DNA of 63,687 nucleotides, filler included, from Nemertoderma westbladi (lineage: Eukaryota > Animalia > Xenacoelomorpha): assembly GCA_032718475.1 (NCBI GenBank). It is 4 parts of 4 records of this genome, joined end to end, with 100 filler letters (N's around TTAATTAATTAA, not from the genome) between each part and the next. Parts side by side here need not be neighbours in the genome. Positions count along the whole stretch, not along the records: positions 1 to 20,306 come from JAUCBJ010007666.1; 3 more parts are not named here. The stretch is one strand, 5' to 3'. A program made the position numbers and the translations under genes. The notes under the pieces were generated by a model. It was not told where the DNA came from. It searched no databases and worked only from the letters and a program-made list of their open reading frames with translations. The stretch's first letter is position 1. The number at the start of each line of letters is the position of its first letter. Below, piece after piece: positions 1 to 63,687 of this stretch.

Positions 1-876
1 ATTAATCGGTAACACTCCGACAGTGATTTCTAGCTAGCCGCCCATCTTACCTAGCTGGATTATGACGCAGACACCTAATATCACTATCCAACCGTATGGT
101 CGTCCCGTTTAACGCGATACAACCCTTCATCAAGGTGAAGGAGAGCGTTGTACGAAACGAGTTAAACGCTATTTTATAAAGATCAAAAAAGAAACCTGCG
201 TTTGTTCAGATAAACGTAAGTTATCACAGTAAGTCCAATCGATAAACGAATTGGCCTTATCTCAGTTCGATTGGGAAACCTCGAATCTCAAAGAAGATAT
301 CAAGCTTAGAAAACCCTATTCTCTGCGAGAGTTTTGGACGAACGTATCCCATGACAAGCGGAGGAAAATCAGCTCGAGGAGAAGCATATCGAAATGGACG
401 AGACACCGACAGTAAACCCAAACCTTCTAATGCAATCATATTGCACCCTTCACCCAGGAGTTATGGCCCTCCTAGTAAAGTGGCTCCCCCCAAAGAGAAA
501 AAGACTCTTGCTAGCCTCAAAAAACTGCGTAAACGCCGTCTGCGTAAGAAAGACTAACTGTTTAGAGTATCTTTATGTTTTAGAAACTGTGATTTTTATA
601 TTTTATAGACTGAAAATCCCATTTTCTGGGAGCGGTGTAAAAGCCTTTGCTGAATTGCCCCGTTATTTTTATTATCTTTTACATTAAAATACTCTGTAGT
701 TGATTTAATAAGTGTAAGAGACCGTATTATTGCTGTATCGGTGTTTTTAGAGGATCTAAGACCTATTTCCTCCGTATGTGTACTGTGAAAGGCATATTTT
801 ATGATTCTATGGCAATTCGTGACGCAAAGGGGTGATAGCTACTCTTGAACAGTAGTTACTATGACTACGGTTAACA
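1..876 (+). mobile_element. 3' end of an LTR retrotransposon: decayed internal coding-like sequence, purine tract and putative 3' LTR (636-876)
   Basis: A purine tract GGGAGCGG (628-635) precedes TGTAAAAG at 636, and a candidate end ...GGTTAACA lies at 876. A related copy starts at the same TGT at 58718 (TGTAAAAGCTTTTGCTGAATTG...TACTCTGTAGTTG), fixing 636 as an element boundary. The 3' end is less certain. Confidence 0.5.
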
Positions 877-3271
877 GCTGACATTCATACGTGTTGATTT
901 CCTTTGTTCTACGGCGTCTCTCAGTTCAGTCAGCCAATTAGAGCGTTTTTGTGGCTCCTTGTACAGAAAATTTCCGAGAAATGACGCAATGCCTATGTGC
1001 AGTGTTTACATTCAGTCCTGAGCCAAAGAAAGAACGGCTTGGAAGTATTTTGTGCTTTACTGTTTTTTAGTCTTACACTAGTAGGTTTAATTATAAAGGG
1101 CATATATCCTTTAACTAACGACTACCTGACTCATGGAATCACCTGCTGACTGATCATACATACTGACTGCTGAAACATTGCAAACTCGTAACAATCAGTG
1201 TTCAGTTGTTGTTTTATACTGCTATTTACTGTCAGTTCTTCATAATATGGTTGATGAATTATTATATTTGGAATAACGATAAATAACCCCGCAACCCAAT
1301 ATTCTTGATATACCGAAGGTAAGAGAGAAAGGTTACCAATAACGATTGTGACTTATGTTAAAGTGGTTTGAAGTGAATCTAATGTTATTTGATAGACCCT
1401 ACATGAGTCAGCCTGTGTTCCTTTTATATGTGACTAAAATCAGTGAAGATTGGCAGATTAGTGTGCAGTATTGTGCAGCATTGTGTATGAGCGAGTCTGT
1501 TAAAGAAGCAATTCCTAAAGAATGCGCCATATATGTGAATTATAATTAAGCCATATCGTTGTGAGTAGTTTAAGTCATAACTCTGTTTATATAGATAAAG
1601 CGCCACGTCCTAAAGGAACTGTTAATATTACCGAAGGTGAATAATATTGTCAGAGATTATATAATACTGTCAGTCGAATAATACATTAGGCTTACATAGC
1701 AATAAAAATTAAACCGTCGAACCCAATCTCCCGGGAATATCCAGCGGGTGAATGGTCGCGCACGGATTGGTTTCGACTAGTGTAGTGAATCAAATACTTA
1801 TCATAGACTAAAAACAGATTTAATATCTAGAAGACATCTTAATTTGGTGGGTTAAACTGCCAAAGGTCTGAAAGCGCGAACAAGTGGATTTCTACCCAAT
1901 ACTCGGGCACTCCATCCATATGCTCTATTACAGTAGTTGTTTTGATGATGTTACATTCCCGACCTTAACATTAATTGTGTGCGCTATTGCCTAAACATGA
2001 AACTGTAGCGGTAGTATGTACTGCTTTGGTATATAATATTTTTTAGATGTGGAAGGGTTTCAATTAGAAACGGCACTCCAACAATAACATTATCGAGTTG
2101 CCTAAGCAACTACAACAACATTCACGTGTACGCAATTTTATCATCATTTGGAAAGTATCACTTTTAGTACTAACGGAGCCTTAACGGAGAACTCACTAAC
2201 GGAGGCCTAAATACTCGTTTGTGTCGCCCATTATGAGTTCTCTGTTAAGTGCACTTCCGTTAAACCTCCGTTAATTTTTTCTAATGCTGCGAGAATTCGA
2301 GAATTAATAAAGGACAAGTAAACAGGACATGAGAAATAAACAGGACAAATATTTGACCTTCTGACAGTGGGATAGTATTATAGGACAGGGACAGGGGGAC
2401 ATTAGACAGGGATTATATAAAAATTGTATAGAAAAAAGTGTTCTAGAAAAAATATATATATCAAAATTGATATCTAACACGTGTTCTATAACATTTATAA
2501 AAAAAAGTATAAAAAAACTAGCTAATATAAAAAATAAAAAAATGTGTTCAAATATTTATCAAAATTGATAGCTAACACGTGTTCTATAACATTTATAAAA
2601 AAATTTGCCAAAACTAGCTAGTATAAAAATCAATGTTATGGAAATTTCTTTGAAATTTAATTCAACGTAACTTTTTTGGTTGACAAAAAAGTGTTCTTTT
2701 TTTTCAAACTTGTTAACGACTTTGACAAAAAAGTGACTTACAACAAATAAAATAAAGATTTGAATTTTATTAAAATAAACCTATGAAATTGGCACTGAAC
2801 AATCACGTGGCATGTCCGCAATCTCAATATTGAGATAGAGACTCGTTCGCTGCGAGGATTTCATGTCCTATTTGGGGTTCCGTGCCAAACAGATATCTCT
2901 TTGACAGGAAGAAACATTAATTAGCCATGTCTCATGCCAACTCATCCTAATCAAAACATCAAAGGATTATACAGTGTAGCTATCATTGAGGGAAAGCATT
3001 GCGTGTTGTACAATAGGAAGGCCTAAAGTAAGTTATAATAAGTTACAGTCCAAAGATTACTGTCACGGTGCAAGGATGTACAGTAGTTTAAACTGACATG
3101 GTCTCGGTTTGTGTAAGGATAGGCCTAGGATGAAGCAGAATAATACAGTAATATTTTATCAGGCTGCGTATACTGTATAATGTCAGAATATGACAATGAT
3201 GTATAACAAGTACCAGCAGCAGAGGTACTGACTGACTTAACTCGGTCGATAGGCAAGAAGTATCACATACC

Positions 3272-3780
3272 GAGACAGGGGGGGAAACTGGGTGACTACA
3301 AAACAAAGACCAAAGACCCAAATAATAAAGACCTCATAATATTGTAACATGTGTTAACTTTCGTACAGTATATTGTTTTGGTTCCCACAACACGCCTCTC
3401 TAACCTGCTCTAACTAACCTCCTTATTTAAATGGCAATGGCACCTAACGCTCTTTGGGATCTGTACAAAACAAAGAGGTTAAGTCGCCTTACGTCCCTAA
3501 GAGCGTTAGGTCCCAAAGAGCGTTAGGTCCCATTGCCATAGAGAGCGTTAGGTCCCATTGCCATTTAAAGGAGCAGGTTAGTAAAGGAACAGGTTACAGA
3601 GGCGTTTTGGGGAAACCAAAACAATAAACGAAATTTAACTCATGTGTTTTGTACATGTCTTTATTATTGGAATCTTGTGTCTTTGGTCTTTGTTTTGTAG
3701 TCACCCGGGGGAAACTGGACGCAAATCCCATCTTGGCGAATTAATATCCCGCCTCATTATTAAATTCTCAATTTAGGGAT
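3272..3780 (+). mobile_element. End of a second MITE family (GAGACAGGGG...), interrupted by the 3290-3706 insertion
   Basis: Removing the insert restores GAGACAGGGGGGGAAACTGGACGCAAATCCC...TTAATATCCCGCCTCA...AATTTAGGGA, which matches 37430-37549 (minus) and 63552-63687 (plus). Confidence 0.75.
3290..3706. mobile_element. Foldback MITE, Mutator-like, with 10-bp target-site duplication
   Basis: TIRs GGGTGACTACAAAACAAAGACCAAAGAC / GTCTTTGGTCTTTGTTTTGTAGTCACCC, with arms pairing over most of the length. GGGGGAAACT is duplicated at 3280-3289 and 3707-3716. Confidence 0.85.
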
Positions 3781-4135
3781 TTATACAACAGTACACGGGA
3801 TCCCTAGTGCAGTCTGTAGCTTAACTTACGGACAGGACTGGCCTACTCACTATTTCGGTTAACAAGTTCGTCACATGACTAACTGCGGCGTCTTCTTGGG
3901 TCAGATCACTTACTGAATTTTACAACTTCTTTTTCCCAAGGGAAAAAAATTCATCCATAGGATTGTATTGATTTTACAAAAAGTAAAAAAGATTAAAAAG
4001 TAAAATGATATATTTTTGGTGGAATTTCTTAAATTTTATTACATGTGTTGAAAGAGCATCGAAAAAACTACTACAGTATAAGTCACAGTCAAATTCTAGA
4101 TGAGTAATGTTTTTTTCGATTTTATCTACTTCTAG

Positions 4136-4235
4136 TGCCACCTTGGTGTTGTGGTTGCATTGAATTCACATCTTTCGGAGGTCGTGGGTTTAAGGTTTAA
4201 TGGGGGGCCGAGGCAGTTTTCGTTTCGGCACGAAT
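4136..4235 (+). mobile_element. Degenerate tRNA-derived SINE head
   Basis: CCACCTTGGTGTTGTGGTT...GGTCGTGGGTT...GTTTTCGTTTCGGCACGAAT aligns with the fuller copy at 40998-41230. Confidence 0.6.
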
Positions 4236-4254
4236 GGTTTGATGGGTGTTGTAC

Positions 4255-4960
4255 AAGTTATCTGATAGCTGCAATAATATCCTCGGAATCCCATATGTTT
4301 CAACTGTGCTGAACATATGTGGTCGGGAGACTGAATCAAAGGCCTTAAAGAAGTAAACATATATACAGTACTATCCAGAAGGCTGTCTTTCTTTGTTGAT
4401 AACTCTTTCGATTATCCGTCTAAGTGCCAAAAAAGGCTCCATGGTCCCACGATCTTTACGGAACCCATTTTGGTTCCCACGTAACAGTCTCTCAACAGGA
4501 TCCCTGATGCGATTTAATATAATTATGTTGAATAGCTTTGCAGCAATCGAGATCAACGAGATTCCATGAAAAGATCCATAACTTCTTAGGTTGACCTTCT
4601 TTTGAACAGGCAACAGGAACTTCTTTGTCACGCCATTTACTCCACTGTCACGATTGGTCTTGATGCAAGGAGATGTCACCAAAGGGGATATCTGTGAGCA
4701 CCGAATCAGATACGAGATACACAATGTACCTCTAAGTTTTCAGGCAATTCCCTGTTATTGTTTAGAAGCTTCTCAAAGTAGGCCTTCCAACCATTGAGAA
4801 ATTCAGCTGGAGAATCCGCCTTAACCTTGGTGGTTGGTTGGCCTTTCCTCCCAGTGAGAAGGTTTATTGATTGCCTGCTACTTTATCATCAACATTGTTA
4901 ATAGTATCAAACTGCTTATTGATAACTCCTTTAGATTATCAGAGTGATTGCCTGTTAAAG
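4255..4960 (-). pseudogene. RTE-clade non-LTR retrotransposon reverse transcriptase fragment
   Basis: GISLISIAAKLFNIIILNRIR..LLRGNQNGFRKDRGT..LALRRIIE, followed after a frame break by FKAFDSV (RT subdomains 1-3); contains stops and frameshifts. Confidence 0.85.
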
Positions 4961-5550
4961 GATAACTGCATCATTAGCTGTCCATCTGTGCCCGAGGGGG
5001 GGGGGGGGGGGGGGGGGACCCATTCAACTAAACTTATCTGGCATTGAATCCATCGGTAAAATTAATTATACATAGACCCACATAAAGATTAGCCTAGGTT
5101 AGGCGAGGCCCAAGTGTCCAGATACCATTATACCAACTATCACTCTAGCGCCCAACAATAGTCAGGCAAAGATGTGAGGCATTCACATAGAATATAATGG
5201 AGCTGGGGGATCACGGATATATCTCCACCATCTCTGTAACTAAGCTTGCACATGTAAGGCAATAATAATAACAACACTTGGGTAGTCGAATAGGAGCCAA
5301 AAACAGACTTAAAAGGCCCTCTCCAATCTCCAATAGCTACGGGATAATCTCTCTTAACAACCTTTGTCTAAGTACGAACAGCTACCGACGACCGAATAAT
5401 GCGCTCCTATTGTTACCAAATGCGGGTTCCAATAAGTCCCCTATAGGTACTGCTTTGCAACTCCCTGACTTACTGTGCTTACTGTAGTGTATTCGGGATA
5501 TTAGAGCGGCCCCCATCTGTGCCTCCGACCCAATACAATAGGGCCTTATG

Positions 5551-5590
5551 CAAGGCATCCTTTAATACTAAAGTATTAAAGGATGCCTTG
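5551..5590. repeat. Perfect 19-bp-arm hairpin with CAAGG/CCTTG ends
   Basis: CAAGGCATCCTTTAATACT-AA-AGTATTAAAGGATGCCTTG. Confidence 0.9.
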
Positions 5591-6128
5591 GCCTTGGTAT
5601 TATGTGACTGAGGGATGTAATCACTCAATCACTAGTAGCTCAACCATCTTTTAACTAATAAATTATTGTTTCCTTTTAGGCCTAAGTTTTCGCCTACTTT
5701 TCCTGTTTTTTATTTTATATTCAAAATCCCTTATACTTTTTTGTAACTTATATTAATAAAATCTATAATTAATTTATTACAAATTTATTTATTAAAATGC
5801 AACATATATTTAGGTTTATTTTGTACATTGAGCAAAAATAATTTGACTAAGTTTGACTAATTTGAACCAATTTGACTAGGGATTTCACACAAAGCCCTTG
5901 GGAGAATCAAATAAATTACAATGCGTTACATGTAAGTGTAATTTTTAAATTTTTTATGAATAATACATGGAGTATTTTTACAATGATTAAATAATAAATA
6001 AATGGCAATGTGGAGGTCGAGTTATATCCGACTTTATACGCTTCATGAAATAATTAAATTTGTTTGAATAATCGACTTTGGGCCCGTAGCTACATATGCA
6101 ATATATACATTATACTATATACAATATG

Positions 6129-9100
6129 TTATTGATTATTTCCCGTAGTTCACTGTAGGTTATTGATTGTTTCCCGTAGCTCACTAACTATAGGTTATTG
6201 ATTGTTTCCCGTAGCTCACTATAGGTTATTGATTATTTCCCGTAGCTCACTATAGGTTATTGATTGTTTCTCGTAGCTCACTATAGGTTATTGATTGTTT
6301 TCTGTAGCTCACTATAGGTTATTGATTGTTTCCCGTAGCTCACTATAGGTTATTGATTGTTTCCCGTAGCTCACTATAGGTTATTGATTGTTTCCCGTAG
6401 CTCACTAACTATAGGTTATTGATTGTTTCCCGTAGCTCACCATAGGTTATTGATTATTTCCCGTAGCTCACTATAGGTTATTGATTGTTTCCCGTAGCTC
6501 ACTAACTATAGGTTATTGATTGTTTCCCGTAGCTCACTATAGGTTATTGATTATTTCCCGTAGCTCACTATAGGTTATTGATTGTTTCCCGTAGCTCACT
6601 AACTATAGGTTATTGATTATTTCCCGTAGCTCACTATAGGTTATTGATTGTTTCCGGTAGCTCACTAACTATAGGTTATTGATTGTTTCCCGTAGCTCAC
6701 TATAGGTTATTGATTGTTTCCCGTAGCTCACTATAGGTTATTGATTGTTTCCCGTAGCTCACTAACTATATAGGTTATTGATTGTTTCCCGTAGCTCACT
6801 AACTATAGGTTATTGATTATTTCCCGTAGCTCACTATAGGTTATTGATTGTTTCCCGTAGCTCACTATAGGTTATTGATTATTTCCTGTAGCTCACTAAC
6901 TATAGGTTATTGATTGTTTCCTGTTGCTCACTGTAGGTTATTGATTGTTTCCCGTAGCTCACTAACTATAGGTTATTGATTGTTTCCCGTAGCTCACTAA
7001 CTATAGGTTATTGATTGTTTCCCGTAGCTCACTAACTATAGGTTATTGATTATTTCCCGTAGCTCACTATAGGTTATTAATTGTTTCCCGTAGCTCACTA
7101 TAGGTTATTGATTGTTTCCCGTAGCTCACTAACTATAGGTTATTGATTGTTTCCTGTTGCTCACTGTAGGTTATTGATTGTTTCCCGTAGCTCACTAACT
7201 ATAGGTTATTGATTTTTTCCCGTAGCTCACTAACTATAGGTTATTGATTATTTCCCGTAGCTCACTATAGGTTATTGATTGTTTCCCGTAGCTCACTATA
7301 GGTTATTGATTGTTTCCCGTAGCTCACTATAGGTTATTGATTGTTTCCCGTAGCTCACTAACTATAGGTTATTGATTATTTCCCGCAGCTCACTATAGGT
7401 TATTGATTGTTTCCCGTAGCTCACTAACTATAGGTTATTGATTATTTCCCGTAGCTCACTATAGGTTATTGATTGTTTCCCGTAGCTCACTAACTATAGG
7501 TTATTGATTATTTCCCGCAGCTCACTATAGGTTATTGATTGTTTCCCGTAGCTCACTAACTATAGGTTATTGATTGTTTCCCGTAGCTCACTAACTATAG
7601 GTTATTGATTGTTTCCCGTAGCTCACTAACTATAGGTTATTGATTATTTCCCGTAGCTCACTATAGGTTATTGATTGTTTCCCGTAGCTCACTATAGGTT
7701 ATTTATTATTTCCTGTAGCTCACTATAGGTTATTGATTGTTTCCTTTTGCTCACTGTAGGTTATTGATTATTTCCTGTAGCTCACTATAGGTTATTGATT
7801 TATTTCCCGTAGCTCACTAACTTTAGGTTATTGATTGTTTCCCGTAGCTCACTATAGGTTATTGATTATTTCCCGTAGCTCACTATAGGTTATTGATGGT
7901 TTCCCGTAGCTCACTAACTATAGATTATTGATTGTTTCCCGTAGCTCACTATAGGTTATTGATTGTTTCCTGTAGCTCACTAACTATAGGTTATTGATTG
8001 TTTCCCGTAGCTCACTAACTATAGGTTATTGATTGTTTCCCGTAGCTCACTATAGGTTATTGATTGTTTCCCGTAGCTCACTATAGGTTATTGATTATTT
8101 CCCGTAGCTCACTATAGGTTATTGATTGTTTCCCGTAGCTCACTATAGGTTATTGATTGTTTCCCGTAGCTCACTATAGGTTATTGATTGTTTCCCGTAG
8201 CTCACTATAGGTTATTGATTGTTTCCCGTAGCTCACTATAGGTTATTGATTGTTTCCCGTAGCTCACTAACTATAGGTTATTGATTATTTCCCGTAGCTC
8301 ACTATAGGTTATTGATTGTTTCCGGTAGCTCACTAACTATAGGTTATTGATTGTTTCCCGTAGCTCACTATAGGTTATTGATTGTTTCCCGTAGCTCACT
8401 ATAGGTTATTGATTGTTTCCCGTAGCTCACTAACTATATAGGTTATTGATTGTTTCCCGTAGCTCACTAACTATAGGTTATTGATTATTTCCCGTAGCTC
8501 ACTATAGGTTATTGATTGTTTCCCGTAGCTCACTATAGGTTATTGATTATTTCCTGTAGCTCACTAACTATAGGTTATTGATTGTTTCCTGTTGCTCACT
8601 GTAGGTTATTGATTGTTTCCCGTAGCTCACTAACTATAGGTTATTGATTGTTTCCCGTAGCTCACTAACTATAGGTTATTGATTGTTTCCCGTAGCTCAC
8701 TAACTATAGGTTATTGATTATTTCCCGTAGCTCACTATAGGTTATTAATTGTTTCCCGTAGCTCACTATAGGTTATTGATTGTTTCCCGTAGCTCACTAA
8801 CTATAGGTTATTGATTGTTTCCTGTTGCTCACTGTAGGTTATTGATTGTTTCCCGTAGCTCACTAACTATAGGTTATTGATTTTTTCCCGTAGCTCACTA
8901 ACTATAGGTTATTGATTATTTCCCGTAGCTCACTATAGGTTATTGATTGTTTCCCGTAGCTCACTATAGGTTATTGATTGTTTCCCGTAGCTCACTATAG
9001 GTTATTGATTGTTTCCCGTAGCTCACTAACTATAGGTTATTGATTATTTCCCGCAGCTCACTATAGGTTATTGATTGTTTCCCGTAGCTCACTAACTATA

Positions 9101-12100
9101 GGTTATTGATTATTTCCCGTAGCTCACTATAGGTTATTGATTGTTTCCCGTAGCTCACTAACTATAGGTTATTGATTATTTCCCGCAGCTCACTATAGGT
9201 TATTGATTGTTTCCCGTAGCTCACTAACTATAGGTTATTGATTGTTTCCCGTAGCTCACTAACTATAGGTTATTGATTGTTTCCCGTAGCTCACTAACTA
9301 TAGGTTATTGATTATTTCCCGTAGCTCACTATAGGTTATTGATTGTTTCCCGTAGCTCACTATAGGTTATTGATTATTTCCTGTAGCTCACTATAGGTTA
9401 TTGATTGTTTCCTTTTGCTCACTGTAGGTTATTGATTATTTCCTGTAGCTCACTATAGGTTATTGATTTATTTCCCGTAGCTCACTAACTTTAGGTTATT
9501 GATTGTTTCCCGTAGCTCACTATAGGTTATTGATTATTTCCCGTAGCTCACTATAGGTTATTGATGGTTTCCCGTAGCTCACTAACTATAGGTTATTGAT
9601 TGTTTCCCGTAGCTCACTATAGGTTATTGATTGTTTCCTGTAGCTCACTAACTATAGGTTATTGATTGTTTCCCGTAGCTCACTAACTATAGGTTATTGA
9701 TTGTTTCCCGTAGCTCACTATAGGTTATTGATTGTTTCCCGTAGCTCACTATAGGTTATTGATTGTTTCCCGTAGCTCACTAACTCTAGGTTATTGATTG
9801 TTTCCCGTAGCTCACTAACTATAGGTTATTGATTGTTTCCCGTAGCTCACTATAGGTTATTGATTGTTTCCCGTAGCTCACTAACTATAGGTTATTGATT
9901 GTTTCCTGTAGCTCACTATAGGTTATTGATTGTTTCCTGTAGCTCACTAACTATAGGTTATTGATTGTTTCCCGTAGCTCACTAACTATAGGTTATTGAT
10001 TGTTTCCCGTAGCTCACTATAGGTTATTGATTGTTTCCCGTAGCTCACTATAGGTTATTGATTGTTTCCCGTAGCTCACTAACTATAGGTTATTGATTGT
10101 TTCCCGTAGCTCACTATAGGTTATTGATTGTTTCCCGTAGCTCACTAACTATAGGTTATTGATTATTTCCCGCAGCTCACTATAGGTTATTGATTGTTTC
10201 CCGTAGCTCACTAACTATAGGTTATTGATTGTTTCCCGTAGCTCACTAACTATAGGTTATTGATTGTTTCCCGTAGCTCACTAACTATAGGTTATTGATT
10301 GTTTCCCGTAGCTCACTATAGGTTATTGATAGTTTACTGTAGCTCACTAACTTTAGGTTATTGATTGTTTCCCGTAGCTCACTAACTCTAGGTTATTGAT
10401 TGTTTCCCGTAGCTCACTCTAGGTTATTGATTGTTTCCCGTAGCTCACTAACTATAGGTTATTGATTGTTTCCCATAGCTCACTATAGGTTTTTGATTAT
10501 TTCCCGTAGCTCACTATAGGTTATTGATTGTTTCCCGTAGCTATAGGTTATTGATTATTTCCTGTAGCTCACTATAGGTTATTGATTATTTCCCGTTGCT
10601 CACTATAGGTTATTGATTGTTTCCCGTAGCTATAGGTTATTGATTATTTCCCATAGCTCACTATAGGTTATTGATTATTTCCCGTAGCTCACTATAGGTT
10701 ATTGATTGTTTCCCGTAGCTATAGGTTATTGATTATTTCCTGTAGCTCACTATAGGTTATTGATTATTTCCCGTAGCTCACTATAGGTTATTGATTATTT
10801 CCTGTAGCTCACTATAGGTTATTGATTTATTTCCCGTAGCTCACTAACTTTAGGTTATTGATTGTTTCCCGTAGCTCACTATAGGTTATTGATTATTTCC
10901 CGTAGCTCACTATAGGTTATTGATGGTTTCCCGTAGCTCACTAACTATAGGTTATTGATTGTTTCCCGTAGCTCACTATAGTTTATTGATTGTTTCCTGT
11001 AGCTCACTAACTATAGGTTATTGATTGTTTCCCGTAGCTCACTAACTATAGGTTATTGATTGTTTCCCGTAGCTCACTATAGGTTATTGATTGTTTCCCG
11101 TAGCTCACTATAGGCTATTGATTGTTTCCCGTAGCTCACTATAGGTTATTGATTGTTTCCCGTAGCTCACTAACTCTAGGTTATTGATTGTTTCCCGTAG
11201 CTCACTAACTATAGGTTATTGATTGTTTCCCGTAGCTCACTATAGGTTATTGATTGTTTCCCGTAGCTCACTAACTATAGGTTATTGATTGTTTCCTGTA
11301 GCTCACTATAGGTTATTGATTGTTTCCTGTAGCTCACTAACTATAGGTTATTGATTGTTTCCCGTAGCTCACTAACTATAGGTTATTGATTGTTTCCCGT
11401 AGCTCACTATAGGTTATTGATTGTTTCCCGTAGCTCACTATAGGTTATTGATTGTTTCCCGTAGCTCACTATAGGTTATTGATTGTTTCCCGTAGCTCAC
11501 TAACTATAGGTTATTGATTGTTTCCCGTAGCTCACTATAGGTTATTGATTGTTTCCCGTAGCTCACTAACTATAAGTTATTGATTGTTTCCCGTAGCTCA
11601 CTAACTATAGGTTATTGATTGTTTCCCGTAGCTCACTATAGGTTATTGATTGTTTCCCGTAGCTCACTAACTATAGGTTATTGATTGTTTCCCGTAGCTC
11701 ACTATAGGTTATTGATTGTTTCCCGTAGCTCACTAACTATAGGTTATTGATTATTTCCCGTAGCTCACTATAGGTTGTTGATGGTTTCCCGTAGCTCACT
11801 ATAGGTTATTGATTGTTTCCCGTAGCTCACTAACTATAGGTTATTGATTGTTTCCCATAGCTCATGTAGGTTATTGATTGTTTCCCGTAGCTCACTAACT
11901 ATAGGTTATTGATTGTTTCCCGTAGCTCACTATAGGTTATTGATTATTTCCCGTAGCTCACTATAGGTTATTGATTATTTCCTGTAGCTCACTATAGGTT
12001 ATTGATTGTTTCCCGTAGCTCACTATAGGTTATTGATTGTTTCCCGTAGCTCACTATAGGTTATTGATTGTTTCCCGTAGCTCACTAACTATAGGTTATT

Positions 12101-12176
12101 GATTGTTTCCCGTAGCTCGCTGTAGGTTATTGATTGTTTCCCGTAGCTCACTATAGGTTATTAATTGTTTCCCGTA
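6129..12176 (+). repeat. About 6-kb tandem satellite; 31-bp unit ATAGGTTATTGATTGTTTCCCGTAGCTCACT with 35-bp (+AACT) and rarer 27/37-bp variants
   Basis: Contiguous units with no unique spacers; rare variants recur at a 1668-bp offset. Confidence 0.98.
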
Positions 12177-12595
12177 ATCAATCAATAATATTTATTTAAT
12201 TCCTTGTTTTAAATATAGCAAATTATCCAAAATAACACCCAACACCAATTCATTTATTCAGTAAAATATTGAGAATAGGGATCGAGTGTTAGGGTGGAAT
12301 AGGTAAGAATGAGGAAACGGTAAGCTAGCTAATAGCAAAGCTAGTAGACGCTAACTACCGGAGGTGGGGGAGGGAGGGGGGGGGGGGCTCAAGGGAAATG
12401 TTTATTCATTTGCACTAGTAATGGGACGGTATGGGACGTTGGGGGAAGGGGGGGAAGTTGGTAGCCTGCCATTTCTAAAATTTTGTATAATTTAAATTAA
12501 TAAGTTGAGGTTTGATAATACATTAGCATATTAGCTAGTGGATATTAATATACTGAACATTAACATTATTTAAATTATTGAAAGCTGCGCTATAC

Positions 12596-12785
12596 AGTAG
12601 CTCACTATAGGTTATTGATTGTTTCCCGTAGCTCACTAACTATAGGTTATTGATTGTTTCCCGTAGCTCACTGTAGGTTATTGATTGTTTCCCGTAGCTC
12701 ACTAACTATAGGTTATTGATTGTTTCCCGTAGCTCACTATAGGTTATTGATTATTTCCTGTAGCTCACTATAGGTTATTGATTAT
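12596..12785 (+). repeat. Short detached array of the same 31/35-bp satellite
   Basis: About six units, separated from the main array by roughly 420 bp of unrelated, partly G-rich sequence. Confidence 0.95.
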
Positions 12786-13567
12786 TCGCACTTTATTTGT
12801 ACTGTACAAAAATCAATACTCATTCTAACACTATCACTAATAATAGTGGGCTATGGTAAAATTCCTCCTTCAATACTGTAGGTTACAGACTTATTTTTTC
12901 AATACCACTTCAATACCACACCTATCGTATACAGTAGGCTTGACAAGTCTACATCAGCACTGGTCTGGCGTTCTAACTTGCAAGTAGGCATCAGAGCTGG
13001 GATCTATACATGAGTAATCAGCATGCACACAGGAAAATTACTTCAGTCTGTTCCTATTGGTTGAATGGATTAAAACCATCCTCAGTAGTAAGAGTATAAC
13101 CTTTTCGGCGACAGTTGGACCTACTTCGCACCTTAGGTGTTAAGTAGGTCATTAATTAATTAAACAATTAATTAATTGGTTGATTAAACAATTAATTAAT
13201 TGTTTAATCGATCGATTTGTATCAAATAATGTTGCCAAAGGCAATTTAATTTGACACAAATCAATCAGATAGGGATGCACGATGAATAGATTGTACTACA
13301 GTAGATAAAATATACAATACAATAGGAACAATAATACAATATACAATACTTTTGTATTATTTTTGTCACACAATAGAATGATAGAATGAAATAAAAAGAT
13401 GCGAGCGGGACCCAAAACATAAATTACCCTTTCAGGAAAATAAAGTGGGCCAGTTTGGTCCTGGTTCAGTCCCTCAATAATCTGAGGCTGTTTGGGCTCT
13501 TATTAGACGTAGCATGGCATGGCTAATCCCATTGAATCCTATGTTGAGTTATACTGTATACCAACAT

Positions 13568-13845
13568 GGGGCTGCCACGAATTTTAAATTATTTAAACCT
13601 CCAGCTTCGTTATCATGTAGACCATTGTCAAATCGCCTGAGAAATTACAATAAACATCTGGTTTGCAATAGATTGCATTCTTTCACATTGTGTTGTGAAG
13701 CAGCCTGCGCGCCTGATCGCACGCTCCAAATATTAGCTCAGTTACAAAGCCAGTACCCAAAAACCATATGTTAAATTAATCCTCAACCGCCTCTACTACT
13801 GCAGTTTTATGTACTGCTTAATCCTTCACGTATGCCATGCCAAAA
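13568..13845 (+). repeat. Direct repeat copy 1, upstream of the GTSF1-like ORF
   Basis: GGGGCTGCCACGAATTTTAAATTATTTAAACCTCC...GCAATAGATTG is near-identical over about 108 bp to 14494-14601, then patchy to CCTTCACGTA. Confidence 0.95.
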
Positions 13846-13880
13846 ACTATGGCCTTGTTTGCAATGTTAAGGTGGACCTT

Positions 13881-13916
13881 TCTATATAAATAAAAATCAT
13901 GTAAAGTTAAATCATT
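13881..13916 (+). promoter_or_regulatory. TATA box and initiator-like TCATT upstream of the GTSF1-like ORF
   Basis: TCTATATAAA at 13881 and TCATT at 13912, at typical TATA-Inr spacing; the ATG is at 13996. Confidence 0.5.
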
Positions 13917-13995
13917 ATCTCTAAAAAATGTTACAGTGAAGTTTTCCAAAGTTTTCTTTTAAATTAAATCCTATTAAATTTGTCTTTTTGGCACT

Positions 13996-14259
13996 ATGGA
14001 TTATCTTATATGCCCATATGATGCTACACATAGGATTCTTTTAGATAAATATGTAAAACACATAAGAAAGTGTCGGAAGAACTTTCCCAGCGAAAAAATG
14101 GTACAGTGCCCATTTGAAAATACACACAGTTTCAGAGAAGCTGAAAGGGAACATCACTTAAAATTTTGCGAGTATAGAAACAGGAGTTCCCTTTTCGAGA
14201 ATTCGAAAGAAGAAGAGATTAAATGGCCAGCGGCATGGGGAGAAGAGGTGTGGGATTGA
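13996..14259 (+). CDS. GTSF1-like: Minimal GTSF1/Asterix-like protein (87 aa): two CHHC U11-48K zinc fingers and a C-terminal Trp motif
   Basis: C6-x5-H12-x9-H22-x3-C26 and C38-x5-H44-x9-H54-x3-C58, with GTSF1-typical CPYD..H, H..KCRKN and CPF. The tail W77-x8-W86-D87 has the spacing of the mouse GTSF1 WQCPPCDEDWD motif as I recall it. Intact from ATG to stop. Confidence 0.9.
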   Translation: MDYLICPYDATHRILLDKYVKHIRKCRKNFPSEKMVQCPFENTHSFREAEREHHLKFCEYRNRSSLFENSKEEEIKWPAAWGEEVWD

Positions 14260-14493
14260 CATGCAAACACACCAAGTGTCGTCTTGCACGCCATCGTCTT
14301 GGTAATGATGCGATTCTCCGTACCCTAAACTCATTAGTTTATGACAGAACTCGTATTATAAAAGAGAGGGAATTTTGATTTGGTGGCGGGATGCAATAAT
14401 TTTAACTTTATCATTCCTAATAGTGCAATATAGTCTGAAGTAACCCGGTTAGGGCAAAAACGTTCACTAATAAGAAGTGTTTTCATACAGCCA

Positions 14494-14735
14494 GGGGCTG
14501 CCACGAATTTTAAATTATTTAAACCTCCAGCTTTGTTATCATGTAGACCATTGTCAAATCGCCTGAGAAATTACAATAAACATCTGGTTTGCAATAGATT
14601 GGCTTCTTTCACATTGTACAGTACTTTATGAAGCAGCCCGCGCGCATGTTAAATTAATACCCAACCATTTCTATACTAGATACTATAGTTTTTGTTTGAA
14701 GTATTGCATAACCCCCTTCACGTATACAATGCCTA
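14494..14735 (+). repeat. Direct repeat copy 2, downstream of the GTSF1-like ORF
   Basis: Offset 926 bp from copy 1; contains AATAAA at 14575. Confidence 0.95.
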
Positions 14736-14769
14736 AAATATTTGTTCAGATACTGTAGTTTAACATTAA

Positions 14770-15005
14770 TTAACATACCCAATCTAACTTCAATCGCCTC
14801 ATATATTTCTTATATGGCTTCAATTTTTTAACAATCTTTCCATCAATATTTATATTCCCATAGAGTGTGTTCAGTGTAATATTAATGAGAAGTCGTGTTA
14901 ATTCGCTACTAGCTTTTTTTTTCGAATAAATGCTCCTCGCGCTAATGTGTTGCTATTTTTCAAAAATTATAGTTCTTTCCTATACTTTCGTATATTAAGT
15001 TCCAT
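14770..15005 (-). pseudogene. Polinton PW-like small basic protein, disrupted
   Basis: Manual translation: MELNIRKYRKEL*FLKNSNTLARGAFIRK/ASSELTRLLINITLNTLYGNINIDGKIVKKLKPYKKYMRRL. This resembles the LN.L.GN.P/I...KKL..YK..R.L pattern of the small Maverick protein that follows the ATPase. One stop and one frameshift. Confidence 0.6.
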
Positions 15006-15106
15006 ACTTGTTCTATAATATTAAGAAATTTAAGAAACCTTTGTCGATGATAAACCACAAATAAGTATAATATAACTAAATAACAGACAATTGCTAATAG
15101 AAGCAT
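14960..15106 (-). CDS. Small single-transmembrane ORF between the ATPase and the PW-like gene
   Basis: MLLLAIVCYLVILYLFVVYHRQRFLKF...; it overlaps both neighbours in compact viral style. Confidence 0.35.
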   Translation of the reverse strand: MLLLAIVCYLVILYLFVVYHRQRFLKFLNIIEQVWNLIYESIGKNYNF

Positions 15107-15575
15107 TCTTCTATGTATATTACGACACGGGTTGATAAACACAATGTTTCCTTTGTAAATAAATACCCACGTATACGTAGGCTATCATCCGTTAATTGAT
15201 GAAAATCAATAAGAAGTGGGTTAAAGGGAACCTTTGTTGCGTCTTGAAATGCCGCAATTAAGAATTTGGGGGTATTTGGTTTCATCTGATAGGCTAAAGT
15301 TCTTATCTGTGTCTGATCGATCCATTGGATTTTTGAACAATAAGAAATAAGTGGAATTAATGGAACGGGTTCTAGATTCTCCTCCTTTTTGATAAAGGTT
15401 TTGAGTGAGAAAAATTACCAATGAATTTGTATGTCGAGCTACTTTAGTAAAACGTTCCAAACAAGCGACTACGCTCGCTTGTTTGGAATTTTGTAGTTCT
15501 GTCATCAAATCGTCGATTATAATGATAGAATGGTTTTTCGCATTTTCATTAAAGTGTTCTGGAATTTCATTTAAA
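15094..15575 (-). pseudogene. A32/FtsK-like DNA packaging ATPase, C-terminal half
   Basis: Walker B IIIIDDLM, FTKVARH, IFLTQNLY, RTRSINSTYFLLFKNP.D, then after a frameshift AFQDATKVPFNPLLIDF...LRIR. Walker A is absent. Confidence 0.9.
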
Positions 15576-16975
15576 GTGGTAATATCAACACCGGTAACCG
15601 AAAGAAAGAAACTGTCGGTGTCCCCGGCTAGGGCACGAATTTCACATCTCAGCTTTTTTTCAAGAGGTTTCAGTTTACAGTAATAGTAATCATACATCTC
15701 TAGCTTTGAAAGATCTAAGATGGTTGCCCCAATAAATACAGCTTGATTGAGTACTGCTACTTCTTTAGTAAAAGTGTGACCACTGAGATAGGGGGAGAAC
15801 GAGATGAAGCGTTCATGATTTTGGTTTTGATAATAGCAGGTCACACTGTTCTGGAGATACAGAGTCGGAATGATAACCGGTCTCACACCTTCTGAAGACT
15901 TTTCCCATAGAGAGAGTTGTTGAGTAGTTTATAAAATAAAACTTTGAATGCATTTTTAGCAGATTGTCGTTTGGATGTATTAAACGAGATATAGTCTCTG
16001 AATATGTATTTTTGAGTGAAGGAGTATACTTTATGCACCTGTGTTATTTGAAGTCCTAATTTTAAGTATAATTGGAGTAATTTTATATGAATACCATAAT
16101 TAGTTTTTTTGAATTGATGAAGAATCAGTTTACTATATTTCTCATTATATTGCTTATAAGTCCCTTGATCATTGAGATTGTAATGTTGCCAGAGGTCTTG
16201 CATGTATGTACTGAGGAAGCTCTTGGGAATGGACATTTTTTCCTCTCCTAGTGGTAGGTCAGCAGTTTCGTCGTGGATCTCTCGGGGGTATTCGAGGTCA
16301 ACTATGCAGTAATATCCTACTGACAGATCTATTGGTGTATCGACGATTTTCATATTACTGCAGGGGAGCTTCTGAGAGAGAGCAGAACCATAAAGGTTAT
16401 TCGCATCGAGAGGAATTAGGTATTTTTCTGGTTTACAGGGGTTGTATTCTGGTTTGCCAGGTATATTAGCTTCCTCTAAGTGTGTATTCAGAAATACAAG
16501 CCCTCCGCGAATATTATTTTCAAAATCTGCGTAAATAGTTCCATCAGATAGTAGTTCAATTTCACTGTTGGTAAATTCCAACGCCGCATCGTACGTTAAG
16601 CCCGATGAAGTATAATAATGCAGAGGATCTAAGCCATAATTGGAGAAACATAGTTCCCTAAACTGTTGGAAAGTATCCGCGAGAAGTGTAACATCTAGAG
16701 CCAAATATCCCATCATATAATCAAATATGGTTTGACATTGAAGCTCAACCCAACTAGTTTGGGCACGCTGATATTATGCTCGCTGCAGTCTTCAAGCTGT
16801 AAATCATTATAGAAACTCTCGATTGGTGGTAATCGTGTTTCGTATAAGTTTGTTATGGATTGTATATAGCTATAAGGAAATATACCTTTATTTTTAATAG
16901 TGGAATCGCTAATATTGGGATAAAGATTTTTCATTTGTTTCAAAGTGTGTGGGATAGCTTTAGTTAGATCAGAAT
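15576..16975 (-). pseudogene. Protein-primed family B DNA polymerase (pPolB), frameshifted and truncated
   Basis: KGIFPYSY, DVTLLADTF, YGLDPLHYYT, IRGG, motif A DANNLYG, motif B KLLNNSLYGK and motif C GDTDS, spread over three frames. Confidence 0.95.
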
Positions 16976-19273
16976 TGTTTGCAGTAAGAGGAGGAGGAAT
17001 AGGAGACTAAGAAGAGGAGGATAAACTAAGAAGAGGATAAACTTTCTTCTATTTTTGCAACAGTTATTAATATAGCTGCGATTGGTTTAACATTTTTAAT
17101 TAAGTTGTGATCCTAAGCGATCTATATAAATGGTTAAATTGTATCAATAAGAGTTCATTTTGAAAACATTAAACTTTCTATATTAGTGATACCGGTAGTA
17201 TATTTTATTTATTTATATTGTAATTAATATTACAATTAATATTTATTGTTTTAATTATTTGTCTAATATTGAATAAAGTATTGTTCATTGTGTATGGTGA
17301 AACATCTAAACTAAATTATTTACAACACTTAAAGACATATTTCATTAGTTATACATGCATTATTTCATCATCAGATGGAGAGATATTCAGATGTAAAAAA
17401 AGAATAACAGCCTGTAAAGAAATTATATTGTTTTTATAACCAGACAAGTCCAGCTGCAACATTTAATATTTATTATGAGATTATTTATATAACAATTATC
17501 AGTTATCTGAATTCCCAGACTGATTTAAATGTTGGATTGGTGAAAATATTAAACTTTATATTTTGATTTGGAAAAATTATTGAATTGTCCAGTTTGCAAA
17601 TGTGTACAAATAAAAAAGAATTATTTATGTCGTCTGAAAATACATTTCATAGCTTATATATGCAAATGTTACAAAACAATAACAGCTGTACAACTGTAAG
17701 GAAATTAAATATTGTTTGTATAAACAGATATGTCCTAACTGTATAATGTTTACTAGAAGATTATTTACATCACGATTGTTATCTGAAATATTATTACATA
17801 AAAAAAGCAGAAATCAAGGCCAAACCATACTGTCGGTATAGAAAACTGAATAATTAGTATTATTCCGAATAGGAAATCTATATGATACTTGTGTGAGAAT
17901 GCAGTTTGTTATTTATTGTGTTTTCATTGTCAGACTTCAACATCAAAAATAACTACATCCACATGTCACCGATATTGAAATAGAGTTTTGTTGTTTGCTA
18001 ACTGATATGCCCGGGCTGCAGCCCTGGGATTGGTTAATGAGCTATTATTTGATTGGACGTTGAAATCATTAAGGAATGGAAAGAGGGGTCGAACTACTAG
18101 TGTTAAAGGTTTATACTCAGTTGGCAGGCAGGTATAGAAAGTGTTCCAAACGGCTGTAAGGAATGGAGAAATTGGGTGAAATCATGTAAGGATTATCTGC
18201 CTAGTAAACGGTTCATTCATTGTCAGGTGAATGAAAAAAATCTATACGAATAGCAGTCAGTATACCTACATATATTTAGAGTGGAAATAATGTTGTATAA
18301 GGAATCGTTTTACACACCATTTTCTCCTTGATTTTTCCGATCGAATAGATTATAATAATAAAGTTTTACTGGTAGTATTTAATATTACAATTCATTCATT
18401 TTAAATTCATATTTAAAAGCATTTCGCAATATTATGTAAACATAAAAGCTCAAATGAAATAAAATCTTAATTTTTGTAATGTCACTAATAATGTAATGTC
18501 AATGAAACTACACATTGAGATGCTAAGCCAGCTTAACAAAAACATTTTGTCACCATCATGTAATCCATAATTGTCAAGCGTAATGCAGCGTGCATCAAGA
18601 ATGCTAGGGCGGCTTATCAACAAAGATGCACTGCTCAGCCCTGTATAAACAATAGTCCATGGGCCAGCGAGCATAGGGGATACTTTTTGGTAACCACCCG
18701 GAACTTATATTTTTGGGAAGACCTAGCTTCTGGCCATTTATTTTGATATGATAACAAATCTAAATCGGTAGCTGACTTGGTGTTATCACCGGTTGTCATG
18801 GAAATGGCAAAATAACAAACATGCTGTAGTAGTTTAAGAACCCAATATAAATTATTCGCGTCTTCTGAAAAAGATAGCTACTGGTCTAACAATTCTAAAT
18901 GTGTCATACAATTCTGGAATATAATTATTGTTGCCATAGGAGCGCTGCTAAATTAAAACTGGCATGTTTTAGAAAAATAGCTACCATTTTAGAACAATAT
19001 AATTATTTTAAAAACTAATTGCCACATGTTGTTGAATACTAGTTTTGGAAAATTTTGGTATACTGAGAGCGAAACTTGTTTTGTTATAACGGTTATATAT
19101 GGTACCAAAGTTATACCCATGTATGAAATCTTTTTCTTTATCAACATTTTAATCTCATTTCACTCTGTTTCAAAATTATGACAAAATATTTAGGTCAATG
19201 AAAAGCAATCAATCATAATGTCACTACAATACAATACTTTAAAATAACAAGTGACATCTAAATAGTATTTCAG

Positions 19274-19467
19274 ACACCACTCCTTCACAGGTTACCATGA
19301 CAACAGATGCAATTAAAGATGACGCAGATGCACACTATCAAACATATTACTTGACACCTACCACAAAAGAAGGTTAGTATTAACTTTAGCATATATATTT
19401 ATCATCATTGTTCCTAGATGATTTCTGTAAAGATGATTCCCTCTATAATGACATTTTTGAATACTAA
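19274..19467 (+). other. Possible last two coding exons of an unidentified gene (19274-19372 and 19418-19467)
   Basis: tttcag acceptor, 99-bp phase-1 exon, gttagt donor, 45-bp intron, ttcctag acceptor, in-frame DDFCKDDSLYNDIFEY* and AATAAA at 19481. No homology recognised. Confidence 0.35.
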
Positions 19468-20306
19468 ATCCACTTTATTTAATAAATACTTAATTAGGTA
19501 TGTAAGTATTCTTAGTTGGTATGATGTCATAAGAGGAAATGGAGTATTCATAGTCCAGGGATGTACTCTGTGATATATTTTTGGTAGATCCTAAACAAAA
19601 CATTTTAATTGTAGTTATACAATATATTATTTCAAAAAATAATATTTTAAATGAAATCATGGATCACAGCGTAAGACAATATATTCTTCAGCAAATTGTA
19701 ATTTAAAAGGGGAATGCTTATTCCAATTAGCCAATAATAATTAATTGCTTATTCTTTAATCTACGTTGACTGACTATACATACACTATATATATCCTATA
19801 CTCTTATTTTTTCCACGAGAGTTAAACAAATAACAAACAAAATTGTTCTAGAACACTTTTTTGTGTATAAAATAAACAACAACATAACAGTTTATAAGAA
19901 ATTACCGAGAATCTGAAAGTCTCATAGAACATCAACTTGAAACCGATTAACGCCCCAATCCCCACATATTTGTACCATTATGTTGTTTTCATATCTGCAT
20001 AAGGTCGAAATATAAGATGGACACCGAAATTCGGCATTCTAAAACATTAACACGCAGTATCCATGGACACGGTCGCAATCCAAAACAAATTACAATCCGA
20101 AAACTAAATAATAACATAATAGCGTTGGTTCCATCTCATTGGCTCCAACAGTACCAACAGTCCATAAATTACAATAGGGCACTAAGGGTAGGGTTTATAT
20201 TACAATACGTTATTCTACTTGGAGATGAGATCCACACTTTTGATAAACCTGGTAGTTCAGGGCATCACACAACGCAACAAGTAACAACACTGTTATGTCT
20301 TTATCT

Positions 20307-20406
20307 NNNNNNNNNNNNNNNNNNNNNNNNNNNNNNNNNNNNNNNNNNNNTTAATTAATTAANNNNNNNNNNNNNNNNNNNNNNNNNNNNNNNNNNNNNN
20401 NNNNNN
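20307..20406. other. Assembly gap with synthetic linker
   Basis: 44 N + TTAATTAATTAA + 44 N; identical structure at 38992 and 58830. Confidence 0.98.
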
Positions 20407-20649
20407 ACTTAATTAACTAATTAACTGCTATTATCTTAGCTTCTCGAAGGCCACACGGAAATTCTACTTGGAAAATTTCTAAACTTTTGCCAAACAACAT
20501 GTGTACCAAGTTTGGATAGATTTCATCAAAGATTGGCCGAGTTATTAACGTTTAAAATTGAACACGACAGAACGACAGAACGACAGAACGACAGGTTGAT
20601 TAATGGTACCACTACGCTAAGGCTCACTCACTTCGTGGCTCGCCCCACA
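20407..20649 (+). mobile_element. Helitron/Helentron-like (DINE-1-like) non-autonomous element, 3' part
   Basis: Near-identical to 42928-43170; has TGTACCAAGTTTGG...TTTCATCAAAGATTGG, a (CGACAGAA)n microsatellite and a GC-rich 3' end. Confidence 0.6.
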
Positions 20650-21300
20650 TGGTGGGCCTTCACATTTATCATTATATTGGAATAAATACATCGTTAGTGA
20701 TACTGATACCAGTATTTCTGATGAGGTATTTCGAGAAAAATTACCTCAATGAAGAATAACAATAAGGCCTACTTGTATTTTAAAAATATTATTTATAGTT
20801 TGTTCAGATTTGATTTGTAGATAATAATTTCCACTAGAATTAAAGGAAATTCTTGCGAAAAGTTACGACGAGGAATACATGCGTGATTGTCTAACATTAC
20901 ACTAAGGTAAATTTATTCCAATGTTAGTCAAATAAAGTATTTTCTGTATTTTTTAAGATAAACTACTGTATTTATGTGTTATGAATAAGGTCCTATTGAG
21001 AATGAGTTGTATTTTATGCTAATCTATATAATTTGCTGCATATCTAATTGATAAGTAAGTACTATATTGGCAAATAGAAATAGAAATAGTAATGGTAATA
21101 ATGTATTGTATTACCCAACAACAAAAGTATTTAAGGCGAATTCACAACCAGGAACCCATTAATGTTTTCGGTCTCTGCGTAAACATGCCATCTGGTGCAG
21201 ACTTCTTATAATAACAAATAATGCCATAAATATACCAACACTACTAGGGTCGTTTCTATAACCACATTATTATTGGTATATGTCATAAGATACTGCCTAA

Positions 21301-21734
21301 GGGGCCGTCCAAGTATGACGTCAGCACTTTAGGGGGGGGAGGGGGGTTGGGAAAATCTGATGACGTGCTGATGAGGGGAGGGGAGGGGGTCAGCCAAAAT
21401 CTGACGTCAGCAAGTTCATTTATAAGTGCTAGAAGAGATATAGCAGAAGAGTAAATAGCTTGCCTATTTTAATTGTTCGAAGCCCCCGAAGGCCCGTAGC
21501 ACGACCTTCTGTTTCAGTTACCAGTCACCATGTTTCAATGATTAGGACGATTTGAATGATTTAGAAGTGATTATAAATAATCTTCATAATATAATAGTTT
21601 ATTACAAATTTTTTTTTAAATCTGATTTAGGGGGGGGGGGGGGGGGTCTACGCCTATCTGATGACATCTGATTTAGGGGAGGGAGGGGGTCAACATTTTG
21701 GGGAAAAGTGCAGACGTCATACTTGGACGGCCCC
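21301..21734. mobile_element. PIF/Harbinger-type MITE
   Basis: TIRs GGGGCCGTCCAAGTATGACGTC / GACGTCATACTTGGACGGCCCC with TAA on both sides. Confidence 0.92.
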
Positions 21735-23044
21735 TAATACAAGGGTAGGAAATTATAAAGCCAAGAGAGCCAACTTCTACTGCAAGATGTTAGGTTATAT
21801 GCCAACACAATACCGTAGTTACCTTCACAATTACTAAACATATGGTGCTAAGGATACCAGCACAACTACACTGCAGCGCTACTACCTTCCTCTAACGACC
21901 CAATAATCAATGAAATATTATGCAGTCTAAAACTTTACAAAGTTGCAGACAATTTACAAAAGCAACTGAATACTCATATCAAATACGCATATCAAATAAA
22001 TATCTTATATAGATAAATATAATATAACATAACAAAATCTTTTATAATTTTACTGTATAATGTTTCTACATTCAGTAAGTATTGTATGTATAGATAGAAT
22101 CTATGCAAACGCAGTTCATTATACATTACAGTAGTTCAGTTGTACTATTTCGATATGTCAGCATGTCCCGTCAATCGGCATACTATACTTACTTACTTAC
22201 TCTTAGAATAACTAATTACTACCAATGATCTCCTCCGTAATAGGGATTTCACGCTGAAATCCATGTGGTTGCTAGGAAACCCAAGGATCATGCCTGATTC
22301 TACCTGCGTCAACCAATAAGCAACAGCTCATCCTGTTCCTCCTGCTGACACTACTGTACTGTACGCAGTCCCCCCGCCTACGCGTGTACTTAATTATTGA
22401 GCGGAACCATTAATATCGAATTCAGCACACGGGCATGCCCAACTTCGGTCCCATACATCCTAAATTACCATTTGGAAATTAAAAATGCAAATTTTGGTCA
22501 CACATATAAAAAATTTGTGTCAAAAATTCATGAAAGTAACCTATCTGTTACCCAGTAACTGTTTGTCCTTTCTGCTATAAAAGCAAGTACTAGAATGTAG
22601 AGTACTAACAATTTTATTTTCAATTTTTTTTTCATGGCTACGAAACTATGTAGTCTATTTCCAAAATGATTTTGAACTTTAACCGAATTAATACCAACCG
22701 CTTCCGTTTCCCAAGCGACGCGAGCTGGCCATTTCTTTAATCGGGCATGTGAATGAAATATAATATGATACAAATATTCTATTTATTTTGTGAGCTAATA
22801 TAAAACCAATATGTAATGACCATAGATGAGCAATAATCCCGGATACAATATTGATAGTAAGAGTGGAGTGAAATATGGTGTGATGGAATGATTAGTACGA
22901 AAGATGAGCCTTCTAGCTATGCAATAGGAAGCGGGAAGATCGTCACTCACTATTAGGTGCCCTATGTTCCTCCGTGTAACAAACCTCACGGATTAGCAAA
23001 GTTTAAAGTCCTACTTTACAGATACAACTTCGTCACAAGAATCT

Positions 23045-24878
23045 TCTCATTTGGACCTTCACCTCATTCGGACCTTCGCCTCATTCAGACCTTCGCCACA
23101 TTCAGACCTTTTACCTCATTTGGACTTTTGCTTCATTTGGACCTTCGCCTCATTCAGACCTTCGCCTCATTCAGACCTTTGCCTCTTTCAAACGACCTTC
23201 GCCTCATTTGGAACTTTGCCTCATTCAGACCTTCGCCTCATTCGGACCTTCGCCACATTCGGACCTTCGCCACATTCAGACCTTTTACCTCATTTGGACT
23301 TTTGCTTCATTTGGACCTTCGCCTCATTCGGACCTTCGCCACATTCAGACCTTTTACCTCATTTGGACTTTTGCTTCATTTGGACCTTCGCCTCATTCGG
23401 ACCTTCGCCTCATTCAGACCTTTGCCTCTTTCAAACGACCTTCGCCTCATTTGGAACTTTGCCTCATTCAGACCTTCGCCTCATTCGGACCTTCGCTTCA
23501 TTCAGACCTTCACCTCATTCGGAACTTCGCCTCATTCAGACCTTCGCCACATTCGGACCTTCGCCACATTCAGACCTTTTACCTCATTCGGCCCTTCACC
23601 TCATTTGGCCCTTCGCCTCATTCGGACATTCGCCTCATTCGGACCTTCACCTCATTTGGACTTTCGCCTCATTTGGACCTTTGCCTCATTTGGACCTTCG
23701 CCTCATTCGGACCTTCACCTCATTCGGACCTTCGCCTCATTCAGAACTTTGCATCTTTCGGACCTTCGCCTCATTCGGACCTTCACATCATTCGGAACTT
23801 CACCTCATTCGGAACTTCGCCTCATTCAGACCTTCGCCTCATTCGGACCTTCGCCTCATTCAGACCTTTGCCTCTTTCAAACGACCTTCGCCTCATTTGG
23901 AACTTTGCCTCATTCAGACCTTCGCCTCATTCGGACCTTCGCCTCATTCAGACCTTTGCATCTTTCGGACCTTCGCCTCATTCGGACCTTCACATCATTC
24001 GGAACTTCACCTCATTCAGACCTTCTCTTCATTCGGCCCTTCACCTCATTCGGAACTTCGCCTCATTCGGCACTTCATCTCATTCGGACCTTCGCCTCAT
24101 TCAGACCTTTGCATCTTTCGGACCTTCGCCTCATTCGGACCTTCACATCATTCGGAACTTCACCTCATTCAGACCTTCGCCTCATTCAGACCTTCGCTTC
24201 ATTCGGCCCTTCACCTCATTCGGAACTTCGCCTCATTCGGCACTTCATCTCATTCGGACCTTCGCCTCATTCAGACCTTTGCATCTTTCGGACCTTCGCC
24301 TCATTCGGACCTTCACATCATTCGGAACTTCACCTCATTCAGACCTTCGCCTCATTCAGACCTTCGCCTCATTCAGACCTTCGCTTCATTCGGCCCTTCA
24401 CCTCATTCGGAACTTCGCCTCATTCAAACCTTTGCCTCATTCAAACCTTTGCCTCATTTGGATCTTCGCCTCATTCAGACCTTCGCCTCATTTGGACCTT
24501 CACCTCATTCGGACCTTCGCCTCATTCGGACCTTCACATCATTCGGAACTTCACCTCATTCAGACCTTCGCCTCATTCAGACCTTCGCCTCATTCAGACC
24601 TTCGCTTCATTCGGCCCTTCACCTCATTCGGAACTTCGCCTCATTCAAACCTTTGCCTCATTCAAACCTTTGCCTCATTTGGATCTTCGCCTCATTCAGA
24701 CCTTCGCCTCATTCAGACCTTCACCTCATTCGGAACTTCACCTCATTTGGACCTTCGCCTCATTCGGACCTTCGCCTCATTCGGACCTTTCCTTTATTCG
24801 GACCTTAGCCTCATTCGGACCTTTGCCTCATATTTGGACTTTTGCCTCATTCGGACATTCGCCACATTCGGACCTTGG
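23045..24878 (+). repeat. 17-bp minisatellite (GGACCTTCGCCTCATTC) with internal block duplications
   Basis: Roughly 100 contiguous variant units; the three long ORFs here are by-products of a stop-free unit. Confidence 0.97.
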
Positions 24879-25599
24879 CCAAGACAATCTTATTATATAC
24901 TATATATTATTATAAACGTTAGAAACATACAGTGTCACGATGCTGCGATGACAGTATCATGATGCTGGAGTTCCTTTTCCCGCTTCTTGATACAGTAGCG
25001 GGAGAGTAATTATGCATTTCAAGTGCGTTCAGTGGGAGGAAGTCATCATACAACACCGATACTGATACTGACACCATACTGGTCAGGTCATACGATAACG
25101 AAGTAAAAATTCTTTATTATCCACACTAGATCTTATCCACACTTTAAATTTTTTTATTCATTTATTTATTTGGATGTTCAAGGTTATTTGGATGCAATAA
25201 AATCCTTTAAAATTAGAAGTCTAACACAACCTTCGTTCCAGATTTTTAACTGTGATGTTGCCGATGATATGCGGAGCTGAAACTTCGCAGAATTACTTTT
25301 AGGACTGCGATCAACTATTATTCACATTTTTTGTGGCTATTTTTGATAATGGTGAACCATTTTTTTGACTGTGACTGAGTGTTTTCACCGTTTTTATATG
25401 TTGTCACAAGTTCAACCTATCCCTAATTGGAAATAAACTACTACTCCATTAAAAAAAAACGAATAATTATATTCTATTTACTATACTAACAGTTTATCTT
25501 TACAGCAATAATCTTTTACAAGCAATATTTATAACAACAGTTTATCCACAATCGATATTAATCTGGTTGGATTTAAAACTAAGGTGGGAAATACATATT

Positions 25600-25833
25600 G
25601 AATGGGACAATCTTTTTAGCCTCGTTAAGCCAAGGAATGCCTGTTCACCACCATGGATGATCTTCCACAGTAAACCCTTCCAAGTAGCCTTGGTTCCAAT
25701 TTATCGACCACTGAAGGATGAAAACCAGGGTTGGGCGAGGCTGCAGCATTTAAAGCACTGTGCCCAAACAATGCTGCCCCACCTAGGGATCAAACCAAGT
25801 CTTCCTAATTGGAAGCCCATGAATGTCAATCTG
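25600..25833 (-). mobile_element. tRNA-derived SINE with a Meta-domain-like core
   Basis: The minus strand has a B-box-like GGTTTGATCCC followed by TTTTCATCCTTCAGTGGTCGATAAATTGGAACC, resembling the MetaSINE core as I recall it. Confidence 0.5.
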
Positions 25834-25890
25834 CTTCAGGGATAATGACTGTAGAAAGGGTATAATGCCACGGTTAACAAAAACAGTTTC

Positions 25891-25933
25891 TATTTATATG
25901 GCCATTTCATCCTCACGGACGTCTTCAGTAAAT
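25891..25933 (-). ncRNA. Minimal type I hammerhead ribozyme
   Basis: AUUUA-CUGAAGA-C-GUCC(GUGA)GGAU-GAAA-UGGCCA-UA^-UAAAU: conserved core, stem I, stem II with a GNRA loop, palindromic stem III and an AUA cleavage triplet. Confidence 0.8.
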
Positions 25934-26084
25934 CAATTAAAATAACATTAAAACACAATTTATAAACCTAAACCATAATATTAAATTTAACGTACGGTAC
26001 AACTAATTATTATGCCACCAAATTCCGATATAGACTTTATTTACTAAACTAAACTAACTTACGTTACTAAACTTACTTTAGATT

Positions 26085-26129
26085 TATTTACTGAAGACGT
26101 CCGTGGAGGATGAAATGGCCATATAAATA
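26085..26129 (+). ncRNA. Minimal type I hammerhead ribozyme
   Basis: UAUUUA-CUGAAGA-C-GUCC(GUGGA)GGAU-GAAA-UGGCCA-UA^-UAAAUA; predicted cleavage after 26123. Confidence 0.8.
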
Positions 26130-26415
26130 GAAACTGTTTTTGTTAACCGTGGCATTAGACCCTCCTACAATCATTATCCCTGAAGTTATAATTATGAATA
26201 CGCCACGAACGGCATCATTTCGACTTCTTTCCCATTTAAACCATGCTGCTGCAACACACATATTAATAATATACAGTAATTAAGAAAATCTCACAACCAA
26301 ATCTTTTACAAACTGCGCTATATTTTTATTTTACACATTCTCAGGTCACTCCCCTTCTCTGTAATTTACCTACTGTATGTATAGATAGGCCTACATAAAC
26401 TAAGGCATTAGTCTA

Positions 26416-27297
26416 TGGGGCAGCTGCGACCGAACCTCCGGCTCCAGCTCCGACCAATACTCAAACCTGTACGCATTAAAATTGATTGTTCTGAAAGAAG
26501 ACAATTAACGAAAGCTAACGAAAGATACCGAAAGTTATGCGAGTTATCGAAAAGGTTCAAGCAAAAGCAAAGCAAGTTCTACGTTTGTTCATTAAGGCCT
26601 AACCTGCATTCCGTTACTTGATTACCGGCATTTAGAGCAGGGGGCTACTGCGGTCCCTACCCTGTTACATCAGACCGCGACTACGTACCGTCTGCATAAT
26701 ACCAATTGGGGTGTCGGTTCAGCCTATTTTAATATATTAACTTAATTTCGCGAATATTTAATTTCGATATTCACCATTTAAGATACCTTTTAAAGGAAAG
26801 TAGCAGGTTATAATGGCAGGCTTTTCTAACCAAAATAATAAACTAAATTTAGGAACACAGTTTACAATATAATTTTTACTTCTACTGTAGGATCTAATTT
26901 TTCAATATTAATTTAACATTAACTCTATGAGAAGGCTGAAACGACACCCCAATTGGCTACTTGACCCCAGTATGCTACTGCAGTAGTCTAGCCTCTCACT
27001 GTTAGTACAGTACAACAATCCCTACTGCTGTACTGTATCAGTGATTGTATATTTCGCGAAGTTTTATTCGCAATTAAACGGCAATTATTCGAATTAGATA
27101 TCTTTTTTGTTTATGACTGGTATCGGACGCTGAAAGTGCGAAATGTGGCCCCTATCAGTAAATGGATAGCTTTCGCCCTTGCTCTTTAGCATTTTCGAAA
27201 ACTTTCCTACTGTATAACTTTCAGTACTGTAGCTTTCTGGAATTGTCGTCTTTCAGAACTATCCCATTAAAATTAATAAACTAATACGCTGCCCCAC
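26416..27297. mobile_element. Old foldback element with an inner inverted-repeat element (26702-26956)
   Basis: Outer pairs TGGGGCAGC/GCTGCCCCA and GTTCTGAAAGAAGACAATT/AATTGTCGTCTTTCAGAAC; inner pair CCAATTGGGGTGTCGGTTCAGCCT/AGGCTGAAACGACACCCCAATTGG. Confidence 0.65.
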
Positions 27298-27499
27298 ATT
27301 ACATTCTCCCACTAGCACTGTACAGTGTACACCGCGTTCGCGTTACCACTTTACAAAGAACTAAAAATTTTACCCCTTAACAAACTGTAGGATCTTATCG
27401 TCGCCAACTTTATATATCCTTACTGTACACTATACTGTAATAGATTTGCGTTCTGTATCTTTTTCTAGCCGCTTCTGTTTCTGGGCACAGAGTCAGGGT

Positions 27500-28300
27500 T
27501 ACGGAAGCCCATAACGGCCATGTCGCGTGCAAACTTCCATGTCAAGCGCGCAAACTCGTCATGGTAGTTTGCGCGCGCGACATGGAAGTTTGCGCGCGCG
27601 TCATGGAAGTTTGCGCGCGCGTCATGGAAGTTTGCGCGCGCGTCATGGTAGTTTGCGCGCGCGACATGGAAGTTTGCGCGCGCGACATGTTGAAGCCCAT
27701 AACGGCCAAGTCGCGCGCAAACTTAATGTAATTTTTTGAATTATGTCTGGGTGGGAAATTTGAATTTATGTGACCTACTGTTTGACTGTTCAGCTGTTAG
27801 TAATGCAGGAGGAATACAGTTCAGCAGATTGACTATCTGACATACTGACAGACTAGCAGTAGCTTAGCAGTGCTGCAGTGTAAGGTATTGTTGTACAGTC
27901 AGTGTGAGAGTAGCAGAGAGCCTATACGGCATACGGCTATAGCAGGCCTATTCCTGTTCAGGGGTTCGCATTACAGTCAAACAGTAGGACATCTAAATTC
28001 AAATTTCCCGCCCAGACAAAATTCAAAACGGAAATGACATGAAGTTTGCGCGCGACATGACCGTTATGTCCTTCCCCATATCGCGTGCGCAAACTTCCAT
28101 GTCGTGCGCGCAAACTTCCATGTCGTGCGCGCAAACTTCCATGTCGCGCGCGCAAACTTCCATGTCGCGCGCGCAAACTTCCATGTCGCGCGCGCAAACT
28201 TTCATGTCACGCGCGCAAATGTTTCTACACTGAAATGGCATAACGTTTGCGCGCTTGACATGGAAGTTTGCGCGCGACATGGCCGATATGGGCTTCCGTA
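27500..28300. mobile_element. Non-autonomous IS3EU-like DNA transposon with 21-bp subterminal repeats
   Basis: TIRs TACGGAAGCCCATA / TATGGGCTTCCGTA (TAY..RTA termini) and inverted arrays of CATGGAAGTTTGCGCGCGCGA. No TSD is visible. Confidence 0.75.
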
Positions 28301-28722
28301 GGATATGTGAATAAAATACTCACACACTGAAACCTGCAAGAATATTCTTGCCTCAAGTAGTCAACAAAGCATGAATCATATCGAACGCCGCAGAACGTAT
28401 GGAACATGCAAGAACTTCCAATCAGGGACCAATTTCCATGCCATCAACCTGTAACCAAATGGCTCCGGTAATTCAGCGTATGGGTGACGTAGGAGTGAAA
28501 GTAACTGATTGGACGGTGACTAACAAAGAAGAACGTAAACAAAGAGAATATCCAATGGCTAGTAATTTCATAATTTGAGCATTTGGGTTTCTGTGTGAAT
28601 GTAGGGGAAAGTGTTATAGTGAGAATAAACGCTGCAGGGAGTAAGTTTACGTCAGTTCATAAAATACAAAGTTCTTGAGAGTTTTTCAAGGGTTTTAGAG
28701 TAACCAGCGGTGTGTAAATAAT

Positions 28723-31700
28723 GCTTAAATAAATGCTTAATATACGTATAGGTTCCTACAACTGTCATGGTATCAAGTCCAGTATGGATGAGGTAGCTCA
28801 GCTTCTAACTGACCTTGATATACTCGCAGTGCAGGAACACTGGCTAGACGATTTGGAGGCCAAACTACTTTTGCCTAATTTAAATAATGAATTTATCTGC
28901 CTCTTCAGCATCGGATCACTAATGCAGAATCCCAATCGGGTACGTGGTTCAGGCGGTGTATGTTTATGGTTCAGGAGGGATCTATTTCATCACGTTAGTG
29001 CCATTTACAGCTCTGATGACATTATTGGTTTCGAGGCTTCCCCTAAATGTTCTGATGTGTTTGGCCCAAATATCATATTCATCAGTTGTTATGCTCCAGA
29101 TGCCTCCAAAGATGACAATTTATATGAGGACTTCCTTTCACGCCTTACGAACATAATCAACCTACACTCTTTCGCAATCCCGTTTATTCTAGGTGACACA
29201 AATTCAGATGTTGGCCGTTTGCAAGGACCCCGACACTGCAGGGACAACGCAACAAAGCGTGGAAAAAGGCTAAATACTTTTGCTCTGAACAATAACCTTG
29301 TCATCGCTGACACTCTTCCAAAGTTTTCAGGACCTTGTATTACTTACAGGGGTAATGGAACTTCATACATAGACCACCTTCTAATTAGTAAGCATACTTA
29401 CAATAATTTACTTGTTGGAGTGATACATGATCAGGACATGTATCTATTTTCAGATCATGTACCAATAACTGCTGTCTTTAGTTTTCCAACCACAACCTCA
29501 TCATCACCCAAAGTCGATGCACATAATATTAAGAAGACAAGGGTTTCACCTAAAGTAGCTTGGAACAGGGTACAAGAATATCATATCCTTAATTATGAGA
29601 AGGACATTCAGAATCAGCTGAATACATTATATGAATCTACCCGGGGACCAGCAATACACTGGACAGGCTTGGAGTTATATGAATTCGTTGTTCGATTTCA
29701 AGAAATAATTATAACTGCTGCCAATATCCACTTACCCAAGTGCCCTAAACGCAGTAAATTAAGTAGAAACTTACGGATTCGATCAGCTGTTTTGCATGAC
29801 AGATCAAAAACGTGCAGTAAGTTACACTGGTTATGGACCATGAATGGCAAGAAAGAAGACTGTAAGTTTGGAGCAGCATTTACAGAATCTCGACGATCAC
29901 TTAAACGCTTAAAGAACTGGCTTTCAAAGTCAATTGTCACCGATAATATTAAGAGGAGGGTGGGGAACATGAAGAGCAATCCACGTAATTTTTGGAATTT
30001 TTTCAAAGCCAAGTCTGTCCACACCCCGCCTGAGCTTGCTCAAGAAGCGATCCGTAAAGACCTCCACGATACCCACTTCAAGAACGATTTGTATGATCAG
30101 TCTAGAACCGAGTTTGTTCAGGAGTTGCATGATCGTTGCTCAACCACAACTGCTCCTGTAATATCTGCTCTCACTGTGAAAAGAGCTATGGCATCTCTCT
30201 CACGAGGTAAATCTCAAGATGCATTTTCATTAGTGGCAGAACACTTTCTTTGTTTAAACTCTGACTACACTTATCAGGCTCTCGCCGATATATTCAATGG
30301 CTGTTTTAGGTTAGGAGTGCCAGAACTCTTCGGGCACACTATTATCACCAGTCTTCACAAAGGAAAAGGTCGGGATCCTCTTCTGGCCAAGTCATATCGC
30401 CCTATTTCAACAGTCAGTTGCTTAGGAAAGATTTTTGAATCTGTGGTACTGGCCGAATTTTTATCAATACCTGAATTCATACCTGGCTCTCAATTCGCAT
30501 ACCAACGCAAGATTGGTTCGGACATAATAATTGGGTGTATCCTTGAATTCCTTGAAGCACAGCGATCGAGTGGTAAATCGGTTTTTCTATGCCAGATCGA
30601 CATCAAAGGGGCCTTTGATAATGTTGACCATATATTATTGTTCCGCAAGTTGTTACAAACACATTAATCCGCATATATGTTTTGCTCTATACACTTACTA
30701 TACATGCACAATGGCATTCCTGAAATTTGGCGACTACATTGATAGCGACGGGATACACCTAATCAAAGGAGTCAAACAAGGATCCTTATTATCACCCTTA
30801 TTATTTTTGTTGTATACTAAAGATGCGCTACACAATATGAATGATGATGGCGCTGGGTTCAATATAACTTTGATGTGGCTTGGTATCGTGGCTTATGCCG
30901 ACGATTTTCTTCTTTGCGCCGACACAGCTGCCAAACTTGAGACACTTGTTGCTCGCCTTATTGATGTACTAAATGATCTGAAACTTCATGTCGAACATAG
31001 CAAGACAAAATGGATCTGTCATCGTGGAATTGGGACTACCACTGCACCGATACCTTGCTTTATTAACGCAGGCGGTACTCTAATAAGCGAAAGTCCTACG
31101 TTTGTTTTCCTTGGATTCAATTTATTATCCGCACCCAACTCAAACCTCCATAAAGACTGTATCCAGACAATCTCGATACTCTCAGATATGTTCCATCGGA
31201 AAGGTTGGACAGTCCGCAACATCGACATTGATACTATTTCCTATCTGTGGCGAACTATTGCCGTCCCATCTATTTCGTATAGTCTGAAATTCAACATAGG
31301 GGCACTCAGTAAGGTTGCCATTGAGAAGGTTGATGTTCACTACCGCAAGGCATTGCGTGGTCTCCTGCATATTGGTTCCTACGTTGACAACAACATTGTA
31401 TACAACATTTTAGGCTGCCATCCCATATCCACAATAGCATATCAACTATGTGTTGGGACTATACTGAGGTCTCGTTATTGCCCTAATATAATTTTACAAG
31501 CTCTGCTGGGGGTTTGCTTAAATGATACAATGGCCGGTAACCGCCGCTATGTTGGTCTCGGCTCGACCTATGATGCGTGTAGATGTACTTTCCCACTGCC
31601 ACGTCTGTCATCATTACTGAGTTACAGCTACAGTATGCCGTTCATTGAAAGAGAGATTACAACCTGACCAACTCACATATCTAGAGACATTTCAACTCAA

Positions 31701-32296
31701 TTTTATTCGCAGCTGCTATTACTCATCCGGTACTTTCACTGATAAGCATGAACGTATCCTAAGTTTTTTCAACATTTCATAGTACAAACGGCAATGTTTT
31801 ATTTTTTTATGTACTCTCAGTGACAGCATACTCTTTTCCATACACTATATTGATTATAACATAATGTTGCCTTCATTGATTATATATTTATTTTACAATT
31901 GTGACAATTTCCTCTGCTCGATGTAATAATATCAATTTATAATATTGACTACATCCGCAACCACAGGGATGTACCGTTGTAATATTTAAAACTTGGATCA
32001 GATTTCAATCGTTAATTATATATTGTTATTTATTGTATTGCGTATTGCTCATTGTCCGGTAATGCTCTAAATCATTTGAACTATTCAGTACACAGTTTTT
32101 GCATGCAAAGTAATTGTGTCCACGAGTGGCGACTGACAACTAACTCCTTGTATTCTTCAGCCACCTCTATGATATTTTAATCACATACTTTATATTTTTA
32201 GCCAGCTGTTTTATTGTGCATTTGCGTGCATTTTTATTTACATTTACCCTGTATTGTCGCCTCGTGCGAATTAAATCAAATAATAATAATAATAAT
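28723..32296 (+). mobile_element. Non-LTR retrotransposon with near-complete APE endonuclease-RT ORF (clade uncertain, RTEX-like) and an (AAT)n tail
   Basis: Endonuclease motifs SYNCHG, VQEHWL, GDTN, YIDH, SDHVPI; RT motifs SYRPIS, QFAY, DIKGAFDNV, GVKQGSLLSP, YADD. The (AAT)n tail ends at 32296, and AATAAT also precedes the 5' end. Confidence 0.93.
28733..31667 (+). pseudogene. LINE ORF2 (endonuclease-reverse transcriptase) with one frameshift near 30660
   Basis: ORFs 28733-30667 and 30531-31667 join as LFRKLLQ/HINPHICFALY. Confidence 0.9.
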
Positions 32297-32639
32297 GGGG
32301 ACATTTTGGCCGCAAAAGCTTTAACAGGGCAAAGTAGCCCCATTTTACGTATGCAAAGATTCAGTTCATTCGTTTCTCACTACAGCACTACACTAAGAAA
32401 CTACCCTAGGCATACCCATCTGCCCTTCGTATACCAGTACCGGTAGGCCTATACCTGTATACCAGTACACTGTAACAGTAACTGGTCTGGTATTCCTACC
32501 CCACTGTGCACTGCCCCAGGTCGCAGGTACCGCAGTACCCAGGTAGGCCTACCGGTAGCTGTCAGAGTCAGTGTCAGGCAGTACACGCTGTACAGCTGTA
32601 GGCCTACCGTGTTATACAGTAACATATATTTAATTTGCC

Positions 32640-33158
32640 ATGTCTCAAGAGTGCACTATTGAAGCTCTAAAAAAAGCTTTGTCTTCGACCGGTGGAATAA
32701 TATTTGCAAGGGATGCTTACAACGAGGTATTCCATAATCTCTTTATAAGTGAGTTCTCTGTCGCCCAAAACCTGCCGCTTCTCCAACGTCTGGGAATCAC
32801 GCATGTAGTCAACACAGCGGGTGGTGACGTCAGCATAGGAGCTGGTCCTTATGAGGGAGTTGGTATAAAATATCACGAGATACCTGGCCACGACGCTCCA
32901 TGGTTCCAGATGATAGACCACATAGAAGGCGCTTCCCAATTCATCGACGCGGCATTTAATAGTCCAACCTCTAAGGTCTTAGTCCACTGTTTGATGGGGT
33001 TCAGTCGTGCGCCTACTGTTTGTGTAATGTTCCTTATGAAATACCGAAACTTGAGGGCAGTTGATGCCATAGCAACGATTAGGGCTAAACGCCCCATTGG
33101 CCCTAATGAGGGTTTTCTTAAACAAATCGCCTGTCTTGACATTCAACTATTCTCGTAA
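32640..33158 (+). CDS. Atypical dual-specificity protein phosphatase (DUSP3/13/26-like), intronless
   Basis: Catalytic loop VHCLMGFSRAPT (HCxxGxSR), LGITHVVN, general-acid Asp in GHDAP, RPIGPNEGFLKQ; 172 aa with no rhodanese domain. Confidence 0.95.
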   Translation: MSQECTIEALKKALSSTGGIIFARDAYNEVFHNLFISEFSVAQNLPLLQRLGITHVVNTAGGDVSIGAGPYEGVGIKYHEIPGHDAPWFQMIDHIEGASQFIDAAFNSPTSKVLVHCLMGFSRAPTVCVMFLMKYRNLRAVDAIATIRAKRPIGPNEGFLKQIACLDIQLFS

Positions 33159-34196
33159 TTTAATACTGTAATAGGCCTACCTACAGGTATGCTTAAATTT
33201 TTAGATAACTTATTTACAGTACTGCAGTATATAGGGAGGGTGTTTTGGGTGCCCTCATCCCAGAATACAACTTTACAGCTTTCTTAATTCTCAATTCGTT
33301 TTAATCATCTTTTTATTCAAAAGATAGTCTTAAGAGAACCATATAAAAAAAATACGATTTTGGTTAAACTGGCCGATCTGGGTTTAGGCTAAATATTAGG
33401 CCTAATCCAAAAAAGTTCTTTTTAACTTGAGAAATTGTATTTTCTTTTCTTAGCGCGGCGCCGTCATAGTCAGTGAGTTCACAGCGTCAGCGCAGCAGCT
33501 CTCGGTGTGAAAATGGACGCAAATAACTGCTGATTACTCCCAAATATAAAACTGTTCTATTGATGTCTGTATTGAGTTTCGTTGTATTGTTTTTGTTAGA
33601 ATAACGTGCCATCTTAAGATGCTCTTTTCAATAAAGTGATAATTTAACATTAAGACGTGATAATAATTCGTCGAGATGGGATTTGCGTTCAGTAACATAC
33701 AACAGGAAAATTTTCGATATAAATTTTTCTTAATAAATGAAATAAATTCTTAAGAAAATTTGAAGGTCTACATACTACACTATGGACTATCAGACTATAG
33801 CCAAGAAGCCAAGAGCTGTATTCCGGCAAACAAAAATGTTTGTTTAAGCACATAATTGTTATAGGGTTACCAGGTGCAATAAATTTGACTTGCGCTGTCA
33901 TGAATGGTTGGCGCGTTGCGGCAAAATACTTACAAATATAGGCTACCTAGAACTCATCTGTAAAGTTGTAGTCTACAGTCCCTATCTCATTCTAGATACC
34001 GTTTCTCAAACTGGGTACCTTTTCTCTTACCTCACTCTTACTAACTCAAACCTGTCTGGTTTACTCAAACCCAACTCAAACTCGCATAACCACCCACTGT
34101 GCACTGTGTAGCAGTTAGTTATTTACAATTATTGTTTAACCAGCCTCTTAAGTGTCATTAAACAGATTCTTCGCCAACTACGTGGCTCGCCCCTTT

Positions 34197-34432
34197 GGAA
34201 CTAAATTCGCTTCCATTGGAACTAAATTCACATCCATTGGAGCTAAATTCGCATCCATTGGAACTAAATTCGCCTCCATTTGAACTAAATTCGTTTGTTT
34301 TCGTTTTTCTCTAGTTATTGGAACTAAGTTCGCCTAAATTGGAACTAAATTCGCCAAAATTGGAACTAAATTCGTTTCCATTGGAACTAAATTCGCATGA
34401 GGCTTATATTGGAACTAAGTACGGGGAATCCG
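34197..34432 (+). repeat. About 21-bp tandem repeat GGAACTAAATTCGC(T/A)TCCATT, probably a transposon subterminal array
   Basis: About nine units ending in ...ACGGGGAATCC. Confidence 0.8.
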
Positions 34433-36135
34433 AGGTCCCATATGCACTAATAATTCTTATTTAACCATTAGATTTTTAAACTGACATGTCTTGTAAGGCA
34501 CCAATTGACATCAAACAGACAGACAACAAAGCACCAATTTCCCTCAACAATATTCCCAGAATTAAAACTCCTCTACAAACAGACCGAGCCAGTGTGGTTT
34601 AGTTAACAACATATATTTAGTAGAGCCCACAAAGGAATGTCTTTTATGAGACACACGCAAGCCGGCCTGCCCAGCTTATGTAATTCAACCCATTAACTCA
34701 AGAGCCCAAGCAACAGACAGAGGCCCCTTCCCCATGTGGTGCCTCACTCAACCAGAGTAATTATCCATCCCATACGGAAGAGTAATGCTGAGTATGGCAC
34801 AGTTGGAAGTCAACCTAACTCAAACCATGGCGCCAGACTCTAGTTTGAGTTAGATTGAGCTGGCTGCATCTATCTGATTTCTCAACTCTTACCCCAGTCT
34901 TACCTACTGAAATTCTCCCTTGACTATCATTAGTAAAAGGTTTGAGAAATGATACCCAGTTTGAGAAATAATATTCAGAATGAGATAGGGTCTGTACTGT
35001 GCTGTACTGTATTTTTGTATCAATTTTTGTCGTTGAACGTTGGAGATTTTGTGCCAGAATCGCCATTATTAGCACCATTATTTTTTAGTTCACAACAAAA
35101 CACTCGGAACTACTGTAGGCCTATATTCATATTATTATTTTTAAGATTATTGTTTTAAGTTGAGAATTGCTGTCAGAGACGCTAAATTTTCTTTGCTTGA
35201 GGTACGGTAGTATCTGAAAATTTGGTGAACATAAATAAATTTTCCTTGGTGGCGGTGCTCAGGTATGGATTTTATTCCTGTTTCAGGGGTTTTCTGTTAC
35301 CCCAATATGGAAGGACTGTCTCAATATTTTTGGTCGTTTCCTTCCGCTTTAAGGATTTTCCAAGGCCCTGATTCGAATAATATAACTTTTAGAACTTGAA
35401 TACAAAGTGACCTAATTTTATGGGACCAAAAATGGTATATTGGCCATCGCTCATATGAAGTAATAACCCGATATGAAACCCATATCATTATTTTATATCA
35501 TATCATATCATCATATCTAACAATATCATCGTTTTTAGGATTTGAATGTGATTTGTTAATATTTGTTACGGCACATACAACGTAAACAAGTCACTTTATT
35601 TGGTGCCCTGAATTCAATTCCGTGAAATAATAGTTGTTATGGGGTTAAATTTGTCATTACTAGTGTTGTTAAAATATAATTACCCTTAATGAATTTAATT
35701 TATTTAGTTTAAATTTGCACAATTTATAGAGATTTACGTAATAAATATTATAACAATAACTATTGCCTTTCGTTTTATCATTCTATTAAGGTGTTCAGTA
35801 TGAAATTATATAATGAGAACCACATATAAGTGGGTAGGGGGCTTTGGCTAGTGTTTTGCATAGAAAATTTGCAATGAATTATCTTTAGAACAAAAAAAAT
35901 TAGCCAATAGCAATAAATAAAAAAAAGCATTAAATATTTATTGGTGTAAACACTTTTAGAACATGCTATTAGATATTGTATCGTAGCGATATTGTATATA
36001 GAGATATTGTAACGGAGGTTAATAAACAGTCGAGATTTTATTTATTTATAACAATAACCAATTGGAAATTCATAGCAAATACACTGCAGATGCACTTCAG
36101 TTGAAAATATGGTTTTTTAGATTTTTTAAATATTG

Positions 36136-36205
36136 TTCCACCTTACGTACTGTAGTGGTTGCCTTGCATTCACATTTCTTCGAAGGTTGTGGGTTCGATC
36201 CCTGC
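36136..36205 (+). mobile_element. tRNA-derived SINE head fragment
   Basis: B-box GGTTCGATCCC; similar to the copies at 4136 and 40998. Confidence 0.55.
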
Positions 36206-36391
36206 TTAGTGTTTTATCCCCCGCCAAATAACCGAAGCGAACTTTGACTTTTTTTGTTGGTGGTCTCGGCCACAGAAAGTGAATCTGACTATAAAACAAA
36301 GATTTTTAAAAGCTAAGAAATTATGGGCAAAAAACGTAAAATTTCAGTCAAAGTCTAATTTCCCTGGTGTAGTAGTTGGATTTATTTTCCA

Positions 36392-36857
36392 AACTCTACA
36401 ATTTTGTGTCGAGTTTGAACTTTTGAACTCCGATCGCGAAGCCAGTAAATAATTCCAAACTCTACAATTCCCTGTGTTCTGATTGGATAATATCATAATT
36501 CGTTGTTAAATAATCACTACTACTACAGTGATAATTTGTAGAGTCTGGCAATTAAGAAGGTCCAGTCTTCTAATCTGCTCAACTGCACAATGTAGAGTTT
36601 GAACATGAATATGGTTGAGTTTGGATCAATAATTTGCATTTTCCAAACTCTACCAAATCCAAACTCTACATTGCTTATGTCAAACACAAACACTCACATT
36701 TTATCTCATAGAACTAATTTGAATAACCACTAATCGGTAAAGACTTATTTTTCTGGAAGACAAAGTAAATGATTATGTGCGACTTGCATCATTACAATAT
36801 AAAGACGGCATTGGCAAATTTTTGGCAGAACTTGAAAGTTACAATCCAAACTCTACA
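36392..36857. repeat. Cluster of dispersed CCAAACTCTACA motifs in both orientations, a likely DNA transposon remnant
   Basis: Copies near 36392, 36455, 36538, 36591, 36643, 36659 and 36846. Confidence 0.6.
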
Positions 36858-37278
36858 TTTTTATCTCAAAATAATATATTTAACAATTTTGACGCTCGCA
36901 TGAGTTTCCAGCCAACTGAGTGATATAGATAAGCAGTGATGTATTACAGCAACTGTATGTATCTTTACAGTCTAGTTGTAGTATAATTATCGATTTTTTC
37001 GACATGCAGTTTTAAACGTGAACCCAAATCCACCAGAGGCCTAACTTATGTCGTTAATATAGTTGAAAGACAAGCCACCTTTCCTATTTCAGAAATCATA
37101 TTGCTTCTCCGCATTGTAAGTGTAGATCACCTTGCACACTGGGTCAGGGCCGGCGTTAGGGTCTGAGCCCAGCCCCCCCCCCCCCCCCCCCCCCCCCGAA
37201 ATAAAAAGTATGAGGCCTCCGAAGTAAACAAAATTGGTCCCTTGAAAGAGATTATTGAAAGGATAAATATTCTGAAAC

Positions 37279-37549
37279 CAGATAGGGGGGAAAACTGGAC
37301 GCAATAAAATTTCATCCCTCTCCACGAGAAATTGGACGCAAATAACAGATGATTACTTTCATAAATAAAACTGTAATCTGTTCTGTTTAGTTTATTGTTT
37401 TGGTTAAAATAACGTGCCACTGTAACCTCTGAACCTGCTCCTTTCCCTAAATTGAGAATTTAACATTGAGGCGGGATATTAATTCGCCAAGTCGGGATTT
37501 GCATCCAGTCCCCCCCCCCCCCCCCCCACCCCCCCCCCCCCTCTGTCTC
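37279..37549. mobile_element. MITE of the GAGACAGGGG family
   Basis: Ends GATAGGGGGGAAAACTGGACGCA and TGCATCCAGTCCC..CTCTGTCTC; related to 3272-3780, 33512-33692 and 63552-63687. Confidence 0.7.
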
Positions 37550-37959
37550 CGAAACAGATAAGAAATGTATTCTGTTTCAATTATCAGTCTTAGCAGTTAG
37601 TCTATACTTATATTCAATGATACAGTACAACAGATTTTAATTTACCCCCAGAATATAGATGGCAGATCTGATCTGCCACCCTTATTCCCAGTACAAATTC
37701 TGTGTGTCTTTCTATCATTTGTATTTCCCTGTCTATGGAGCAAGGAAAATAGGCGCGCCAAGCCCATGCAGTGCAGCATGCATGTTGTAGAGTTTATCGA
37801 GCTTGTTCGAATGAGCTATCGATGGTCACATTTGGCGCACTGCTGGTTCAAAAGTTATGTCCACTCAAAGTTTTTAATATTTTTTTTTTCACTTTTCGTG
37901 GCCGGGACCTCATACTGATACTAGTTTGTGTATTAAATTCGTTAAACCAGGATTACTGA

Positions 37960-38143
37960 GGCCGCGTTCACACTACCGAGTCAAAGTCAAAAGACAATGT
38001 AAAAAAATCACAACAAATTTTTTTTTTCTAGAACGCCATTATGTATTATATTAGGCCTACTGTATAAATGTATTATTATTTATTATTGCTAGCTAGCTAT
38101 ATTTATGTTATTTTGACTTTGACTCAGTAGTGTGAACGCGGCC
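37960..38143. mobile_element. PIF/Harbinger-type MITE
   Basis: TIRs GGCCGCGTTCACACTAC / GTAGTGTGAACGCGGCC, flanked by TGA and TTA. Confidence 0.85.
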
Positions 38144-38159
38144 TTACGGTTTATTTCAG

Positions 38160-38325
38160 ATTGCGGTACCCCCAGATCTATACTCCCCAGAGAAAGCTGG
38201 GTACTCATTAGTGACCATTAATGATGCAGGGCAGACGCCCTAGCGAGTTCCTTTCGATGCGATAACACCCCTTACTCACCTATAGGGCTCGAACCTTCGA
38301 CCTCTGAGGACGGGGGAGATGTGAT
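38160..38325 (-). mobile_element. tRNA-derived SINE related to 40998-41230
   Basis: Minus strand reads ACATCTCCCC..GGTTCGAGCCC..AATGAGTACCCAGCTTTCTCTGGGGAGTATAGATCTGGGGG. Confidence 0.6.
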
Positions 38326-38991
38326 ATTACATATACAGTATGACTAAAATACTACTAAAATTAATTTACATATTAGTACATATATTAAGTACAAAACATA
38401 CAAATCTACTTATTCTACAGTACTAACTTATTCAACAACAAAACAAGTAGATGATACATATTCTATTGCATGCAAAGACTACTGTAAAAATCCTAAATAC
38501 TACTAAAATTAATTGCCGTATTAGTACAAAACATACAAATACGTAAATAGTTAAAGTGTCTAAAGTACTACGTAGGCCTACTTAATATACACCAAAATAA
38601 CCAGCTGATAGATATTACTATGTGAAAAATATTACTTACAGTACGGTTTATAATATTGTACAGTATTGAGTAGGCCTATACGGATATGTTCAATTATACT
38701 CTATATTGCATGCAAGGACTATTGTAAAAATACTAAATACTACTAATATTAATTGAACAGTTCGAAATGACAACATCATTAGAAAAGAAAGAAAGTAAGA
38801 CTAATAAATTAATTAATAGTACAGTCATGACCTACTGGAACTGATACTTTATTTTACTCTACTCTACTATGTGTTTGATGCGGAATTAAGAGATTCATAT
38901 TCAGTCGGGGATATTTATCCTGGGTTACCGGTACTTTTAACACTATCTGCTATCTGGCCCGGGCTATACGGGCTATCATGACCTACTATCC

Positions 38992-39091
38992 NNNNNNNNN
39001 NNNNNNNNNNNNNNNNNNNNNNNNNNNNNNNNNNNTTAATTAATTAANNNNNNNNNNNNNNNNNNNNNNNNNNNNNNNNNNNNNNNNNNNN
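38992..39091. other. Assembly gap with synthetic linker
   Basis: 44 N + TTAATTAATTAA + 44 N. Confidence 0.98.
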
Positions 39092-39254
39092 CGGTAATTA
39101 ACTGCTACAGTATATCAGTAGATTTTTTAATGGCGTTTTATAGCAAATTAAACAAATTCGACCTGGAGGCCTAAGAAACTGTGTGAGAATATCACCATAC
39201 ACACGTACAATTTAATAAAAATGCCACATGCTTTATAATATGTATTGGTACTGT

Positions 39255-39465
39255 ACTGTAGGCCAGATGAGATAAATAATGACAACATAAAACTACTGTA
39301 ATAACTTTGGGAAATGAGTACTACCGTACAGGGGCTAAAACTACGGGTGGGGGGGGGGGGGGGGGGCTAGTGCCTACATACTATAAGTATGCCTACATAC
39401 TGTAGTTCCTTAAGTTAATAAAGTAGTTTTATGTTGTCATTATTTATCTCACCTAGCCTACAGTA
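39255..39465. repeat. Inverted repeat or foldback remnant
   Basis: GAGATAAATAATGACAACATAAAACTACT / AGTAGTTTTATGTTGTCATTATTTATCTC. Confidence 0.8.
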
Positions 39466-40020
39466 CATTACCTTTACATTATTACAGTATATCAAGCATG
39501 TTGGTAAAGGGAACAGGTTTACATACCAAAATAATGGGGAACCAAAATAATAAACGGGAGTTAAGAATTACTGGGCAACCCATTAAATAAATATATAGTA
39601 AAAGTACATGGGACTGGCTGACTGGTAACAAAGGGGGAGAGCTACTAACTAATAACACTATGTTCGATTATTTGCCGAATGGTGATTGGCCAGTGTATTA
39701 CAGTATGTACGGTACTTTAATTGAGAGTGCTTTGCATGCGTATCGCATGCGTCACGAATGGACCACGAATAATTTTAAGCGTGGCGTGGCTAAGCATTCG
39801 TATCGCATGTGCCACGAATGATGAGCCACGAATATATTTACAAGTGAAATCTCACATGCGATACGAATACTATACGCATTCGTTAAATTATTCGGACTGA
39901 CGAACCATTGACGAAGGCTTCACGAATCTTAAATATCATTGCACGCACCTTTTACGAATGCTGCATGTGGCACGAATGCGTTACGCATGGGGATTTTTTA
40001 CTGGGGTATGGTCTGATATT

Positions 40021-40420
40021 TACGGTGGCTGATCTGGGCCAATTAAATTATCACCCGGGTGATTAATAATATCACACGGGTAATAATTCATATCACCCGG
40101 GTGTTGATTCTTCGTTCTTTTCCAGACTGTGTACCGGTCCGGTGCTTCTCACCTGAAGATGTTTACATATTTGAGATACTGTATGTTAGGCTAGATTGTT
40201 TATTAGATTGTTTTGTACAGTTATGAATAATGTAATTGAGTTGGTTTCTGACTATTTCTGGTCTGGATTTTCGAATTCGGATATCTCAAAGTTGCTGAAG
40301 AGTAAGAATATCGAAATCTCGGTCGGGACGACGAGAAGAAATTGAAAGGTTTGCGGGTCGAAAATGGAAGGCTGAATCCAAACCGGCTGAATCCTTAGAT
40401 GATATTTATTGTTCACGGTG
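40021..40420 (+). mobile_element. 5' remnant of a second IS3EU-like family with a transposase N-terminus
   Basis: Starts TACGGTGGC with ATCACCCGGGT subrepeats. From ATG 40223 it reads MNNVIELVSDYFWSGFSNSDISKLLKSKNIEISVGTTRR, aligning with ELISFYFNAGFSYNDIINFLSLSGIEISYSTLLR of the 57607 ORF. Confidence 0.7.
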
Positions 40421-40997
40421 GGACACTCACAGGCAAAGAAGGACGGTGTAATTACATTGCCGGGCAAATCACAACTATTATACCTCGAACAACCGAACTA
40501 CAGTACTTAAAACAAACAAACCAATACAATATTGAACATATGGTGGTGAACCTCATTTACAGAGAAATTATTCGTTACGGACTCACAGAAAAAAATGTTA
40601 CGGACTCACACTTGAAATCGTTATGCACTCGTTATATTGTTTGGAAAAAAAAACCAACGACCAAAGAATGTTTATGGTGTTTATTCAATAAATATCTTTA
40701 TTAATTATATACCTTTCACAATGTACCTTAAGAATCACTATTAGATATATATTTAGTAGTGTTCCTGAATTCATATCTATGAGATTGAGTAGGCATATTT
40801 GGTGTGTGAATATAAGTTTATATTTAATATCCTATAAGTTCATACAGTATGACCATAATTTGTAAAATGACCAATTTGTAGTTCTTTAACAACATGTTTA
40901 CAGAAAACTATTTATACTGGAAAATAAATTTTGAAGTATTTCGTTGTATTTATGATTTACTGTACGATCACTACTATCACAGTATGTACTTATGTTA

Positions 40998-41230
40998 TTC
41001 CACCTTGGCGTATTTGGTTAAATCGGTGGCATTGAAATTACATCTCCCCTTGGGTCGTGGGTTCGATCCCATCATGGGGGCTAGGGTAGTTTTCGTTTCG
41101 GCACGAATACTTTAAAGACCATAAAGGGACTTATTAGCCAGGGTGCATCTCTTCCTTCCTTCCTTAAATGGTAGCTAAATGAGTACTGGAGTTTGCTCTG
41201 GGGGATATAGGTCTGGGGTTTCGCACTGGT
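40998..41230 (+). mobile_element. tRNA-derived SINE
   Basis: A-box TGGCGTATTTGG, B-box GGTTCGATCCC, and a body containing CTTCCTTCC..GGTAGCTAAATGAGTAC. Confidence 0.7.
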
Positions 41231-41684
41231 AATAATTATTGAGACTTTGTGCGTAATCCCTGGCCTAACGGACGATTTTTTTGTATCACAATCCATCATT
41301 CGCTGACTCGTTTCATGAAATCTTGGCGAACTTCGAGGGTATCATACTATACCATCTTGGTCAGTAATTTTTGTTATCCGTGATATATGCCGTTTGGCCC
41401 TTTCGACGCCAGAAATGTGAGTATTAGACATAAGAGACACGTTCGTGGGGCCTTCGCGCAGCACGAGGCCCAGTTATGAGATACAAATTAAAACTGAGCG
41501 ACTGTATCACAAAATCAGTATTTGAGAAATTTACCCACACCACCAATCAATTAAAGAAAGGGGTACAGTACGTGTTCAGCCCTTTTAATCTGCACCCCCC
41601 CCCCCCCCTTCCCACCCACCAATACATAACCGCGACATCTACCACCCACGGAAGGGTAGCACGAACTTATTTCCAATCGCACGT

Positions 41685-42130
41685 TCAATTTGCAAAGCCA
41701 GGTGGTTTATAGGAATATAATAAACGCAGTACTCGTTTTCATTATAAGCCTCGTTGCGTTCGTCCTGTTTTGAATTTAAATATATTTCTTAAACGCAGGG
41801 TAGGACGATCTTTATAATAATAATAACTAGGGATGCGATCAATGTGTGAAGCCAGGGTTTATATAATAATATAGTCAACGCAGTACTCGTCTTCTTTATA
41901 GGCCTCGTTGTGCTCGTCCTGTTTTGTATTTAAATATATTCTCTAAACGCAGACTGACGATCTTTATAACTACCAATGCGTTCAATAGGCGCAGCCAGGT
42001 ATGGTTTATAGGAATATAGTCTACGCAGTACTCGTCCATATTATATGCCTCGTTGCGCTCGTCGCTCGTCCTGTGTTGTCATATAATATTTTTCCTAAAC
42101 GCAGACTGACGACCTTTATACAGTTATAAC
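41685..42130 (+). repeat. Three diverged tandem units of about 150 bp
   Basis: ACGCAGTACTCGT...GCCTCGTTG.G.TCGTC...AAACGCAG is repeated three times. Confidence 0.85.
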
Positions 42131-42927
42131 TATGCGAAGTTTCGAAACTGTGCGAGTAACTGCTGATACATCTATGTGGAGATGTGTGATACAACGCCAA
42201 CGCATCGTATGCCGATGTAGTAATATGGGTAAGGAAATAATATTAAATCAATGTACACTCTTAAAGCTGCAGCGAAAAAATGTAGCTAATTTCGTAGGTT
42301 ACATATAAAATAATAAAATTATTTTTAAGAACATTAATTTTACTACTTTACAAAAATTCAATTAAAAAATAACCAGACAAATACATTGTGGAATAAACTA
42401 TTTCATATATAAGGCTACACAACAGCCATGCCATGGATTCTATTTATGTATTATATCTGTCATTTACCTGAGAGCAACACAACATTTATAGTAGAGTCAA
42501 TAGTGGATTTAGAGAATGCTGTCTGGGCTGGAATAGCAATACTGGTTGCCCCTATTACAGTTCCTCTCTTGTTAGTCTACAACTACAACTCCCAGCCAGC
42601 TAGCTCCACACCAGCAGAGACTTGACCAAATCATTCCCAGCAACTGGCTCCCTTACACACACATCCTTCCATCTATGTACCAGCATGTTGGCCAATAAAT
42701 GAGCAGTATTTAATGAGAATCAATTTTTTATGCCGTCTTAATTACTTTAGATCAATTAAAGACACATTTATTAAAGCAAATCACTTGAACTAATTAAAAA
42801 CTATAATAGAATGGTGTATGTGGATTACATCTGTATAATTTTTAAGTATAATTATTTAAATCTTATACTGTAAAACAATTAATTTCCTTTAAAAGGCAGG
42901 TTGAAAATGGTGTTTTCACCGTAATCA

Positions 42928-43170
42928 ACTTAATTAACTAATTAACTGCTATTATCTTAGCTTCTCGAAGGCCACACGGAAATTCTACTTGGAAATTTTC
43001 TAAACTTTTGCCAAACAACATGTGTACCAAGTTTGGATAGATTTCATCAAAGATTGGCCGAGTTATTAACGTTTAAAATTGAACACGACAGAACGACAGA
43101 ACGACAGAACGACAGGTTGATTAATGGTACCACTACGCTAAGGCTCACTCACTTCGTGGCTCGCCCCACA
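42928..43170 (+). mobile_element. Second copy of the Helitron/Helentron-like element
   Basis: Near-identical to 20407-20649. Confidence 0.6.
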
Positions 43171-44759
43171 GGATTAAACGGTACGCAATGCAGAATGTCG
43201 TACAGTAGGATGATGTAAGAAAATACTTTTTCGAATGTACCTACCTACCTTCGTGGACACTTGTCAGACTAAAAGGAGCTGAATACTTTCAGTTTACATA
43301 GTGAATAATGTATACAAAGCAGAATGATTCTTACCTAACCTACCGCCTGGTGAGTCCGTAACGAAAAATTTGTGAGTCCGTAACGTTGTTCTTAAACGTT
43401 TCAGCTGCAATACAGAACATGGCGACCTAATGGATGGTTTTGATTGGTTGTAAACCCAAGGGAAAATGATTGTCAGTGCAATACACATGCGGGGTGTACT
43501 CCAAATTAAAACTTTAAGTACTTTTCGTTACGGACTCACATAATTATGTAGGCCAAATCTAAAATTTTTGAAAATTTGAATTCACAATGCTATACTGTCA
43601 ATATTCAAAATTTTATCAGCAATAGCTTCCAATAAATGTTGAATTTTCGGTTGGTGTAATTACCTGTCTTAATCAGACAATTTCAATGGTAGTAAGATTA
43701 TGTCAAAAATGACGTGGATTAATTTCTACAAATTTGAAAATACGTACAAAAATGTCCCCATATTGAATAGTGAAAAACCAGTTGTTTCACTCAAAAATTG
43801 TAAAAATCCGTCCCTTTTATTCAAAATTTCATTATTTGTCGTCATTTTGATACCAAAATTATGCTGATTAGATGACTTTTTATTTTCGACGTAAGTGTTA
43901 CATCAATGGTGGAATTGCCCATTATATAGGATAAAAACTTAAAACAATAATTTTATTCAATATTATATCGACCCTTTATTATCGGTAATATCGCTGGCGC
44001 TCGGTAAGTAAAATGCCTAAAGAATACTGAAAAAAATTTATACCCTTATTGTATTGTAGAAAAACAGTAAATAATTATTATTAGCATTGGGCAGTTGGAG
44101 GGAATGGGAAGAAGAATGGAATGGGAAATCACACTGTACTTACCCCATATATATATATATATTGGATTCCCTTCCCCTTTAGGGAGTCAATGGCGCGAAA
44201 TGACCGCAAACACAAAATATAACTTTTAGTGGGTTTTAAAAATTGGTCTAATTTAATTAAAACCATTAATGGAAAGGAACAGGTTACAGTGGCGGTGTTT
44301 TCTAACCAAAACAATAAACTATACATTATTTCACTTGCGGTCAATTGGCGCTGAAGATCACTATTTTCACTTGCGGTCAAAGTGCGCCACTATCTGCCTT
44401 TAGGATTCCATACAATGTGTCAATATTTACACTGCACTGAATTTTATATTGATTATAGGAAGGGATCTAGGGGTCTTAACCTCGAATGATAATTTTATTT
44501 TACCGAAAATAACTTATATTTTATTGGCGCAATTGTAAGACTAATCCCATCACATACTGTACGTAATTTTTAACAGGGTAGTGTACAAATTTAGGAATCG
44601 CGTAATTTTTCTTAAAATTAATATCTCATATCTCTCTAACCACGTACGCGTTTCGACCATGGGAACTGGGACCTCGAGGTGGAGGCCGAGACTACAACCA
44701 CTAGGTTCTTGAGATATTGAGTATAACTTCAAAGCCAGCTGCCATTTTATTAGCCCCTG

Positions 44760-45065
44760 AATATTATACTGTACTGTGTTAATCTCATACTGTACTATAT
44801 ACTGTGTCAATGTCAAAAACTGTGTTTGTCAATATTATATTGTACTACTACTATGTCAATATTTAAACTGAACTGTGTCAATAATATAATGTACTTTGTC
44901 TATACTGTATATCTGAACTGTATGTCAATATTTAAACTGATCTGTGTCAATATTATACTGTACTGTGTCTATATCTAAACTGAACTGTGTCAATATTATA
45001 CTGTGCACTGTGTCTATATATATCTAAACTGTATGTCAATATTTAAACTGAAGTGTGTTAATATC
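44760..45065 (+). repeat. Diverged minisatellite of about 21 bp (TGTGTCAATATTATACTGTAC)
   Basis: Recurrent TGTCAATAT units; the array resumes at 45335 after an insertion. Confidence 0.75.
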
Positions 45066-46299
45066 AGAGGCGTAGGGATGGGGGGGGGATGTTCCCCCGG
45101 ACGCACTCAACCGGTAGCGCTGAAATGTCAGGCAAATGTCAGGGTATTCTTGTAAAAATAAGATAAATCAGTGAAAGTTCAGGGATTGTAGTACAGGACA
45201 TGTGTCATAAGCAAAAAATGTAAAAATTTTATCTGCTCGCTTCGCTCCCAATTCAATATACATTATTATATTTTCACTATATCAAACTTGTGTATAATAC
45301 TGTAGATTTGATATAGTTATATACTTTTAGTAAACTGTGTCAATATTATACTGTACTGTGTCATTATTGACCGTTTTTTTAAATATTGCAACTCCATATT
45401 GAATTTTGAGCCAGATATACAGTATGGCCATACAATACTGTAATATGCGAAAATTTATTGCGGAGTAAAATGAAATAGTTATCTTGGTTCTTTATAACTT
45501 TAATAATAATTTGAAAACATTTCGCCGAAACAAAAACTGAATGGATATACAGTATCTACTAATCTTTTAATAATGAACTAATATAAAATAAATTTAACTT
45601 CGTACTGTATGTTTTATTTTGCATTATACTGTATTATAGGGTGTCGCAAAATATTTACGGTACATTTACTGAGATATTACAGTATCTAGACAGACAGTAC
45701 GGTATGCACAAAGCATAGCTGATAGACCACACTATCTGCGCCGACCACCTACGGCGAATACCACCGCAATAAACTGTACCATTATAATAATTACGTCGTA
45801 AGACCACTATGATATAGGCCTACTGCTCCACTGTACCGTGCCGATACTGGCAGCCATCTGTAATTTAATTTTAGCTGCGTCATACTGCAGTAATGCATAC
45901 TGAACAATTATTAATTAGGCTGAAGGGGAAGTTGGAAGGGTGAAGGAAAAAACATACAGACATACCTATCATCCCCATACAATATAGAAAAACTGTCCAA
46001 TCAGACTGTCATACTGCATACAAACAGTCTGCGTGTACAGTTTTACAGTACGTGTACAGGTGTACACTGTAGAGCTGTACGTACAGTCGGCGCATATCTG
46101 CAGATAGTGTCAGAGTGTGGCCTACTACAGTACTGGTACTCCATACACTACTTTACTACTTACAATAGTTTACAGTACTACACAGCTACCGGTACTTATA
46201 AGATATTTACTTCATTACGTAGGCCTACTCCTACTAACACTACCTACTTGAATGAGACGAACCTAACTTCACACTTTTACTCCAAAAAACACAATCAAA

Positions 46300-47611
46300 A
46301 TGGGTGATATTCGTGGTGAAGACCAAGCGCTTAAAGAACGCAATGAACAGTGGTCAACTAAAGGTCGACAAATTCTCACGGTTCGAATTCCGGCTGTGAT
46401 AAACCGACTGTCTGTCTTGCTAGACAGCGAACCATGGACCAGTTACAAACCGCCGTTTGAAAACGCTGAAATTGTCATCGACCCAGTCTGTTGCCATGCG
46501 GACATTGCGGATGACGACGACACCGACTCCGCAGAGAACGGTGGAGATGAGCCGGGGAAATCGAAAAAATGCCACATGAAGATCCATGCGGCTGTACCAA
46601 TCAACACCAAGCTCGTTGAATTGAGTAGTATAGTCTCGGATTATCTCATGGAGACGCTAGATGATGTCTCCAATTTGCGGGCTTGGGTTAATCTCTTGGT
46701 ACCAAAGGTTGAAGATGGCAATAACTTCGGGGTTGGCATCCAGAATATGGTGATGCAGACGATGATTCATGTTGAGAAGAGGTGTGGGGACGGTTTAGAG
46801 TCGATTACCTCTTATCATAACAAAAGGCAAGTATTTTAGGTCTACCGTTTTAATCTCAGGCCGAATCCCCTGCCCTACATACTTGAAAACAAGTCGTAAA
46901 CTTCAGTCATACTGTATATATACAGTAGCGCACGTCTACGTCGTCTAGTGAGTTTTTGAAATATTCCGTCTCCTCCTGTTGCAAACTTTTCAAATATCAG
47001 TAATGACCCACCGCTACCGCAGATTAATGTTTTACAACAACTAATATTTTATATCCTCATTGCTATTGCGTTGATCATATCTATCAGAACTATATGTCGG
47101 ATTGTGTTTTTAATTTCAAGATACAAATGGACAGGAAGACATTTAATGCATTTTTTTTAAGATGATTAATTAATAACGAATTAAATAAAAAATTCATATA
47201 AAAGGTGATCATTACGCCAAACTCTCTAATTTCTGTTGTTTAAATTAGAACAATACCAGACAACTAACAATAATATTATTATCTTGTTTCGTAAGTTTTA
47301 ATATCGGACCGGATATCAAAAGTGATTTCCGGTGCGCAGCAAATTATTATTACTACAATTATTGAATTATTATATAATTGATGTGTTTGTTATTATTTCT
47401 CAGGGGCCATTTAGTCGCCAAACTGACTGCGTCGCCACATGTCGCTGACTATCGACAAGCTATAGTTTTTCTGGATAGACACGCCTTCTTCTCTTTTCGT
47501 CTATTGCTCATCAGTATGGCGCACACGTACAGCAGTCTCTACCAAAAAATGATGAAGAATTTAGACAAGATTGAACAGCCAAGAAGCAACAACGCATCTA
47601 ATATGTATTAA
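46300..47611 (+). CDS. PSME3: Proteasome activator PA28/REG (PSME3-like); exons 46300-46826 and 47404-47611, 244 aa
   Basis: Activation loop LLVPKVEDGNNFGVGIQ, PHVADYR and C-terminus KNLDKIEQPRSNNASNMY. The phase-2 intron is AG|GCAAGT...CAG|G. Confidence 0.93.
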
Positions 47612-50005
47612 ATATTTTAGTTTCTTTATTTAGCGTTCTGTTATTTATATATAAAATAAACTCATACCGTGGGTAATATGAATATGTGGTTAATTTTATT
47701 GAACATCATTTTTATTTTCCGTATGTTTGCGTATGAACATTGAGTGTGTCGTGTCTGTTTGGTATATAATATAATGTATCGTGTAATGAAATGTGGATGT
47801 CATTCCCAAACCATTATAATATTACTGTATTACCTGAGAAAAATAATTAACCTCTCCTATTAGTCGAGTCAATCTTGCAACAACAAAAAACCCAAAAGAA
47901 ATTCGCTATCAACAAAAACCACATTTTCTGGGTTCTATATTATCTTGTTATTGCCCAAAAGATCTATAAAATTATATGTTGCGGAACAACTTAAATTTCA
48001 AACAAACATTTCACCTATTTTAGCAATGCCCAATAATTGTTTAATTCTGTTTATGGAGCTATTTGTTTGCCTTATTTATAACAAATTGTTTGGTAAGCTT
48101 TTAAATGGAACAATTTTCTATTGTTAGTGATGTAGCTACCTCTTTAAAGAAATCACTACAATCAGCACAGCATGATGTATAATTTGTCCTTATTTGCTAT
48201 TGTTGGGTTTCCGTTTTAGCAAGGATACTCTTTCTGGACTTTCATCGCGGTCATAAAATAAGTTTCAGGTGTAACAGACCTTAGCTGAGACGACTAAGGG
48301 GTGTTTTCTGCCTAGGCTGAGATGACTGGGGAGTTAATTTCAAGGGGGAGTTATCTCAGCCTCGTACACTGGTTCACAGGTATTATCTCTGTATTACAAA
48401 GCAAGCAAGTAAACTGTCAGCCGGAGGCGACCCAAAGGTTCCTCTTTCGATTGCTGCAATATTTTATTTATTTGATGGTAAAGCTGTCCGGCGCAGTTTA
48501 GCGATCATCTGATCGTGAGTTATACAGTTTGAGTCTTGAGCAAGAACTCATCGACATTGACTTCCTGATCAGTTCAACAACACTCGTCAATCCTTGATCA
48601 GTTTTTTCATTGCCACACAAAAAATCTGTTTTTGCCAGCTGCATCCCATATTACCATCGCCGTTGTATAATCGAACTTCGTAATCATAAATCGTTTTTCG
48701 TTAAAAAGTTATGAGCGTTTAATTAAATAAAAACAAAAAATTAAAAACGCAGGTCCCTTTTCTCGCAAACAATGTAAATTTTTTGATGTGGTCCCTTTCT
48801 GGCACCCATGCATCTCAGGTATTTTTCGTGCTAATATTTTCAAATGTTTTTATACTGTAATTCACTAAAAATTATTTTTTTGCGCTATATAGCGGTTTTT
48901 TGGACAAAAATATTGAACTCAAATATAACATAATTTTAAATGTGCCCTCTGGGTCACGAAAAAAATCGTAGTGCAAATATGATAATGAAAAATCACCACA
49001 CAAATAGTTAAGTTGATATTTTTAAGTTATTTAGTTACGTAATTACAGTGGTTTTAATTAACTTGTCAATGCGAATTTTGCTAGTTACAATATAATTATT
49101 TATTACATGGGAATAAAGTAGAACTTTTTTTCATTATTCTCGAGACATTTTATTTACCGAGCGACAGCGAGGTTAATAAAGGGTCGAGAGAATATTGAAA
49201 CAAAATGTTGTACGTCTTTTTCCAATGTAATACGTAATTTTTTTCTTAAATTGGTACTTTTTGTTGCTAAATTCTTTAATAAAACATAGCGTACAGTACA
49301 GTTTAGTGTTACAAAATAAATTGAACTGTAGTATTTTACTGCTAACTGCGACTAAAATTATTGTACTCTTCAACTCTCGATGTTGCCTTACTCAATGTTA
49401 AATTATTTAGTGTTCTCGAATATTTATTACGTAACTAGTGAGCCGCTTAACTACATAAACCAATATTGGATATTGTGTTCCGTTTTGGTGTACGCTGCAC
49501 AGACACTAAAGTTGCAATAACTGTTGAGTTTGTGAATGGATTTTGCTCAAATTACGTGCAAACCTTTTCTACATCGATGCTCTTTCAATATATGTAATAA
49601 AATTTAAGAAATTCCACCAAAAAAATTTTACTTGAATACCTTTTCGCCGGGAAAAAAAGTAAAATCAATGCAATCCTATTGATTACTTTTTTCCCTAGGG
49701 AAAAAAGTGAAACTTTTTCTCCCGATATTGGGGTATATTCGAGCGAAAAAGTAACAATTTAAGAATAAAATAGTTTACTTTTCAAATAGTTTACGTTTAT
49801 TTCAATTAAAATTACAAGAATTTATTTTGAAAAAGTATTATAGAAGAGGATTTAAAATTAAACGACTAAACTTATATTTTAAAATTAATATAACTCAAAT
49901 TTATACCATTAGAAGGGATAATAAATGAAAAGGTCTAAAATGAAGGTTACACTCTGTTGAGCAATTCTAGTCCTTTTCATTCATTTTCATTATATTAATT
50001 AGGCC

Positions 50006-50395
50006 CAAGGATTCCAAATACACTATGTAACACAATTTGAATTTCGTTGAAAAATAGCGGAGATATGAGCGTTCAAATGTTGCATGGTTTTGCATTTGCA
50101 AGAGGCCATTTTATTCTATTTAATAAATGCATCATATTCTGGAACATTTTGTTAATCCAAATAGCTGGGCAACAATAACAATGCATTACATCTGTAATCA
50201 TACTATTTTCACAGTAATATTAAGAATAGCTATTACGTTGCTATTCGTACATTAACAAAATGTTCCAGAATATGGTTTATTTATTAAATAGAAGATAATA
50301 GCCTCTTGCAAATGCAAAACCATGCAACACTTGAACGCGCATATCTCAGCCTTTTTCAACTAAATTCAAATTGTGCTACATATTTGGAATCCTTG
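50006..50395. mobile_element. Foldback MITE with CAAGG/CCTTG termini
   Basis: About 150-bp inverted arms, CAAGGATTCCAAATA / TATTTGGAATCCTTG. Confidence 0.8.
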
Positions 50396-51504
50396 CATGG
50401 CCAGCTTTCTATTGGTATCATCGAACAGCTATAAGGTAGAAGAATAACCGCGGTGTAACTATTGTAATATCGCCGGAGACACTTTTTTTAAACGCTTGTA
50501 GCTAAAGATTGAAAGCAAAAATAAAAATTCTGGCTCACCCAGTCAGTGGTCGGGAGGTGAAACTATCTCTGTTTCAAATATCATAGAAAAATTGGGAGAG
50601 GGGGGGGGGGGGGGGGTGTCGTGTCACTGAATTACGACACTATGTTTTGGGACATGGTGTATATGCTAAAGTAGTATTATTAGTGACTTGGCGTTTGGCG
50701 CCATAGATAATTTAGTTGGTGGCGCCGACAGCGCCATCAGAAAATTAACAACAAAAAGAACACTTGTCTTGTGTAACAACAAGAACAAACACAACTATCA
50801 ATTAGTCTATTTATATCCAATATTATTTAATTTACATACTTTATGTGAATGTAAGTGAAAATAAAACCACGAGGATCTGATCACTGCAAAGTAGTTCGGC
50901 ACTTAAAAAGCCAAAACCGTATATCTCATTTTTACATAGTTTTGAGAAAAACGCAAAATACATTCCGTTCCTGTCATTTGAATCCTGATTGGTGGAACTT
51001 CTGTGAAATGATGTCATTAGGTAAGTTATAGTCATAGAATTCTATTTTTAACTGAAACTTCGATCTACATAGTGCAATGTGCGATATAGCGTATTTGCTT
51101 TTATGTTTTTATAGACATTTGTATGCCAAAACCGTCTATCTCAGATATAATCTGTTTTGGCATGTATACATTTGTTGTTTAACCTGGAGTTCTAGGCATT
51201 CTTACATGCCAAAACAGACTATCTCAGATATAAACCCTATCTGGCCCGGCTATTTTTTTTATACTGTACGTAATTGGTTAGAACATAAAAATGTTGTGTT
51301 TGGTTTGATAATTCCGAAGGTTTATGAGTTTACTAGGTCGCCGATTACGATGAAACTTGTTGAAAATATTTCATACTGCTAAATTTTGCCTGTGTTTTGG
51401 TAACTATCGTTTTTAGTGCTTGTCTGGTGGGACGAAAAATACAATTCTAGCATAAAACTTACAAAAGCCAAAAATTGAATTTGTTTGGATTATACGATAT
51501 TTTT

Positions 51505-51850
51505 GAGTCTCGTATTCGTGATCAGCGTCTCAGAAAACCCCTAATGTCATGAAATAAGGTTGATTTAGTAATGATTTTTGATTAACAAATTTGTTCTACA
51601 CTTATATTTTTCGTGCCACACAAAGACACATATCCAAAAATGCCCTAAACAACAAGGTACAGTACGATATATTTCAGTGTCATATTCGTGATCAGCATCC
51701 CAAAAACAAATAAAAAAATTCAACAATGGTCATAAAATTGGCTTGATTTCATACTGATTTTTCATTATCATTAAAATAAAATCAAAATTACAAAAAAATT
51801 TATAGAATGTTATATTAGAGTTTCTACAATCGTCATCAACATCCAAAAAA
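51505..51850 (+). repeat. Diverged 150-170-bp subrepeats, Helitron-like
   Basis: TATTCGTGATCAGC(G/A)TC..AAAA at 51513 and 51683, with a degenerate copy near 51828. Confidence 0.5.
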
Positions 51851-51914
51851 CGCGTTATACCGCTAATAAATTTATTTTAGTTAACCATAAAAACTTTTGA
51901 AAATTTTAGCACGA

Positions 51915-53450
51915 AAAATGCGAACTCATTTTCATGACTTGTTTAACTGTGTCAACGATGATACCGAACGAGATAAAGTGCTTAAAAGTATCACAACGGT
52001 TAAATTTAAAGGTGCTGATTATACATCTAATTTACAGACATTTGAAGCCCTGCTTAACTTGCAGCCTGGTAAGTCTGTAGGACCCGATGGGTTATGTGCA
52101 GAGCATTTTATTTATGGGTGCAATTCAGATTTATTAAACAGTCTAACTGTGTTGTTTAATTCAATATTCTATCATGGATATTTACCACATAATTTGATAG
52201 AATCTATTTTAATACCGCTAGTTAAAGATAGGTCCCAGGACCTAACGTCCGAGGACAATTATCGTGGCATTGCCATAGCAACGGTAATAAGTAAGGTCCT
52301 TGAAAATGTAATACTTAAGCGTACACTAGACACTCTGACTACGTGTACTGTAGTAACCAGTTTGGCTTCAAACCAAAACTCGGGACTGAGATGTGTGTAT
52401 ACACACTTAAGAATTAATAAATTTTTTATTTAGCAGCTAATAAACCTGTATATGTTTGTATGATGGACTTTAGTAAAGCTTTTGACCGTATTAACCACTT
52501 CGTGCTTTTTCGTAAACTTATTGATCGCGGTGTGCCGCTATTTATAGTTAAGGTTATTTTGTATTGGTATAGGGCTCAGATAATGCGTGTACGTTGGGGG
52601 TCTATATTGTCTGCAGGCTTTACAGTGACAAACGGTACCAAACAGGGTGGTATATTATCACCATTTTTATTCAATATTTATATTTACGATCTGAGTGTTA
52701 TATTAAATAACTCTGATTTAGGTTGTAAACTAAATGATGTTAGAATTAATCATTTGTGTTATGCTGATGATCTTTGCATCCTCAGTAACTCAATTGTTGC
52801 CTACAATCACTTATTAACATTGCGGTTGAATTTGCAAATGCAAATTCTATGCTGTTTAATATTAAGAAAACAAAATGTCTTTATTATTTTCCGAAATACT
52901 CAAAAGTGAGTCAAACTAATGTTTATATTTTATTATTATTGCAATGCATTGTGGCTCAGTCGGCTCTAGACAAATCTCGCGTAGTATATAATAATTGTGC
53001 CCAGATGCTTTTTAACATCCCTTAGGTGACTAATGAAGAGCCAAATAGTATGTCTTTATTTTTTGGCTCCCATAACATTCCGATGTTCATACATGTGCGT
53101 TACAGATCGATTAACAGTCTTTTTACTAGAGTTATTAAAAGTAATAATTGTGTTTTGCATACTGCATACGTTGCATCCCGGAGAAACACAGTCTCACGCC
53201 TATTTATTTTGCCTGTGGGTTAATGATTTGTTGGTTGAACCATGTAGTTCAAAATTAATCATCATAGTATATTATTTACCTATATTACTTTGCCTTATAT
53301 GTTAATTAGTAATTATGTATTTGCCCATTAAATTTTAGGAAACTAGTAAAACTAGGTATTAGTAAAATTGTAATTGAAGACTATAAGGCAAGTTTACAGT
53401 CATTATTGTATTGTAGATCATGGAGATAGACTGTTTTGGCAAATAAAAAT
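51915..53450 (+). pseudogene. 5'-truncated LINE: RT fragment and 3' region
   Basis: GKSVGPDGL, NYRGIAI, QFGFK (frameshifted), DFSKAFDRINH, KQGGILSP, YADD; AATAAA at 53442. Confidence 0.9.
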
Positions 53451-53496
53451 GAGTAATTATTAGGTATTGAATCCAACCGAATACAACAGACAGACT

Positions 53497-54675
53497 ACAC
53501 ATATAGAATAGAATACACAGATAGATAGGAATACACTACTACTACTACTAGGATCGGCATGCTGCATTGCAGCTGCATTTTTAAGAATGCTGTGCCGGCT
53601 TATCGACAAAATTGCACCGCCACAAATCCCTATCACCCATGACATTTGCTAGATCATCCGCATCTTCAAGGGCAGTGTCCTTTAAGATGCGTCTCAAGAA
53701 AGTCATGGGCTGTCCACCATGGTTATTCACTCCATGAGGCTGCCAAAGTACAAGATTATGCACTGACTGGTCCTCACGGCGAAAGCAATGTCCTGCAAAG
53801 CGGAGGCGATTTTGTTCTAGTGTCAAGCTTGGGGGAACCAATGAGACACCTCCAATGTTATATAGTGTCTGGTTGGAGATGTGTGCATTGTACTTGACAC
53901 AATGAACACGGCGTAGCATTCTTGTGAATGTGCCGTCCAGAGATTTGGTGTCCTCAGCAGTTAGAGCCCAGCATGGACTCCCATAGAGGAGTACTGGAAC
54001 TACTGCTGCTCTAAATAACCGGACCTTAAGTTTCCGATTAATTCTCGGTGACTTCCAAATCCTGGAAAGCCTATTCAAGGCTGCCCATGCCTTTCCCTTA
54101 CGTAATAAGAAGAATACACAGATAGAATAGAATACACAGATAGAATAGAATACACAGATAGAATAGAATACACAGATAGAATAGAATACACAGATAGAAT
54201 ACACAGATAGAATAGAATAGAATACACAGATAGAATAGAATAGAATACACAGATAGAATAGAATACACAGATAGAATAGAATAGAATACACAGATAGAAT
54301 AGAATACACAGATAGAATAGAATACACAGATAGAATAGAATACACAGATAGAATAGAATACACATATAGAATAGAATACACAGATAGAATAGAATACACA
54401 TATAGAATAGAATACACAGATAGAATAGAATACACAGATAGAATAGAATACACAGATAGAATAGAAAACACAGATAGAATAGAATACACATATAGAATAG
54501 AATACACAGATAGAATAGAATACACAGATAGAATAGAATACACATATAGAATAGAATACACAGATAGAATAGAATACACAGATAGAATAGAATACACAGA
54601 TAGAATAGAAAACACAGATAGAATAGAATACACATATAGAATAGAATACACAGATAGAATAGAATACACAGATAG
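53497..54675 (+). repeat. 18-bp minisatellite GATAGAATAGAATACACA, split by an RTE insertion
   Basis: Units at 53497-53535 and 54110-54675. Confidence 0.95.
53536..54105 (-). mobile_element. 5'-truncated RTE retrotransposon, 3' end with (TAG)n tail
   Basis: RKGKAWAALNRLSRIWKS..LFRAAVVPVLLYGS..LDGTFTRMLR..RLRFAGHCFR; highly similar to 59946-60600. Confidence 0.92.
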
Positions 54676-55624
54676 ACGGTTTCGGCATAAAGGAAACCAT
54701 AAATTCAAACTTGGTGTTTAATCCCAAATCAATCTAAGTAAAGATATATGGTTTTGGGATTTACTATTATTGGCAGATGTTGAGATAGACGGTTTTGGCA
54801 AAAATATAACTCCTTAGGACTTCATAATTAGGTCTTAAGACTTGGCTAGAAAGATGCGCCTCGTTTTTCTGATTCCAAATATATGCATATGTCATTGTTC
54901 GAAAAAAATTGACTTAGACGGTTTTGGCATGTAAGGGCCGAGTTAAGAACTAGTACAGGGGTTAAATTCCCCTGTAACTATATAGATGAGCATAGTTCAG
55001 TCAATCGAAAGTCATTGGACTAAAGTTTGTATGTACCAAATTTGGGGAAAATCTCACCAATATGGTTGGTTACCTTGTTGCTATGTAAAATCCATGTTGC
55101 TAGGAAAGAAACATGATATGATAAAATGGTGATAATTTTTGGAGTATGGGATTTTTATCATCTATATTATGCCCAAAGGAACTTAGAAAAAATTTTGGCA
55201 CGTTTTTGCTTTTGTCAGAATTTCACTTTTAGTGACAAGCTATAAGAACTCAACTACCCGTATTTGTTTCAACTTCCGTCTTTGACTTAGTTATTTTATT
55301 TTGTAGATTGTAAAATTCTCGATGACTTTAATCTGTTTTTTAGAATTTAATAAAACCCTGCTCCTTACTTAATAAAAAAAAACTATTTCCACGACAATTT
55401 CTAGTCTGTCAATATCCAATTACATTCGTGATGCGCAGTCTTATCGCATTTCAGGGAAAATTGCCACCTTTTACCCCGGAAGTAAAAACATTGATGAAGC
55501 TAATCTTAATTTATTCATCAATATTATAAAATAAATGTTGGGTATATATCTACACTACAGGCTAGTTACACAGCTGGACTTCCTAGAGTACCTACACTTA
55601 CTAAAAACTATAAATATATTAATA

Positions 55625-56050
55625 TCAATGAGCAGCGCGTTTATTGTGCTCCTCGGCCAGTTTCATCTTTTCATTCCTATCGTATTCCCTGCGTTTAATC
55701 CGTTTCGCGCGTTCGTACAACTTGGCGCGGTAAAACGAATCCTCTTCCATGCAATTGGTCCAGATCTCATACTCGGGACGGCAGCTGGCAGCACCGTATG
55801 GGTACCGATCTCGTTGGCACTGCTGTAGCTCCATCCACAGGTTCACGCAATAGTTCCGGTACATAGCGGGTATCTGGGCTCGGTTCATGTCTTGTATGGT
55901 CACCGGTGGTTGTCTGACCTCCCAGTCCTCCGGGAACGGAACCGTCGCGTTTATCGCCGCAACTTCTTTCGGATGAGGGACCAAACCTTTTCGCGCGTCC
56001 GGTGATATGTAATAATTCCACCATTTCATTGTAGTCTCGTAGTTTCCCAT
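55625..56050 (-). CDS. NDUFB7: Complex I accessory subunit B18, intronless
   Basis: N-terminal MG, twin CX9C (CVNLWMELQQC and CRPEYEIWTNC), M..AQIP..YRNYC and a charged C-terminal helix YERAKR. Confidence 0.88.
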   Translation of the reverse strand: MGNYETTMKWWNYYISPDARKGLVPHPKEVAAINATVPFPEDWEVRQPPVTIQDMNRAQIPAMYRNYCVNLWMELQQCQRDRYPYGAASCRPEYEIWTNCMEEDSFYRAKLYERAKRIKRREYDRNEKMKLAEEHNKRAAH

Positions 56051-56824
56051 GATTGGGGTGTTCTGGTGGTAGTTCTGTTGTCACTGCTGTACTGTGTTAG
56101 GCAGTCGAGGGTGGCAGGTGGAGGGCCTAGTCAGCTGGTCAGCTAGTGCCTAGACTTCAGGTCTTAAGCTATCAAAAAGCCAATCTGCCAATTGTGCAAC
56201 ACCAACAGGTAGACAGGCTGATAGGTGATAGGTATGCTAATATCAGGATATTGTCGTATTCAGGTATTGCTGTATTGGGTACCGCACTACCTGACTACCG
56301 ATATACCGGTACCACAAACTATCGACAATTAAGCTTCTTTGTTCTTCCTTAATCTGTAATCCTGTACCGGTAGCTGGGTAGTACATGTAGTACAGTCACA
56401 GTCAGACAGTAGTAATCCAGTAATCTGTTATTTCTGTGTGTGCAGCGCTAGTGTGGTAGCCAAGGCGTAGCCAGGTCAGCAGGTTTCTGAGGTGGTGGTA
56501 GCAGAATGCAGAAGTGGCTACTGCAGTACTGTACTTCAGTAGGCCTACTTATCTGCTTATGTCAGTATGTACACGTTCGTGGGGACTTCGCGCAGCACGT
56601 AGTCGGCAAGCCTTGGCATACGGTTCATATAGAGCAAATGGGGCATGTCTAGTTTGGACCCCATATCCCATGCTATAAATGTATTTATTCGATATACAAT
56701 CATATGTTAATCCGCTAGGTGGTGTCAAATTGTTATTCTGCAATTTCGTACTTACCTGTGCAGCACTGTACAGCAGTACCGTACCGGTAGGCCTATGTCA
56801 TTACTTCTGAGTCTCTAGCGGATC

Positions 56825-57142
56825 CCCAATTAAATGTCTTAACTTTTCAATTTCGTAAAAGATAGACTTCATGATTCTCTACAGGCCACCAAAATTTCAG
56901 CTCAGGAAAATGAGGCCTTCCCGAGAAATTTAACATTTTCTAAAAACCACATAATCTGTCGTAGCTGACGTCAGACTGCATGATTTTTCACCAAACTTTA
57001 CAAACTTTCTAAACTTTCTCTCTACTACTTACCTACTAAGTTTGGTTCAATTCCGATCCAGCGATGCCGAGAAATTCGCGTTCAAACATTTACCAGACAG
57101 ACAGACAGACGGACATGCCCCATTTGCCCTATATGAATGTAG
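56825..57142 (+). mobile_element. Helitron-like non-autonomous element, 3' part
   Basis: ACCAAAATTTCAG and ACTAAGTTTGGTTCAATTCCG subrepeats, a (CAGA)n microsatellite and an end at ...TATATGAATGTAG. Confidence 0.55.
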
Positions 57143-57146
57143 GGTA

Positions 57147-58600
57147 TACGGTGGCCCATAACTGTCACAGGATATAAAAAGGAACGGCAGAAATTAAAAA
57201 GCCACGGCAGAAATTAAAGAAGCTACGGCAGAAATTAAAAAGCTACGGCAGAAATTAAAAAGCCACGGCAGAAATTAAAGAAGCTACGGCAGAAATTAAA
57301 GAAGCTACGGCAGAAATTAAAAAGCCACGGCAGAAATTAAAAAGCCACGGCAGAAATTAAAGAAGCTACGGCAGAAATTAAAAAGCCACGGCAGAAATTA
57401 AAAAGCCACGGCAGAAATTAAAGAAGCTACGGCAGAAATTAAAAAGCCATGATTATTACTATACATAATCATATCATTTCCGTGGGTAACGTAGGCCTAC
57501 TACAACAGTAGTACTACAGTACATTCAGTATAACAATAATGTTAAGTCTTACGCAGACAGTACAACATACAGTATTATTGGCAGACACTGCCCATTGCAG
57601 TACAATATGCCTGGATGTTGTGAACTGATATCATTCTATTTTAATGCTGGGTTTTCGTACAACGATATCATCAATTTTTTGAGTTTATCAGGAATTGAAA
57701 TAAGCTACAGCACGCTTTTACGAAAACTTGCAGATTATGGATTGTCAAGAAGAAATCCCGTAACGCAATATTTGAAAGACGGTGTTTCGGAAAGGATAAT
57801 GGAACTTCTTAATGGACCTGATTCTGCAGGGGGATATCGAACTGTGTGGCATACCCTACAATTGGAGGGCATTAGCATCCCGCGCTCTCTTGTAGAAGAT
57901 CTGCTCAGAACTTTAGATCCCGAAGGTACTAATTTACGAAAGCGTCATAAGTTAAAGCGACGTCACTACTACACACCTGGACCGAACCATAGTTGGCACA
58001 TGGATGGCTATGATAAACTCAAGCCATGGGGTTTTCCCATCCACGGGGCAATCGACGGGTTTAGTCGTAAGGTGTTGTGGTTGAGCGTCTTGAAGTCAAA
58101 TAACTCTCCCGATGCAATTGGTCATTTGTATATGGACTGCGTGCGCTCATATGGTTATCCCTGCAAATTGATAACAGACCTGGGGACTGAAAATGGGATC
58201 GCAGCATCGCTGCAAACATTTCTTAAACAAGACATGGATTCCCATAAATATGTGAGTTCTCCTAGGAATCAACGTATCGAGGCCTGGTGGGCCCAACTAT
58301 CTAAGAACAGATCAATTTGGTGGAGGTATTTTTTTTACAGAAGATACATAGAAGATGAGGGTTCGATAATTCGCAATTATGAAGAAGCGATTGCTTATGA
58401 GATTTCTGAGAATACCGACGATGACCTTCCTAAAAATAAAGGTTCTGAAGTTTCCAAAGTAGATATGAGTCCCGCTGGAATATTAAAATGGTTGACTGGA
58501 CAAAAGCACAAACCAATGAATAATGATAGGTTTATAATCACCGTCTTATTTGATCATGATTGTGATCGTGATCGTGATTGTGATCATGATCAAATCCTGG
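57147..58600 (+). mobile_element. IS3EU-like DNA transposon: left end, subterminal array and internally deleted coding region
   Basis: TACGGTGGCCCATA terminus, 20/21-bp repeats CGGCAGAAATTAAA(A/GA)AGC at 57185-57449, then the transposase ORF. Confidence 0.8.
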
Positions 58601-58680
58601 TAAATAAAATAGAGGTAAGAGGATGTTTCGTAAAAATCATTTACATAAAATATAAAACACCCGCACACATCCTTTATTAA
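57607..58680 (+). CDS. IS3-like integrase-core DDE transposase, C-terminally fused to a HECT-like fragment
   Basis: N-terminal HTH, GYR, WHMDGYDKLKPWGFPIHGAIDGFSR, ITDLGTEN, NQRIEAWW. After about 58335 the sequence changes to SPAGILKWLTGQKHKP..ITVLFDHDC. Confidence 0.8.
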   Translation: MPGCCELISFYFNAGFSYNDIINFLSLSGIEISYSTLLRKLADYGLSRRNPVTQYLKDGVSERIMELLNGPDSAGGYRTVWHTLQLEGISIPRSLVEDLLRTLDPEGTNLRKRHKLKRRHYYTPGPNHSWHMDGYDKLKPWGFPIHGAIDGFSRKVLWLSVLKSNNSPDAIGHLYMDCVRSYGYPCKLITDLGTENGIAASLQTFLKQDMDSHKYVSSPRNQRIEAWWAQLSKNRSIWWRYFFYRRYIEDEGSIIRNYEEAIAYEISENTDDDLPKNKGSEVSKVDMSPAGILKWLTGQKHKPMNNDRFIITVLFDHDCDRDRDCDHDQILVNKIEVRGCFVKIIYIKYKTPAHILY

Positions 58681-58717
58681 AAAACAATCCGCGCAGGGAT
58701 GGGAAGTAAAATATATT

Positions 58718-58829
58718 TGTAAAAGCTTTTGCTGAATTGTCCGGTTATTTTTCCTTATTTTTCCCGTAAAGTACTCTGTAGTTGGTTTACCAGGCATAAA
58801 AAGTACGTATGTTACGTATGTACAATATC
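58718..58829 (+). mobile_element. LTR-like fragment related to 636-876
   Basis: Begins TGTAAAAGC, aligns with 636-707, and runs into the gap. Confidence 0.55.
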
Positions 58830-58929
58830 NNNNNNNNNNNNNNNNNNNNNNNNNNNNNNNNNNNNNNNNNNNNTTAATTAATTAANNNNNNNNNNNNNNN
58901 NNNNNNNNNNNNNNNNNNNNNNNNNNNNN
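58830..58929. other. Assembly gap with synthetic linker
   Basis: 44 N + TTAATTAATTAA + 44 N. Confidence 0.98.
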
Positions 58930-59260
58930 TCGTATATTATACTATGATATCTTTACTCGTATATTATACTATGATATCCTTACTCGTCTATTATACTCTG
59001 ATATCCTTACTCGTATATTATACTATGATATCCTTACTCGTCTATTATACTATGATATCCTTACTCTTCTATTATACTATGATATCCTTACTCGTATATT
59101 ATTCTATGATATCCTTACTCGTCTATTATACTATGATATCCTTACTCGTCTATTGTACTATGATATCCTTACTCGTATATTATACTATGATATCCTTACT
59201 CGTCTATTGTACTATGATATCCTTACACATCTATTTATTATACTATGATATCGTTACACA
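58930..59260 (+). repeat. 27-bp minisatellite CTCGTATATTATACTATGATATCCTTA
   Basis: About 12 units directly after the gap. Confidence 0.95.
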
Positions 59261-59384
59261 TATATTATACTTGCCTCTCTATGTTCACAAATAATCCGAC
59301 TCGTGCTACTACTTTTACTTTTTATACGGCGTCAAAATATTTATTATAGAATATTAAGAAAATAAATAATTAATTGCATTGTAG

Positions 59385-62128
59385 ACTATTGTCCCTGGAA
59401 TGCAAAGAGCAATTATTGCGTCAATGGTTGCCAGTCAGGAGTTTATACCCAATCGGAAGAATTCCTTTGAGATTTATGGAGCTGATTTTATGTTGGGAAC
59501 AGATTACAAGCCATGGCTAATAGAAATCAATCAAAGTCCAGCGATGGGCGCATCATCTAAGGTTAGAATTACACCGGCAAAATATATTCTTTGTTTGCAC
59601 AAAACTACTTATTATGCCCTATTTGTCAGTGTTGATATCAGCTCCCACCAATCGCACTACTACAGTAGTTTAGTAGTACATGGTCGAGCGAGTTTGGACA
59701 GTAGAAATAGGAAATAACATTCGTACAGGCTTCCCAGTGCTCCATGGTTGTCGCCCAATTTATATTATTTTCTCCCAAGTCCAGTTGGTATATATACTTT
59801 GTCATAGCTGGTCGTCCTTAGTTGCAATTCAATTCATTTTATTTTTTTTCAATAACAAACAACACATTCGAAAAGAGTAAGGGGAAGCTATGGACCTTTC
59901 AATACCCTAATGGAACCAAAGCACAACTGGATTACATCCTTATAACTACTAGGATCGGCATGCTGCATTGCAGCTGCATTTTTAAGAATGCTGTGCCGGC
60001 TTGTCGACAAAATTACGCCGCCACAACTCCCTATCACCCATGACATTTGCTAGATCATCCGCATCTTCAAGGCCAGTGTCCTTTAAGATGCGTCTCAAGA
60101 AAGTCATGGGCTGTCCACCATGCTTATTCACTCCATGAGGCTGCCAAAGTACAAGATTATGCACTGGCTGGTCCTCACGGCAAAAGCAATGTCCTGCAAA
60201 GCGGAGGCGATTTTGTTCTAGTGTCAAGCTTGGGGGTACCAATGAGACACCTCCAATGTCATATAGTGTCTGGTTGGAGATGTGTGCATTGTACTTGACA
60301 CAATGAATCCGGCGTAGCATTCTTGTGAATGTGCCATCCAGAGATTTGGTTTTCTCAGCAGTTAGAGCCCAGCATGGACTCCCATAGAGGAGTACTGGAA
60401 CTACTGCTGCTCTAAATAATCGGGCCTTAAGTTTCCGATTAATTCTCTGTGACTTCCAAATCCTGGAAAGCCTTTTCAAGGCTTCCCATGCCTTTCCCTT
60501 ACGTATTCGAAGGTCCTCACCTGACTTCTGGATCCATGATCCCAGGTAACAGAAGTCGTCCACATGCTCAAGCATACCATCCATTGAGCTTATGCTCATC
60601 CGGTCAGAGACTTGCTGTGCTGAGGACTTTTAACTGTCAAATACCAACTGCGCTAAGGGAAAGCTAATCTGCCAAGGCAGTCAGCTCACCTTGTCGCATT
60701 GGGGACCCGAGTGTTACGGTGTTAACTGAGGCTAGTCTCGTGTCTTAGATTCACCAATGGCTTGGTTGGTCGGGGTGGATCATGAGAGTAGCCTCCAACT
60801 CCAGAATCCCTCTCCCCCTCACAATCTGACCTCCCTGGTGACCCGGGGTTTGGGCCAGAAAGGTCATCAGGAAAGGGACTCAAAGAATTGTTTGCCGCTC
60901 TCTCTCCAGTAGGTGGTGAGACAGGCAGCCGGTCAGGAGATAACTGACGCCGGTGAGGCCAATTGTATCCGGTAATTCCACTGGCCTCTAGTGGCCGGAC
61001 CTCCGCATTGCTAATGTAATCCATAGTGGGGGTTGGGGACCCACCATTGGCTGTGCAGCTCATATGCTGGGCTATGCCCTGTACCCCTGCTGCCAGGTGC
61101 AGGTCGCAATGAAGTGAAAGAAGTAAACGAAAAATGTCAACAATGCAATGTTGAGTTTATAGGGTACTGGAAGTTGCCAACCTTCCTTAAATTAATTGGT
61201 TTTAGTAGCATTATTATATCCATTTTACACATATCACATTTATATTCAAATCTAACTCTATAGCAGCCCTTTCGCTTTCCAATTTATTCATTAGAAGTTG
61301 TGCATCTGAAACCATTGTAAATTTTTACATTTCAAAATTTTGAAGTCATTAAATTTCATTATTTGGTTATTGCAGGTCACCGAAAAGCTTTGTAATGCTG
61401 TACTGGAAGATACTGTCAAACTGGTCCTAGACAGACGGTATGACAGAAACGCCAACATAGGTGCATTTGAATTGTGTTATAAACAGCCTATCCTTCAGGT
61501 GCCCCCTTATACCGGTGTTACAATGGCGGTAGAGGGCTGCCGTGTGCGAAGGCCTCCATGGATGGGTCCCACTCCGGGCTCTACCATGCGCAAACCCGAA
61601 CCCAAGCATGAACTTGTTTCTCCACGTCACAAAGTTGATGTATTAGCTAGACTTGGATACGCATCTTCGCTCAATAAAGACAAAGGTGATCTTCATCCAA
61701 TGCAATCCACGGAAACTACGAAACAAGTGAAACTTATGGAAACTTCATCATCGGAAACAAATACTTTATCAGCAAATGAAAAAAATAATTCTACACCATC
61801 CACCAATACTGGTTCATTGAAACAACGGGAACCACTTCCCATATCGAAGTCGTTGTTTGTTGCAAGAAGTACAAAAAGTGCTGATAAAGAGAACGTTGTA
61901 GATGAAATAAACAATAAATCACCGATGGGAAACCAGGAAATACCAAAGCGATTTGTTCAACGAGTAACTAAGCAACGAGATAAACCTACCCCCCGTTGCC
62001 CTACCAAAGTGGTACTGCCACCACCAAAGCGAGTGTCTAGAGATCACAATATCGCTGTCTCTTATACGGAGCGTTCACATGGTATCTGCCGATCCAAGGT
62101 TTGTAACGACAAAGGTTGGCCATACTAA
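59385..62128 (+). CDS. TTLL3: Tubulin glycylase TTLL3/TTLL8-like; 3' exons 59385-59561 and 61376-62128 (partial gene)
   Basis: SFEIYGADFML..KPWLIEINQSPAM, spliced in phase 0 (AAG|gttaga..tgcag|GTC) to VTEKLCNAVLEDTVKLVLDRRYDRNANIGAFELCYKQP. A further phase-1 intron at 62115-62194 is possible. Confidence 0.88.
59946..60600 (-). mobile_element. Second RTE 3' fragment, inside the TTLL intron
   Basis: LEHVDDFCYLGSWI..RKGKAW..RLRFAGHC and a short (TAG)n tail. An opposite-strand endonuclease fragment (WTFQYPNGTKAQLDYIL) lies at about 59850-59945. Confidence 0.92.
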
Positions 62129-62527
62129 TTATAATGATAATATCACGGCGACTTTCTTTATTTTCTGTATCTTCTTCCACATCCACTGGTGTAGCGTACT
62201 CGAGGGCACTAACTGTGACGCACATACAGTATTCAAGGGTATTATTGGACAAAACTACAGTATACACTTGGATAGTAGGGCGGTGCGTTTTTTACTTTGT
62301 TTCGATTTCATTGTTCTACCGGTGCACAAAAGTTGCCAAATGGTAAAAAAATAAGGCAAAAAAAATTTAATTAAATTTCGTCTATATCTTCACGGATCCC
62401 AAGAGGGTTGAAATTTTGGGCCATCGCGATGCACGATAATGAAATTTATAACAATATAACACATTAATGAAATATCAATGACTCAAGAAATAATTTCCTG
62501 CATGCATCAAATGTCATCAAATGGGTC

Positions 62528-63395
62528 CAAACTTAGTTAGATACCAAAATTTTAATTTTTGGATCAAGAGAAGTAGTGCCACAGGCACATGGGCAGAACC
62601 TTACTCTTTGGCGCAAGTAACGATTATTCTCAATTTGGCCAACTTTATTTCTCCTACTGCTTTAATATTATGCTCATTAGAACCGCAATGACCGATTTAG
62701 TTGGGGTAGACACCATCAAAACAAGCAAAGAGCGAATAGTTCTTGAGATATCGCAGAAAATGTGAAGTCCAGCACAAGTCTATATTACCGCCTTGATGCG
62801 ATATGGACAAATATACTAAAAATTATACTTTGAATTATCTCAAGGAATCAAGAATAGACACATCGCAGAAAATGATCAATGTAGTGGGTGTAGACACCTT
62901 CAAAATAAGAGTAGAGTCATTAGTTCTTGAGTTATTTTACAAAATGTCAAGACTATGTCCACCAATTTATTGATACTTGATATTGAGATTGAGTTGACCC
63001 ATTCCACACATTTCGTACAAAAACTATAGTGAACTAATCACTACTCTTTCATTTTGAAGGTGTCTGTATACACTAAATCAATTTTTTGCACTGATGTGTA
63101 TATTTTGATGCCTTAAGATAATTCAAGCTATTATTGTTAGTGTATTTGCCCATATCGCTTCAAGGCGGTAATGTAGACTTGTGCCGGACTTCATTTTGAA
63201 GGTGTCTACCCCCACTAAATCGGTCATTGTGGTTCTAATGAGCATAATATTAATGCAGTAGGAGTACTAAAAGTTGTCCATCACCAAAATTGAGAATAAT
63301 CGTCACTTGCACCAAATGGTAGGTTCTGGCCATGTGCCTTGTGGCACTAGTTCCCTTGATCCAAAATTTAAAATTTTGGTATCTAACTAAGTTTG
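62528..63395. mobile_element. Large foldback element
   Basis: CAAACTTAGTTAGATACCAAAATTTTAA / TTAAAATTTTGGTATCTAACTAAGTTTG, with inverted similarity extending about 400 bp inward. Confidence 0.85.
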
Positions 63396-63551
63396 TTGTT
63401 TTTAACTAATTTTGTACTTGGGGGGGGGGGGGGGGGGGGGTCTTAGTTTTGTACTACGCTTTACTACTACTAATCTTCATCTGTTCCTAATACAATAAAC
63501 AATTCAATCTGTTCCTAATAATTATTTAAGCAGTTGTACTGTCTAAATCGA

Positions 63552-63557
63552 GAGACA

Positions 63558-63589
<32 letters not shown>

Positions 63590-63687
63590 CGAAAAACCCG
63601 CCTTGGCGATTTAATATCCCGCCTCAATGTTAATTTGTCAATTTAGGGAAAGGAGCAGGTTACGGTGGCACGGTATTTTAACCAACT
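63552..63687 (+). mobile_element. GAGACAGGGG-family MITE, truncated by the window end
   Basis: Matches 37400-37549 in reverse complement. Confidence 0.7.

Follow-up and report, generated by a model that had tools for sequence, protein, structure and literature searches.

A trimmed, multi-copy GTSF1-like gene beside Polinton remnants in Nemertoderma westbladi, a candidate mimic of a piRNA-pathway cofactor

In the 63,687-nt stretch of the Nemertoderma westbladi genome that was analyzed (the window), an intronless ORF of 87 aa (13996..14259, + strand) encodes a trimmed GTSF1-type protein with a short linker, from which everything behind the Trp-Asp motif has been lost. The gene is multi-copy, occurs in several lineages and is under purifying selection, and circumstantial evidence indicates that it is probably carried in a Polinton. 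We propose that this likely accessory gene encodes a competitive mimic of the host Gtsf cofactor, a reading to which we assign a probability of about 0.45. Whether animal transposons encode proteins that oppose piRNA silencing has yet to be settled, and such proteins are often invoked for the fast evolution of pathway genes. If the proposal is true, a mobile element would for the first time be seen to counter the animal piRNA pathway with an encoded protein that is built from a pathway component, and a captured, trimmed GTSF1 selected in a Polinton would offer a concrete 87-residue candidate for existing PIWI slicing assays.

The protein has two tandem N-terminal CHHC fingers (C6-H12-H22-C26 and C38-H44-H54-C58), a basic surface on finger 1 and an acidic tail with W77, W81 and the terminal W86-D87; the fingers and the W77-x8-W86-D87 ending given in the initial annotation were thus reproduced. 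Pfam identifies zf-U11-48K in two stretches (E 2.4e-13), and matches in the PDB, both by sequence and by the fold of the predicted model (pLDDT 82), are to GTSF1 only, the closest solved structures being those of mouse and silkworm. HMMER returned 621 matches, the best ones 27-50% identical to the ORF, and a word search for close homologues of 47-153 aa gave none. Watersipora GTSF1 ranks 12th among the 621. In a tree of 226 finger regions the ORF has a long branch and groups with two unnamed proteins (support 0.84).

As in GTSF1/Asterix (mouse PDB 6x46; silkworm PDB 9nhb/9nhc), tandem CHHC fingers are combined with an acidic tail with aromatics, and K18, K25 and K28 stand for R29, K36 and K39 on the basic finger-1 surface. 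In contrast to these proteins, the ORF is only 87 aa long, intronless, with a short linker and no C-terminal region, and it is multi-copy, flanked by direct repeats and adjoined by Polinton genes. The Trp-Asp tail motif is found in 199 of 244 two-finger homologues; among those 199, the median distance from finger 2 to the motif is 35 residues (24 in the ORF), and the median number of residues behind it is 106 (none in the ORF). Only 3/199 have three or fewer residues behind the motif, and in all but 3/199 the linker is longer. Short Gtsf proteins of 105-133 aa that stop at the tail motif do occur among the homologues. Bombyx Gtsf1L is likewise a short protein (about 100 aa, as inferred from W99-D100 in its last residues) with a terminal Trp-Asp motif, which binds the Vreteno eTudor domain and enhances Ago3 binding. 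Unlike the ORF it is a host gene that is not mobile, and the finger-only tree does not resolve how the two are related.

In public runs (three runs, two studies; X1 and X3 are one sample, possibly the window's own source) the depth of the ORF is 4.5-9.7x that of its own-copy contigs, where summed contig depth is not equal to copy number. Gap-free contigs with 19 and 23 differences per 120 nt are present at 2-3x own-copy depth, and the lineages diverge down to 81% identity. Of 23 variant sites in the ORF, taken from the best-supported 40 of 98 rows for the stretch, 17 are silent and 6 are replacements, pN/pS is 0.07-0.12 (about 0.1), and none of the five sites within zinc-ligand codons changes the residue; the binomial P values (1e-6 to 4e-9) exaggerate the significance, because they are based on best-supported rows and on sites common to several lineages. 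Broken copies also exist, with a 210-nt internal deletion in X1 and X2 and a gapped contig in X3. Run X5 does not cover the ORF and was not used as evidence on it. A single-copy syntenic host GTSF1 ortholog, the case that had been named as refuting a virus-borne gene, is therefore not what we find: depth is multi-copy, and there are several lineages under purifying selection. That the window copy is intact beside broken genes, as previously noted, is correct, though it carries little weight: a 264-nt ORF would survive by chance with P 0.38-0.62, if 4-8 disabling changes per 2.2 kb are assumed, and intactness was accordingly rejected as proof of selection after insertion.

Provided that the gene is Polinton-borne, we slightly favor a role as competitive mimic, on evolutionary logic only. 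By the same logic, the protein would be expressed in germ cells, where its Trp-Asp tail would dock on PIWI or on PIWI's Tudor scaffold; it would occupy the Gtsf site and the RNA surface without the partner-specific C-terminal region of the host protein, so that element transcripts would be sliced more slowly under piRNA guidance. PIWI is bound by aromatic residues of the tail (PMC9385479), and in BmGtsf1L the residues W99-D100 bind a Tudor pocket of Vreteno and strengthen the binding of Ago3 (PMC10711660). More tentatively than the main reading, we suggest that a Polinton family encodes an antagonist of PIWI slicing derived from a captured, trimmed host GTSF1, and that lineages exchange this gene in the form of a cassette with flanking repeats.

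The decoy had initially been read from the sequence itself, and this argument does not hold. The alignment agrees that mouse R26 corresponds to L15 and that K36 is kept (K25), but among 150 homologues, which were ranked by their similarity to the ORF, the R26 position is most often Leu (51/150, vs 18/150 for Arg), silkworm GTSF1 has Glu there, and most other genomic copies of the ORF encode a different residue at codon 15, also non-Arg. Leu15 was rejected as a decoy mark for this reason, and so was small size, since the short host protein BmGtsf1L also ends in Trp-Asp; intactness is within chance. Residues equivalent to mouse R26, R29, K36 and K39 on finger 1 are L, K, K and K, and three basic residues out of four is the modal state (116/221 homologues; four of four in 81/221), so that the ORF bears no loss-of-function mark. 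As the sequence-based arguments are unsupported, the antagonist role is a matter of evolutionary reasoning.

The same observations bear on an alternative that we regard as rather unlikely, namely that the gene is Polinton cargo but encodes a working Gtsf1L-like activator or a neutral partner. Such a protein would serve the element by stimulating one host PIWI or by binding tRNA, for example if competing transposons were thereby silenced more strongly or if the element stayed latent. The predicted RNA-binding surface and the tail motif are kept, the fingers are under purifying and not diversifying selection, and BmGtsf1L, a host paralogue that is likewise short and ends in Trp-Asp, is reported to work with BmAgo3 (PMC10711660; PMC9808576). 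On the other hand, so short a linker is rare among the homologues (all but 3/199 have a longer one), and the gain of an element from stronger slicing would be harder to motivate. If it does activate, the ORF would mark a GTSF1 that is minimal yet functional, and a mobile element would be using a host pathway in an unexpected way.

The case for Polinton cargo starts from contig 1 (positions 1-20306), on which the ORF lies together with a small ORF and remnants of an ATPase and of pPolB, in line with the initial annotation. The protein-primed DNA polymerase B remnant (15581..16989, - strand; PF03175, E 3.8e-10) runs from 16976 to 15581 in three frames, with frameshifts near 16770 and 15850 and both ends cut; it spans about residues 650-1130 of ~1260-aa relatives, being about 40% identical to the full-length ones. 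A deletion near 15585, evident from joints and loose ends in contigs, fused it to the broken C-terminal half of a packaging ATPase, from Walker B onward (15097..15583, - strand), which is recognized (E 7e-8) by a profile that was built on the ATPases of 7 related loci, the match to Pox_A32 (E 0.015) being below the family cut-off. The truncated small ORF that follows (14789..14952, - strand) had been labeled PW-like; it has no match in Pfam, Atlas or 29 related loci, and the label was dropped. In vertebrate Mavericks PM comes after the ATPase and PW belongs to the capsid module (PMC8097293), and the position of the small ORF fits PM. Comparing contig 1 with the ORFs of the 29 related loci revealed no integrase, protease or capsid, though this comparison is of limited sensitivity.

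The left end of the element is likely marked by AGTAGT at 13084..13089 (+), the sole occurrence between 3082 and 15923. The point where depth rises as the unique flank gives way to the deep repeat is estimated at 13040-13134 (mean 13081), with flank contigs stopping at 13068 and 13129, and among Maverick end motifs (AGT)2 is found most often (PMC8097293); the chance of finding it at the boundary is about 0.03 for a 62-nt interval and 0.10 for a 208-nt bin. Of the Polinton end motifs (AGT)2 and (AG)3, one is found at this left end only. ACTACT at 18093 was rejected as right end, having no likeness to the left one, and no right terminal repeat or target duplication was found in contig 1. The region that begins at the left motif (13084..13567), likely a terminal inverted repeat with subterminal DNA, has hairpins at 13118-13150 and 13159-13208 and a depth of 11,000-82,000 at 13196-13403, decreasing inward. 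The window contains no inverted partner of 13084-13560, so a target duplication is unreadable. At 300-1100x own-copy depth it is far above the core genes, which requires many non-autonomous derivatives.

Between this region and the core genes the ORF is framed by direct repeats. The left block (13568..13919, +) is 98% identical over its first 124 nt to 14494-14617, with imperfect likeness on to about 13850 and 14740, respectively, and ends in the TATA-Inr core promoter that had already been described: a TATA box at 13883-13892 and an Inr A at 13914, a pair expected within 150 nt with a chance of about 0.005, with no enrichment of such pairs across the window (3 found vs 1.7 in shuffles). The leader of the window copy contains a short upstream ATG frame at 13928, and there is no AATAAA or ATTAAA within 240 nt downstream of the ORF. 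Depth of the left block is 23-59x own copy at 13862 and 13897 and falls after 13919. The right block (14430..14781, +; core 14494-14648) reaches 9-33x own copy, and 92x at 14755 in X3, and is cut at a junction near 14781-14789. Other copies also connect the promoter block to the leader and the leader to the ORF. The promoter block, 3-4x deeper than the ORF, ends at the start site, which makes the gene the occupant of a slot in a larger repeat family. The initial annotation had neither these direct repeats nor the end motif (13084), nor did it recognize that the gene is multi-copy.

With the ORF about 910 nt inside the end motif, the gene order of pPolB, ATPase, a small ORF pointing inward and an accessory region by the end is Maverick architecture (PMC8097293), and the ORF occupies the slot where Mavericks keep accessory genes, which supports the link. 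Its placement agrees with the cargo slot of nematode Mavericks between TIR and integrase. The depth of most sites in the flanking repeats and promoter, too, is like that of pPolB and the ATPase: 23-33x own copy at 13862, 13897 and 14755 in X1 and X2, vs 20-33x for the core genes, with only 9-19x at 14443 and 14456 in X2 and X3. Base composition adds further support, as the ORF (GC 0.383, GC3 0.368) resembles the pPolB remnant (0.368 and 0.354). The proposed Polinton location is thus supported by end motif, slot and flank depth, but none of the contigs listed bridges the ORF and a core gene, and a position inside element ends across copies is represented by one locus, by depth and by short contig chains. 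The gene is present in 0/29 related Polinton-like loci. Taken together, the ORF would probably have filled a variable slot that direct repeats delimit within the accessory region by the left end, and deletions would later have taken from the window copy PZ, half of pPolB, and the module with integrase and capsid.

It is improbable, in our view, that the gene instead rides another mobile family, for instance of Helitron/Helentron type with hairpin ends and ~150-nt tandem units, to which Polinton fragments became joined only here, through deletion or capture. This would account for the terminal hairpins and the roughly 1000-fold depth that falls stepwise inward, which may be Helentron-like together with the tandem units that a back-joint from 14692 to 14546 (X2, depth 276) reveals in other copies. 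A contig of X5 (13347-13613) ties the deep repeat to the direct repeat, and high-depth contigs leave the window sequence behind 14781 and before 14789, so that the junction breaks in both directions. Yet (AGT)2 lies at the repeat boundary, most flank depths are like core depth, and the gene orientation fits Maverick modules; protein-level selection on captured genes is, moreover, more usual for viral cargo.

That short paralogues of host Gtsf expanded among repeats by retro- or segmental copying, with the Polinton as bystander, would be in keeping with hosts retaining several Gtsf paralogues (PMC9539491), with the short forms ending at the motif and with the intron-poor host genes of the window, but is very improbable given the deeper promoter block that stops at the start site, the broken copies and the low GC3 of the ORF. 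As originally noted, the ORF is lower in GC than DUSP, PA28 and NDUFB7 (GC 0.46-0.52, GC3 0.44-0.62), which lie on other contigs of the window separated by N linkers; an L2-type RT ORF is equally low (GC3 0.384).

Captured genes in a variable region near the end are known from Maverick/Polinton (adintovirus) cargo, such as nematode WASP and KRMA, Oncoids, and Bcl2 and IAP homologues, but none described in the passages and supplements searched is a small-RNA-pathway protein. No viral GTSF1 was found in the databases and portions of the literature searched. IMG/VR yielded no locus for the ORF alone, a 7-sequence alignment, the pPolB fragment alone or a 22-nt repeat word, the latter also not being found in prokaryote genomes; the single metagenome hit came down to 8 residues of a bacterial contig that matched by chance, and it was dropped. 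In BFVD, 0/387 matches reached E<=0.001. A mobile element with piRNA-pathway gene sequence is known from the capture of nxf2 by Drosophila TART-A, which is proposed to act by way of antisense piRNAs from an nxf2 fragment (PMC7785250). Here, in contrast, conservation at the protein level extends over the whole ORF. The Arabidopsis VANDAL protein VANC is reported to be transposon-encoded and to counter silencing, as proposed for the ORF, but is a DNA-binding plant protein. VANC is not known to derive from the silencing machinery itself.

Upstream of pPolB, a second TATA-Inr promoter is followed by decayed Cys-rich ORF pieces (17125..17850, +) with no Pfam match. The region is at single-copy depth, has an internal duplication (17383-17511 and 17658-17787, 73% alike) and is possibly the accessory region on this side of the polymerase gene.

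The 87-aa reading frame at 13996-14259 (+) was confirmed as first annotated, with two U11-48K-type CHHC fingers (family profile match, E 2.4e-13), and represents a real GTSF1-like gene. The sole relatives with a solved structure, whether searched by sequence or by fold, are GTSF1 of mouse and the GTSF1 chain within the SIWI complex of silkworm. The TATA-Inr promoter proposed for it is also present, with the two elements correctly spaced ahead of the ORF.

Mouse GTSF1 depends on R26, R29, K36 and K39 to bind RNA, and on W98, W107 and W112 to bind PIWI tightly (accessible text of PMC9385479). At the first four positions the ORF has L, K, K, and K, in agreement with the residue alignment of the initial annotation (R26 as Leu, K36 as Lys). 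Leu at the R26 position is ruled out as the mark of a decoy, as it is the commonest residue there (51/150 homologues, matches ranked by likeness to the ORF). Codon 15 differs in most other copies, and is Arg in none of those. Likewise, more distinct homologues have three basic residues out of the four than any other number (116 of 221). The acidic Trp-Asp tail motif, found in 199/244 homologues, is kept by the ORF, with 24 residues between finger 2 and the motif (median 35) and none behind it (median 106). Similarly, the host protein BmGtsf1L terminates near its Trp-Asp motif, W99-D100, which occupies the Vreteno Tudor pocket and boosts Ago3 binding (accessible text of PMC10711660). With the basic residues and the tail kept, both known binding surfaces are retained without a sign of inactivity, and the sequence clues that had been taken to indicate a decoy fail.

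A decoy function is plausible on evolutionary grounds. A mobile element would benefit from blunted piRNA-guided slicing, and a protein trimmed to its docking motif could fill a PIWI site without full activation. As an element would gain in this way, and as C-terminal regions confine Gtsf paralogues to specific PIWIs (PMC9385479, accessible text), we lean toward a competitive mimic if the gene is carried by a Polinton, and place a Polinton-carried competitive mimic overall at a probability of roughly 0.45. The main alternative, a working activator resembling Gtsf1L, would fit the retained binding surfaces and the missing mark of inactivity, and has a precedent in the short-ended BmGtsf1L, which enhances Ago3 binding (PMC10711660, accessible text); we consider it less likely.

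Copy number was assessed from contigs of public DNA runs compared with the window, of which X1 and X3 derive from one sample, possibly the source of the window, and X2 from a second study. Relative to contigs of the window's own copy (no differences in X1 or X2, 3 in X3), ORF coverage was 7.9-9.7x (X1), 5.5-7.5x (X2) and 4.5-6.1x (X3), summed contig depth being only a rough guide to ORF copy number. Gap-free contigs differing at 19 and 23 sites per 120 nt have a depth of 2-3x the own copy, and further copies include some at about 93% and one, seen in both studies, that lacks 210 nt (14023-14232). At 4.5-9.7x own-copy depth and with diverged lineages, the gene is multi-copy and not the single-copy host orthologue that the initial annotation had weighed.

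Among the ORF variant sites listed (taken from the 40 best-supported of the 98 rows covering this region), 17/23 are silent and 6/23 residue-changing (pN/pS 0.07-0.12), with 5/5 of those listed in zinc-ligand codons silent; P values for this silent excess are overstated, owing to that selection of rows and to sites common to several lineages. Within 14094-14213 there are at least 12 sites, 9/12 of those listed being silent. If the 23-difference contig carried those nine and its other differences were all replacements, the silent share would be 39%, which still exceeds the neutral 17-25%. The gene is under selection, and the ORF has been maintained as a protein through diverged lineages.

The window consists of four contigs with linkers in between (N-TTAATTAATTAA-N at 20307-20406, 38992-39091 and 58830-58929), so genes across linkers are not neighbours; the comparison host genes DUSP, PA28 and NDUFB7 sit on contigs other than the ORF's. 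The ORF does share contig 1 with the reported pPolB and ATPase remnants: about residues 650-1130 of ~1260-aa pPolB relatives, spread over three frames, continuing into the second half of the packaging ATPase (E 7e-8). The small ORF behind the ATPase, labelled PW-like, matched nothing in Pfam, Atlas or ORFs and profiles from 29 related loci, and in vertebrate Mavericks this slot is PM, not PW (accessible text of PMC8097293). Purine-rich filler with a duplicated 16-mer lies at the pPolB deletion junction (16990-17036); to the left of 17037, contigs in X1 and X2 continue with at least 590 nt of different sequence, so there must be a further allele or copy. At 17125-17850 a second CTATATAAAT...TCATT promoter, of the same build as that of the GTSF1-like gene, precedes decayed CXXC-rich ORF pieces; Oncoid genes of adintovirus are typically upstream of PolB (PMC8502044, accessible text).

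Unique flank gives way to very deep repeat at an estimated 13040-13134, and contigs of the flank stop at 13068 and 13129. AGTAGT at 13084, the sole one within 3082-15923 (chance about 0.03 in the step interval, 0.10 in the whole bin), corresponds to (AGT)2, the commonest end motif of Mavericks, and pPolB, ATPase and the small ORF are all oriented toward it. The published Maverick layout has the integrase-capsid module and an accessory region between those genes and the end (both from PMC8097293, accessible text), and cargo of nematode Mavericks lies between left repeat and integrase (bioRxiv 2022.07.12.499685, accessible text). Behind 14781, and likewise ahead of 14789, high-depth contigs continue into different sequence, as expected if the integrase-capsid module was deleted at this locus. 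Direct repeats (13568-13919 and 14430-14781) flank the ORF; positions 13862, 13897 and 14755 reach 23-33x own-copy depth in X1 and X2, like the core genes (20-33x). Against this, 14443 and 14456 in the right flank reach only 9-19x in X2 and X3. Depth drops right after the Inr, and the promoter-leader and leader-ORF joins are also present in other copies. The gene thus occupies a variable slot in a family roughly as abundant as the Polinton. Joints that bypass the whole cassette between the repeats (13620-14747 and 13742-14676; X1, X2, X3) reflect either gene-less versions or a third repeat copy spanning two.

The AT-richness clue holds in that ORF GC3 resembles pPolB, but an RT ORF is just as low. 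Together, end motif at the depth step, gene orientation and layout, repeat-slot depth and GC3 make Polinton carriage probable, as initially proposed, although none of the listed contigs connects the ORF to a core gene, no right terminal repeat or target duplication was found in the window, and contig 1 gave no integrase or capsid match against ORFs of the 29 related loci. The end region, 300-1100x own-copy depth with hairpins and, in other copies, tandem units, would also fit a Helentron-type family. A 6-kb tandem array (6124-12783, 31/35-nt unit) lies immediately left of the element.

No GTSF1-like gene was found in the 29 Polinton-like loci (349 kb), in IMG/VR scans or in BFVD. Literature searches, confined to openly available papers and preprint text, yielded no on-topic report of GTSF1 in a Polinton, Maverick or adintovirus. 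Among the matches listed from open literature, nothing concerned virus-encoded Gtsf or viral U11-48K, and no CHHC appeared beside these elements; GTSF1-family terms are absent from the searchable supplements of PMC8502044, PMC8097293 and PMC11131425. Comparison literature, in its accessible text, also comprised PMC9539491, PMC9808576, PMC7785250, bioRxiv 2023.08.22.554363 and the VANC papers. The gene is likely Polinton cargo of a kind unreported in the literature searched.

Elsewhere, the window holds an L2/CR1-type non-LTR retrotransposon (28733-31667; endonuclease and RT, two overlapping ORFs) and, at 32640-33158, 46300-47611 and 55625-56050, host genes of which DUSP and NDUFB7 appear as single-exon ORFs and PA28 is in two parts. 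An integrase-core ORF (57607-58680; PF24764, E 8.6e-23) sits on a contig other than the ORF's, outside the Polinton element, and a foldback element at 27500-28300 has long inverted arms built of 21-nt tandem units.
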